Below, piece by piece: positions 1-32,000 of a stretch of 32,000 nucleotides of DNA (positions within the stretch are counted from its first letter, which is position 1; the number at the start of each line of letters is the position of its first letter). The position numbers and the translations under genes were made by a program. The notes beneath the pieces were generated by a model. That model worked only from the letters and a program-made list of their open reading frames with translations, did no database searches and was not told the DNA's origin. This stretch comes from Candidatus Hermodarchaeota archaeon (GTDB lineage Archaea; Asgardarchaeota; Heimdallarchaeia; Hodarchaeales; Hodarchaeaceae): NCBI GenBank assembly GCA_048886185.1, contig JBHLKY010000012.1, positions 5,881 through 37,880 on the forward strand, read 5' to 3'.

Positions 1-469
1 CAGCATATCCATTAAATATATCAATAAATTGATGATTTTTCGGATCAAAAGCAATTGCATTAAATCGAAAGTCCCTACGAGGTAAATCCTCTTCTAAAGA
101 ATTTACAAAAATGACTTCTGGAGGACCAAGTTCAGTATGAATCTCTTGGCGAAATGTGCATATATCAAAAACAGCATTCTTTCCGATAATTGCTAATATT
201 GTGCCGTATTTGCTTCCAATTGGTTTAGTTTTTACACCTTTTTCATTAAGAAACTTCTCCATTTCCTTGGGATGAGCATTGGTTGCAATATCAAAATCTT
301 TTACTGGAAATCCCAATAGAAAATCACGTACCGCGCCTCCAACAATATAGACGTTTTTCCCATTTTCCCAAAAGATCTTCATGATTGATCGAAGCTCAGA
401 TGGAATAAAATTATTAAAAGCGGAAGCCCTGTCTTGTAAGCTTCTTCTGGTAGTATATTTTGTAGGCAT
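1..469 (-). CDS. cca: Class II tRNA nucleotidyltransferase (CCA-adding/poly(A) polymerase family), N-terminal 156 aa; runs off the window edge
   Basis: Not in the ORF track; translated by hand from ATG at 469: MPTKYTT...VYIVGGAVRDFLLGFPVKDFDIATNA...DICTFRQE...SLEEDLPRRDFRFNAIA. Contains motif A (GGxVRD..DxD) and the EEDLxRRDFxxNA motif of class II enzymes. Confidence 0.9.
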   Translation of the reverse strand, partial: MPTKYTTRRSLQDRASAFNNFIPSELRSIMKIFWENGKNVYIVGGAVRDFLLGFPVKDFDIATNAHPKEMEKFLNEKGVKTKPIGSKYGTILAIIGKNAVFDICTFRQEIHTELGPPEVIFVNSLEEDLPRRDFRFNAIAFDPKNHQFIDIFNGYA

Positions 470-635
470 ATTAAAGTCACAGGATCAGAGTAGATTCTGT
501 TGTAAAGGTAATTAATCTCTTCAGACTCTTGGGTGAATTCTTAAGCTTATTTAAATATCTTTTATTAATTAAATATAAGAAAAATGAGTCGTTCTAAAAA
601 CTTTTATGCTAATCACCTCATTTATACTTAAGATG

Positions 636-972
636 CTAAATCTCATGATACAAGGGCGATGAAATATAGATTTGAGGATAAAAGTTGTTAAATAATTCCT
701 TTAACTGAAGCCTTTGAAGCTCAGCCTCTTTCAAAGTCTTATAGAATCCCAATTGTAATAATTTTCGTCCTTCCAGATAGATTTGAAATCGGGAGGTTTT
801 AGAATCTTTCACAATAAGCAGTTTCAAGTCTTCTTTTGGTACAATTCCACTATAATCTATAACTGGGGAGAATAAAAAGAATGAATACCCCTCCAAATAT
901 AATTATTCTTATAAAATTTAAAGATTCTTTTGATAATTCTACAATAACCTTTTTTTCACGGATATCTGTCAA
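636..972 (-). pseudogene. Small membrane-anchored hypothetical protein, apparently split by a +1 frameshift (real lesion or assembly error)
   Basis: TTG at 972, about 18 nt after the Nudix stop, gives MTDIREKKVIVELSKESLNFIRIIIFGGVFILFILP (one TM). Removing one base from the G4 run at 865-868 joins it to the 636..896 frame (VIDYSGIVPKEDLK...LQLGFYKTLKEAELQR...). Confidence 0.45.
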
Positions 973-989
973 TCGAAATGATATAGTTC

Positions 990-1529
990 TCAACCATCCT
1001 TAAAACAGTCACAATATAATGAATACAATCCAATTAATGTTTTTCCATCTTTTATTATTCCTTGATCAATATAGGAACGAATTTCATTGAATGAAAGGAT
1101 TTTTATTTGTGAGATCTCATCTGAGGAGAAGAGTACTCCTTTATGAGAGATACCCGTCCCTTTATAGATATATAATACTTCAGAAGAATAACCAATGGCA
1201 GGAACATATTTTATGAGTAGTTCGAGATTTTTTACACTATATCCCGTCTCCTCTTTAAATTCTCGCCTAATGCAGGCTTCAGGATCTTCTTCAGAATCAA
1301 TTTTTCCAGCAGGGATTTCTAAAGTCTCTTCTTGAATCGAATAGCGATATTGCTTCACGAATACTATCCGTCCATCCTCCAAGATGGGTACTAATGCAGC
1401 TGCATCGGGATGTTCCACCCGAATTCGCTCTGTCACTCTTTCCGAGGGGAGTTGTACCTCATCAAGATTAACAGAAAAAGATCGTGCTGAAATTGTTGCA
1501 ATTGTTCTTAATTTTGTTTCTTTCGGCAT
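990..1529 (-). CDS. nudF: Nudix hydrolase, ADP-ribose pyrophosphatase-like
   Basis: Complete Nudix box GKIDSEEDPEACIRREFKEETGY; HPDAAALVP, QYRYS, EIPAG and C-terminal IKDGKT match the ADPRase subfamily. Confidence 0.85.
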   Translation of the reverse strand: MPKETKLRTIATISARSFSVNLDEVQLPSERVTERIRVEHPDAAALVPILEDGRIVFVKQYRYSIQEETLEIPAGKIDSEEDPEACIRREFKEETGYSVKNLELLIKYVPAIGYSSEVLYIYKGTGISHKGVLFSSDEISQIKILSFNEIRSYIDQGIIKDGKTLIGLYSLYCDCFKDG

Positions 1530-1598
1530 GATTATTCCCTGAATTCGATGTCCTTATATTAAAACCATATGGATTATAAAAAAAGAAATCAGCATATT

Positions 1599-3086
1599 TT
1601 AATATTCTTTTCCTACATAGACATAACAAGTGGCTGGTTTTCCACATATGAAGCATTTTTCATCCTTTTGGGGAATGATATTGTCATCAATCTCCCGCAT
1701 ATCTCTTCCTCTAACTGTAGCAGCTAGCTGGTCTTTGATTTCCATAGCACAATCTTCACCATCAAGATCGATTGAGCACCATGGAATCTTAAAGATCTTC
1801 TTCTCATTGATCCTTTCTTCAAGCTCATCTATTGTTTTAACATCTGAAATACTTTCATCGAATTTCTTTTGGGCTATCTTGCTTATATTTTCTGTAAGAG
1901 AAGCACCAAACTCCTTCACTGTTCTTACCAAATCATCAAAAACAATTGTTGTCCTTTCTCTGGTGTCACGTCTGAAGATTGTTATTGTCTTTTCTTTAAC
2001 TTCCTTATTTCCAATTTCAAACCGTAATGGAACGCCTTTCATTTCCCAAAAATAGTATTTATCTCCAGGCCTGTTATCACTAAGATCAATCTTGACCCGA
2101 TAACCTTTTTTTCTCAAAATATCTTCGATTTGGACACAATATTTTTCAATATACTTAATGTCTTTTTTCTTTGGGATTGGTATAATAACAACCTGTTTTG
2201 GAGCAACATCAAATGGGAAGATTAGACCATTGTTATCACCATGAACTGCAATCATTCCTCCAAATATTCGCGATATAGCCGGGCCATAACAAGTTTGATA
2301 GGCGATCTTTTCTTCCCCATCTTGATCTGTATAGGTAATATTGAATGCTTTAGCAAAATTCGATCCTAGAAGATGAGTAGATGGTAATTGCAGAAACTTC
2401 CCATCAGGCATCAATGTATCTGCAGCATAAGTATGAACAGCACCAGCAAACTTATCCCATTCAGGTCGCTGGAAATAGATTATTGGGATTCCAAAAATAT
2501 CTTTCAGAACATTATAGGCAATTTGCATATCCTCTCTAGTTTGCGCAATAGCTTCTTCCATCGTCTTAAAAACGTTATGAGACTCTATCCACCAAAATTC
2601 TCGAGATCTTAGGAAAGGACGAGTAGATTTACCTTCGTATCTAAAAACACTACCACTTTGATAAATCTTTAAGGGGAGATCTCTCCAACTTCTAATCCAC
2701 AAGGAGTATAATGGATACATTGCAGTTTCGGAGGTTGGCCTGAGTACTAATCTTTCTTCCAAAATATCATTTCCAGCTCTTTCTATCCAGAAGACTTCAG
2801 GATTGAATCCTTCAACATGATCCTTTTCAACTTGAAAATTTGACTCAGGAATCACCATTGGAAATATAACTGGTTCATGACCGAATCTGTTCAATTCCTC
2901 TTCATAAAAATCGAACATTTTTTTCATTGCTATTGTAGCAAATGGCATACATACAATAAACCCTTTGACATTATACCGCATGTCAGCGAGCTCTGCTCGC
3001 TTTACAATCTCGGTAAACCATTCAGAAAAATTGTCTATTTTATCGATATTGAAAGTTTCTAGAACTTCTTCATTATACTTAGACAT
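1599..3086 (-). CDS. proS: Proline-tRNA ligase, archaeal/eukaryote type
   Basis: Motifs LRPTSET, FRYE...REFWW, GPAISR, anticodon-binding domain (PGDKYYFWEMKGVPLRFEIG) and C-terminal CFICGKPA..Y. ORF opens at GTG 3092; ATG 3086 follows a GGTGA SD-like motif. Confidence 0.97.
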   Translation of the reverse strand: MSKYNEEVLETFNIDKIDNFSEWFTEIVKRAELADMRYNVKGFIVCMPFATIAMKKMFDFYEEELNRFGHEPVIFPMVIPESNFQVEKDHVEGFNPEVFWIERAGNDILEERLVLRPTSETAMYPLYSLWIRSWRDLPLKIYQSGSVFRYEGKSTRPFLRSREFWWIESHNVFKTMEEAIAQTREDMQIAYNVLKDIFGIPIIYFQRPEWDKFAGAVHTYAADTLMPDGKFLQLPSTHLLGSNFAKAFNITYTDQDGEEKIAYQTCYGPAISRIFGGMIAVHGDNNGLIFPFDVAPKQVVIIPIPKKKDIKYIEKYCVQIEDILRKKGYRVKIDLSDNRPGDKYYFWEMKGVPLRFEIGNKEVKEKTITIFRRDTRERTTIVFDDLVRTVKEFGASLTENISKIAQKKFDESISDVKTIDELEERINEKKIFKIPWCSIDLDGEDCAMEIKDQLAATVRGRDMREIDDNIIPQKDEKCFICGKPATCYVYVGKEY

Positions 3087-3368
3087 GATCACCGACCTGA
3101 GAAGTTATCATTGGTTTTCTGTGGCAGAATACTGTCTTTACAAAAAAGTAGCCTTTTAATACAAATTTTAAATGAGTAGAGAAGTTATCTAGATAGAAAC
3201 AAAAATAGAAATCCGTTTTAATTGTTCTAAAGGTAAGGAAAACGATCCATCCTATCTCAACTCACTATTTCTTCCCTTTTCATTTTATCTTTTAAACACC
3301 TCAGTTTGATATTCCTTGTGAAAAAATCATTTAAATTCAAACATTTTAAAAAATTATCCCGATTTAGA

Positions 3369-4511
3369 ATGCCTCTTCGTCAATCCCTTAAGGGAATTCG
3401 CATTTTGGATTTAACTAGTAATCTTCCTGGACCCTTAGCGACTCAAATACTAGGTGATTTTGGTGCCGATGTAATAAAGATTGAATCACCTCGTGGAGAT
3501 ATTGTAAGAAACTATCCACCTTTCATAGCTTCAGAATCTCTTATTTTTCTATTACTTAATCGTAATAAACGATCTTTCGCAGTTGATCTTAAAACCAAAG
3601 AAGGAATAACTCTTTTTTATGAATTAGTCAAAACATGCGATATAGTGGTAGAAGGATTTCGCCCTGGAACTGCTAAACGAATGAAGATCGACTATCACAC
3701 GCTTAAAAATATAAAACAGGACATTATTTACTGTTCGTTGATTGGATATGATACACATGACACAAGGTCTGGGCATGACCTGAATTATGTGGGGGAAACA
3801 GGAATTCTTCATATTACAGGACAAAAAGAAACGCCTACCCCAATAGGGGTTCCTATTGCAGATATTGGTGGTGGTAGTTTACCAACAGTCATCTCTATCC
3901 TAGCTGCGTTACTTAACCGAAAAAGGAAATCCCAATATGTCCAGGTGAAAATGACTGAGCAATTAATACCTTGGTTGAGTGTTGCTGCAGCCAACTATCT
4001 AGCGGAAATAGGTGAACCACAACGGGAAGAGCACATATTATCGGGTTATAATCCTTTCTATCGCCTTTATCGTACTAAAGATAATCGTTACATATCATTT
4101 GCACCATTGGAAGCAAAATTTTGGCACAATTTCTGTAATGCAATTGACAGAGAGGATCTTATCAGTAAGCAATTTGATTTTGATATTTGTAAAACTGAAC
4201 TTCCAAAAATTTTTGTCCAAAAGACTTTATCGGAATGGACTGACTGGTTCCCCAAAAATGATGTTCCAGGAGCTCCTATCTTAACAGTTGGTGAAGCCTT
4301 AAGCGTCAAAACACGCATTAAAAACATAGTTCATCCAATAGCAGGAAAAATCCCCACATTTTCTTCCCCATTTCTTGATTATGATCATGGTGTTGTAATA
4401 TGCCCCCCACCATTATTGGGACAACATACAAAAGAAATTCTTGAGGAAATTGGATATATTAAGGAATTCAAGAGTCTAAAACATCAAAACATAGTATTTG
4501 CTTCAGATTGA
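3369..4511 (+). CDS. Class III CoA-transferase (CaiB/BaiF), alpha-methylacyl-CoA racemase-like
   Basis: LKGIRILDLTSNLPGP..LGDFGADVIKIE, NRNKRS, VEGFRPG, GHDLNY, GAPPLLGQHT-like end. ORF opens at 3306; ATG 3369 is the more likely start. Confidence 0.92.
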   Translation: MPLRQSLKGIRILDLTSNLPGPLATQILGDFGADVIKIESPRGDIVRNYPPFIASESLIFLLLNRNKRSFAVDLKTKEGITLFYELVKTCDIVVEGFRPGTAKRMKIDYHTLKNIKQDIIYCSLIGYDTHDTRSGHDLNYVGETGILHITGQKETPTPIGVPIADIGGGSLPTVISILAALLNRKRKSQYVQVKMTEQLIPWLSVAAANYLAEIGEPQREEHILSGYNPFYRLYRTKDNRYISFAPLEAKFWHNFCNAIDREDLISKQFDFDICKTELPKIFVQKTLSEWTDWFPKNDVPGAPILTVGEALSVKTRIKNIVHPIAGKIPTFSSPFLDYDHGVVICPPPLLGQHTKEILEEIGYIKEFKSLKHQNIVFASD

Positions 4512-4529
4512 AATCTTAAAAGTGAAAGT

Positions 4530-5453
4530 CTAAAATCCTTTTGGATCAATTCCAGAATCAAGAATTCCTTCCCTAGATACTAAACCATAAGCCATTCGGT
4601 TCGTATTGAAATAATATCCAATTTCGCCTTGATTATTAATAATAATAATCCCTCCATAACCGTTGATATCCGCAATTCTATCAATAACAATTTTAGCAGC
4701 TACTTGGGGGGTATGTCCCTGTTGTACAAGATCAATGGCTAATTTAGCTGCATTTAATTTCATGAATGATTCACCATGGCCTGTAGAAGAGGCTGCAGCT
4801 ACCTGATTAGCATAACCCCCACTTCCTATAATGGAGCTATCTCCCAACCTTCCCACCATTTTGAATGGGGATCCACCTGTAGAGGTTGCAGAAGCTAAGT
4901 TACCCTTCATGTCAACAGCAACAGCTCCAACAGTACCTTGTGAACTTGGAGTGAAAATATCTAATCCTTCCAGTCCTTTTTCCCATCGTTCTCGTTCTCG
5001 TGGTATAATTAATTCTTTGGGATCACAGCTTATTAACATTTCTTGTGAAAAGAGATCAGCTCCTCTCCCAACTAACATTATGGGAGATTGAGGTTTCTCT
5101 AATAATTTTCTTGCTAAAGATATGGGATTTCGGCATGTACGAACGGCACCTATCGCCCCAGCATCCAATGTCCGTCCATCCATAATTAATGCGTCGAGTT
5201 CAACATACCCTTCTTTATTTAAGAAAGATCCTATTCCAGCATCGAATATTGGATTGTCTTCCATGAGAACAACTGCTTTTTCCACAGCATCGAGAGCACT
5301 CCCCTGCTGTGAAAGAATTTCATACCCCTTTTTGACAGCATTAGTAACCCCAGCTAGATGGCTGGATTTTAATTCATCTGGAATACTCCAAGCACCTCCA
5401 TGGACAACGATAGCGGGTTTAATTGGATTTAGTAAGGAACTCTTTGATGTCAT
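4530..5453 (-). CDS. iaaA: Isoaspartyl peptidase / type 2 L-asparaginase (Ntn hydrolase)
   Basis: IVVHGGAW, ELDALIMDG, autoproteolysis site GTVGAVAVD, STGG, GRLGDS, STGHGE. ATG 5453 preferred over the ORF start at 5477. Confidence 0.93.
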   Translation of the reverse strand: MTSKSSLLNPIKPAIVVHGGAWSIPDELKSSHLAGVTNAVKKGYEILSQQGSALDAVEKAVVLMEDNPIFDAGIGSFLNKEGYVELDALIMDGRTLDAGAIGAVRTCRNPISLARKLLEKPQSPIMLVGRGADLFSQEMLISCDPKELIIPRERERWEKGLEGLDIFTPSSQGTVGAVAVDMKGNLASATSTGGSPFKMVGRLGDSSIIGSGGYANQVAAASSTGHGESFMKLNAAKLAIDLVQQGHTPQVAAKIVIDRIADINGYGGIIIINNQGEIGYYFNTNRMAYGLVSREGILDSGIDPKGF

Positions 5454-5672
5454 TTTCGTTCTAAAGGTCAATATCACAAATAATTAAAGAAATTACTGTT
5501 CTCTAGATTATCATAGAATGCATTATTCTGAAGTTTATTATGCAATTAGAAGAATAACTACTCTTATTGGTTCAATAATGTAGTAAAATTATAAAAGATT
5601 CGTTACTACCATTGTCTAATATTATTTTTCATTATCACAGGTTGATAAAAGCGCTCTTACTTCTAAATGAGG

Positions 5673-5686
5673 ATTGAATATTCAAT
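5673..5686. promoter_or_regulatory. Perfect 14-bp palindrome, candidate operator in the divergent intergenic region
   Basis: ATTGAATATTCAAT is self-complementary and lies between iaaA (-) and the gene at ~5779 (+). The region is AT-rich, so chance is not excluded. Confidence 0.35.
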
Positions 5687-5778
5687 TATTGTCAATTCAG
5701 AAAATTAATACTTTGACATCACACAGAATAATGCTTATTTATTACTATTCATGTTTTTATGATCAAAGAGATGAATTG

Positions 5779-6335
5779 ATGATGACCAATTCTAACAATC
5801 CACTAAAAATTGAAAAAATTAGGATCACACCTAAGAGATTCATTTATATTAAGCTCTGGAACCCTCATATCATTCTAAATGGGGAATTCATCGTTCTATA
5901 ATCGAATTGCAGGAAGCTAAGTTATCTGAAGATAAAAAGATTTCTTATGGCACCCCGATCCGTCTTCCCTGTGATGGAAGTTCAGCTCTTATCGCAGATC
6001 TTATAACTAACTATATAATTGACGGAAGACGACTGAATGATGAGTTTAAGGCGCATCAAGAGGAAATTTCCATATCTATACCAAAAACAGGGGAATCTAA
6101 ACGTAGTAACGAATATTCTGGTATGACTTTGGAATCTTTACTCCTAGATGAGTTTAGCAATCAGAAATTGTCAAAAACAAAAATAATTTCTGGACTCTCA
6201 AGAAAAGGAATTGAAATAGATAGGGAGGATTTACTCCAGTCACTCGAATCCTTAGCAGATCAAGGGAAGATAACAAAAGAGTTTGCTGTTCATTCAAGTT
6301 CAGGTACTCGTTACACTCTTTGGGGATTCTTTTAA
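5779..6335 (+). CDS. Putative nucleic-acid-binding protein (PC4/Whirly-like N-terminal beta region plus C-terminal winged helix), probable frameshift near 5851
   Basis: The 5907..6335 frame is open upstream to 5853 (ALEPSYHSKWGIHRSIIELQE). ATG 5779/5782 in another frame gives MTNSNNPLKIEKIRITPKRFIYIK; one extra A at ~5851 joins them. C-terminal wHTH pattern: SKTKIISGL..IDREDLLQSLESLADQGKITKE....RYTLW. Confidence 0.55.
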
Positions 6336-6678
6336 TTCTGTTTAGATCGAAAAACACTAGCTATCTTACAAGTATTCTTGTTCTTATTTTCCTTCTATCA
6401 AGGCATTTATGGGTCAAAATTTATAGATATTAAAGAAGAATATCAATATACCCTAATGAATTAGTAAACTCAATTTATAGTATAGAAAAACCTAGTGTTC
6501 TTTGGTAAAGTGACTCTAATCCCCAAAGAATAGAATTTAAGAGAGAGCATTAAAGTAAAATCTAGGATAATAAATTTCTATTATCTATATATCCTAGTAA
6601 TATAAATATGAAGACATTTTTTGTAACTTGAAGTGTAGTCTTTTCATCTCTTACTTTGTACACAAGGAGCCGTCAAGA

Positions 6679-7068
6679 TTGGACGAACAAATAAAGAATG
6701 AGCTGCGTACTATTTTAGAAGATGTCTTCCAAAAGAATTCACAGGTACAAATGATCTCCTTAATAACTCCTGAAGGTCTTCCCATCTTAACATATAACCG
6801 TGATTCCGAAAGTGGGCCCTCCGAAATTACAGATTCAGGGATCCTGAATAGATATGCAGCTCTTGCAGGAGCGAGTACATCTTTAGGAGACCGCACACTT
6901 TCAACTCTTTCTGAAGAAAAAGTTCGTCTAATTCATGTTCAAGGAAAAACTAAAGATATAGCTATAGCTGTTTCTCCGCATCTAATCTCTTTGGTTGTAA
7001 CTGTCCCCTCTGGAAGTCCAAACATTCTTGCGGAAAAATTAAATTCTGAATTAAAAGCAAAATTATAA
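6679..7068 (+). CDS. Roadblock/LC7 (MglB-like) domain protein
   Basis: ISLITPEGLPI hairpin, AALAGASTSLGDRTL helix, VRLIHVQGK strand. AAGGAG at 6664-6669 precedes TTG 6679; the ORF track start is TTG 6628. Confidence 0.85.
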   Translation: MDEQIKNELRTILEDVFQKNSQVQMISLITPEGLPILTYNRDSESGPSEITDSGILNRYAALAGASTSLGDRTLSTLSEEKVRLIHVQGKTKDIAIAVSPHLISLVVTVPSGSPNILAEKLNSELKAKL

Positions 7069-7086
7069 TTAAGAGTTGAATTCTTT

Positions 7087-9042
7087 ATGGATCCTCATCA
7101 ATGGTTCGATTTAATGAAAGAAGCTCTAAGTTTAGTTGAATCTGAAGTGGATAACTCTCAATTTGAATTAATGCTCTTAATTCAGCCAGCTGCGGAAATT
7201 CAAACTTTTTCTACTTCTAAGAACCAAGAAGATGTGAAAAACACTACTTTAGTTGGACAAGCATGGAATAGCATTATTGGTACTTTAACTAATGAACTTC
7301 AATTGGGGACCTGGAATTCTCTTACTATAAAGAGTCACAATAAGGTATTTACAATGTACTCTATTGGTTTCGATGTAAATCTTATACTTATATCGGAAGC
7401 TGCTATAGACTCTTTAGATGTCCTAAAGGTAATTCTAAAATTCATTTTCAAAATTGGTTATCAGAAAAAATATGAAACAGTAGGACTAGTATCCTCAGAA
7501 GGCTTTCCAGTTTGGCTTACTTCTATAGAAGAAATGGATGATTTTCTCTTTGCGATTTCAATTACTTCGCTTCTTTCTCTAGTAGAACGTATAGATTATG
7601 AGGTTTCTGCTGGTGGAATAGGCGCTTGTATCCTCCAAGGAACTGAAAATTTACTATTAAATGTTGCTTTTAATCCTTCACAAGATTTAGCTCTCGCGGT
7701 GACACAACAAGGCACAAACTTAGATGAAGTAGCTCTTGATCCAGAATTGAGTTCATTTTATCAAAAAATTGTAGATCCTCTAATCTATAGCGCATTCGTA
7801 CCTGAGATTATTGATGAAGATCGAGAACGGATGCTAGAAGAAATTCGTCAAGCTTTTGAGGGTGAGACAACAGATGAAGAGATTGAAACTCTAAGTGCAT
7901 TCAACACCGAAATGCTCCAATCTCTTGAAAATGAAATTAAGACAGTTGCTAAAAAATATGGAGCAAATGAAATATCTATAGGATATCTTCGTAAAAGAAT
8001 GAGGTTACCTTCCGAAGTCCTCTCTATGGCTTTAGAATATCTCATTGAAGAAGGAGCGATCAGTGGAAAGGTTGGAAAGGATCGTGTATCAGGACATGAA
8101 ATATTAGTCTTAGATTCAAGAGTTGATATTAGTAAGGAAGATGAAGAAAAATTAAAAATTATTAAAACTCAAATTGATGATCTTTTTTCACCAATTAAAC
8201 CCTTTCTTATACAATTGCCTGAGATTCAACCAGTAAAAAAAGCTGTTCAGGAAGGTATAACCGAAGCTTTAGGGGAATTTCAGATAATGATTACTCTATC
8301 TGATACTGACCCTCTATACTTATTGGCTAATGATTTACGAATTGTAGGGACACACCTAGAAAGTTCTGTGAAAACATTGAAACTAGTGAAAAACCAGCTG
8401 TCAGAAACAGATCAAGAGGATGTTCTTCGAAATGAGTTAGAACGTCGACACAATAATTTAACTGAGAGAATTCATGAACAAAAATTAACAGCCATTGGGA
8501 AAATTACCCGGTTTTATGGAGATCTTCTAAACTCTTATCGCTTACTTTTTCGATTACTTCCCCTACCAGCTACATTTAGAAGATCTAAGAGTAGGAAAAA
8601 AGCTATCATTATTTTCAAATGCGAGGCGAATACTTGCGATGAAACTTTCCGAATACAAGATAATCCGTCTACATGGGTTAAATTACGCGTTTTTGCAAGA
8701 GTTCTTGGCATTCAGGAGGATTTTCCTAAAAAAACTACACCTAGTGTCTCCAAATTAAGAAAAAATTTGGCAAATCGTCTTAACAAACTTACCACTTTAT
8801 TGAGAAAAGCAGAAGAGAGAATAGACTTTCTACCTGAAGATTTTCTTATTATAGAAAACATGGAAGAGCTATTAATCACAAATACTCAAAGAGACAATGC
8901 GATCAACACCCTCCGAAAGGGTATATTTAAACGAGGTACTGTAAAGAAAGACTTCTATTCGCTTTACACACAATGTAACTCCTGTAACAGATGGTATTGT
9001 CCAAATCATATGGCAACAACTAATAAATGTAAATATTGTTGA
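7087..9042 (+). CDS. Multidomain protein: two tandem Roadblock/LC7 domains, acidic linker, winged helix, helical/coiled-coil region, C-terminal Cys/His Zn finger
   Basis: Domain 2 has VGLVSSEGFPV...FAISITSLLSLVERI..EVSAGGIGACILQG. Domain 1 is a more divergent copy (TNELQLGTWNSLTIKS...SIGFDVNLILIS). WH: ISIGYLRKRMRLPSEVLSMALEYLIEEGAISGKV. C-terminus: CNSCNRWYCPNHMATTNKCKYC. Confidence 0.75.
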   Translation: MDPHQWFDLMKEALSLVESEVDNSQFELMLLIQPAAEIQTFSTSKNQEDVKNTTLVGQAWNSIIGTLTNELQLGTWNSLTIKSHNKVFTMYSIGFDVNLILISEAAIDSLDVLKVILKFIFKIGYQKKYETVGLVSSEGFPVWLTSIEEMDDFLFAISITSLLSLVERIDYEVSAGGIGACILQGTENLLLNVAFNPSQDLALAVTQQGTNLDEVALDPELSSFYQKIVDPLIYSAFVPEIIDEDRERMLEEIRQAFEGETTDEEIETLSAFNTEMLQSLENEIKTVAKKYGANEISIGYLRKRMRLPSEVLSMALEYLIEEGAISGKVGKDRVSGHEILVLDSRVDISKEDEEKLKIIKTQIDDLFSPIKPFLIQLPEIQPVKKAVQEGITEALGEFQIMITLSDTDPLYLLANDLRIVGTHLESSVKTLKLVKNQLSETDQEDVLRNELERRHNNLTERIHEQKLTAIGKITRFYGDLLNSYRLLFRLLPLPATFRRSKSRKKAIIIFKCEANTCDETFRIQDNPSTWVKLRVFARVLGIQEDFPKKTTPSVSKLRKNLANRLNKLTTLLRKAEERIDFLPEDFLIIENMEELLITNTQRDNAINTLRKGIFKRGTVKKDFYSLYTQCNSCNRWYCPNHMATTNKCKYC

Positions 9043-9072
9043 TATATCTAATTGGAATAGGGGACACAATGG

Positions 9073-9864
9073 ATGAAACTAGTGGTAGGAATCGATATAG
9101 GTTCGTTAACAGCAAAAATTGTTGTTCTAGCGATTCCCAACAGATCAAAGGACGAAATCGAGCAGAAATATTCCTTTATTAAACGCGTAGGTTATAATCC
9201 AGCGGGGATTGCCATTGATCTTATAAATAGTGCAAAAAAGTCTATAGGGGTAGAAAATTTTTCCTATATGATCTCTACTGGTTATGGGAGAAAATTAGTT
9301 GAGAATGCTGACGAGAGAATAACTGAGATTACATGTCATGCTACAGGAGCCTTTTTTATCAATCCTGATATTCGAACAATAATTGATATTGGAGGACAAG
9401 ATTCCAAAGTAATTCAAATAAATGAAAAAGGTCAAATTCAAGATTTCGAGATGAATGATAAATGTAGTGCAGGGACAGGACGCTTCTTGGAAGTCATGGC
9501 TAATGCTTTAGAAGTAGAACTGTCAGAATTTGGTAATCAAGCCCTAATTTCTACAAATCCAGCTTCTATATCAAGTATATGCACTGTATTTGCAGAATCA
9601 GAAGTAATTTCTCGTCTGAATCAAGGAGCTAATAGAGTTGATATTATTGCCGGAATTCACAAAACAATTGCCAATAAAATTACTGCATTAGCAGCCCGAG
9701 TAGGAATCAAACCATTAATAGCCTTAACAGGTGGAGTTGCTTTAAATCCAGGAGTGAGAAAAATGCTTGAAAAAAACTTCAACTTACCTATTGAGGTTCC
9801 TGTGCATCCCCAAATGATTGGAGCATTAGGTGCTGCTTTGTTAGCATCTAAAAATCTAGTATAG
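9073..9864 (+). CDS. 2-hydroxyacyl-CoA dehydratase activator-type ATPase (HgdC/HadI/BadG family, ASKHA fold, [4Fe-4S])
   Basis: GIDIGSLTAK, STGYGR, EITCHA, DIGGQDSK, MNDKCSAGTGRFLE, SSICTVFAESEV (both cluster Cys present), GGVALN, IGALGAAL. Confidence 0.93.
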   Translation: MKLVVGIDIGSLTAKIVVLAIPNRSKDEIEQKYSFIKRVGYNPAGIAIDLINSAKKSIGVENFSYMISTGYGRKLVENADERITEITCHATGAFFINPDIRTIIDIGGQDSKVIQINEKGQIQDFEMNDKCSAGTGRFLEVMANALEVELSEFGNQALISTNPASISSICTVFAESEVISRLNQGANRVDIIAGIHKTIANKITALAARVGIKPLIALTGGVALNPGVRKMLEKNFNLPIEVPVHPQMIGALGAALLASKNLV

Positions 9865-9884
9865 TTCTAAATAGAGGAATATTA

Positions 9885-10859
9885 TTGTCCAATGTTTACA
9901 AAGATTTGACAATTTTAGATGTGAAAGAAACACTCAGGCAGATACGACCTTATGTGATTAATACGCCATTAATTAGGTCTTATTATTTAGAAAAACAGAT
10001 TGGAAAGGAGATATACTTAAAACTAGAGTATTTACAACCAACACGATCATTTAAAGTTCGTGGAGCTTGCTCAAAGGCATTATCATTAGAGAAAAAAGAA
10101 CTATCAAAGGGATTAGTTACCGCATCTGGCGGAAATCATGGATTGGGAGTATGTTATGCCGGAAGAGAACTCAAAACTCCAGTTATTGTCTTTCTTCCAA
10201 TAAATACCGCTAAAGAGAAAGTAACTTCAATACAGCAATGGAGAGGGAAGACAATTTTATTTGGTGAAGCTTGGGATGAGGCAAATCTTAAAGCACAACA
10301 ATACGCACAAGAGAATGATTTAACATATATTCACCCGTTTGATGATATAACTGTGGTTAGAGGTCAGGGAACTATAGCAATCGAAATACTAGAGCAAAAT
10401 CCCTATCTCGATGCAATTGTGGCTTCAGTTGGAGGAGGAGGTTTGATTAGTGGAGTTGGGGTTGTCTCAAGACAAATGAAACCAGAAATTAAAGTTTGGG
10501 GAGTTGAAACAATTGGATGTGATGCCGTGACACAAAGTTACAGGTTAGGTCATCCTGTCACTTTACCTGCTATTACAAGTATTGCAGACACATTAGGGGC
10601 AAAGAGAACAACAGAAGCAACCCTAAGCAGAATTAAAGCCGTTGTAAATGATATGCAAACTGTTACTGACAAAGAAGCTTTAGATGCTTTACAGTTACTT
10701 TTAGAAAAAGAAAAAATTCTTGTAGAACCCGCTACTTCATGTTCTGTTGCTGCCTTACTACAAAATAAGTTTGAATTATCAGATGTAGAAAAAATTTGCA
10801 TCATTTTGTGCGGTGCAAATGTTTCCCTTAGACAACTAAGAGAGTGGGGAGTGCTTTGA
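9885..10859 (+). CDS. PLP-dependent threonine/serine dehydratase without ACT domain
   Basis: KLEYLQPTRSFKVRGA (PLP Lys), SGGNHG, HPFDD..GQGT, VGGGGLISG, LVEPA; 324 aa, catalytic domain only. Confidence 0.92.
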   Translation: MSNVYKDLTILDVKETLRQIRPYVINTPLIRSYYLEKQIGKEIYLKLEYLQPTRSFKVRGACSKALSLEKKELSKGLVTASGGNHGLGVCYAGRELKTPVIVFLPINTAKEKVTSIQQWRGKTILFGEAWDEANLKAQQYAQENDLTYIHPFDDITVVRGQGTIAIEILEQNPYLDAIVASVGGGGLISGVGVVSRQMKPEIKVWGVETIGCDAVTQSYRLGHPVTLPAITSIADTLGAKRTTEATLSRIKAVVNDMQTVTDKEALDALQLLLEKEKILVEPATSCSVAALLQNKFELSDVEKICIILCGANVSLRQLREWGVL

Positions 10860-10938
10860 GCTTTGAAAATTTACTCCTAGTATTTATAATCTTAAACCTG
10901 ACGGAAGGTTGTGAACAATTCATAGGAGAAAAGCAATA

Positions 10939-11454
10939 TTGGATGCGTTAGAACTATTAAAAAGTCGTAGAAGTATTCGAAAGTATAAATCAACCCCAGT
11001 AGAGCCTGAAAAAATTGAGAAATGTCTAGAGGCTGCTCAATGGAGTCCCTCTGCCAGCAATAAACAACCTTGGGAATTTCTGATCGTAACGGATGAAGAT
11101 AAGAGAAAAAAATTAGCTATTTTCCATCCTTATGGGAAATTTGTAGCAGAAAGCCCAGTAGTTTTCATTCCTTTAACCAATCCTAAGGTTCATCCCAAAT
11201 ATCATCAATCTGATACTGCCTTAGCTACCTTACAATTCATAATTGAAGCTCATTCCTTAGGTTTGGGAACTTGTTGGGCAGGGGTCATAGGAACAAACTT
11301 TGAAAACAAAATTAAGGATTTATTAAATATCCCTGAGCATCTAAGAGTACTTGCACTCGTGGCTGTTGGATATGCTAATGAAACTCCTAGTTCTAATCGA
11401 AAACCTATTGAGAGCTTAGTCCATAAAGAATCATACATTCGTCATTATTCCTAA
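10939..11454 (+). CDS. Nitroreductase family protein
   Basis: RRSIRKY, A..SPSASNKQPWEF, AHSLGLGTCW, LVAVGY. Confidence 0.93.
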   Translation: MDALELLKSRRSIRKYKSTPVEPEKIEKCLEAAQWSPSASNKQPWEFLIVTDEDKRKKLAIFHPYGKFVAESPVVFIPLTNPKVHPKYHQSDTALATLQFIIEAHSLGLGTCWAGVIGTNFENKIKDLLNIPEHLRVLALVAVGYANETPSSNRKPIESLVHKESYIRHYS

Positions 11455-11810
11455 AATTACTTTTTCAGTTCACCAATAAATGTCAAATCCCCTCCTTCTT
11501 GTTCTCCTTCCTTTAATATTTTTTATACTAGTAGAATTTTAATTTTTCAATAATTCTTGCATGATAGGGCGTTTTTTCAATCTCTGTAATGCATATGTGA
11601 TTTTTTAAGATGATTTGGATATAGATTTTCTTTTGGAATTTGAAAATTCCCAATTCTTTCTCTGTTTTAAAGGTTCTATCCTCACAAAATGGTCAAAATA
11701 GCTGATTATTATATAATATTTTGATTTTAATAAAAAATGCAAATCACCAAATAATTTATATGCTAAATATTAGAAAAAATGATTAATTTTGACAAAAAAA
11801 GTAAAAAAAC

Positions 11811-13706
11811 TTAGTTAGATCTTTTTGTTTTTCGGGAAAATATAACAAGTATTCCTATGAATAGAATAATGGATATGTGATTTAAAAATAAACCTGTTTG
11901 TTGGATTTGAGTGGTAGTTGGATTCATTTGCTGGGTCATCGTGCTTACTAGAATGGAAACTATAGAAGAAGATGTAATGATTATTGGTTTCCATAAGACA
12001 TAATAAGGTCTCATGAATTCAATTGGAAAAATGGTTTCATTTAGAGAAGAATCTATAAAATAAAAGCGATAGTAATATTCTAATTCCCTACTTAGCCCAA
12101 TAAACTCATACTGACCAGAATCCTTGAAATCTAAATCTTGTAAAACCAATTCTTGATATCCAGCAACACCCCACTCGATCTCTATTCGCACAGGGCGATC
12201 AATAGTCCATTCTACTAAAATACCTCTTGAAGTATTGAAAAACTCAAGGTGAAGGATTACTGGTTGGTAAGGGGATGGTTCAAATCCCCAAGTGGTTGAG
12301 AATGCCAAATTAAAGGTTTTTGGATAAAGTCGTGTAATGTTATTTTGATCAGCAATCCATAAACGATAATATACCCTGTAACTTACTGGTGCTTTAATTA
12401 AAATTGTTCTTGATGTATCAAGTGTTGTATTAATGTACTTTATTGTTTGATAACCTGCTTCCCCCCATTCTGCAATGATTTGCGTTGGAATATCGGTTTT
12501 TAGAGATAATCTGACACCTGCAGTCGTATTAATTGCATTAAATGAGACTACTTGAGGAGAAAACTCTGAATTTATAAAAACTGATGGTCTCCATTTATTA
12601 TAGTAATTTCTGATTAATGAATTGTTCGTAAGCCTATAAATAACCTCTAACTGGAAAACATGAATCTTTAGATAGTCAAAATTGACTTTACCTTTTCTTG
12701 CGTATTTCGAAAGCCCGAAATAAGTATCATATTCAGGAAGACTAGATTCAATTGCTGCACTTCCTTCATAAAATAATTGGCTTGCTAGGGCCTTTTTTTG
12801 CGTACGAGGGTGTTTTGAGTACTCATAAAGTCCAAAAATGGCATAAATATGACCGTTTAAGATAAATTCTAAGTCTTCCTCTTGTTCACAGGGCGATTCG
12901 AGAAACCATGTTTTATTGATTCCCTCAATAAAAGTAAATCCTCCTTTTTCCCGTGTATAATTGTTTCCTGTGAAAGTGATACCCCCCTCTTCCCATTCAT
13001 AAGTAAATGTTTCCAAGACTTTGTTTACTCCTTCTAAATAGGAACTATTTCCAGTGACTTCTTCTGCTCTAAGAAGAACTTGAATAATCAATCCTTGTGC
13101 TAACCCTGAGACCCAAGGTACAGTTTGTTTATGCCAAAGTGGGATTTTCCAATTATATAGGAAGAAACCATCGTTTGTCATGTTTTTCATTAAAAAATCA
13201 GCAATTTTCAGAAGTATACTATAATTGTTAATCTGATAATTAAATAATGCGAAGAAAGCTGTTGTTACAGGATTGTATTTCCAACCTAATTCATAATCGT
13301 GTAAGCTAATTATAACATATTCTCCGGTAAACTGATAGATTCCTTCTTTAAAGTGGCGTTCAATAGAAATTAAATCTTTATAAACTATTTTCCAACCATC
13401 AATATCATATTCCTTATAGAAGGAGTTGTTATTAGGAACATCTGGTGAAACAAGATTTGTTAATCCTTCTTTATGATGATAATCTATATTTTTTGTCTTT
13501 TCAAGGATTTTAGGATTTTTAATTTCTTTTGAATTCGAAAATAAGGAAGTATTGTATGAATAGGTAAAAAAGGATGAATAGGATATTAGGATTATAAGCA
13601 TAATGAATTGAATCATATTCTTAGACAGTCTATATTTCAAAATAAATAAGCTAATTCCAACATTAGGTGTTTCCACCTTTATTTCCTCTCTGATAGATTT
13701 TTTCAA
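11811..13706 (-). CDS. Surface-anchored D-glucuronyl C5-epimerase-like protein with two FN3/Ig-like repeats and a C-terminal TM anchor
   Basis: C5-epimerase C-terminal motifs YNPVT, WVSGLAQG, WFLESP, FILNGHIYAIFGLY, YDT, YLKIHVFQL, YYNKW. N-terminal hydrophobic segment, many NxS/T sequons, T/Q-rich linker, TM, then RKTKR. The start codon may lie downstream (MIQFIML). Confidence 0.8.
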   Translation of the reverse strand: MKKSIREEIKVETPNVGISLFILKYRLSKNMIQFIMLIILISYSSFFTYSYNTSLFSNSKEIKNPKILEKTKNIDYHHKEGLTNLVSPDVPNNNSFYKEYDIDGWKIVYKDLISIERHFKEGIYQFTGEYVIISLHDYELGWKYNPVTTAFFALFNYQINNYSILLKIADFLMKNMTNDGFFLYNWKIPLWHKQTVPWVSGLAQGLIIQVLLRAEEVTGNSSYLEGVNKVLETFTYEWEEGGITFTGNNYTREKGGFTFIEGINKTWFLESPCEQEEDLEFILNGHIYAIFGLYEYSKHPRTQKKALASQLFYEGSAAIESSLPEYDTYFGLSKYARKGKVNFDYLKIHVFQLEVIYRLTNNSLIRNYYNKWRPSVFINSEFSPQVVSFNAINTTAGVRLSLKTDIPTQIIAEWGEAGYQTIKYINTTLDTSRTILIKAPVSYRVYYRLWIADQNNITRLYPKTFNLAFSTTWGFEPSPYQPVILHLEFFNTSRGILVEWTIDRPVRIEIEWGVAGYQELVLQDLDFKDSGQYEFIGLSRELEYYYRFYFIDSSLNETIFPIEFMRPYYVLWKPIIITSSSIVSILVSTMTQQMNPTTTQIQQTGLFLNHISIILFIGILVIFSRKTKRSN

Positions 13707-14184
13707 TTTTAACGAATTTATTCATAACAAGAAAAAGGGATGGATATTTTGTTTAATTCAATATCTCCTTTTTAGTTTTTGATATGATATGTTAAGCTTA
13801 AGCCCACAAAAAATTCCAATAAACTCAAGAAAAGGTTTTTTTATATGTCTTTTCAAGAATATTGGTTCAGAATCAATGACTGTTTGTGGTTGTGTCTATT
13901 TGGGTAATTTAATCCAGGAACTAAACTTAAGAGGAATATTTATGCTATAACTGATGTACCAATATACTTCTAAACATCGATAAAATTTATTTTCGAAGAA
14001 AATCCAAGTAAATATTCCTTTTTAACATACATTAATATTATTGTTAAATGATAACTTTATGAAGCATAATAAGAGTAACTAAACGGCCATTTAGAGCATT
14101 TACGAGCTTTATTATTATTCATTCAAAGAAATTATCTACTTAACACCAACTAAAATTTCAATAAAGAATTCTATCATCATATGA

Positions 14185-14193
14185 TTTAATATA
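14185..14193 (+). promoter_or_regulatory. TATA box for the candidate sRNA
   Basis: TTTAATATA lies about 22-30 nt upstream of the 5' end of the structured element at 14215. No + strand ORF follows it. Confidence 0.5.
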
Positions 14194-14214
14194 GGATTAA
14201 AAAAATGGACAGAA

Positions 14215-14283
14215 TGAGCCCCTGATGTTCGAAAGGCATATGTCTGATTCGTGATGACTGAAGGTTCCGAACGATGGGGTTCA
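14215..14283 (+). ncRNA. Candidate C/D-box-like (K-turn/K-loop) small RNA, ~70 nt
   Basis: Terminal stem UGAGCCCC/GGGGUUCA; C-like UGAUGU (14223); D' CUGA (14244); loop UUC; C' GUGAUGA (14251), extended by GUC/GAC pairing; degenerate D (CCGA or ACGA). GC-richer than its flanks. Confidence 0.6.
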
Positions 14284-14285
14284 CT

Positions 14286-16562
14286 TCATCGAAGAGCCAG
14301 TTGAAAGGAGAGATTTTTCTGTTCTTGTTGTCCAAATCCAATTAAATCAGCTTGGCCTCGCTTTATGGCTAGTTCTGCAGTTTCAACATCGAAATCACCA
14401 CTACAAACGATGGCGATGTGAGGAAGATCATCTTTTACTTTTTGGATAAATCGCTCAACACCTGCTTCTTGATCTGATAAATAGTCGATACAAAGTAGCT
14501 CGATCCCTGCTTTCTCGATTGATTTAACGACTATAGATAGTTCATCTTCAGATAAACCATGAAATGGAGCCGAGATATAAAAAGCAAGCATCATGTTTAA
14601 AGGAAGATTTGCACGAATCGCCGTTGCCACTTCTAATGGAAAACTAATACGCTTCTTAAGCGATCCCCCGTATTCATCGCTTCGTTGATTGTATTCTTGT
14701 GAGAGAAATTGACCAAGGAGATCTGGCTTGTTATGTGTTACGCTTGAGGAGATTTCAACAATATCAAAACCCACACGTGCAGCACGCATTGCAGCTTCAA
14801 CGAAAGAATCACGAATCTCAATAATTTCATCGTCTGATAAAGAACGAGGGGTATCATGATTTATGATTGGGATTGCTGAAGGTGCTATTGGTTGTACACC
14901 ACATATTGATTTCTTGGTCGCACCACCTGCATGAGTCAATCTTATACCAATAAGAGATCCGTATTCATGAACTTGATTGACTACTTCCTTAAGCCGAGGA
15001 ATTACATAATCATCATGAATTCCAATTTGATAGAGATGATCCTTTCCTGAAGGAGTTATATAAGCAGGCTCCAGATAGACAAGTCCCGCACCACTCTGAG
15101 CTATTTTAGTATAATGGTTAATCGCGTCTCGAGTAATCTGGCCATTTACCAGTTCCCCTGCATTTATCTCTCCGATCTTGGTTGAAGGCATTACTACTCG
15201 ATTTCGAGCTTGCAGCTTTCCCAATTGGTAAGAACGAGTCAGAATTGATTCTTTTGGAACACGATTTCTAATTATTAAAATCATCAGGGTTGCGATTGTA
15301 TATAGGGTAGCAGTAAACATGAAAACATAGAGAAAACCAAAATTATCTATAATAAATCCTCCAAATGAGGCAGAAAGCGACCAGAACATTCCCCAAGCTA
15401 AAGTTTCTAATGAATTCCATTTAGCTCTCGAAGTTGATGGAACTACATCCATGACAATAGAACGACTCACAGGTCCAGCTGCATTCATTAAAGCATTACG
15501 ACTAATATAAAAAATCACCAGAAGTAATACAGATATAGGAAATGAGATGATCTGATTCTGATATAATAAAAGGTTTACCACCAAGCCCAATAAACAAATA
15601 ATTGCGAGACCCTGAGTTAAGAATACTGAACCAATACGCCCAAAGATTCTAATCATCCGTTGAGCTAGAAGTGCTGCTGATCCTGTAATAATAAATGTTG
15701 TACCAGTTATAAGATATGTAAAGAACGGTTTCAAGCCATATCCTATTGTTGGGTTAGCAAATAAAATAGGAAAAAACGCTACTGTAGCCCCAGCACCAAA
15801 TCCAATGATCACTCCACTGATAACTAAAATTGTAGGAGTTATAGCATCATAATAAAACGGATATCCGAATAATGTTACATATGGTTGATCTTTGGTATTT
15901 TCTTTCACCAAAGTCCCTGACTCAGGAGAAACTGACTTTTTTACCTTAATTACAATTGCCTTATCGTCAGAAGCAAATATCACCGTAATGTAGGCAATTA
16001 TTGAACATATTGCTCCAATGAAAATGAGATTTTGAAGCAAAGTGAAATCCCACGCGTCACCAAGGATCAATGTAAGCCCCGCTGCTAAGTAAGGCCCTGC
16101 AGCTGATGCTAAAAGGTTAGCAAAAAACATTTTTGCGAAAACTTGACTTCGACGACCTGGTTCAATAGAATCAGCAATTAATGCCTGTGCAGCCGGACCA
16201 GATAATCCCCAACCTATTCCTCCAAAGGTTTCACTTAGAAAAAGAACAGATAGTGCTACATGAGGAGTTTCAGTCAATGTAGTTGAATAAATAAGCGCAA
16301 TTTGAGCGAAAACGCCAAAGAATACAGAGATTCGGATGAGGAGATCTCTCCGATATTTATCTGCAAAATATCCAGAAGGAAACACAAAAATAGTAGAAGC
16401 TAATCCTTGTATTGTAAAAAGATTCCCCAAGATCAAATTAGATTGTCCTAATCCTTGAGGTGGATTGTTTGTTACATAGATAGAGAAAGCAGTCTGAATT
16501 ATACCCATTCCGATAGCAAAACCAATTGTTTGGATATAAGCCAACTTGATATTCCAATTCAC
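14286..16562 (-). CDS. MFS transporter fused to a degenerate NADH:flavin oxidoreductase (Old Yellow Enzyme) domain
   Basis: About 435 aa of 12-TM MFS (SGYFADKYRRD, ADSIEPGRRS) continues without a stop into LGKLQARNRVVMP, GAGLVYLE, HAG, GFDIVEI, QFLS..NQRSDEYGGSL..R..F.LEV, ADLIGFG. Confidence 0.88.
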   Translation of the reverse strand: MNWNIKLAYIQTIGFAIGMGIIQTAFSIYVTNNPPQGLGQSNLILGNLFTIQGLASTIFVFPSGYFADKYRRDLLIRISVFFGVFAQIALIYSTTLTETPHVALSVLFLSETFGGIGWGLSGPAAQALIADSIEPGRRSQVFAKMFFANLLASAAGPYLAAGLTLILGDAWDFTLLQNLIFIGAICSIIAYITVIFASDDKAIVIKVKKSVSPESGTLVKENTKDQPYVTLFGYPFYYDAITPTILVISGVIIGFGAGATVAFFPILFANPTIGYGLKPFFTYLITGTTFIITGSAALLAQRMIRIFGRIGSVFLTQGLAIICLLGLVVNLLLYQNQIISFPISVLLLVIFYISRNALMNAAGPVSRSIVMDVVPSTSRAKWNSLETLAWGMFWSLSASFGGFIIDNFGFLYVFMFTATLYTIATLMILIIRNRVPKESILTRSYQLGKLQARNRVVMPSTKIGEINAGELVNGQITRDAINHYTKIAQSGAGLVYLEPAYITPSGKDHLYQIGIHDDYVIPRLKEVVNQVHEYGSLIGIRLTHAGGATKKSICGVQPIAPSAIPIINHDTPRSLSDDEIIEIRDSFVEAAMRAARVGFDIVEISSSVTHNKPDLLGQFLSQEYNQRSDEYGGSLKKRISFPLEVATAIRANLPLNMMLAFYISAPFHGLSEDELSIVVKSIEKAGIELLCIDYLSDQEAGVERFIQKVKDDLPHIAIVCSGDFDVETAELAIKRGQADLIGFGQQEQKNLSFQLALR

Positions 16563-16819
16563 GTTCTTTTCACTTCTAATTAAATAATGACACTGTGAAT
16601 ATGAAGATCTGTCATTTACCTTCTGATTTATCCATCAATGGTTGGTAATATGAAATAATTCAAGCTTAAACAGTAAGTCTTTCTTAATAATGATCAGTTA
16701 TAATTCTTGATATTTTAAATAAAATAATATAAGATAATGAAATCATGCTATAATAAGGATTAATATTCTCTCAAATCAGTGAGAACATAAATGGAATATT
16801 CATACTGGAGAACTTATTC

Positions 16820-17290
16820 TTGACTAAAGCAATTATTGAAACTAAATATGGGAATATCGTAATAGACTTTTTTGACGAAGTTACAAACACCGTTAAGAAT
16901 TTTGTATCCTTAGCGGAATCAGGATTCTATGATGGCCTGAAATTTCATCGATGCATCGATAATTTTGTTGCTCAAGGAGGATGTCCTATAGGAACAGGGA
17001 CAGGTGGTCCAGGTTACTCTATCCCTTGTGAAACCGAAAAAAATACAGAAAAACACAAACATGTCCGAGGAGCTCTGTCGATGGCCCATGCAGGTAGAAA
17101 TACAGGTGGTTCGCAATTTTTTCTAGTTCGGGCACCCCAACCTCATCTGGATGGAAAACACACAATTTTTGGTGAAATTATTGACGGTTTAGAAATTATA
17201 GACAAAATTAGTAATGGAGATAAAATGAATCGAATTACAATAATTGATAAAAGTTCATTAATTAAAAATCATGAGTTAATTAAGATGTAA
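16820..17290 (+). CDS. Cyclophilin-type peptidyl-prolyl cis-trans isomerase
   Basis: [50 protein letters not shown]. Confidence 0.96.
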
Positions 17291-17392
17291 ATGACCTTTC
17301 TATCTAATAGAAAATAATTACCTCAATAAATATTTGAAAGTGGAAGTGATGGATTAATCTTTAGATAAGATTATCTTTTTTAGACAACTCAC

Positions 17393-17965
17393 GTGGAGGT
17401 TTTCTCTATCCCTGTCTGCAAGAAGTGTCACAATTATGTTATGAAGTTAGACGAGGATAATCCCTGTCCTCACTGTGGAAATATCCAAACCTTGACAGAC
17501 CGAACAGATGATGAATTTCAACCAGTAATTCCACAAGATTTACAATTTGACTTTCATAAGGATATTGGCGACCAAACAAATATTTTTAGAGTACCCACAC
17601 ATCAGGAAATATACGATAAAACTTCCTCAAAAGAGGGATTACCTATTCCCCCTCCACCCACTAGTTCGCCAACTCGTGTTTCTCAGGATATTCCTTTAGA
17701 ATCGATTTTTCCCACATTGGATAATGTATCCCTTGATCCGGCTTCCCAAAAAGTATATTTTCAGTTATCTGTCGAATTCCAGATTATATTGAATAATGCC
17801 TCAAATTATCGTCAAGGTCTCTTCCGCTGGAACTTATTATTACCTGACCGGTTACAGGAATATGGATTAACGGAAGAAGCTTGGCATAAAATCGCAGCAA
17901 AGGGGGATGGCGATGAAAAAATACAAGAACAGTTGAATCGATTGCTCCGATCACTCTTTGGATAA
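17393..17965 (+). CDS. Hypothetical protein: N-terminal Zn ribbon, Pro-rich linker, helical C-terminus
   Basis: CKKC..CPHC; PIPPPPTSSP; 190-aa ORF co-oriented with the cyclophilin gene. Confidence 0.65.
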   Translation: MEVFSIPVCKKCHNYVMKLDEDNPCPHCGNIQTLTDRTDDEFQPVIPQDLQFDFHKDIGDQTNIFRVPTHQEIYDKTSSKEGLPIPPPPTSSPTRVSQDIPLESIFPTLDNVSLDPASQKVYFQLSVEFQIILNNASNYRQGLFRWNLLLPDRLQEYGLTEEAWHKIAAKGDGDEKIQEQLNRLLRSLFG

Positions 17966-18002
17966 AGAAGAATGTCTTTAGATAGTTTTTAGATACATTT
18001 AA

Positions 18003-19346
18003 TTATTCTTTAATCGCAGAGATATCGATCCCTTTAGTTTCGGGAATTAGTCTCGGAACTATTAACATAGCTAAGTAGGCGAATGTACACGCCAGCATTG
18101 CTACAGCTAATGCTTGTGCATGTCCTAATGGATTTTCTAAAACTGATACTGATGGTTGGAGAGTCTCTGCAACTATTCCAACAAAGAAAGCTCCCCAAGC
18201 TAATCCACGAGCTACCGAGAAAATAAGAGAAGTAGCAGTCGCACGAACTCTTGTAGGAAAGACTTCACTTGACCAAACTCCGAAGACTCCGTGCATTCCG
18301 AAAGATACTGTTAAGACAAGACATCCAATTATAATCAAGGGTGTTAGAACAGGGAGTAATATAAAATTAGAAAGAAAGAAAATAAAGGCTCCAATGAGAC
18401 CAACAATTGAACAACCTATAAATGCATTTCTCCTCCCAATACGGTCACTCAACCAACCAGTAATAAATAAAGCAAAGGCAGCAATAACCATTACACCTAG
18501 CATCACCATCATTGAAAGCGTACCTGCAGAATCAATTTCCCCACCAGCTTTTTGGAGTTCATAGGTGAACAAGTACTCGAAATAGGTTGGTGCCCAATCA
18601 GCGAGAGTATGATAAGCAAATTCAGAAAGCCAGAACAATAAAGTCAGTAAAAGGGTAAATTTAAGCCATTTTCCCCTTAATATATCAAAAATTCTAATTT
18701 TCTCTCGTTTAACCTCATCACCAAGTTGGGATGCTTTTTTATAATCAGACCAGACTTGTGATTCATCTAAACTAAATTCTAAATAAATTAAAAAGGGGAT
18801 AGGAAAAAGGGCTGATAAAAAACAGATACGCCATCCATCAAGAACTAAAGGGCCTAAAGTAATGGGCTCAATATTTCCAAAAATCAGGGTGACTATAACA
18901 GCCCCAATATAGCCAGCCACAAAAGTTGCATGAACCAATCCACCAGCAGCTCCTCGTTTTTTTGAGGAGAAAGTTTCTGATAACAAAGAAAATGAAATAC
19001 CCCATGAAACACCAAGCCCAGATAACAATCTGAGTATCGCAAAGACCTCAAACGTGGGTGCCATCGCGGAAAGCGAAGTAAATATCGAATCCCACAATAC
19101 AGAAAGCAATAATATGTTTTTTCTTCCAAAACGATCAGCAAGCTCACCAAAAAGCATAGCTCCAGGTACTGTCATAACATATTGGGCAGAGAAAACGAAT
19201 CCAATTGCTATCTTATCCACATGATATGCAGTACTTATTGTTGTAGCAAGAAGGCTTACTAATACTAAAGCGAAGCCATCGTGGGCCCATCCAATTATTC
19301 CAGCAATTAAAACGGGAATTTTACTAGTGTTTTTCAATTCGCCCAT
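18003..19346 (-). CDS. MFS transporter (sugar/aromatic-acid:H+ symporter-like)
   Basis: 12 TM; GELADRFGRK, GWLSDRIGRR, SEVFPTRVRATATSL. Confidence 0.92.
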   Translation of the reverse strand: MGELKNTSKIPVLIAGIIGWAHDGFALVLVSLLATTISTAYHVDKIAIGFVFSAQYVMTVPGAMLFGELADRFGRKNILLLSVLWDSIFTSLSAMAPTFEVFAILRLLSGLGVSWGISFSLLSETFSSKKRGAAGGLVHATFVAGYIGAVIVTLIFGNIEPITLGPLVLDGWRICFLSALFPIPFLIYLEFSLDESQVWSDYKKASQLGDEVKREKIRIFDILRGKWLKFTLLLTLLFWLSEFAYHTLADWAPTYFEYLFTYELQKAGGEIDSAGTLSMMVMLGVMVIAAFALFITGWLSDRIGRRNAFIGCSIVGLIGAFIFFLSNFILLPVLTPLIIIGCLVLTVSFGMHGVFGVWSSEVFPTRVRATATSLIFSVARGLAWGAFFVGIVAETLQPSVSVLENPLGHAQALAVAMLACTFAYLAMLIVPRLIPETKGIDISAIKE

Positions 19347-19361
19347 AGTTAATCACGCTAT

Positions 19362-19378
19362 AATCGTTATAAACGATT
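19362..19378. promoter_or_regulatory. Inverted repeat overlapping the probable TATA box of the MFS gene
   Basis: AATCGTT-ATA-AACGATT (7-3-7 perfect). The minus-strand TTTATAA lies about 21-27 nt before ATG 19346. Confidence 0.5.
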
Positions 19379-19804
19379 GAAATGATGTTAGAGAAGAGTA
19401 GTGGTTTAATCAAGTAGAAGATTAAAAAATCTTTTGTATATCTGCTCTATATTTTATGATTCTACCTTCAAGACTTCTATCTCCCCCTACTTATTTTGAG
19501 TTAATCTGAATCGCAACTACTTAACAGTTAAAGTAGTAATAATAATTTCTTATAAATTACTTAGAAAATTATAACAATGACTTGGTGTTTATCTTTATAA
19601 CTTATACTTCAACCTAAGATTCCCTCAATCAAGATAACCGTAGGACTACTGAAGACCATCTTTGCCAAAAACAACTTGGAATTCATAAGAGGTTCTTAAT
19701 TTAGATGGTATTTTTGCATACATATCATAGTTATAGTTAACTACCATTCCCAAATTCCTCCCCGCTGCTAGCTATCTATACAATTTAATTTGATCATGTT
19801 TTCA

Positions 19805-21904
19805 TCATCTAAGGACTCTTCGTCGGATTTTCGCGGTTAATATTTGTTGCAAGAACACCTGTTTCAAGTATGTTGTTTTTTCAATTATTTTTTGAGTTGT
19901 GATTAATTTAGTATCAATAGCTGAGAGAATGTTTACAATGTCTTTTTGTTCGCTCAAAGGAGGGAGGAAAATTTGGATCGTATTAAAATCTGATCTGTTA
20001 ATTCCTCCCACAACCCCATGGAATCTTTTTTTGATTTGGTTCTGGCAGATGGAAGAGAATAATAAATAAAATAGAAAATAATTATCCAAAACTTCCCTAT
20101 CTTTACTTCTTACAATAAAAATATGTTCATTAACAGCGATTTTCTCATAGGGTAAATCCCTTACTAGACCGACTTTCCCTGTAGTTGCTCCGTCTTTCAC
20201 TACTAGAATATCATTCAACTGTACTTTTCCCTGTGAAAGGTTCTTATCATAGAATTCCTCTGGAATGAATTTGATATTCGTCCAAAGAATTTGACCTGAA
20301 TCATTAATATGTTCTCCCCCAATACTGGCTACTACTCCCTCTTTTAATGCTCCACCTTTGGCTCTTTTCCCTGTTTCTAACTCCACAAACTCCCCCAAGT
20401 ATACCTTACGCCATGTATCAGGAATGTTTTTCATTAAACTTTCTTCAAATCCATTAAAGATATCATCGATTTTCTGATTGATGTCCTTTTGTTTCTCGTC
20501 TAATTTTTTCAATTCAGAAATATCAGAATTTAGCTGAGAAATGTTTTTTGGATCATCTTCCACAGTCGTCTCAATATAAAGGGGAATATTCAGATTATAT
20601 CCATATTCTCTTATTTCTCTTAACGAAGCTACCCTTGAGAATCTTTTAATAGAATTAAAATTTTTGAATGCCATAACGATTTTAGCTATATCCTCCTCCT
20701 GTAAAATGTTCTTGGATCTTTCCTCTTTGTAGAGTTGAAATGCATCAATGAACAGTATCTTATTTTTTCGGTCTGGGTGTTTTTTCTTGTTAAGCAATAC
20801 AATAGCTGCTGGAATTGACGTTCCATAAAAGAGATTAGGAGCTATTCCAATAATTGCTTCTATTAAATCATTGTCAACCAAAGCTTTTCGGATTTTTTTT
20901 TCATTACCTCCTCTGAACAAAATACCATGAGGAAATATCGCTCCCATTCGTCCATTAGGCTGTAATGTGGCTAACATATGCTGTAAAAAAGCCATATCGC
21001 CATATGATTTTGGAGGTATTCCATATTTAAAACGATTGTATGAATCATTTTTTGCTATTTCAATTCCCCAATGCGCTAGAGAAAAGGGGGGATTTGCGAT
21101 AACGATATCAAACAGTATTAATTGATCATCCTCAATCAGCTTCGGATTTCGAATTGTATCTCCACTTTTTATTTTAAAATTAGCTATTCCATGTAGTACC
21201 ATATTCATAATACAAATTGACCATGTATGTATGTTCTTTTCTTGCCCATAAAGTGATAAATTCAGCCAATTACCCCCGTTTCTTTTAATATACTCAACAC
21301 ATTGGATTAACATCCCTCCTGATCCTACTGTTGGATCTGAAATACACATTCCCTCTTCTGGTGAGAGTAATTCTACCAAGAGTCTGACAACCATATGAGG
21401 AGTATAAAATTCTCCTCCCTTCTTACCAGCTGATTCAGCAAACTGAGCAATTAAATATTCATAGGCCCTACCCAATATATCAGGGTCAGTTAAATCACAA
21501 TTTCGTAGTCGTAGATTGCTAAAATGCCTAATTAGATGATTCACTGTTTCATTGGATAAACGGTCACTAATATCAAAGCTAATTCCCGTTAAAACCCCTT
21601 TTAAAACAGGGTTGTGTTTTTCGATTACATCACATGCCTTCATTAAAGATGAGGCGTTGAGTGCAGGCCATTGAGCTTGTTTAGGGATGAAAAATGCATA
21701 ATTATCAAGTTTGTCCTTTTCAGAATTGTTCACATGTTGAATTTTCTTTTCAATTTCTTCTTCAAAAACATCATTTAATCGTTTTAAGAATAACAAGCTA
21801 AAAATATAGTGCTTATATTCAGAGGCATCAACACTCCCCCTTAAAATATTGCTTGCTTCCCAAAGATGTTTCTCTAACTCTTCTTGACTTATTTTTATGC
21901 CCAT
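19805..21904 (-). CDS. hsdM: Type I DNA methyltransferase HsdM fused to a single-TRD HsdS half
   Basis: HsdM N-domain (LWEASNILRG..EYKHYIFSLLFLKRLND), GKKGGEFYTP, DPTVGSGGML, NPPF, GIPPKSYGD. Then IPDTWRKVYLGE...DILVVKDGATTGKVG...PPLSEQKDIV...KQVFLQQIL. ATG 21904 preferred over 21943. Confidence 0.92.
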   Translation of the reverse strand: MGIKISQEELEKHLWEASNILRGSVDASEYKHYIFSLLFLKRLNDVFEEEIEKKIQHVNNSEKDKLDNYAFFIPKQAQWPALNASSLMKACDVIEKHNPVLKGVLTGISFDISDRLSNETVNHLIRHFSNLRLRNCDLTDPDILGRAYEYLIAQFAESAGKKGGEFYTPHMVVRLLVELLSPEEGMCISDPTVGSGGMLIQCVEYIKRNGGNWLNLSLYGQEKNIHTWSICIMNMVLHGIANFKIKSGDTIRNPKLIEDDQLILFDIVIANPPFSLAHWGIEIAKNDSYNRFKYGIPPKSYGDMAFLQHMLATLQPNGRMGAIFPHGILFRGGNEKKIRKALVDNDLIEAIIGIAPNLFYGTSIPAAIVLLNKKKHPDRKNKILFIDAFQLYKEERSKNILQEEDIAKIVMAFKNFNSIKRFSRVASLREIREYGYNLNIPLYIETTVEDDPKNISQLNSDISELKKLDEKQKDINQKIDDIFNGFEESLMKNIPDTWRKVYLGEFVELETGKRAKGGALKEGVVASIGGEHINDSGQILWTNIKFIPEEFYDKNLSQGKVQLNDILVVKDGATTGKVGLVRDLPYEKIAVNEHIFIVRSKDREVLDNYFLFYLLFSSICQNQIKKRFHGVVGGINRSDFNTIQIFLPPLSEQKDIVNILSAIDTKLITTQKIIEKTTYLKQVFLQQILTAKIRRRVLR

Positions 21905-22070
21905 ATAACTGTGCAATTTTCTTTGATGGTGTTTTTTTTGCATTTGATATGCCCAAGTCGATCATTCTGATGAATAATTTTTCAATAAAAAGACTTCTTA
22001 AAACCTTATTGAAATTGAGATTTACTCAATCCTAAATTATGTATTCCAACCCATAGGGAAAATAATCCAA

Positions 22071-23264
22071 ATGACAAGCCCAAAAACAAGTCAAAAACGG
22101 TTTTATCTAGTATCTGTTGACATACTTCAAGGATTATCGATATTTTTGATGGTTATGGGTCATACATTGTTCTGGTGGGATGATCTTTTTAACACAAATT
22201 GGCCAGATATAGAATTCACAGTTGCTCTCGTCATTGCAATAGCGATCGTAGCACATCCTTGTTTTTTCTTTATCTACAGTTTTAATGTTGGAAATTCGCT
22301 TCTTTTGAAAGAAACTGACATTGAACGCCGTAAAACAAGACACCGTCTTATAAAACGAACTATTATTTTTATTTTAATTGCGGAATTGTTGGAAGGAGTA
22401 GCAGCACTAGTTATGTCACCTAAACATTTATTGAATTTCCTCCTCACTTGGGAATTATTTCATATGTTTGCTCTTTCTACACTTTTCCTCTTGGTTGTTT
22501 TTGAATTTGCTTGGCAAGTCGAGAAAAGAAGTAATTTCACCTCTAACAGTATTGTGATAACAGTTTTATTATTTGTCTTGGTTTCCTTGTTAATGATTTT
22601 CTTAATTTATCATGACTATGCGAATGCAGAGAAGCATTTAGTCTACGTAAATCTAAACATAAATTCTATTTTAAAGCGTATATTCTTTGAAGAAGGCCAA
22701 AATCCTATAATACCCTGGCTTTCATTTTCTGTTATCGGAGGACTCTTAGCTACATTTCTTGATTTACCACATGGGAAAAAAGAGGGTATTTTAAAGAAAT
22801 CAAGAATGGTAATAATTGGTGGATCGTTCATAATAATCATAGGTTCCTTATTTTTGAGTCTAGAGAGATACACTTCCACCCCTTTACTTTATTCAATTTC
22901 ATCCTCTTTCTTATTCATAGCGATAGGAATACTCATTCTTATTACGCCAATAATGATTGTATTTCTCGATATAGATTCGTTGTATTCAACACCAGACATT
23001 AATAGACTATCCTTACCATTAGTCCTTGTCAGTAATATTAGTTTAACAGTCTATATCTTTCATAATATTGGATTCATAATTCCTCCCGAATTTCCATTTT
23101 TGAATACATTTATCAGCATTGAAATAATACCCATTGTAATCGGGTTCCTGTATTCAATGTTCTTTGTATGTATTGCCTTTTTATGGAAAAAATCGGATTT
23201 TAAATACAGTTTGGAATGGATAATAATCAAACTCCAAAATATTTCATGGAGATGGTGGATATAA
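22071..23264 (+). CDS. Polytopic membrane acyltransferase, DUF1624/HGSNAT-catalytic-like (paralog 1)
   Basis: N-terminal R..SVDILQGLSIFLMVMGH, PCFFFIYSF, RRLIKR-like basic patch, PIIPWLSF, ISLTVYIFH; about 11 TM. Confidence 0.65.
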   Translation: MTSPKTSQKRFYLVSVDILQGLSIFLMVMGHTLFWWDDLFNTNWPDIEFTVALVIAIAIVAHPCFFFIYSFNVGNSLLLKETDIERRKTRHRLIKRTIIFILIAELLEGVAALVMSPKHLLNFLLTWELFHMFALSTLFLLVVFEFAWQVEKRSNFTSNSIVITVLLFVLVSLLMIFLIYHDYANAEKHLVYVNLNINSILKRIFFEEGQNPIIPWLSFSVIGGLLATFLDLPHGKKEGILKKSRMVIIGGSFIIIIGSLFLSLERYTSTPLLYSISSSFLFIAIGILILITPIMIVFLDIDSLYSTPDINRLSLPLVLVSNISLTVYIFHNIGFIIPPEFPFLNTFISIEIIPIVIGFLYSMFFVCIAFLWKKSDFKYSLEWIIIKLQNISWRWWI

Positions 23265-23336
23265 GTACAATTTGAGATTTCTAACTAAGATTCATGGATT
23301 CAAACAGATAATTTCTGTAAGTAAAGTGAAAAGAGT

Positions 23337-24539
23337 TTGAAGGAGAATATAACACAAAATCATTTCTATCTGGCTTCAATTGATATTCTCCAAGGAATTT
23401 CAATAATCTATTTTGTTACTTGGCATACAATGCTCTGGTGGGATCATTCCATTGATTCAAGATGGCCAAATGTTTTACTCCCTACTTATCTTTTTATGAC
23501 AACTGCAATGTGTATCCCTCCGTTGTTCTTCTGCCTCTATGGATTTAATGTTGCCAATTCATTAATGAGAAAAAGAACTGAAATTGAGCGTCACGATAGT
23601 AGAACACGGCTTTTAAAACGAACAGTAATATTTTTCGTGATTGCAGAATTCTGTGAAGGAATAACAGCGTTAGTAACAAATCCTGGCTATCTACTCAATT
23701 ACCTTTTCACATGGGAATTATTTCATCTATTTTCTCTCTCAACAATTTTTCTTTTATTAGTATTTGAGTTTGCTTGGAAATTAGAGGAACAAGAGGGGTA
23801 TAACTATCGAAAAATTGGTGGAAGCGTCTTAATATTCTTCTTGATTTTTATTATAGCCATTTTTTTGATTATTCATGACTATACAAGTAGTACAAGGATT
23901 GAAAGCATGCACGTTGAATTAGCTTTGGATTCGATTCTTAAAAGAATGCTGTTCGAGTATGGTCAAAATCCGGTGATTCCATGGCTTTCCTTCCCAATAA
24001 TTGGCGGAATAACAGCTATCTTCCTCAATTTAACAAATGAAGAGAGATCTGTTGCATTGAAAAAAACTTTACTGGCTTTTCTAGGTGGGTTCACTCCTTT
24101 GATTTTAGGAATACTTTTTCTCGGGATTGAAAGATATATTTCGAATCCAGTTTACTATCCAGCTTCCTCTTCCTTTTTATTCATAGCTATCGGTACTGTA
24201 ATTCTTTTAACAACGTCTTTGATTCTTATCATTGATTTAAACCTTAAAAATTCTCAAATTATAATTAAAATATTTAAACCATTGATTCTTATCAGTAAAA
24301 TTAGCTTGACCGTTTTCATTATTCATTATGGAGTGTATATCATCCCCCCTGAATTCATCCTCTTTACAATACTCATCTCATCTGAAATAGCTGCTATGAT
24401 CCTGGGATTCCTTTATTCACTAACTTTTGTTTTAATTGCTTTCATCTGGCAAAAATGGCATTATATGTACAGTTTGGAATGGACAATCTCTAAGCTACAA
24501 ACAACCCCATGGCGATGGTGGCTTGATAGATCAGTATGA
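23337..24539 (+). CDS. Polytopic membrane acyltransferase, DUF1624/HGSNAT-catalytic-like (paralog 2)
   Basis: SIDILQGISII..TWH, TWELFH, GQNPVIPWLSF, SSSFLFIAIG, YSLEW shared with the upstream gene. Confidence 0.65.
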   Translation: MKENITQNHFYLASIDILQGISIIYFVTWHTMLWWDHSIDSRWPNVLLPTYLFMTTAMCIPPLFFCLYGFNVANSLMRKRTEIERHDSRTRLLKRTVIFFVIAEFCEGITALVTNPGYLLNYLFTWELFHLFSLSTIFLLLVFEFAWKLEEQEGYNYRKIGGSVLIFFLIFIIAIFLIIHDYTSSTRIESMHVELALDSILKRMLFEYGQNPVIPWLSFPIIGGITAIFLNLTNEERSVALKKTLLAFLGGFTPLILGILFLGIERYISNPVYYPASSSFLFIAIGTVILLTTSLILIIDLNLKNSQIIIKIFKPLILISKISLTVFIIHYGVYIIPPEFILFTILISSEIAAMILGFLYSLTFVLIAFIWQKWHYMYSLEWTISKLQTTPWRWWLDRSV

Positions 24540-24682
24540 CATGATTAGAAGTTGTTCATGATTTTTAGTGAAGTTTTCAGTTATTAAATATCGTATTTAC
24601 AAAGAAATGAACCATTTTACGAAGAGTGTTCAAACTTTGAATGGCTTTATATAATAGTTAATTAATATATACATTCAGTGGT

Positions 24683-25738
24683 ATGCAGTCAAATATATTG
24701 AATAATTCTACTTCTGTTATAGAACAACCTATAATCAATGGTCATGAAATACTACTATTTGAAGAAGACATCGCCTGGAATGCGATCAAGGGTTGGATTA
24801 TGACCCAATATCTCAATCAGAAGGGATTATTAGTTTATAATGGTGAGCTTGTCAATCGAACATTCCTAAAAGCTGTATTTCAGGTTATTAATGAAAATCA
24901 AATTCACCAAAAACCAAAGAAACTCTACTCAATTAGTACCCTCCTAAGATTGATTGATCAAGATATGGAAGAAAAAGTTCGTGAAATTATTAGAAATCAG
25001 ATATGGGAAGCAATTGAGAGAGATAATGTTCTAGGACTAAGCTATATTTTCAATTTTGTCGAACATATAGAAATCAATAAATTAGCTGTTCTTAATTTGG
25101 AACGTATTCTAAAAGGTCTTTTTCAAAATAAATTTGGTTTTCCTATAGATTGCTGCTGTCTTTATCCTGCGTCACTTGATGTACTGGACTTTGCTGAATT
25201 AGTTAATCTTCATGACGGATACCAAATCTTTGATCACTATCAGAAACCAAGATTAAAACATCATGTGCAGACAGATCAAATTAGTTGGACTCATAAAGAA
25301 ATAGATGTAGAATCACAAAAACAAGACAGCTCCATTCCTTATATTGCTAAACGAGCTTATTCAAAATCAAACTCACCTTTCTATTTTTCCCAGGGGGATC
25401 GGATTATTGGTATAGCTAATGATCTTAAAGATCTTTACAATCAACTTGGAAAAATCCCATTAGATGTTTTTTGTTTTCATTGTTATAGGATTAGTCAATC
25501 TAATCTCGCAGGCCATGCTATATCACCAAGCCCCAGAAGCGATATTGCGCTTTGGATCGAATATTCAGTTGGAGACACTCAGCTAGCTCATCAAATCTAT
25601 GATACAGTAAACCACTCCTTATGTGATCAGAAAACGCTTGAAGCAGGATCAAAATTTACTCAAATAACCATAAGATCTACTGTTCTCCAACTAATCAAAG
25701 CGAGGTTAGATTATCTTTCTTCTGTAGAATTCATGTGA
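24683..25738 (+). CDS. MEDS-like N-terminal domain fused to a DUF5752-like C-terminal domain
   Basis: N-terminal GHEILLFE...CCCLYP..L.FAELVNLHDGY resembles MEDS. C-terminal PFYF..G.IA.DL.DL...L..IP.DVFCFH...SDIALWIEYSVGD.QLA resembles DUF5752. Confidence 0.55.
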   Translation: MQSNILNNSTSVIEQPIINGHEILLFEEDIAWNAIKGWIMTQYLNQKGLLVYNGELVNRTFLKAVFQVINENQIHQKPKKLYSISTLLRLIDQDMEEKVREIIRNQIWEAIERDNVLGLSYIFNFVEHIEINKLAVLNLERILKGLFQNKFGFPIDCCCLYPASLDVLDFAELVNLHDGYQIFDHYQKPRLKHHVQTDQISWTHKEIDVESQKQDSSIPYIAKRAYSKSNSPFYFSQGDRIIGIANDLKDLYNQLGKIPLDVFCFHCYRISQSNLAGHAISPSPRSDIALWIEYSVGDTQLAHQIYDTVNHSLCDQKTLEAGSKFTQITIRSTVLQLIKARLDYLSSVEFM

Positions 25739-25780
25739 GACAATCATATAAGTTGAAAAAGATGGATGTTGTTATGTTCT

Positions 25781-26301
25781 TCAAGTATATGGAATACCTG
25801 ATGGAGCTGCTTTATAATTAAGGGCTTTTTTTACTGAAAGATAATATCGTTTGAAGAAGCTTAACCATTTATCCATATAATTTTCCCTATACTGTTTATA
25901 TCCCATGAAAAGGTAAAAATTCTTTCTCTCATCCTTTGGCGCGATGACCTCAATCCTTTTCACATCAAAAATCACAATATTTTCCATGAGTTTTAATAGT
26001 GATGACCCAATTCTCTTTCTTTGATATTCTTGTTTTACTGCAATGCTTATTACAAATGCATGATGTTCCCGAATCATGAAGACAACCCCCCCTAAAATTT
26101 CACCATATTCAGATTTTGCAACCAAACAAAGATGATTCTTTTTAAAGCCATGATAAAAATTAGGAATGTCAAATTGTGAGAAAATACTAGTTAACGCCTG
26201 AAAATCACTTTCAGAAGTTAAATTACCAATTTGATACGTTGGAGGCTGTTTTATTTTTAAAATCTCCGACTTAATCCTTTCTATTGGGATGTTGCAAGCA
26301 A
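25781..26301 (-). CDS. GNAT-family N-acetyltransferase; N-terminus extends beyond the ORF-track start
   Basis: ISIAVKQEYQRKRIGSSLL (motif A), FYLFMGY. The frame is open upstream of 26125 to 26302. The start is either ATA 26284 or TTG 26301 plus a one-base frameshift. Confidence 0.8.
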
Positions 26302-26425
26302 ATTATTTTTAAAATACCTCTTTCAGATGATGGCAGAGAGTAATTTTATAATAGTATTCTATTAAGGCTATTTCAGGCGATATTAAAATCTTGTTAAAAA
26401 ATGGGTTCATTGAGAAGGTTGTTAT

Positions 26426-26995
26426 ATGAAATCAATTTATTTTGAAAAGACTGGTTGGGAAAATACCCAAGTCACGTTAAATTATGCTTTGGTGGCAGCA
26501 AAAGACTTGAATATTAAAACGATAGTTGTTGCAAGCACTATGGGACAATCCGCATTAGAAGCTGTTAATATTTTTGACGAATCATTCCGATTAATCATTG
26601 TTACTCATCAGGATGGCTTTCGAGACATTGGTAACGAATTCTCAGATAAAGTCAAGAATGAAATTCTTCAAAAACTGCCCACTACTATTTTTCACACTGG
26701 TACACATGCTTTTGCAGGATTAGAACGAAGCTTTCGGTTGAAATACCAAACAATGTTACCTATAGAAATGCTAGCAATTACTATTCGTCGTTGTTTTGGT
26801 GAAGGGACAAAGGTAGCATTGGAATTAGCTATTATGGTTTCAGATGCTGGGCTTATTGATATGACAAAAGATATTATTAGTATTGCTGGAACAGGTAGAG
26901 GACTTGATACCGCATGGATCATTAAACCCTCGTATTCACATAAATTATTCGACTTGAAAATGAAAATGCTTATTTGTAAACCAAAGAATTTCTAA
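26426..26995 (+). CDS. Conserved archaeal pyruvate-kinase alpha/beta-domain protein (COG1751/MTH1675-like)
   Basis: IYFEKTG.ENT..TL, IVVAS.G.SA, VTH..GF, GTHAFAGLERS, FGEGTKVALE..IM..DAG, IAGTGRG.DTA. Confidence 0.85.
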   Translation: MKSIYFEKTGWENTQVTLNYALVAAKDLNIKTIVVASTMGQSALEAVNIFDESFRLIIVTHQDGFRDIGNEFSDKVKNEILQKLPTTIFHTGTHAFAGLERSFRLKYQTMLPIEMLAITIRRCFGEGTKVALELAIMVSDAGLIDMTKDIISIAGTGRGLDTAWIIKPSYSHKLFDLKMKMLICKPKNF

Positions 26996-27039
26996 AAATG
27001 AAAAAAAAGAAGGAACTTCGATGCCATAGAACATCGAAG
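26996..27039 (-). terminator. Hairpin plus U-tract terminator between convergent genes
   Basis: CTTCGATG-ccatagaa-CATCGAAG (27016-27039) followed on the minus strand by TTCCTTCTTTTTTTTCATTTT. Confidence 0.6.
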
Positions 27040-27059
27040 CTTATAGTATTCATTTGGCC

Positions 27060-27662
27060 TCAATAGATATTAAATTCTAGAACTTCAGACCCGTCAAACT
27101 CACCAAGGGTGTAAAAGTCAATACGAATCATGTACTGGCCAGGAGAAAGAGTATTTGGCTTGAAAGCCCCTCCTTCTCGATAGGAATAAATTTCCCAGTC
27201 AGTGGGAATCCACTCAATCTCTCTTAGATACTCAGTCAATGCAGGCATCCTTACAACAGGAGTTTTATCATCGCTAATGAGGGTCCAAAAGGTTTCTCCA
27301 TTTTTCTGTAAATAAAAGAGTGAATCATAGACATCCCGAACTTGTGTTGCTTCTTGTTGATTTTCTGCTATGACAAACCAACCGAAAGCGTAACCAAGGG
27401 CTTCTTGAGAATCAAAAAGGCCAGGTCCAAAAGGTGGTACAGTCCAAAAGGTGATCATTCTTTCCTCATAATCACCAAAGACTCGTTGAAAAGCTGCTTG
27501 TTGGCTTGGATTGTGAATAAATGCTGGAAACCAACCAGGATCCATCCCTGGAATAACTGCGATAGTCCTAACTTCGCCATAATTTGCTCCTGTTTGTGAA
27601 ATCATTGAAATACCTAAAAATCCAATGAATACAAGTAGTTGTAGTGTTTTCTTAGGTTTCAT
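27060..27662 (-). CDS. Secreted hypothetical protein
   Basis: MKPKK, hydrophobic stretch, then TGA-NY cleavage-like site; 200-aa ORF; no recognisable family. Confidence 0.7.
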   Translation of the reverse strand: MKPKKTLQLLVFIGFLGISMISQTGANYGEVRTIAVIPGMDPGWFPAFIHNPSQQAAFQRVFGDYEERMITFWTVPPFGPGLFDSQEALGYAFGWFVIAENQQEATQVRDVYDSLFYLQKNGETFWTLISDDKTPVVRMPALTEYLREIEWIPTDWEIYSYREGGAFKPNTLSPGQYMIRIDFYTLGEFDGSEVLEFNIY

Positions 27663-27812
27663 TTTGTTTCTCTCTTTTCAAGGTTCTTTATTATCCATTG
27701 CTGGATAATGATTTATATTAGAAAATAATATATATATAAACTTTCCTACCAAAAATATTATTATATGAATAACAATATTATTATATAATATATGATTCTA
27801 GATTAACTAGGG

Positions 27813-28040
27813 ATGAAAAGAGTGTCAAAAGCTTATTCAGAAGGTAAAAAATATCCAGTTCGAGTAGATTTAGGTGAGTGAGATGAGCAGAAATTTTTTT
27901 CAGCTCAAAAGCAGAATAAACTAAAAAGTAAAGCAGAATCTTTCGTTTTTATTTAAATAACGTCTATCATGGGTTGGTACTAGATATTGCGATTGCTTTG
28001 CTTGAATTACAATTAAGAAAAGTAAGAAGTGAGAAGCCGG
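27813..28040 (+). pseudogene. Degraded ribbon-helix-helix (CopG-like) regulator gene
   Basis: TTATATAA at 27781 and ATG 27813 give MKRVSKAYSEGKKYPVRVDLGE*DEQKFFSAQKQNKLKSKAES. One added T at 27941-27943 continues FRFYLNNVYHGLVLDIAIALLELQLRK. In-frame TGA at 27879. Confidence 0.4.
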
Positions 28041-28077
28041 TTTTTTTTTTAATTTCATACAGGATCAAAAATCATTG

Positions 28078-28941
28078 CTAGGCTTGTGGGGGAAAGAATT
28101 CCTCACCAATTTTACACATATAACTAAGGAGTTTGTCTTGATCAACTATTTCAGGTTCACAATTAAGCTGTTTAACTGTTTCATATAATTTGTAAGCCCT
28201 TAAAATTTGAGCTTCGGAGATTATCATGGCTTCAGGGACGAAAACACCTACTAAGAACACCACAGCGACATAGGGGATCATAAGATACGTTAATACAAAT
28301 TCTTGGAATGTTACTATAGGCAAAGTCGGTATAGAAAAAAAAAGAAAAATATATATGCCAACAATTATAATAGAATTGAATAAATCAACAAGACCCACAA
28401 ATCTCCAAGCATAGATAACAAACTTTACACGTGTATCCTCAGATATTGGTTTTAGAGTGAAATAGACAAATGTCCATGTTACTGCATAATTAAAAGTACA
28501 TACCCATAAAAAGAAATCAAGAATCTCTTGTTGAAAGATTTCAGGAAAAAGAGTGTGGAATATTAAAAATCCTAAGAAAATCACTAAAAATGATGCAATA
28601 ATAATCCAAAGAATTATGGGTCTATCCTTCCACTGCCAGCGAAGACGAAGAGGATGCGCTGATATAAAAAATAACATTATTATCTGGTTAAGCATCATTA
28701 GAAAAAGGAGAAATCGAGGCATTTCAATCTCTTCCACCATATGCCAGACATAAATAGGTCCTGAAAGAAATCCAAGACCATTAGTAAAAAACCACCCTGC
28801 AAAAATGAGGTAATCCAAGGAACCAATCCGAAGATAATTTCGTATTGCTACAAATCCTGCAGGAATCCAAAAAATTGATGCTATGGTGGCAATCTTGAAG
28901 ATTAATGGCATACTCAAAAAAAACTCAATAAAGTCTACCAT
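28078..28941 (-). CDS. Seven-TM hypothetical membrane protein
   Basis: Seven hydrophobic segments followed by an amphipathic tail (PEAMIISEAQILRAYKLYETV). Confidence 0.75.
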   Translation of the reverse strand: MVDFIEFFLSMPLIFKIATIASIFWIPAGFVAIRNYLRIGSLDYLIFAGWFFTNGLGFLSGPIYVWHMVEEIEMPRFLLFLMMLNQIIMLFFISAHPLRLRWQWKDRPIILWIIIASFLVIFLGFLIFHTLFPEIFQQEILDFFLWVCTFNYAVTWTFVYFTLKPISEDTRVKFVIYAWRFVGLVDLFNSIIIVGIYIFLFFSIPTLPIVTFQEFVLTYLMIPYVAVVFLVGVFVPEAMIISEAQILRAYKLYETVKQLNCEPEIVDQDKLLSYMCKIGEEFFPPQA

Positions 28942-29003
28942 GTTTAATCAACAGAGATCCTTTTTGATGTATTGTTTTCTGATTGAATCATAAATAGGGA
29001 TTA

Positions 29004-29495
29004 TTAAATATCGTAAATGAACGGTGGTTTAATCCCCAGCATTCGAAGATAAGTGCACAATTGGCCTCGATGATGTATTGTCTCCTCCAAATTACACACC
29101 AATGATTCGTAACTTCCGAACTTGAAACCATCCCAGCAGTGGTAGGTGACTATTTTCTCCATATCAGCATCGGTTAGTGCAGGTAAATTCTCTCGAACAT
29201 AAGATTTTACCTTTTCACCATACTCTACAATTTCGGAAGCAGATTTCACCTTTTCAGAATCAAATGGAATCATTGAGAAATCTTCATCAGAGAATTCTCC
29301 TTTTAAAGCACCAGCAAAATGAGCTAGTGTACCCATATAGACATGTATTCCCAATTCACCTGCGCTCTTTGCATCTTCAGCCGGTTTCCAATTAAGTTTG
29401 TCATCAGGGATAAGCAAAATGGCTTTATCAAGCGTTTTCATCGCATGATTCAGAGTATAATCTAATTGCTGTTTTGCTGATTCTAATTTTGACAT
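29004..29495 (-). CDS. DinB/YfiT-like protein
   Basis: LNWKP...SAGELGIHV, ETIHHRGQLCTYLRMLGIKPP; AAGGAG SD-like motif upstream. Confidence 0.9.
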   Translation of the reverse strand: MSKLESAKQQLDYTLNHAMKTLDKAILLIPDDKLNWKPAEDAKSAGELGIHVYMGTLAHFAGALKGEFSDEDFSMIPFDSEKVKSASEIVEYGEKVKSYVRENLPALTDADMEKIVTYHCWDGFKFGSYESLVCNLEETIHHRGQLCTYLRMLGIKPPFIYDI

Positions 29496-29893
29496 TTCAA
29501 GACTCTCCTTCTTTCATTCAAATTGTTCATAAATTTGTTCAATAGAAGAAAATATCAGTTTGCTATTTATTAGCTAACATTGATAATTAGAATATCATCT
29601 ATTTAAGACCTTCGATTCTTTCTCATTAACTTCTATAGGAGTCATTTGCAGATTATGTAACTTATTTTCATTTCTAAATTCGCTAGAAATCTCTAATCGA
29701 GTTTCACTGAAATTAAATCGATATTCTAATTGAGGGACTACATCGAAAAACTTGCAAAAACTCCAGTGATCCTCTAAAGTATTGATCCTTGATTTAAGAA
29801 TGGGGAAAAATCTATTTAAGGTTACACATGGAGAATGCATAAAGCGACTAATCTGAAATTTCAAAGTGAATTATGGGGAAAAAGGACTTCTAA

Positions 29894-31441
29894 ATGAATC
29901 AAAATGTTTTGGAACAACTGTACATAACGGGAAATTATCCATCACTACTCGAAGAAATCACCAATTTAGCCTACAACCAACCATCTACCAAATTAACCGA
30001 CATTGAGAAAGCTATCTGCCTTTTTTATCACAGTAGAACGCTGATTCGACTTGGAGACGTCAATGATGCCGAAAATCTAATTAAAAAATTTGCTAACGTT
30101 AATTTCAACGAGTTTTTTATTTCAAGCTTGATTAATCAAATATCAATCCTTAACTTACAAGTTACTCAATGTAAAACTAAAGAAGTAATAGAGAATGGAA
30201 AAAACGCAATACAGATGATAGAACAACGAAACCAGGATCTTTCAAACTATCCCCAAATCCAGTCATTTTGGAATCCTTTTCTTCATTATTATACTGGAAT
30301 GGCATATTTTTACCAATTCAAAAATGATCTAGCACGAATTTATTTATCAAAAAGTTTAGAAAAAAATCAAACAAACCTCCTCATAAAAGCAAAATGCCTA
30401 TATTACATGGCATTCTTACATTTAGAGAAAGGTGATACCTCCCAGTTCTTCAGCCTTCTTGATGACAGTATAGAAATTTATCGAACGATTGATGCCAAAC
30501 AAGGTATAGCGTGGGTGGAAGCATGGCAGGGACAATTCTTTTTACAGAGAGGAGATTTTGAAAAGGCTAATGCTAAATTTTCTCAAGCATTGATATTATT
30601 TAAAGCAATTAATGACTCTCAAGGATTAAATTTAGTCAATTCTTTGATAGGCTTAATGTATTACCAACAAGGGAAGTTGGAACAAGCAAAAGCAATATTG
30701 GAAAAAGCATTTGATTCATCCATTGAAATTGGAAACCCAATGATTCTCTCCTATTGCGTTATTCCACTAGTGTTACTCTATATCGAATCTGGGAACCATT
30801 TAAAAGCAAAAAAGTGTATTAACGAACTTAAAGACGTATGTAAAGAATCAACTAGCGATAGAGTGAAAGTACACAGGCTTATTACCGAAGCAATCTTTTT
30901 AAAATCCAGTTCACGATTTAGTGATAAAGCTCAAGCTCAGAATATACTTCTTGAACTATTAGACGAAGATAGTGAAGAACATCCACATGGGTCATATGTT
31001 TGGCTCTCTTCAGACAAAAGCTTTTCCTATCTTGTGATAACACATCTCGCAGAGCTTTATTTAGAGGAATTTAAGCTATCAGAAGATAACATGATTATGC
31101 TTGAAGTACGTAAATTGATTGATCATCAAATTCAAAAGTTGGATGACCAAAAATTCTCCCCTGAACTCGTTGAACTGTCATTCCTAAAAGCGAAATTATT
31201 ACTTGTAGAGGGAGATATTGAGGAAGCTATAAATATTCTTGAAAAGGCCAGAAAGATCGCAGAAACTAATAATTTTCGTCGCATGAAAGAGAAAATTGAT
31301 TCTGAGGTTACAAGAATCGATAGAGAGTTTAAGAAATGGGATGCTGCCGCTATTTCAGTAAGAGATAGAATCAAACAAGTACAAATTGATGAATATCTTA
31401 AAGAAGTCCAGAAAATGATAACCTTACATCATCAGGGATAG
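29894..31441 (+). CDS. Tetratricopeptide-repeat protein
   Basis: Repeated TPR patterns (GMAYFYQFKNDLARIYLSKSLE; GQFFLQRGDFEKANAKFSQAL; GLMYYQQGKLEQAKAILEKAF). Confidence 0.85.
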   Translation: MNQNVLEQLYITGNYPSLLEEITNLAYNQPSTKLTDIEKAICLFYHSRTLIRLGDVNDAENLIKKFANVNFNEFFISSLINQISILNLQVTQCKTKEVIENGKNAIQMIEQRNQDLSNYPQIQSFWNPFLHYYTGMAYFYQFKNDLARIYLSKSLEKNQTNLLIKAKCLYYMAFLHLEKGDTSQFFSLLDDSIEIYRTIDAKQGIAWVEAWQGQFFLQRGDFEKANAKFSQALILFKAINDSQGLNLVNSLIGLMYYQQGKLEQAKAILEKAFDSSIEIGNPMILSYCVIPLVLLYIESGNHLKAKKCINELKDVCKESTSDRVKVHRLITEAIFLKSSSRFSDKAQAQNILLELLDEDSEEHPHGSYVWLSSDKSFSYLVITHLAELYLEEFKLSEDNMIMLEVRKLIDHQIQKLDDQKFSPELVELSFLKAKLLLVEGDIEEAINILEKARKIAETNNFRRMKEKIDSEVTRIDREFKKWDAAAISVRDRIKQVQIDEYLKEVQKMITLHHQG

Positions 31442-31588
31442 AGTAATGCCAAATTAAGCCAAGATTCAGAAGTTTCCTTCAATGTGTGATTTTGGATTTC
31501 TTAAATCCTCTTCACAAAATATTTTTAAAGGATAAATGGTGAATTTGTAAAATATCACCAAAAACTAGGGTTTTAAGGATGGAAAACT

Positions 31589-31981
31589 ATGACAAGTTTG
31601 AAAGATGCAATTGATGATATATGGAAACAGTATGCTTCCTCGGTAGCTACTGGGGACATTGATAGCTGGATTTCTTTGTGGATTGATAATGGAATACAAA
31701 AACCACCAGATGCTCCTCCAAACATTGGGAAAGAAAAAATACGTGCTTTTAATAAGAGCATGATGGATAATGTGCCAGTTTCAAAAATGGGCATTGAGAG
31801 TGAAGAAGTAAGAGAAGCGGATGATTGGGGTTTTTCTCACGGTAATTATTGGATTGAAATAGACCAAGAAGGAGAGACAATGAGAATCAATGGAAAATTC
31901 TTAACAATATTTGAAAAACAAGAGGATGGCTCGTGGAAGATTGCTAGAGATATCTTCAATTATAACGCACCTCTGCGATGA
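31589..31981 (+). CDS. SnoaL/NTF2-like (DUF4440) protein
   Basis: GDIDSWISLW..NG..PP..P..GKEKI, GKFLTIFEKQEDGSWKIARDIFN. Confidence 0.88.
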   Translation: MTSLKDAIDDIWKQYASSVATGDIDSWISLWIDNGIQKPPDAPPNIGKEKIRAFNKSMMDNVPVSKMGIESEEVREADDWGFSHGNYWIEIDQEGETMRINGKFLTIFEKQEDGSWKIARDIFNYNAPLR

Positions 31982-32000
31982 AAAGTAAGGCAGCGGATAT

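Follow-up and report, generated by a model that had tools for sequence, protein, structure and literature searches.

An order-specific pair of Roadblock genes in Hodarchaeales, with a possibly displaced dehydratase activator in the same predicted operon

Four closely spaced genes follow one another on the + strand of a 32,000-nucleotide stretch of DNA from Candidatus Hermodarchaeota archaeon (GCA_048886185.1 JBHLKY010000012.1:5881-37880), referred to here as the window. They encode a small protein, RblS (6679-7068), a large multidomain protein, RblL (7087-9042), an activase (9073-9864) and a PLP enzyme (9885-10859). The gaps between them measure 18, 30 and 20 nt, and both coordinates and gaps agree with the original prediction for this locus. 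The features discussed below are:

3369-4511, + strand: family III CoA-transferase (CoA_transf_3 at 9e-83), a recurrent upstream neighbour
6590-6609, + strand: conserved TATA-like, AT-rich element about 70-90 nt 5' of the RblS start, the probable operon promoter
6679-7068, + strand: RblS, a stand-alone 129-aa protein whose fold matches Roadblock/MglB/LAMTOR/LC7
7087-7398, + strand: RblL residues 1-104, Roadblock-like domain 1 (AF2 topology and ESM Atlas shape match)
7405-7782, + strand: RblL residues 107-232, second Roadblock domain, the most strongly conserved stretch of the protein and site of the invariant C181
7900-8118, + strand: RblL residues 272-344, winged helix, following a disordered acidic linker (233-271)
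8134-8556, + strand: RblL residues 350-490, long helices forming a coiled-coil stalk (DSSP of the model)
8569-9042, + strand: RblL residues 495-651, C-terminal domain in which eight residues of metal-ligand type are invariant
9073-9864, + strand: HgdC/HadI-type activase, a [4Fe-4S] ASKHA ATPase (Pfam, NCBIfam and 1HUX match)
9885-10859, + strand: fold-type II PLP enzyme of the Ser/Thr ammonia-lyase/serine racemase family, with no ACT domain
10939-11454, + strand: nitroreductase, often but not always found downstream, following the PLP gene in some loci

From the element upstream of RblS, the Shine-Dalgarno-like motif 5' of every gene of the tetrad, and gaps that stay at or below 61 nt wherever they were measured in the family to which this locus belongs (f1), we infer that the four genes form one operon. 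The window shares the motif TATCCTAG-N-CTATA(A/T)A with five close relatives (L001, L008, L009, L012, L015), and other subclades carry a different conserved element, TTTTAATAA, at a similar distance upstream of RblS; the element at 6590-6609 is thus the probable operon promoter. The nitroreductase gene, which follows the PLP gene in L001, L002, L004 and L005, is not found there in L003 and lies 4 kb off in L007. It is preceded by a 79-nt gap containing a TATTTATAA element and probably has its own promoter. On the upstream side, the CoA-transferase recurs in L001, L002, L003, L007, L022 and L023. It directly adjoins RblS in some relatives, ending 88 nt before RblS in L003, and its best PDB match is a succinate-hydroxymethylglutarate CoA-transferase.

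The TTG start of RblS is backed by AAGGAG at 6664-6669 and by homologues that begin MDEQ. Close homologues (n=88, 55-90% identity) keep helix 2 nearly invariant. Against Pfam Robl_LC7 (PF03259) the protein scores 14.8 bits (E 0.025), under the 23-bit gathering threshold, which a distant orthologue in L031 exceeds with 27.2 bits. When the AF2 model (pLDDT 81) was compared with the PDB by Foldseek, 74 matches were obtained at E<1e-3, and the best 50 of these 74 are all Roadblock, MglB, LAMTOR or LC7 chains with TM ~0.7. The modelled fold places RblS in the Roadblock/LC7/MglB superfamily.

In RblL (651 aa), a pair of Roadblock domains is followed by a winged helix, a coiled coil and an end that resembles a Cys7His zinc finger. 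The sequence folded was P0001; it and the window's protein differ only at residue 646 (N/H). The structural matches (VIA) of residues 107-232 are Asgard Roadblock3 (9jue_A), LAMTOR (5y39_G) and MglB (6h5b_C), at Z 12.6-12.8 and rmsd 2.4-2.6, and it is here, at residues 133-206, that the invariant columns of RblL concentrate. Residues 1-104 have the topology alpha-beta-beta-alpha-beta-beta-beta in the AF2 model; residues 7-125 match an ESM Atlas cluster partly carrying Robl_LC7 (116 residues aligned, TM 0.54), and language-model look-alikes, a lead only, are Robl_LC7/MAPKK1_Int clusters at 0.86. We regard domain 1 as a probable Roadblock domain, assigned less firmly than the other two. All three Roadblock domains originally predicted are therefore recovered by structure, one in RblS and two in RblL. 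No profile similarity among RblS and the two RblL domains was detected with hhalign. RblL searched whole and in six pieces gave nothing over threshold in Pfam or NCBIfam, and PDB sequence-profile searches with alignments A1 and A2 gave no significant match.

The top match (VIA) of the winged helix is a COP9 signalosome subunit (9efq_B, Z 10.2, rmsd 1.6), followed by UFL1/DDRGK1 at Z 9.9 and the MarR-type proteins SarS and MepR at Z 8.9; its invariant residues are G299, Y300, L301, R302 and R304. In PCI proteins helical (TPR-like) repeats would precede this domain, whereas in RblL a disordered linker and the Roadblock domains do so. Helices are assigned by DSSP at 350-366, 368-376, 385-404, 408-440 and 446-490. 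In the C-terminal domain, C512, C517, C630, C633, C638, H641, C648 and C651 are invariant in 36 sequences. The last 30 residues weakly match zf-AN1 (PF01428; E 0.002, 18.6 bits against a cut-off of 27.9), a match that spans only the second half of the Pfam model, and the first ligand pair lies about 112 residues upstream of the remaining ligands, so that an AN1-like finger here would be split. Language-model look-alikes of the C-terminal part score 0.85 or less and are leads only. In G009, an RblL gene next to the activase seems to lack its N-terminal part; a natural dissection of the protein was considered and rejected, as the gene ends at a 100-N scaffold gap.

Is the third gene a signalling ATPase or an ordinary enzyme activator? 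Its predicted identity as a [4Fe-4S] activator ATPase held up. The protein matches BcrAD_BadFG at 4e-60, TIGR00241 (CoA_E_activ) with 251.1 bits against a cut-off of 125.4, and HgdC (1HUX) at E 1e-63 with the ASKHA motifs conserved. C131 and C170, invariant in 22 cassette orthologues, align with the cluster-region cysteines of 1HUX, Cys127 and Cys166, which we take to be the [4Fe-4S] cluster ligands of HgdC. By sequence, the cassette activase is of true HgdC type. A candidate client is encoded elsewhere: at C17:12316-14711 of G000, next to two SDRs, lies an HgdA/B-like (HGD-D) pair whose best PDB match is 2-hydroxyisocaproyl-CoA dehydratase alpha (8e-68), and no activase was found near it. Orthologues of this pair occur in 17 of the 22 f1 genomes at 73-88% identity; G002 (93% complete) has the cassette, and no orthologue of the C17 dehydratase was found in it.

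The relatives of the activase lead to the same dehydratase. The closest activases outside f1 belong to the sister family f6 (300 bits, against 220-265 for paralogues), and they lie directly 3' of HgdB-HgdA orthologues of the C17 pair (46-48% identity). The tree unites the f6 activases with the cassette clade with moderate support (84/85). No Roadblock genes were found in the 1.5-kb flanks of the f6 hgdBA-activase operons, and G015 (94% complete) has no unpaired activase except the cassette one. At the level of sequence, the activase can therefore be explained as the activator that an orphan 2-hydroxyacyl-CoA dehydratase otherwise lacks.

The fourth gene had been called a Thr dehydratase. Its family-level membership stands (PALP at 6e-79, 266 bits), but the protein falls below the cut-offs for threonine ammonia-lyase (IlvA/TdcB) equivalogs among the models listed. 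The best NCBIfam equivalog is TIGR01127, with 280.5 bits against a cut-off of 378.75, and all 25 models listed, of 48 matched, are below their cut-offs. In the PDB it most resembles serine racemases and the catalytic domains of IlvA, with a probable serine racemase as its top match.

How widely is this arrangement shared? RblL has 28 representatives among 1.84 billion proteins and was found in 21 of the 24 genomes of the order Hodarchaeales and in 0 of 376 other Asgard genomes. A phylum-wide genome search for further RblL loci returned the same 21 genomes only. RblL is, across these sequence collections, an undescribed, order-specific architecture known only from Hodarchaeales. In all f1 loci with flanks (about 20 species genomes), the order RblS-RblL-activase-PALP is strict, and it holds even where RblL identity is down to 39% and other genes flank the block. 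Because of this strict order, the adjacency is not the accident of one genome, to which the original observation had been limited; the tetrad is conserved throughout f1, but the activase/dehydratase linkage is absent outside it.

Deeper relatives, at about 25% identity, have the RblS+RblL pair only, with other genes downstream. The small protein 5' of the large one matches Robl_LC7 at E 3e-6 to 3e-3 in L031-L034, in one case above the Pfam cut-off, and matches RblS with an hhalign probability of 91% in L036/L037. In L031, L033 and L034, Fe-S assembly genes (SufB/D, SufS/IscS-like, NifU/IscU-like) lie a short way upstream of the pair, and a HIT hydrolase follows it; in L032 the next genes are cyclophilin-like and then those of an ABC transporter. 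In clade D, a convergent Ras/Arf-like GTPase starts 11-30 nt past the RblL stop in L035 and L036, the gene abutting the pair in L037 being cut by the contig end. A pattern search with A4 for more loci of the GTPase-linked clade gave 110 matches, 0 of them confirmed, and the contig of P0161 ends too close to the gene for any neighbour to be seen. At this depth synteny thus contradicts the predicted coupling on two counts: the linkage is lost at about 25% identity, and in one clade a GTPase abuts the pair.

The cassette had also been predicted to lack a GTPase, and a Pfam scan of open reading frames of at least 100 aa (27 of 29 listed, the other two overlapping larger genes) indeed found no small GTPase in the window, with no Ras-family match on C12 nearer than 34 kb to the cassette. 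None was found beside the cassette in the f1 loci. A Ras-like GTPase within about four genes, the criterion for a coupled MglA-MglB pair, was absent in f1 and present only in clade D (L035, L036). The lack of a GTPase is not unusual in itself, because half of this genome's canonical Roadblock genes are also without a nearby GTPase, as are 328 of 749 prokaryotic MglB homologues (PMC4316618). The genome encodes roughly 60 small GTPases. One of them, at C6:203263-203790 of G000, was considered as the counterpart of the clade-D GTPase (57-59% identity) and found uninformative; the next paralogues reach ~52%, and no Roadblock gene is nearby. In L004, L005 and L033, GTPase genes lie 6-7 kb from the cassette but were rejected as partners. 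They are different paralogues, with 30-44% identity to the clade-D GTPase, and such a distance is within chance because there are ~60 such genes per genome.

Among known systems, MglB, the Roadblock GAP of the Ras-like GTPase MglA (6h5b, 6hjm, 3t12), has the same fold (RblL domain 2, Z 12.7; RblS, Foldseek probability 1.0, TM ~0.65-0.7). Like MglB, RblS is small, and one distant clade has a Ras-like GTPase beside the RblS/RblL pair. Unlike MglB, however, RblS and RblL are without sequence-level similarity to it (Pfam below threshold, PDB profile search E>0.1), no GTPase adjoins the cassette in the window or in f1, and the likely partner of RblS is a 651-aa multidomain protein rather than a second copy of itself. 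In Ragulator/LAMTOR and EGO, Roadblock heterodimers scaffold Rag GTPases; here, too, several distinct Roadblock domains are encoded at one locus, RblL has LAMTOR chains among its closest structural matches (5y39_G, Z 12.7; 5y3a_B, Z 12.6), and the gene context of the cassette is amino-acid metabolism. In contrast to Ragulator, the cassette is without a linked Rag-type GTPase (with its C-terminal Roadblock) or a LAMTOR1-like wrapper and shows no sign of membrane anchoring, and two Roadblock domains share one RblL chain with a winged helix, coiled coil and zinc finger.

Archaeal wHTH-Roadblock fusions (an ESM Atlas cluster, Robl_LC7 96%, HTH_24 62%, FaeA 43%) show the same pairing in one polypeptide. 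They measure ~190 aa and have a Pfam-recognised HTH, whereas RblL has two Roadblock domains, a Pfam-invisible winged helix and a ~300-residue tail. The Streptomyces conservon (CvnA-D: kinase, Roadblock protein, DUF742 protein, GTPase) likewise places a Roadblock protein in a conserved multi-gene signalling cassette (PMC4316618), but includes its own GTPase and histidine kinase, neither of which is present here. HgdC/HadI (1hux, 4eht) resemble the third gene only (E 1e-63, cluster cysteines, ASKHA motifs, TIGR00241). The cassette activase is not beside its dehydratase but between two Roadblock genes and a PLP gene, whereas the sister-family orthologues retain the canonical hgdB-hgdA-activase order.

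The best explanation, to which we give about an even chance, is a composite operon that joins, in one transcript, a Roadblock scaffold module specific to the order with a displaced activator of a dehydratase and an enzyme producing a 2-oxoacid. RblS and RblL would form the first module, an evolutionarily stable unit confined to Hodarchaeales. Its recognisable parts all suggest protein interaction (three Roadblock domains, a winged helix with a PCI-type top match, a coiled coil and an AN1-like Cys7His finger), and the pair may serve as a scaffold or adaptor, much as MglB or Ragulator does. Given the conserved gene pairing in four clades, RblS would pair with a Roadblock domain of RblL, and the client would most likely be one of the ~60 genomic small GTPases, encoded elsewhere. 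The second module would be ordinary amino-acid fermentation, close to which lies the family III CoA-transferase: the activase would be the displaced cognate activator of the C17 dehydratase, and the PLP enzyme would deaminate Ser or Thr to a 2-oxoacid feeding the reductive branch. In one family, f1, both modules would be transcribed together from the promoter 5' of RblS. The coupling would therefore be one of co-expression, possibly nutrient-linked, and not necessarily one of physical partnership.

Several observations weigh against parts of this explanation. The tetrad survives two-sided rearrangement in ~20 species although RblL falls to 39% identity, which suggests more than accidental hitch-hiking. 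The moderate support (84/85) for uniting the cassette and f6 activases, and the lack of a detected C17-dehydratase orthologue in G002, also count against it. As for a GTPase client, adjacency is seen in one clade only, in two divergent members, where the genes are convergent and hence not co-transcribed.

Rather unlikely, in our estimate, is that RblL regulates transcription of its own operon in a CodY-like manner, the Roadblock domains and RblS sensing or dimerising and the winged helix binding DNA. Foldseek does find an architecture-level match of RblL ~1-350 to CodY (GAF + winged helix; E 6e-4 to 2e-3), but at rmsd 17-19 Å, so that only domain order is in common. MarR-type winged helices match at Z 8.9, yet protein-interaction winged helices score about one Z higher (9.9-10.2), a near tie. 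Helix 2 of the winged helix carries the invariant basic Y-L-R-x-R, whereas the putative recognition helix (309-321), of acidic and hydrophobic character, has no basic residue. Fusions of HTH_24/FaeA with Robl_LC7 exist in archaea (ESM Atlas cluster), and RblS-RblL heads the operon behind a conserved promoter region; however, clades whose downstream genes are quite unlike these also keep the pair, and a 300-residue coiled-coil and zinc-finger tail is unusual in a simple repressor.

We consider it quite improbable that the Roadblock platform directly binds or regulates the Fe-S activase, gating ATP-driven activation of the dehydratase by amino-acid or energy status. Such a Roadblock-Fe-S ATPase complex had been proposed for this locus, and its linkage is tight and strictly ordered across f1, but it is lost outside f1, and the nearest activase relatives reside in plain hgdBA-activase operons with no Roadblock genes in their 1.5-kb flanks. 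Contacts between Roadblock and ASKHA proteins are not known to have a structural precedent. The gene next, or next but one, to the pair binds or hydrolyses nucleotides in three other clades as well (HIT, ABC ATPase, Ras-like GTPase); nucleotide-binding proteins are common, however, and this pattern could be chance. According to the passage of PMC4316618 that cites Koonin and Aravind 2000, the Roadblock superfamily was first proposed as general NTPase regulators, which would suit this possibility. There is a similarly small chance that RblS/RblL is a general nucleotide-hydrolase adaptor that swaps clients across the order (the ASKHA ATPase in f1, the HIT hydrolase, the Ras-like GTPase) and gates dehydratase activation in f1; if true, the adaptor would resemble Ragulator as a scaffold and be coupled directly to amino-acid fermentation, in an Asgard lineage among the nearest to eukaryotes. 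Very unlikely is an Fe-S or redox role for RblL, in which the eight invariant Cys/His ligands (and C181) would hold a cluster instead of zinc in a client or sensor tied to the activase: Suf/Isc-like genes upstream in L031, L033 and L034 and the Fe-S ATPase downstream in f1 would fit, but the spacing C-x2-C-x4-C-x2-H-x6-C-x2-C and the weak zf-AN1 match point to a two-zinc finger, 290-600 nt separate the Suf/Isc genes from the pair, probably as separate transcription units, and the other two clades are without Fe-S context.

For the composite operon that we favour, the match between activase and dehydratase would supply a step missing from the amino-acid fermentation predicted for these archaea, and a conventional client takes away most of the need to postulate a novel Fe-S ATPase of signalling. 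In eukaryotes, Roadblock and longin platforms have a central part in signalling by GTPases (Ragulator, GATOR, TRAPP, Mon1-Ccz1), and Asgard genomes encode many Roadblock families whose partners are, to our knowledge, not known. RblS/RblL offers a compact two-gene system for asking what an orphan Asgard Roadblock platform binds.

The original prediction placed Roadblock, activase and dehydratase-type genes in a plus-strand operon, and this observation is confirmed: four genes follow one another with the gaps listed below, and no GTPase gene was found within the window. The window corresponds to G000:C12:5881-37880; the genome (G000) measures 4.84 Mb and is 96% complete, and close homologues of the window's proteins are labelled Hodarchaeales or Heimdallarchaeota. 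The four genes, here termed the cassette, are:

6679-7068, plus strand: RblS gene (129-aa stand-alone Roadblock protein)
7087-9042, plus strand: RblL gene (651-aa multidomain protein), 18 nt after the RblS gene
9073-9864, plus strand: activase gene, 30 nt after the RblL gene
9885-10859, plus strand: PLP enzyme gene (PALP), 20 nt after the activase gene

A purine-rich Shine-Dalgarno-like motif stands before each of them. The 344-nt AT-rich spacer upstream of the cassette contains a TATA-like element (6590-6609) common to the window and five close relatives. Judged from the sequence, the four genes are presumably co-transcribed. Just upstream, a 142-aa ORF without a family match lies on the plus strand at 5907-6335; related loci hold a 177-188-aa gene at this position (L001 5723-6271, L002 6763-7329, L004 4434-4967, L006 7009-7566).

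Does this arrangement extend beyond one genome? RblL has 63 close homologues (38-72% identity), every one of them labelled Hodarchaeales or Heimdall-type; only 28 proteins came up when 1.84 billion representatives were searched exhaustively with a profile. RblL occurs in 21 of the 24 species genomes of the window's order and in none of the 376 other Asgard genomes searched. Within the window's family, every locus with enough flank (L001-L024, L026, L029) displays the order RblS-RblL-activase-PALP. This order holds while RblL identity drops to 39% and while the flanks vary, with FtsX, an MCP-like gene, DUF763 or a CoA-transferase upstream and nitroreductase or unrelated genes downstream. Adjacency is therefore conserved in the family and not a product of single-genome sampling. 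A truncated RblL in genome G009 was discarded, being mimicked by a scaffold gap that cuts the RblL gene; G009:C1, presented as one 3.2-Mb contig, contains 100-N scaffold gaps (L060 4224-4323, 7512-7611, 14768-14867). The 315-aa RblL-type protein P0154 spans RblL residues 332-649, as does the gap-cut G009 protein, and may be a similar artefact.

Three further genes were noted in the window, all on the minus strand. A single 758-aa frame (14286-16562) encodes an MFS transporter at residues 15-346 and, fused to it, an FMN oxidoreductase domain of the Old Yellow Enzyme type at 446-745; the same fusion is also called in L001 and L002 (741-763 aa). Inserted between this fusion gene and the nitroreductase gene is one for a 631-aa protein (11811-13706) that has the C-terminal domain of a D-glucuronyl C5-epimerase (4e-32) and hydrophobic segments at both termini; L001 and L002 lack it at this position. 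At 19805-21943, HsdM_N, N6_Mtase and a Methylase_S specificity domain are found together in one 712-aa protein, a fused type I methylase/specificity subunit, and a similar gene recurs at the edges of L002 and L003.

Which part of the cassette is the stable unit? Relatives of RblL at ~25% identity form three further clades. In all three a small Roadblock gene lies directly upstream of the large one, and no activase or PLP gene was found beside the pair, which makes the Roadblock pair the stable unit. In L031, L033 and L034 the gene after RblL encodes a HIT hydrolase; in L032 it encodes a cyclophilin-like protein, and ABC transporter genes come next. In L035 and L036 a convergent gene for a 179-aa Ras/Arf-like GTPase starts 11-30 nt past the RblL stop; in L037 a contig end cuts the gene abutting RblL. 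The two RblL proteins of this clade share only 45% identity. At this depth, then, the activase/dehydratase linkage is lost and, in one clade, a GTPase gene sits beside the pair, which counts against the original prediction. In the L031/L033/L034 clade, Fe-S assembly genes (SUFBD_core, Aminotran_5, NifU_N; L031 13-963, L033 2383-6975, L034 715-1158) are located 290-600 nt upstream of the pair.

The evidence favours two separable, co-expressed modules over a Roadblock-activase machine. That the Roadblock proteins bind the activase directly has a low probability; what speaks for it is that a nucleotide-handling product (ASKHA ATPase, HIT, ABC ATPase or GTPase) is encoded beside RblL, or next but one, in each clade. 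The signalling complex first proposed thus finds partial support: the operon is real and conserved in one family, with co-expression of separable modules as the preferred reading of its contents.

Lack of a GTPase neighbour is not unusual for a Roadblock gene. Ten above-threshold Robl_LC7 matches were found in G000; five have a Ras-family gene no more than 2 kb away and the other five do not. As of 2014, 328 of 749 prokaryotic MglB homologues were orphans, none characterised (PMC4316618). Asgard genomes hold ~130 Roadblock-superfamily orthologous groups, and most of their eukaryotic signature protein genes lie outside conserved neighbourhoods (bioRxiv 10.1101/2020.10.19.343400). Elsewhere in this genome, a dense cluster (G000:C6:200295-208641; L039 4295-12641) contains three small-GTPase-like genes, a gelsolin-repeat protein gene (L039 10338-11291) and a gene for a 760-aa protein that has a TrmB-type winged helix at its N terminus as well as long helical stretches.

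RblS scores below threshold against Robl_LC7 (14.8 bits, cut-off 23), and RblL, whole or in pieces, has no match in Pfam or NCBIfam. Folds were predicted from alignments of 31 (RblS) and 36 (RblL) homologues, the latter on the RblL-type protein P0001, which differs from the window protein only at residue 646. Both models are confident (pLDDT 81 and 79). All 50 listed structural matches of RblS (74 at E<1e-3) are Roadblock, MglB, LAMTOR or LC7 chains, the best being Asgard Roadblock3 (9jue) and Thorarchaeota Roadblock 7f8m. RblL residues 107-232 match 9jue, LAMTOR and MglB at Z 12.6-12.8 in model comparison; residues 1-104 have Roadblock topology in the model and resemble in shape, less strongly, an Atlas cluster partly carrying Robl_LC7. 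Profile similarity among the three Roadblock domains was not detectable. A disordered acidic linker leads from the second domain to a winged helix (272-344) most like those in a COP9 signalosome subunit (the top match, Z 10.2, rmsd 1.6) and in UFL1/DDRGK1; MarR-type winged helices score about one Z unit below the best (Z 8.9). After ~140 residues of long helices, the C-terminal domain carries eight invariant Cys/His: C512-x4-C517 and, ~112 residues on, C-x2-C-x4-C-x2-H-x6-C-x2-C, the last stretch resembling, below threshold, the second half of an AN1 zinc finger. RblL is an undescribed, order-restricted architecture made of known domain types.

By sequence criteria the third gene encodes a bona fide HgdC/HadI-type activase (TIGR00241, 251 bits, cut-off 125; 1HUX, 1e-63). 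Both cluster cysteines align with 1HUX and are invariant in 22 orthologues; we take them to be the [4Fe-4S] ligands. The fourth product, which lacks an ACT domain, belongs to the fold-type II PLP enzymes, in the family of Ser/Thr ammonia-lyases and serine racemases, and scores under every equivalog cut-off.

What does the activase serve? G000 encodes four activases, three beside HGD-D genes on contig C9. On contig C17, an HgdA/B-like pair is followed by two SDR genes on one strand (G000:C17:12316-16392; L038 8317-12393), and no activase was found near it. In the PDB the pair is matched best by the alpha subunit of 2-hydroxyisocaproyl-CoA dehydratase (8e-68). Orthologues occur in 17 of 22 genomes of the family (73-88% identity); among the activase matches listed, none lies on the same contig or, in single-contig assemblies, near the pair. 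The cassette activase's closest relatives outside the family belong to its sister family (300 bits, versus 220-265 for paralogues) and are encoded directly after HgdB-HgdA orthologues of the C17 pair (46-48% identity); they join the cassette clade in a maximum-likelihood tree (support 84/85). The C17 pair is the probable client. In the simplest history, a canonical hgdB-hgdA-activase operon would have been split in the family's ancestor, the activase landing behind the Roadblock pair.

In clostridial amino-acid fermentation, a Ser/Thr deaminase yields a 2-oxoacid; reduction of this acid, together with a family III CoA-transferase, leads to a 2-hydroxyacyl-CoA, from which the activated dehydratase removes water. 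A family III CoA-transferase gene recurs near the cassette; in L003, L022 and L023 it is immediately next to it. By analogy, the cassette enzymes would follow this fermentation logic.

Follow-up and report, generated by a model that had tools for sequence, protein, structure and literature searches.

A probable extracytoplasmic C5-epimerase of the GLCE family encoded by a single-gene insertion in an Asgard archaeon

The window analyzed here, a stretch of 32,000 nucleotides from a Candidatus Hermodarchaeota archaeon, encodes a protein that, judging from its sequence and its AlphaFold model, is most likely a uronate C5-epimerase located outside the cytoplasm. We assign a probability of roughly 55% to the reading that the protein is a GLCE-family (PF06662) enzyme that is N-glycosylated and tethered to the membrane on its extracytoplasmic side. 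The gene and the features of its product are listed in Table 1.

Table 1 Features of the epimerase gene, its product, and the surrounding insertion.
Feature	Residues	Position	Strand	Remarks
Whole ORF	1–631	11811..13706	(-)	631 aa counted from TTG; frame intact
Likelier start, GTG	11	13674-13676	(-)	GAGAGG upstream; gives 621 aa
Alternative likelier start, ATG	31	13614-13616	(-)	gives 601 aa
N-terminal hydrophobic segment	31–49	13560..13616	(-)	basic KYRLSK before it; hydropathy; long helix in model
Linker, low confidence	58–100	13407..13535	(-)	pLDDT 34–42; poorly conserved in four-protein alignment
GLCE-type catalytic domain	101–378	12573..13406	(-)	short beta element and alpha/alpha barrel; profile match, model, structural alignment
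Leu269-Glu270-Ser271	269–271	12894..12902	(-)	human Glu498-Glu499-Tyr500; acid/base Glu kept, both neighbors replaced
Asn284	284	12855..12857	(-)	human Asn510; LNG motif; Asn in 141/144 homologues
Tyr335	335	12702..12704	(-)	human Tyr560; Tyr in 140/144 homologues
Tyr345	345	12672..12674	(-)	human Tyr578; Tyr in 134/144 homologues; His349 and Gln352 after it
Fn3-like domain 1, purple-acid-phosphatase-N type	381–475	12282..12566	(-)	HMMER match to P0024; beta strands in model; Atlas look-alikes
Fn3-like domain 2	478–578	11973..12275	(-)	internal duplicate of domain 1
Ser/Thr/Gln-rich stalk	579–603	11898..11972	(-)	sequence
C-terminal transmembrane helix and basic cytoplasmic tail RKTKRSN	604–624 and 625–631	11814..11897	(-)	hydropathy, model
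Stop codon TAA		11811-11813	(-)	oligo-T runs after it
Inserted segment		about 11432-14169		2,738 bp; synteny and direct repeats
Left 12-nt direct repeat, TCCATAAAGAAT (family D14)		11420..11431	(+)	insertion junction, within 3' end of nitroreductase gene
Right direct-repeat copy, TCAATAAAGAAT		14158..14169	(+)	relic of original nitroreductase 3' end after it

The gene is real, since its ORF is intact, no paralogue is found in the genome, and the identical protein is present on nine contigs from several assemblies. Public gene calls place the start at either the GTG or the ATG codon. The GC content of the gene (32.0%, versus 35.9 ± 2.9% for all ORFs) and its GC3 (33rd percentile) are unremarkable. 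An Rfam search of the whole window gave no match.

Residues 182–373 (12588–13163) match the PF06662 profile (C5-epim_C) over model positions 7–187 of 188 with a score of 111.7 bits (E 3.9e-32; cut-off 23.3 bits), confirming the C5-epimerase domain that the initial annotation had proposed. In addition, a profile built from 144 homologues matches GLCE chains with an E value of 5.7e-63. The AlphaFold model superimposes on human and zebrafish GLCE (PDB 6HZZ and 6I02; VIA-align) over 256 residues with a Z score of 29.1 and an rmsd of 2.5 Å. The next-ranked fold (dextran dextrinase, GH8) reaches a Z score of 15–16, indicating that the domain is not a generic alpha/alpha barrel. For epimerases of the AGE type (among them 3VW5 and 7D5G), the Z score is only about 14. 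The top Foldseek matches are GLCE as well (E about 4e-11, versus 7e-4 for the next fold). The catalytic domain is thus a specific relative of GLCE. Sequence identity to GLCE is about 20%, and scores against GLCE are 31–34 bits, versus up to 99 bits against uncharacterized prokaryotic members. GLCE is composed of three domains, a beta-hairpin, a central beta-sandwich, and an alpha domain (PMC13308652). The about 280 residues of the archaeal domain correspond to human residues 163–611, leaving no room for the central beta-sandwich, which is absent from the model.

Key residues of GLCE are E499, Y500, N510, Y560, and Y578 (PMC13308652). Four of the five are retained in the archaeal protein (E270, N284, Y335, and Y345); for the acid/base pair, Glu270 and Tyr345, the phmmer and profile alignments agree. 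Each is conserved in at least 90% of the 144 homologues (Glu at the Glu270 position in 132), and the model regions that hold them have pLDDT values of 88–97. In the alignments, WFLESP (residues 267–272) pairs with WYEEYP of GLCE, and DYLKIHVFQL pairs with DYHTTHINQL. The initial annotation had cited the first human motif, with its Glu kept and the following Tyr changed to Ser, and had regarded the Tyr of YxxxH..QL as retained; the alignments agree on every point.

Both neighbors of the acid/base Glu are replaced, and these replacements, Leu269 and Ser271, run through the whole clade of this architecture. The position of Tyr500 is variable, being Tyr in 96 of the 144 homologues, so that a Tyr here is not a defining feature of prokaryotic members; the Glu-Glu-Tyr triplet is complete in 84. 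Mutation of the zebrafish equivalent of Tyr500 is reported to abolish activity. The initial annotation had suggested altered specificity on the basis of the Tyr-to-Ser change. The substitution is there but, at so variable a position, it is weak evidence when taken alone. The replacement of Glu498 by Leu together with that of Tyr500 by Ser, common to the small clade, points away from N-sulfated heparosan as the substrate. With 27 K+R versus 32 D+E, the catalytic domain carries a net negative charge, which is not what would be expected of a cleft that binds a polyanion.

The hydrophobic segments at both ends of the chain and the topology of the model are consistent with the extracellular placement in the initial annotation, which had also listed an N-terminal hydrophobic segment and a C-terminal anchor. 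The N-terminal segment is predicted to be a signal peptide or signal anchor; in two homologues (P0003 and P0015), the N-termini resemble classical signal peptides. The linker that follows is probably disordered in view of its low model confidence. The two Fn3-like domains share 25.5% identity (E 3.4e-4), and the protein matches P0024, whose repeats are PF16656/fn3, with a HMMER E value of 1e-19. The region is modeled as beta strands with pLDDT values of only 27–74, its Atlas look-alikes (score 0.89) are at the level of leads, and a Pfam search of the protein (P0001) gave no match over these domains. A stalk of this kind is also found ahead of the anchor in about 140 ORFs for surface proteins in the genome. 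PGF-CTERM sorting by archaeosortase A was considered and rejected: the C-terminus (QQTGLFLNH...) contains no PGF, which is present in many other ORFs of the genome, and NCBIfam gave no match at E values up to 1.

The protein contains 13 N-glycosylation sequons (NxS/T), versus 5.7 ± 2.1 expected from composition-preserving shuffles, of which 2 in 2000 reach 13. The multiple sequons noticed previously are therefore beyond chance. When the 3,380 genomic ORFs that are 150 aa or longer are ranked by sequon density, the gene is at the 96.6th percentile. The genome encodes one AglB/STT3. Sequons are enriched in the related long proteins P0015 and P0016 as well, marginally so in P0003 (10 versus 5.8; 47 of 1000 shuffles reach 10), and no enrichment was found in short homologues. 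Three sequon columns (residues 175, 220, and 426) are common to all four long proteins. Together with the hydrophobic segments at both ends, the sequon excess and these conserved columns support an outward-facing glycoprotein, and the predicted topology supports a catalytic domain outside the cell. The predicted ectodomain (residues ~58–578) is well delimited and contains one cysteine.

Prokaryotic homologues comprise more than 1,400 cluster representatives, far more than the few assumed in the initial annotation. A hydrophobic segment is found at the N-terminus of 74 of the 135 homologues used for this count, and an extracytoplasmic location is predicted to be common in the family. In accordance, bacterial members carry additional SLH, dockerin/CARDB, or TIG modules (P0043, P0060, and P0048), with both dockerin and CARDB in P0060. 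In a FastTree phylogeny of 155 prokaryotic domains, the four long forms (P0001, P0003, P0015, and P0016) make up one clade (98). Although they are only 31–34% identical, Glu270, Asn284, Tyr335, Tyr345, His349, and Gln352 are invariant among them. The neighbors of this clade are long branches (L036 and P0076), a placement that we do not trust, and we name no donor. Scans of genome contigs with the single protein, and then with the four-protein alignment, found no relatives; a metagenome scan found one related locus (L007), in an organism that is only distantly related, with no glycan genes among the neighbors of the homologue. A literature search on PF06662 and Asgard C5-epimerases returned nothing specific.

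The gene occupies a 2.7-kb single-gene insertion within a conserved syntenic block, with direct repeats at the insertion junctions. None of the 21 congeners has PF06662. Of 400 genomes in the phylum, only 12 give strong matches, the present one among them; the other 11 are all short forms. The gene is thus a strain-specific insertion, accessory in this species, a feature missed in the initial annotation. Cargo of a mobile element was rejected, as the flanks of the insert contain no ORF of substance, and the unremarkable composition was rejected as a sign of recent transfer; the insertion is shown by synteny instead. Because the insertion is sporadic and accessory, it says little on general Asgard biology or on how the eukaryotic enzyme arose. 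The genes on either side were found to include none for glycosyltransferases, sugar nucleotides, or export.

We propose that the gene was acquired as one 2.7-kb insertion. The signal or anchor segment would carry the chain across the membrane, and the C-terminal helix and basic tail would retain it there, with the GLCE-type alpha/alpha barrel carried clear of the cell surface by the two Fn3-like domains and the Ser/Thr stalk. The substrate would be an acidic glycan that had been polymerized and exported beforehand. Glu270 and Tyr345 (human Glu499 and Tyr578), one on either face of a hexuronic acid unit, would take off and restore the C5 proton, so that C5 is inverted. Since this reaction needs neither cofactor nor energy, it could run outside the cell, as in the case of the alginate epimerases. 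The full UDP-sugar 6-dehydrogenase of the genome speaks for a supply of the sugar. Weighing against the scheme are Ser and Leu in place of Tyr500 and Glu498, the finding of no glycan genes beside the gene or its L007 homologue, the doubt whether that dehydrogenase makes UDP-GlcA, and the acidic charge of the catalytic domain. Family, fold, conserved residues, topology signals, sequon excess, and the insertion are observed; catalytic activity, polymer-level action, and the nature of the substrate are what we infer in this scheme.

An enzyme with the same architecture might instead act on foreign uronic-acid polysaccharides from the environment, either by lyase-like C5 abstraction followed by elimination or by preparing the polymers for degradation and uptake, instead of remodeling the glycans of its own cell. 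Enzymes that degrade polysaccharides typically carry Fn3-like modules and are tethered to the surface. The bacterial family member P0060 has a dockerin and a CARDB domain, and lower-ranked structural matches of the same fold class include GH8, GH88/105, and one polysaccharide lyase. Moreover, the residues flanking the acid/base Glu are replaced clade-wide, and the gene, an accessory one, has no linked genes for biosynthesis. However, the four catalytic residues are all kept, as in epimerases, no transporter or sugar-catabolic genes were found in the insert, and we know of no PF06662 member that is a lyase or hydrolase, making such a role unlikely. Alternatively, the protein might be a glycan binder or adhesin of the cell surface in which the GLCE fold has been kept and turnover lost. 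Its architecture is like that of many surface proteins of the same genome, and not only Tyr500, a reported key residue (PMC13308652), but also Glu498 is missing. Yet about one third of the family members have no Tyr at that position, and the invariance of the catalytic residues, His349, and Gln352 in so divergent a clade argues for selection on the active site. We regard a pure binder as very unlikely.

GLCE being the closest solved structure, a true heparosan or heparan-sulfate-type GlcA C5-epimerase that makes an iduronate-bearing, glycosaminoglycan-like surface polymer has to be weighed as well. The genome encodes a PAPS-type sulfotransferase adjoining an arylsulfotransferase on another contig, and one full UDP-sugar 6-dehydrogenase; the latter lies within a nonulosonic-acid cluster and may not be a UDP-GlcA maker. 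No GT64 match was found in the genome, which is no proof of absence, as the control genomes were silent too. The gene is unlinked to any polymer synthase, the scores against GLCE are far below those against prokaryotic members, the substitutions lie directly beside Glu270, and the charge of the domain is acidic overall. We therefore consider this reading highly doubtful, and the heparan-sulfate link drawn in the initial annotation, having no adjacent glycan genes behind it, is unsupported. Descent is a separate matter. The host is an Asgard archaeon, as indicated indirectly by an actin (442 bits) and a RagA/Gtr1-family GTPase, and the archaeal protein and GLCE both face a topologically extracytoplasmic space, so that vertical descent, with the gene as an Asgard forerunner of the animal enzyme, could be imagined. 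Against this stand the lack of PF06662 in the congeners, its rarity and short forms in the phylum, the position of the gene within an insertion in conserved synteny, the missing beta-sandwich, and the higher scores against prokaryotic homologues than against GLCE. This idea is already near refutation.

We return to the membrane-tethered uronate C5-epimerase. A more specific form of it, in which the Asgard archaeon would first export its surface glycans and then epimerize their glucuronate (or a different hexuronate), is quite unlikely on present evidence. If true, it would be a prokaryotic counterpart of glycosaminoglycan editing in the Golgi lumen, the first archaeal PF06662 enzyme of demonstrated function, and a second, independent archaeal route to iduronate beside Agl32. 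Iduronic acid is most familiar from the glycosaminoglycans of animals. In any case, with its active-site core intact, its predicted outward topology unambiguous, and its ectodomain delimited, the protein is a clean candidate for testing GLCE-type chemistry on archaeal surfaces, and the clade-specific Leu-Glu-Ser triplet is a natural experiment on the contributions of Tyr500 and Glu498.

To our knowledge, GlcA C5-epimerase activity has been proven in Archaea for a single enzyme, Agl32 (VNG1058H) of Halobacterium salinarum, and none of the archaeal PF06662 proteins has been characterized. Agl32, too, is archaeal and acts on GlcA of a surface glycan, in its case an N-linked tetrasaccharide, but by its description it belongs to another family (AglQ/AGE-like) and consists of one alpha-helical domain (372 aa). 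The alginate mannuronan C5-epimerases AlgG and AlgE1-7 also carry out cofactor-free C5-epimerization of uronate at the polymer level outside the cytoplasm. They are an analogy only, as they adopt a beta-helix fold unrelated to the alpha/alpha barrel modeled here. Agl32 is reported to contain none of the GLCE catalytic residues (PMC13308652).

Short PF06662 proteins (about 300–420 aa) have been described in Methanocaldococcus, Thermococcus, and others (Raedts et al. 2011, PMC3068255), and those of the 11 other genomes of the phylum are of this kind. They share the catalytic domain, the short N-terminal beta element, and the absence of the beta-sandwich, and about half have an N-terminal hydrophobic segment. 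In contrast to the present protein, they have no Fn3-like pair, stalk, C-terminal anchor, or sequon enrichment, and most keep the Glu-Glu-Tyr triplet. The bacterial P0043, P0060, and P0048 likewise display a GLCE-type domain at or outside the cell surface via accessory modules, but these are wall or cellulosome modules rather than an archaeal-style Fn3, stalk, and transmembrane anchor, and the three proteins fall outside the four-member clade.

RED65_08024 of Bermanella marisrubri is the only characterized prokaryotic PF06662 epimerase (Raedts et al. 2013, as cited in PMC4432689 and PMC13308652), and its epimerization of GlcA to IdoA at the polymer level is described as demonstrated (PMC4432689). 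It is the best functional precedent for the archaeal protein; we found no record of Fn3-like domains or a C-terminal anchor in it. The archaeal protein and animal GLCE have in common the Pfam family, the alpha/alpha-barrel catalytic domain, the equivalents of Glu499, Asn510, Tyr560, and Tyr578, and an extracytoplasmic-facing catalytic domain, and the archaeal protein is probably N-glycosylated. GLCE is a type II Golgi protein. The archaeal protein differs in its lack of the beta-sandwich, in Ser for Tyr500 and Leu for Glu498, in its low sequence identity, and in the C-terminal anchor and two Fn3-like domains that would hold the catalytic domain at the cell surface.

P0001, the candidate C5-epimerase, matches the Pfam family C5-epim_C (PF06662) over residues 182–373 with a score of 111.7 bits (cut-off, 23.3). 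In a phmmer search of PDB sequences, the only significant matches are zebrafish and human GLCE, the animal heparan sulfate epimerase (E 1.2e-7 and 6e-7), with WFLESP paired with WYEEYP and DYLKIHVFQL with DYHTTHINQL. A profile of 144 homologues matches GLCE at E 5.7e-63. The predicted structure has pLDDT 85–98 over residues ~120–370; the N-terminal linker and the C-terminal third are poorly modelled. Eight GLCE chains head the Foldseek results (E 4e-11 to 2e-10; next fold, 7e-4), and VIA-align superimposes residues 101–378 of the model on residues 163–611 of human GLCE with Z 29.1 and rmsd 2.5 Å over 256 residues, compared with Z 15–16 for the next best, dextran dextrinase and GH8 enzymes. The domain is thus a specific GLCE relative, not the generic barrel that the initial annotation had allowed for. 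The alignment passes over the central beta-sandwich of animal GLCE, and P0001 has a minimal prokaryotic layout of barrel and short beta element.

The key residues of GLCE are E499, Y500, N510, Y560, and Y578 (PMC13308652). Their equivalents were assigned from 6HZZ chain numbering (offset 90) in the phmmer alignment and from the profile alignment, with conservation counted over the 144 homologues (Table). P0001 retains both Glu499 and Tyr578, which Debarnot et al. 2019 reportedly described as the acid/base pair. The alignments agree with the motif comparison of the initial annotation, in which the Glu was kept, the following Tyr was replaced by Ser, and the Tyr of YxxxH..QL was kept. Because the Tyr500 position varies across the family, its change to Ser is weak evidence on its own. 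Leu-Glu-[Ser/Cys/Val], common to all of a small four-member clade, is more telling; the triplet is Glu-Glu-Tyr in 84 of the 144 homologues and Leu-Glu-Ser in P0001.

Table. Positions of the features (window coordinates unless a contig is named) and residue equivalences.
Feature	Position	Strand	Remark
P0001 ORF	11811-13706	-	unbroken, 631 codons from TTG
12-nt direct repeat bounding the insert	11420-11431 and 14158-14169		11/12 identical
Nitroreductase gene junctions	11420-11454 and 14158-14200		last five codons replaced by insertion
GC-richer element	14216-14284	+	69 nt, 8-bp closing stem, directly beyond MFS-OYE 3' end
ORF and acyltransferase set	22071-25738		8 kb from epimerase gene
IS605 OrfB / TnpB-type gene	L007 11066-12277		~1.5 kb downstream of P0015 gene
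NeuB / cytidylyltransferase cluster	L027 (C6) 5110-14064		nonulosonic-acid type
Sulfotransferase pair	L041 (C28) 90-3496		PF13469, 392 aa; PF05935, 704 aa
Candidate sortase L037	C7:165684-166007
Candidate sortase L038	C8:72080-72403
Human GLCE Glu499	P0001 Glu270		conserved 132/144
Human GLCE Tyr500	P0001 Ser271		Tyr 96/144, Phe 14, Val 13, Cys 7, Ile 5, Ala 3
Human GLCE Asn510	P0001 Asn284		conserved 141/144
Human GLCE Tyr560	P0001 Tyr335		conserved 140/144
Human GLCE Tyr578	P0001 Tyr345		conserved 134/144

In public gene calls P0001 begins either at a GTG at aa 11, giving 621 aa, or at an ATG at aa 31, giving 601 aa. GTG is the favoured start, since GAGAGG lies upstream of it and the basic KYRLSK is kept before the hydrophobic core. 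Hydrophobic segments span residues 31–49 and 604–624, the second followed by RKTKRSN. The positive-inside rule would put both termini in the cytoplasm, unless the N-terminus is cleaved; in both cases the whole segment between them is predicted to lie outside the cell. NxS/T sequons number 13, compared with 5.7 ± 2.1 in same-composition shuffles (at least 13 in 2 of 2000). The epimerase motifs, N-terminal hydrophobic segment, multiple sequons, and C-terminal anchor of the initial annotation are thus all real, and family, fold, and outward topology can jointly be taken as secure with high confidence.

Residues 381–578 match P0024 (E 1e-19) and P0090, which consist of repeated PF16656/fn3 domains, and the two halves of this region share 25.5% identity (E 3.4e-4). 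Every Atlas look-alike carries PF16656/fn3, at a score (0.89) that has the level of a lead. The region is interpreted as a pair of Fn3-like domains, although Pfam gives no match there for P0001 itself and this part of the structure model is weak. Next come a Ser/Thr/Gln-rich stretch, a transmembrane helix, and a basic tail. The helix is treated as a plain anchor, because P0001 has TGLF where many surface ORFs of the genome have PGF and matches no NCBIfam model. By a rough hydropathy filter, ~140 ORFs of the genome (e.g., on contigs C12, C10, and C2) combine an N-terminal hydrophobic segment, stalk, C-terminal helix, and basic tail, many with a PGF or PGF-like motif before the helix. Archaeosortase A (TIGR04125) has just two weak, sub-threshold matches in the genome (24–30 bits), so a large set of surface glycoproteins may be processed by a divergent sortase.

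Searched exhaustively with HMMER, a set of 1.84 billion cluster representatives gave 1,425 matches to P0001 at E ≤1e-3 and only four below 1e-30: P0001 itself, P0003 (499 aa), P0015 (578 aa), and P0016 (596 aa). They form one clade (98% local support) with a common plan of signal peptide, catalytic domain, one or two Fn3-like domains, stalk, anchor, and basic tail. The sequon excess is significant in three members (13 vs 5.7, 15 vs 6.5, and 18 vs 7.0), marginal in P0003 (10 vs 5.8; 47 of 1000 shuffles reach 10), and not seen in six short homologues tested. Sequons at residues 175, 220, and 426 are kept in all four proteins at just 31–34% identity, which we take as good indirect evidence for their use; the genome encodes one AglB/STT3. 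An N-terminal hydrophobic segment occurs in 74 of 135 homologues, and bacterial PF06662 domains are fused to SLH (P0043), dockerin and CARDB (P0060), or TIG (P0048), so surface display is not confined to this clade. We found no published description of these surface- or cellulosome-associated architectures in the literature searched. Further bacterial fusions (P0136 and P0031) involve DUF333 or a methyltransferase. L007, a metagenome contig of 40.7% GC that encodes P0015, lacks glycan genes near the homologue; the best matches in the phylum of one marker gene are within the host genus (~45% identity), which hints only faintly at a related lineage. An M48 peptidase gene separates its epimerase gene from the IS605 OrfB / TnpB-type gene.

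The host assembly (4.84 Mb, 35% GC, 96% complete) encodes actin (442 bits), a RagA/Gtr1-family GTPase, and a single PF06662 copy; we take the host to be an Asgard archaeon. The family is absent from all 21 congeners and strongly matched in 12 of 400 phylum genomes, the host included; the other 11, nine of them in one other family, have only short forms of 283–423 codons. The P0001 gene is flanked by nitroreductase, MFS-OYE fusion, cyclophilin, PLP enzyme, and BcrAD-type ATPase genes. In the three closest congeners (73–77% identity at the MFS-OYE protein), gene order is otherwise the same and nitroreductase and MFS-OYE lie about 130–200 bp apart, compared with 2,738 bp in the host. The former 3' end of nitroreductase persists as a relic after the right repeat copy, and the replaced codons give nitroreductase a new C-terminus in this species. 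Repeats of such length are common by chance in this AT-rich DNA, where 16 direct-repeat families were found; the 12-nt repeat is informative because it sits exactly at both junctions. The gene is set apart from its neighbours by long AT-rich spacers (downstream, 356 bp; upstream, 579 bp) that contain no ORF of substance, two oligo-T runs immediately follow the stop, composition is unremarkable, and no module of P0001 has a paralogue in the genome. Absence from congeners, the extra DNA in an otherwise common gene order, the junction repeat, and the lack of paralogues show the gene to be an accessory single-gene insertion. The insertion immediately adjoins the GC-richer element, which is conserved near base for base at the same place in three congeners (L024, L025, and L026); RNAalifold on the four sequences gives 19 pairs with zero compensatory changes, and Rfam has no match.

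Clues to the substrate are few and negative. The initial annotation's link to heparan sulfate finds no specific support, and no glycan genes are adjacent. The sole complete UDP-sugar 6-dehydrogenase lies on another contig, in the L027 cluster, which also has oxidoreductases and a glycerophosphotransferase-like protein. A GT64 search of the genome gave no match, but the control was likewise silent. In L041, a PAPS-type sulfotransferase adjoins an arylsulfotransferase-family protein, a possible capacity for sulfated surface molecules unlinked to the epimerase gene; Hsp90 and the RagA/Gtr1-family GTPase are nearby. The catalytic domain of P0001 is net acidic. Elsewhere in the window, a 397-aa ORF without Pfam match precedes an Acyl_transf_3 membrane acyltransferase and a protein with a weak DUF5752 match; the three could form a small surface-modification set.

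The retained Glu/Tyr pair, Asn, and Tyr, the lack of variation at these positions within a divergent clade, and the precedent of Bermanella RED65_08024, a PF06662 epimerase acting on polymer (PMC4432689), make it most likely that P0001 is an active uronate C5-epimerase that needs no cofactor and acts on polymers outside the membrane (probability about 0.55). A change of chemistry or action on foreign polysaccharides, to which the clade's altered triplet could be fitted, is distinctly less probable beside the intact acid/base pair. The same pair makes a non-catalytic binder improbable, even with Tyr500 replaced, and a genuine heparosan-type epimerase, for all its likeness to GLCE, is equally improbable beside the negative substrate clues. 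Vertical ancestry of animal GLCE, which an Asgard homologue might bring to mind, is nearly excluded by distribution and synteny.

The PF06662 family is large, archaeal members have been on record since 2011 (PMC3068255), and surface-displayed bacterial versions are in databases. What is new is the architecture of P0001, found in four clusters among the 1.84 billion representatives, the Leu-Glu-Ser/Cys/Val variant of the putative active site, and the presence of this architecture as a recent insertion in an Asgard genome. The only proven archaeal GlcA epimerase, Agl32, belongs to another family (PMC13308652), and P0001 is valuable mainly as a tractable case in which to test GLCE-type chemistry in Archaea.

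Follow-up and report, generated by a model that had tools for sequence, protein, structure and literature searches.

A Major Facilitator Superfamily carrier fused to an apparently flavin-less Old Yellow Enzyme barrel in a Hodarchaeales-type lineage of Asgard archaea

Secondary carriers that bear a cytoplasmic domain from an enzyme family have precedents in LacS of Streptococcus thermophilus, whose C-terminal IIA-like domain is regulatory, and in LplT-Aas, a flippase of the Major Facilitator Superfamily (MFS) fused to an acyltransferase/synthetase, the domain being catalytic in Aas; the domain families and the carriers differ from those described here. A smaller appendage is YAM, a ferredoxin-like domain of about 65 amino acids. 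In Escherichia coli YajR, as cited in PMC11225705 (Jiang et al. 2013/2014), YAM forms an extra C-terminal cytoplasmic domain of an MFS transporter. The protein analyzed in this work resembles YajR in its 12 transmembrane (TM) helices, conserved motif A and appended soluble cytoplasmic C-terminal domain, but the appendage is a 320-amino-acid enzyme-derived TIM barrel and is not of the YAM type.

The barrel is homologous to the Old Yellow Enzymes (OYEs) YqjM, TsER and GkOYE, classified as "thermophilic-like" or YqjM-type (PDB 1z41, 3hf3/5nux/8uaj and 3gr7, respectively), and to the N-terminal barrel of FadH/BaiCD. Functional OYEs are characterized by FMN-binding residues Q102, R215 and R308 (YqjM numbering here and below) and by a His/His(Asn) pair together with a Tyr proton donor. 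In GkOYE any double mutant among Q102A, R215A and R308A was colourless and contained no FMN by LC-MS, whereas the apo barrel remained folded (8X0J), and Y169F abolished reduction (PMC11233575). The engineered apo-GkOYE.8 (Q102A/Y169F/R215A/R308A; 8X0J; PMC11233575) thus shows that the OYE fold survives without flavin.

The window, i.e. the whole stretch of 32,000 nucleotides that was analyzed, contains a single unbroken open reading frame of 758 codons plus stop (14286..16562, minus strand, as are all features below unless indicated otherwise) with a GTG start at 16562; its homologues begin at the same MNWN... sequence. It encodes an MFS carrier of 12 TM helices arranged as 6+6 (residues 1-431; 15270..16562; assigned by Pfam MFS_1, DSSP helices of the AF2 model and hydropathy), a tether RNRVPKESI (residues 432-440; 15243..15269; family alignment) and an OYE-fold (β/α)8 barrel (residues 441-758; 14289..15242; Pfam PF00724, AF2 and Foldseek). 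The junction reads ...IIRNRVPKESILTRSYQLGKL..., which agrees with the first-pass annotation of one reading frame with a junction at about 15250. The nine-residue tether is nearly invariant in the family alignment, with P436, E438 and S439 as well as the adjoining L441 strictly conserved, and MFS-only relatives terminate no more than a few residues away from it. The match to MFS_1 (PF07690; 98.7 bits, cut-off 33.4) places the protein in the Major Facilitator Superfamily, and the match to Oxidored_FMN (PF00724; 127.8 bits, cut-off 27, E 7.6e-37) covers residues 446-745 and profile positions 7-323 of 342. With both matches highly significant and the architecture recurring in dozens of independent assemblies, the proposed MFS-OYE fusion proved to be a true conserved gene fusion, far beyond chance.

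In the AF2 model of the carrier DSSP assigned 12 helices (H3-31 to H410-431) and a disordered central loop (198-237). The cytoplasmic loop between TM2 and TM3 contains MFS motif A in the form GYFADKYRRD (16344..16373), in which G64, A67, D68, R71, R72 and D73 are invariant and an R-R replaces the textbook G-R pair. The TM5 segment ASAAGPYLAAG (16077..16109) resembles motif C, defined as the antiporter motif (for this definition and the role of motif A see PMC11225705); compared with the consensus G-x3-G-P-x2-G-G it reads A152-S-A-A-G156-P157-Y-L-A-A, with an invariant GP core and Ala in place of the flanking Gly. Two invariant membrane-embedded acidic residues in the TM4 segment ALIADSIEPG (16155..16184), D131 and E134, form a candidate proton or cation site. 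The carrier would be a secondary-active MFS protein, and the combination of the motif C-like segment with acidic TM residues suggests a proton-coupled antiporter or exporter type. Matches of the MFS part to TIGR00900 and TIGR00880 in NCBIfam were far under cut-off, that to the Aas model was insignificant (E 0.014, 13 bits, cut-off 1221), and an ESM-Atlas feature search with this half returned generic MFS clusters only. Its profile matched no PDB chain at E ≤ 1e-3, and no sequence link to YajR was detectable. Since the barrel follows TM12 of a 12-helix MFS protein with motif A in the TM2-TM3 loop, it is probably cytoplasmic, which supports the earlier placement of the domain at a cytoplasmic C-terminus.

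The barrel descends from a YqjM/FadH-type OYE. Its AF2 model (pLDDT 82.5, pTM 0.87) comprises eight strands preceded by the N-terminal β-hairpin of the OYE fold, Foldseek aligned it with the solved structures of TsER and YqjM at TM 0.80-0.83, with apo-GkOYE.8 also among its structural matches, and its profile matched 1z41 with E = 8e-43. It shares with YqjM-type OYEs the motifs NR (β1), GFD-VE (β4) and FLSxxxNxRxDxYGGSxxNR. Searching with the model of the whole protein, Foldseek found OYE barrels only (TMq about 0.35) and no solved protein that combines the two parts. The barrel scored far below every NCBIfam equivalog cut-off, including that of NamA (123.7 bits, cut-off 431), and it is not a member of the best-matching FadH/BaiCD/mycofactocin-type families (128 bits against a cut-off of 793 and 118 against 825). 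The FadH/BaiCD-type model was matched only at positions 5-242 of 645, and the fused protein stops after the barrel, without the 4Fe-4S and FAD domains of the FadH type. In a profile search of 1.84 billion representatives the fused family was isolated, with 485 bits followed by a gap down to 202 bits or less. Public databases label its members "MFS transporter" or "2,4-dienoyl-CoA reductase-like", the second label being misleading.

The flavin and catalytic sites of the barrel were compared by column counts in an alignment of 26 full-length members, with residue equivalents mapped on YqjM. At the end of β2 (EPAY, 15060..15071) A58 is replaced by P and A60, at a flavin-facing position, by Y or F in all 26. 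In β3 the expected IQL.HAGR has become IRLTHAGG (residues 540-547; 14922..14945), as had been pointed out: the FMN-binding Q102 is replaced by R541 in 25 of 26, H544 is invariant and the R108 equivalent is G, A, S or V. The first-pass annotation had also reported the replacement of an EIH.AHGYL-type motif within 14701-14760, and the alignment to YqjM places there the β4 loop EISSSVTHNKPDLL (residues 603-616; 14715..14756), in which H164 is replaced by S/A, H167 by a hydrophobic residue and Y169 by D/N/S/G, with an insertion of 4-5 residues. No other loop of the barrel varies as much; a single member has a chance HxxH here. No Lys or Arg occurs at 658-665 of β5 (MMLAFYISAP, 14565..14594) in any of the 26, while P666 is invariant; R215 is therefore lost, its exact equivalent differing by 1-2 residues between alignments. 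In β7 the canonical phosphate-binding turn VGG(I/R) is replaced in the alignment by CSGDFD (14388..14405), with G722 and F724 each present in 25 of 26 and D723 and D725 mostly kept.

The G307-R308 pair of YqjM aligns with β8 (GFGQQ, residues 742-746; 14325..14339). The change of GR to GQ noticed earlier holds for the window protein and is limited to it and two others, since the R308 column contains R in 11 members, K in 10, Q in three and T in two, i.e. a basic residue in 21 of 26; the G307 equivalent is E in 12 of 26. The reported C-terminal truncation was confirmed, the barrel being about 20 residues shorter than YqjM (the profile alignment ends at YqjM position 317 of 338), and in all members the β6-α6 loop is shortened and the C-terminal segment, which carries the Arg finger in YqjM-type OYEs, is absent. 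The window protein thus has neither the FMN-binding set Q102, R215 and R308 nor the His/His(Asn) pair with the Tyr proton donor. The motifs (Q / HxxHG[YF] / R / GG / GR) are intact in three stand-alone OYEs encoded by this genome and in all of the nearest outsiders, whereas the OYE part is degenerate in each of the 26 aligned members, so that the motif loss is conserved and the barrel appears catalytically degenerate family-wide. The key FMN-binding and proton-donor residues missing from it are those removed in apo-GkOYE.8, but the latter is engineered and soluble and keeps H164, H167, C26 and the substrate pocket, which the natural, membrane-tethered family lacks. By analogy with the alanine mutants of GkOYE, another OYE, the barrel probably no longer binds FMN; the R or K kept at the R308-equivalent phosphate position in 21 of 26 members may still allow residual binding of a phosphorylated ligand.

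Despite these losses the barrel is under purifying selection. The NG86 dN/dS of the barrel was 0.22 for loci L015/L018 (dS 0.12), 0.108 for L012/L014 (dS 0.6) and 0.093 for L008/L009, against 0.08-0.12 for the carrier. At their widest the ranges are 0.09-0.22 for the barrel and 0.08-0.15 for the carrier, and selection is accordingly not relaxed. With a mean pairwise identity of 52% against 65%, the barrel changes more quickly than the carrier. It retains 37 invariant columns with family-specific ones among them, and even at domain identities as low as about 42% all complete copies have an unbroken reading frame.

Homologues of full length number at least 40 (49-77% identity); the 26 aligned ones (51-77%) have no stops or frameshifts. 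Of the 22 genomes in the GTDB genus-level group g1 (Hodarchaeales-type Asgard) to which the window belongs, 14 carry the fusion, in a conserved gene neighbourhood. Among species-representative genomes it was counted at 13 loci; no full-length match was found outside g1, including every other Heimdallarchaeial family searched. The fused family is thus confined to one Hodarchaeales-type lineage. A divergently transcribed gene for a cyclophilin-type PPIase (16820..17290, plus strand) is a conserved neighbour at nearly all related loci, and a convergent syntenic row encodes ORF651, a BcrAD/BadFG ATPase, a PALP enzyme and a nitroreductase (7087..11454, plus strand). The spacer 3′ of the stop codon gave in Rfam only a chance match to U6 (E 0.18, 17 bits, cut-off 44), and a search of sequencing runs matched four sediment-metagenome DNA runs of one study, from which the window may have come, and no RNA run.

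The same syntenic slot is filled by MFS-only genes at L001, L020 and L021, and the tree nests one MFS-only protein, P0046, within fused proteins (support 100/99); the barrel was lost cleanly on at least one occasion and is dispensable. No barrel relic was found by tblastn 3′ of these three genes. A separate gene for the barrel occurs in no relative, and some relatives lack it altogether. A 401-amino-acid open reading frame after the MFS-only gene of L001 was considered as a detached barrel and dismissed (BLASTP E 0.58, no Pfam match). The "...RNRxPxE" tail of MFS-only proteins was rejected as a tether vestige proving loss, since the sequences of distant MFS-only outgroups likewise finish in "...PLV.KEK" or "...VPKES". 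In reading frames of about 793 amino acids from Heimdallarchaeial family f7 the barrel match seemed to start in TM12; these encode canonical OYE + Pyr_redox + SCP2 enzymes, which keep all motifs intact and have no carrier part. The ingroup backbone of the tree of fused and MFS-only proteins is a polytomy, so that the tree does not fix the polarity of the two larger MFS-only clades.

Several explanations of these observations have to be weighed. An erroneous merging of two adjoining genes by assembly or gene calling is effectively refuted: the source is a metagenome-assembled genome and the gene is split into two reading frames in the related contig L002, but that break falls within the MFS part, away from the domain junction, and the same in-frame junction occurs in the independent assemblies, including the closed chromosomes CP070695 and CP070760. 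It is very improbable that the barrel still works as an FMN-dependent ene-reductase or NAD(P)H oxidoreductase that binds its flavin in an atypical way, as the significant Oxidored_FMN match, H544 (equivalent to H105), the Gly kept in β7 and β8 and the basic residue at the R308 position of most relatives might suggest; FadH-type members such as E. coli FadH, which we take to lack the His pair as well, also count in favour of such an enzyme. Against it stand the Q102 to R and A60 to Y/F replacements, a β5 free of basic residues, the lost Tyr proton donor, the short β6-α6 loop and missing C-terminal segment of all members, the low NamA score, and the complete loss of FMN from GkOYE double mutants at these positions (PMC11233575). 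A relic of a recent fusion, neutral or in decay, or a passive stabilizing or folding appendage without specific function, would fit the clean shedding at the domain boundary without downstream relics, the faster evolution of the barrel and its narrow range in one genus-level group. We nevertheless consider it improbable, given dN/dS values that resemble those of the carrier also in unsaturated pairs, invariant columns that include family-specific ones, and intact frames, which count against decay as this would bring stops and indels.

There is a minor chance that the barrel is a repurposed enzyme, cofactor-free or with another cofactor, which acts on the cargo at the cytoplasmic mouth of the carrier and would couple transport with conversion in an LplT-Aas-like arrangement. 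Strong purifying selection and invariant polar residues on the C-terminal face (R541, H544, E603, D723/D725, plus Q512/H516) are consistent with it, and the FMN-free OYE scaffold catalyses a different reaction in engineered GkOYE.8 (PMC11233575), but that activity needed H164, H167 and C26, which the fused family lacks. Moreover, the loops after β1 and β4, which would have to form a substrate site, vary freely in sequence and length, the carrier is kept by lineages without barrel, and H544, E603 and the N-R-D-YGG motif are conserved in ordinary OYEs too and may thus be structural. As a barrel devoid of flavin-binding and catalytic residues is still kept by selection, it would be a genuine accessory domain, hitherto undescribed, rather than a functioning enzyme. 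That it is a non-flavin, non-catalytic but selected module is highly probable, and an MFS carrier with a non-flavin accessory barrel that most likely modulates it is, at slightly better than even odds, our favoured explanation of the whole.

According to this favoured explanation the cytoplasmic C-terminus of the carrier would run through the rigid nine-residue tether into an OYE-derived barrel that has lost FMN binding and ene-reduction and is retained as a folded non-catalytic module. The barrel would most likely modulate the carrier through a small ligand or partner bound on its remodelled C-terminal face, which carries the family-specific invariants P499-A500-Y501, R541, H544, P666 and G722-D-F-D. 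We infer a regulatory coupling of the two parts, and a role of the barrel specifically as a ligand- or partner-binding regulator of transport is possible, at somewhat less than an even chance. Conservation within the barrel is lowest in the former substrate loops, after β1 and β4, which speaks against a finely shaped small-molecule pocket at that place, and the old flavin site may simply be occupied by the bulky side chains of Y/F501 and R541. A complex prediction of carrier against barrel, run without controls, gave no verdict (score 0.01) and speaks neither for nor against docking. The first-pass proposal of a ligand/redox sensor or gate for the transporter is speculative, and a redox sensor is unlikely without a flavin.

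Literature searches for an MFS and OYE fusion, for Hodarchaeales with MFS, and for pseudoenzyme with transporter and TIM barrel yielded no account of this architecture. The first-pass annotation had likewise not recognized it from described proteins; the family itself is already in public databases as "MFS transporter". Nor did we find any account of a natural OYE family member that lacks FMN and is catalytically dead; the family is otherwise heavily studied as biocatalysts, and here a putatively dead member is selected for and attached to a membrane carrier. Should its role be established, the barrel would represent a new type of accessory domain for MFS transporters, for which it is poorly understood how appended domains regulate them, and a natural model of the reuse of a flavoenzyme barrel after cofactor loss. 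More speculatively, and with a rather low probability, the dead barrel could be a receptor in which a metabolite at the R541/H544/Y501/D723 face, for example an electrophile, a quinone or a phosphorylated compound, would allosterically switch the antiporter. If true, this would be the first sensor domain derived from an OYE and a natural enzyme-to-receptor conversion wired to a transporter, found in the archaeal order closest to eukaryotes.

The fused gene runs from 16562 (GTG) to 14286 on the minus strand as a single open frame of 758 codons, encoding an MFS carrier (residues 1-431), a tether (432-440) and a barrel of the Old Yellow Enzyme (OYE) fold (441-758). No in-frame ATG lies directly before the GTG, and the homologues start with ATG or TTG at the same MNWN... 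position. In Pfam the first ~430 residues match MFS_1 with 98.7 bits (cut-off 33.4 bits), and residues 446-745 match Oxidored_FMN with 127.8 bits (cut-off 27 bits), covering profile positions 7-323 of 342. None of the OYE equivalogs in NCBIfam is matched above threshold, and all matches are confined to the barrel: NamA reaches 124 bits against a cut-off of 431 and the FadH/BaiCD/mycofactocin-type models 118-128 bits against ~800. The first-pass annotation had described an MFS transporter fused to a degenerate OYE domain, and every motif string that it named was found in its place. The AT-rich spacer downstream of the stop (13707-14285, GC ~0.28) contains no known RNA according to Rfam, the sole match being a chance U6 (13684-13736, E 0.18).

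Searching 5.8 billion proteins brought up ~40 relatives of full length (737-780 aa, 49-77% identity), each with both Pfam domains. They all originate from Asgard MAGs, labelled for example Hodarchaeales, Heimdallarchaeota, Promethearchaeota or Candidatus Hodarchaeum mangrovi, and those that bear a database name are called 'MFS transporter' or '2,4-dienoyl-CoA reductase-like'. Among species-representative genomes the full fusion is present at 13 loci, of which two lie on closed chromosomes. When 83 genomes of the class were surveyed, full-length matches appeared in 14 of the 22 genomes of the window's genus-level group, its own included, and close MFS-only copies in three more; outside this group no full-length fusion was found in the 83 genomes, the other families of the class having MFS-only relatives alone (35-41% identical). 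The fusion is real, conserved and narrow in range.

The gene order is also conserved, with a type I R-M methylase, a second MFS, ORF190 and then a cyclophilin gene divergent from the fused gene, and on the other side, convergent with it, nitroreductase, PALP enzyme, BcrAD/BadFG ATPase and ORF651. In the window the methylase is a 712-aa HsdM_N + N6_Mtase + Methylase_S polypeptide, a fused type I M+S subunit (19805-21943, minus strand), whose synteny is kept in several relatives. ORF190 (17393-17965, plus strand, no Pfam match) encodes 190 amino acids with an N-terminal zinc-ribbon-like CxxC...CxxC motif and a Pro-rich middle, and in most related loci it is found beside the cyclophilin gene (55-75% identity). 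In nearly all related loci the row made up of ORF651 (no Pfam match), BcrAD/BadFG-type ATPase, PALP enzyme and nitroreductase (7087-11454, plus strand) runs convergently to the fused gene, and it may be functionally linked to the carrier. In the window's genome only, a gene for a membrane-anchored 631-aa protein with a D-glucuronyl C5-epimerase C-terminal domain (11811-13706, minus strand; PF06662, E 4e-32), followed by two similar C-terminal repeats (...EWGEAGYQ... and ...EWGVAGYQ...), separates the fused gene from the nitroreductase; it looks like a lineage-specific insertion, since all related loci lack it.

The full-length AlphaFold2 model, built from 26 homologues (pLDDT 79.6, pTM 0.68), has 12 long helices, from 3-31 to 410-431, helices 6 and 7 being joined by a disordered loop (198-237); these are followed by the short tether, a beta-hairpin and eight beta/alpha units. 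Modelled by itself (pLDDT 82.5, pTM 0.87), the barrel superimposes on Thermus TsER, YqjM, GkOYE, XenA and PETN reductase with TM 0.75-0.83. The carrier has a motif A-like TM2-TM3 loop (GYFADKYRRD, six residues invariant), invariant acidic residues D131 and E134 in TM4 and a GP-centred segment in TM5 similar to antiporter motif C; the significance of MFS motifs A and C has been described (PMC11225705). Because motif A is cytoplasmic and the helices number twelve, the C-terminal barrel must, by inference from the established MFS topology, be cytoplasmic. The tether (RNRVPKESI; P436, E438, S439 and L441 invariant) is only ~9 residues long and would therefore keep the barrel near the cytoplasmic face.

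The family profile was aligned to YqjM and its columns were counted in 26 members. YqjM A58 is replaced by Pro (26/26), A60 by Tyr (21) or Phe (5), Q102 by Arg (25) or Ser (1), R108 by Gly, Ala, Ser or Val, H164 by Ser (22) or Ala (3) with one gap, H167 by hydrophobic residues, and Y169 by Asp (14), Asn (8), Ser (3) or Gly (1). Strand beta5, the site of R215, has Lys or Arg at 658-665 in 0/26; the R215 equivalent shifts by 1-2 residues between alignments, which leaves the absence of a basic residue unaffected. The beta7 GG(I/R) turn has become x-G-D-F-D, the G307 column holds Gly (13), Glu (12) or Ser (1), and that of R308 holds Arg (11), Lys (10), Gln (3, the window's protein among these) or Thr (2). 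Between the counterparts of H167 and Y169 there is an insertion of 4-5 residues, the beta6-alpha6 loop has become shorter and the final ~20 residues of YqjM-type enzymes are absent. Judged by these residues, the barrel is degenerate in every aligned member (n = 26). The aromatic residue at A60 and the Arg at Q102, positions that in YqjM face the isoalloxazine ring, could fill the former flavin cavity.

As controls, three stand-alone OYEs of the same genome (342, 366 and 401 aa) and the nearest outsiders from an exhaustive profile search all retain the canonical motifs. In this search of 1.84 billion representatives the family scored 485 bits, two fragments 243-260 and all others <=202, and no stand-alone form of the degenerate barrel was found. 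The ~790-aa proteins of another Heimdallarchaeial family (loci L027:1284-3662 and L028:974-3343, both minus strand) combine a canonical OYE barrel, its motifs intact, with Pyr_redox FAD/NAD and C-terminal SCP2 sterol-carrier domains, an unusual FadH-like architecture.

In GkOYE the key FMN-binding residues are Q102, R215 and R308; each single alanine mutant is still yellow, all double mutants and the triple mutant are colourless with FMN absent by LC-MS, the apo form retains the TIM-barrel structure (8X0J), and Y169F essentially abolishes reduction (PMC11233575). The equivalents of Q102 and R215 and the Tyr are missing in all fused members, and the window's protein is without all three FMN-binding residues. 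By analogy this would mean that the fused barrel binds no flavin, because GkOYE double mutants lose FMN and the family lacks the Q102 and R215 equivalents.

Nei-Gojobori dN/dS was calculated from codon alignments of 13 genes. The pair of homologous loci L015/L018 (dS ~0.12) gave 0.22 for the barrel and 0.08 for the carrier, L012/L014 (dS 0.4-0.6) 0.108 and 0.100, and L008/L009 (dS ~1.1) 0.093 and 0.118; more distant pairs gave 0.09-0.22 but are saturated. The barrel is the faster-evolving part (mean pairwise identity 52% vs 65% for the carrier), but its divergence falls inside the spread seen for bona fide neighbours; ORF651, for instance, is 39-72% identical to its copy in the window. Relaxed selection had been named in the first-pass annotation as one outcome that would speak against its reading of the barrel as a pseudo-enzyme domain; it was not observed, since dN/dS is low and the barrel has no stops or frameshifts in any complete copy. 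On one JGI metagenome contig (L002:5210-7449, plus strand) gene calling splits the fused gene into two ORFs of 228 and 482 aa, ~100 nt apart; the break lies inside the MFS half and leaves the barrel whole, with 91% identity to that of protein P0030, and the split reflects either a pseudogene or an error in sequencing.

Close relatives that are MFS-only (417-472 aa, 53-60% identity) stop a few residues past the tether, and at loci L001, L020 and L021 their genes take the fused gene's place in the syntenic order, with no barrel relic downstream. A 401-aa ORF after the carrier gene in MFS-only loci (L001:7638-8843, plus strand), hydrophobic and without a Pfam match, was considered as a detached barrel and rejected as unrelated; nearby in L001 (3617-4255, plus strand) lies an Arf/Ras-family small GTPase gene, of a kind typical of Asgard genomes. 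At L023, in one MAG, an MFS-only paralogue faces a genuine fused gene at its 3' end in convergent orientation, and a nitroreductase copy lies directly upstream of the paralogue on the same strand. The carrier-domain tree, for which twelve distant homologues served as the root, unites the fused proteins with the close MFS-only ones (support 100/100) and requires at least 2-3 gains or losses. The barrel has been cleanly lost at least once, because the MFS-only protein P0046 is nested in a fused clade (100/99) and its gene is complete, with a convergent gene after it. Two larger MFS-only clades may reflect either gain or loss of the barrel.

For a carrier with a tightly tethered, folded, selected and probably flavin-less barrel, a non-catalytic accessory module modulating the carrier is the most economical reading. 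The family-specific invariants P499-A500-Y/F501, R541, H544, P666 and G722-D-F-D all lie at strand C-terminal ends, on the old active-site face, which would be suited to ligand or partner binding; the loops that follow beta1 and beta4, formerly substrate loops, vary more than any other part of the barrel and speak against a precise small-molecule pocket. The same conserved face could belong to a repurposed enzyme, which with such variable loops seems doubtful. A neutral relic, with which the faster divergence and the clean loss would agree, is quite unlikely beside the low dN/dS and intact frames, and a still-active flavoenzyme, for all the fold and the Oxidored_FMN match, is highly improbable with the flavin and catalytic residues gone.

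The module read here as accessory is homologous by descent to YqjM/FadH-type OYEs, but would not be classed as an OYE enzyme, because the defining functional features of that family are absent. In architecture the fusion resembles carriers with appended cytoplasmic domains such as LacS-IIA and LplT-Aas, whose appended families differ from the OYE barrel. YajR, an MFS carrier with a cytoplasmic YAM domain (PMC11225705), is similar in architecture but different in domain family. Neither an MFS-OYE fusion nor a natural OYE pseudo-enzyme turned up in full-text literature searches. The MFS-OYE fusion is solid and undescribed, but lineage-restricted, and its barrel is useful enough to be conserved, yet not indispensable.
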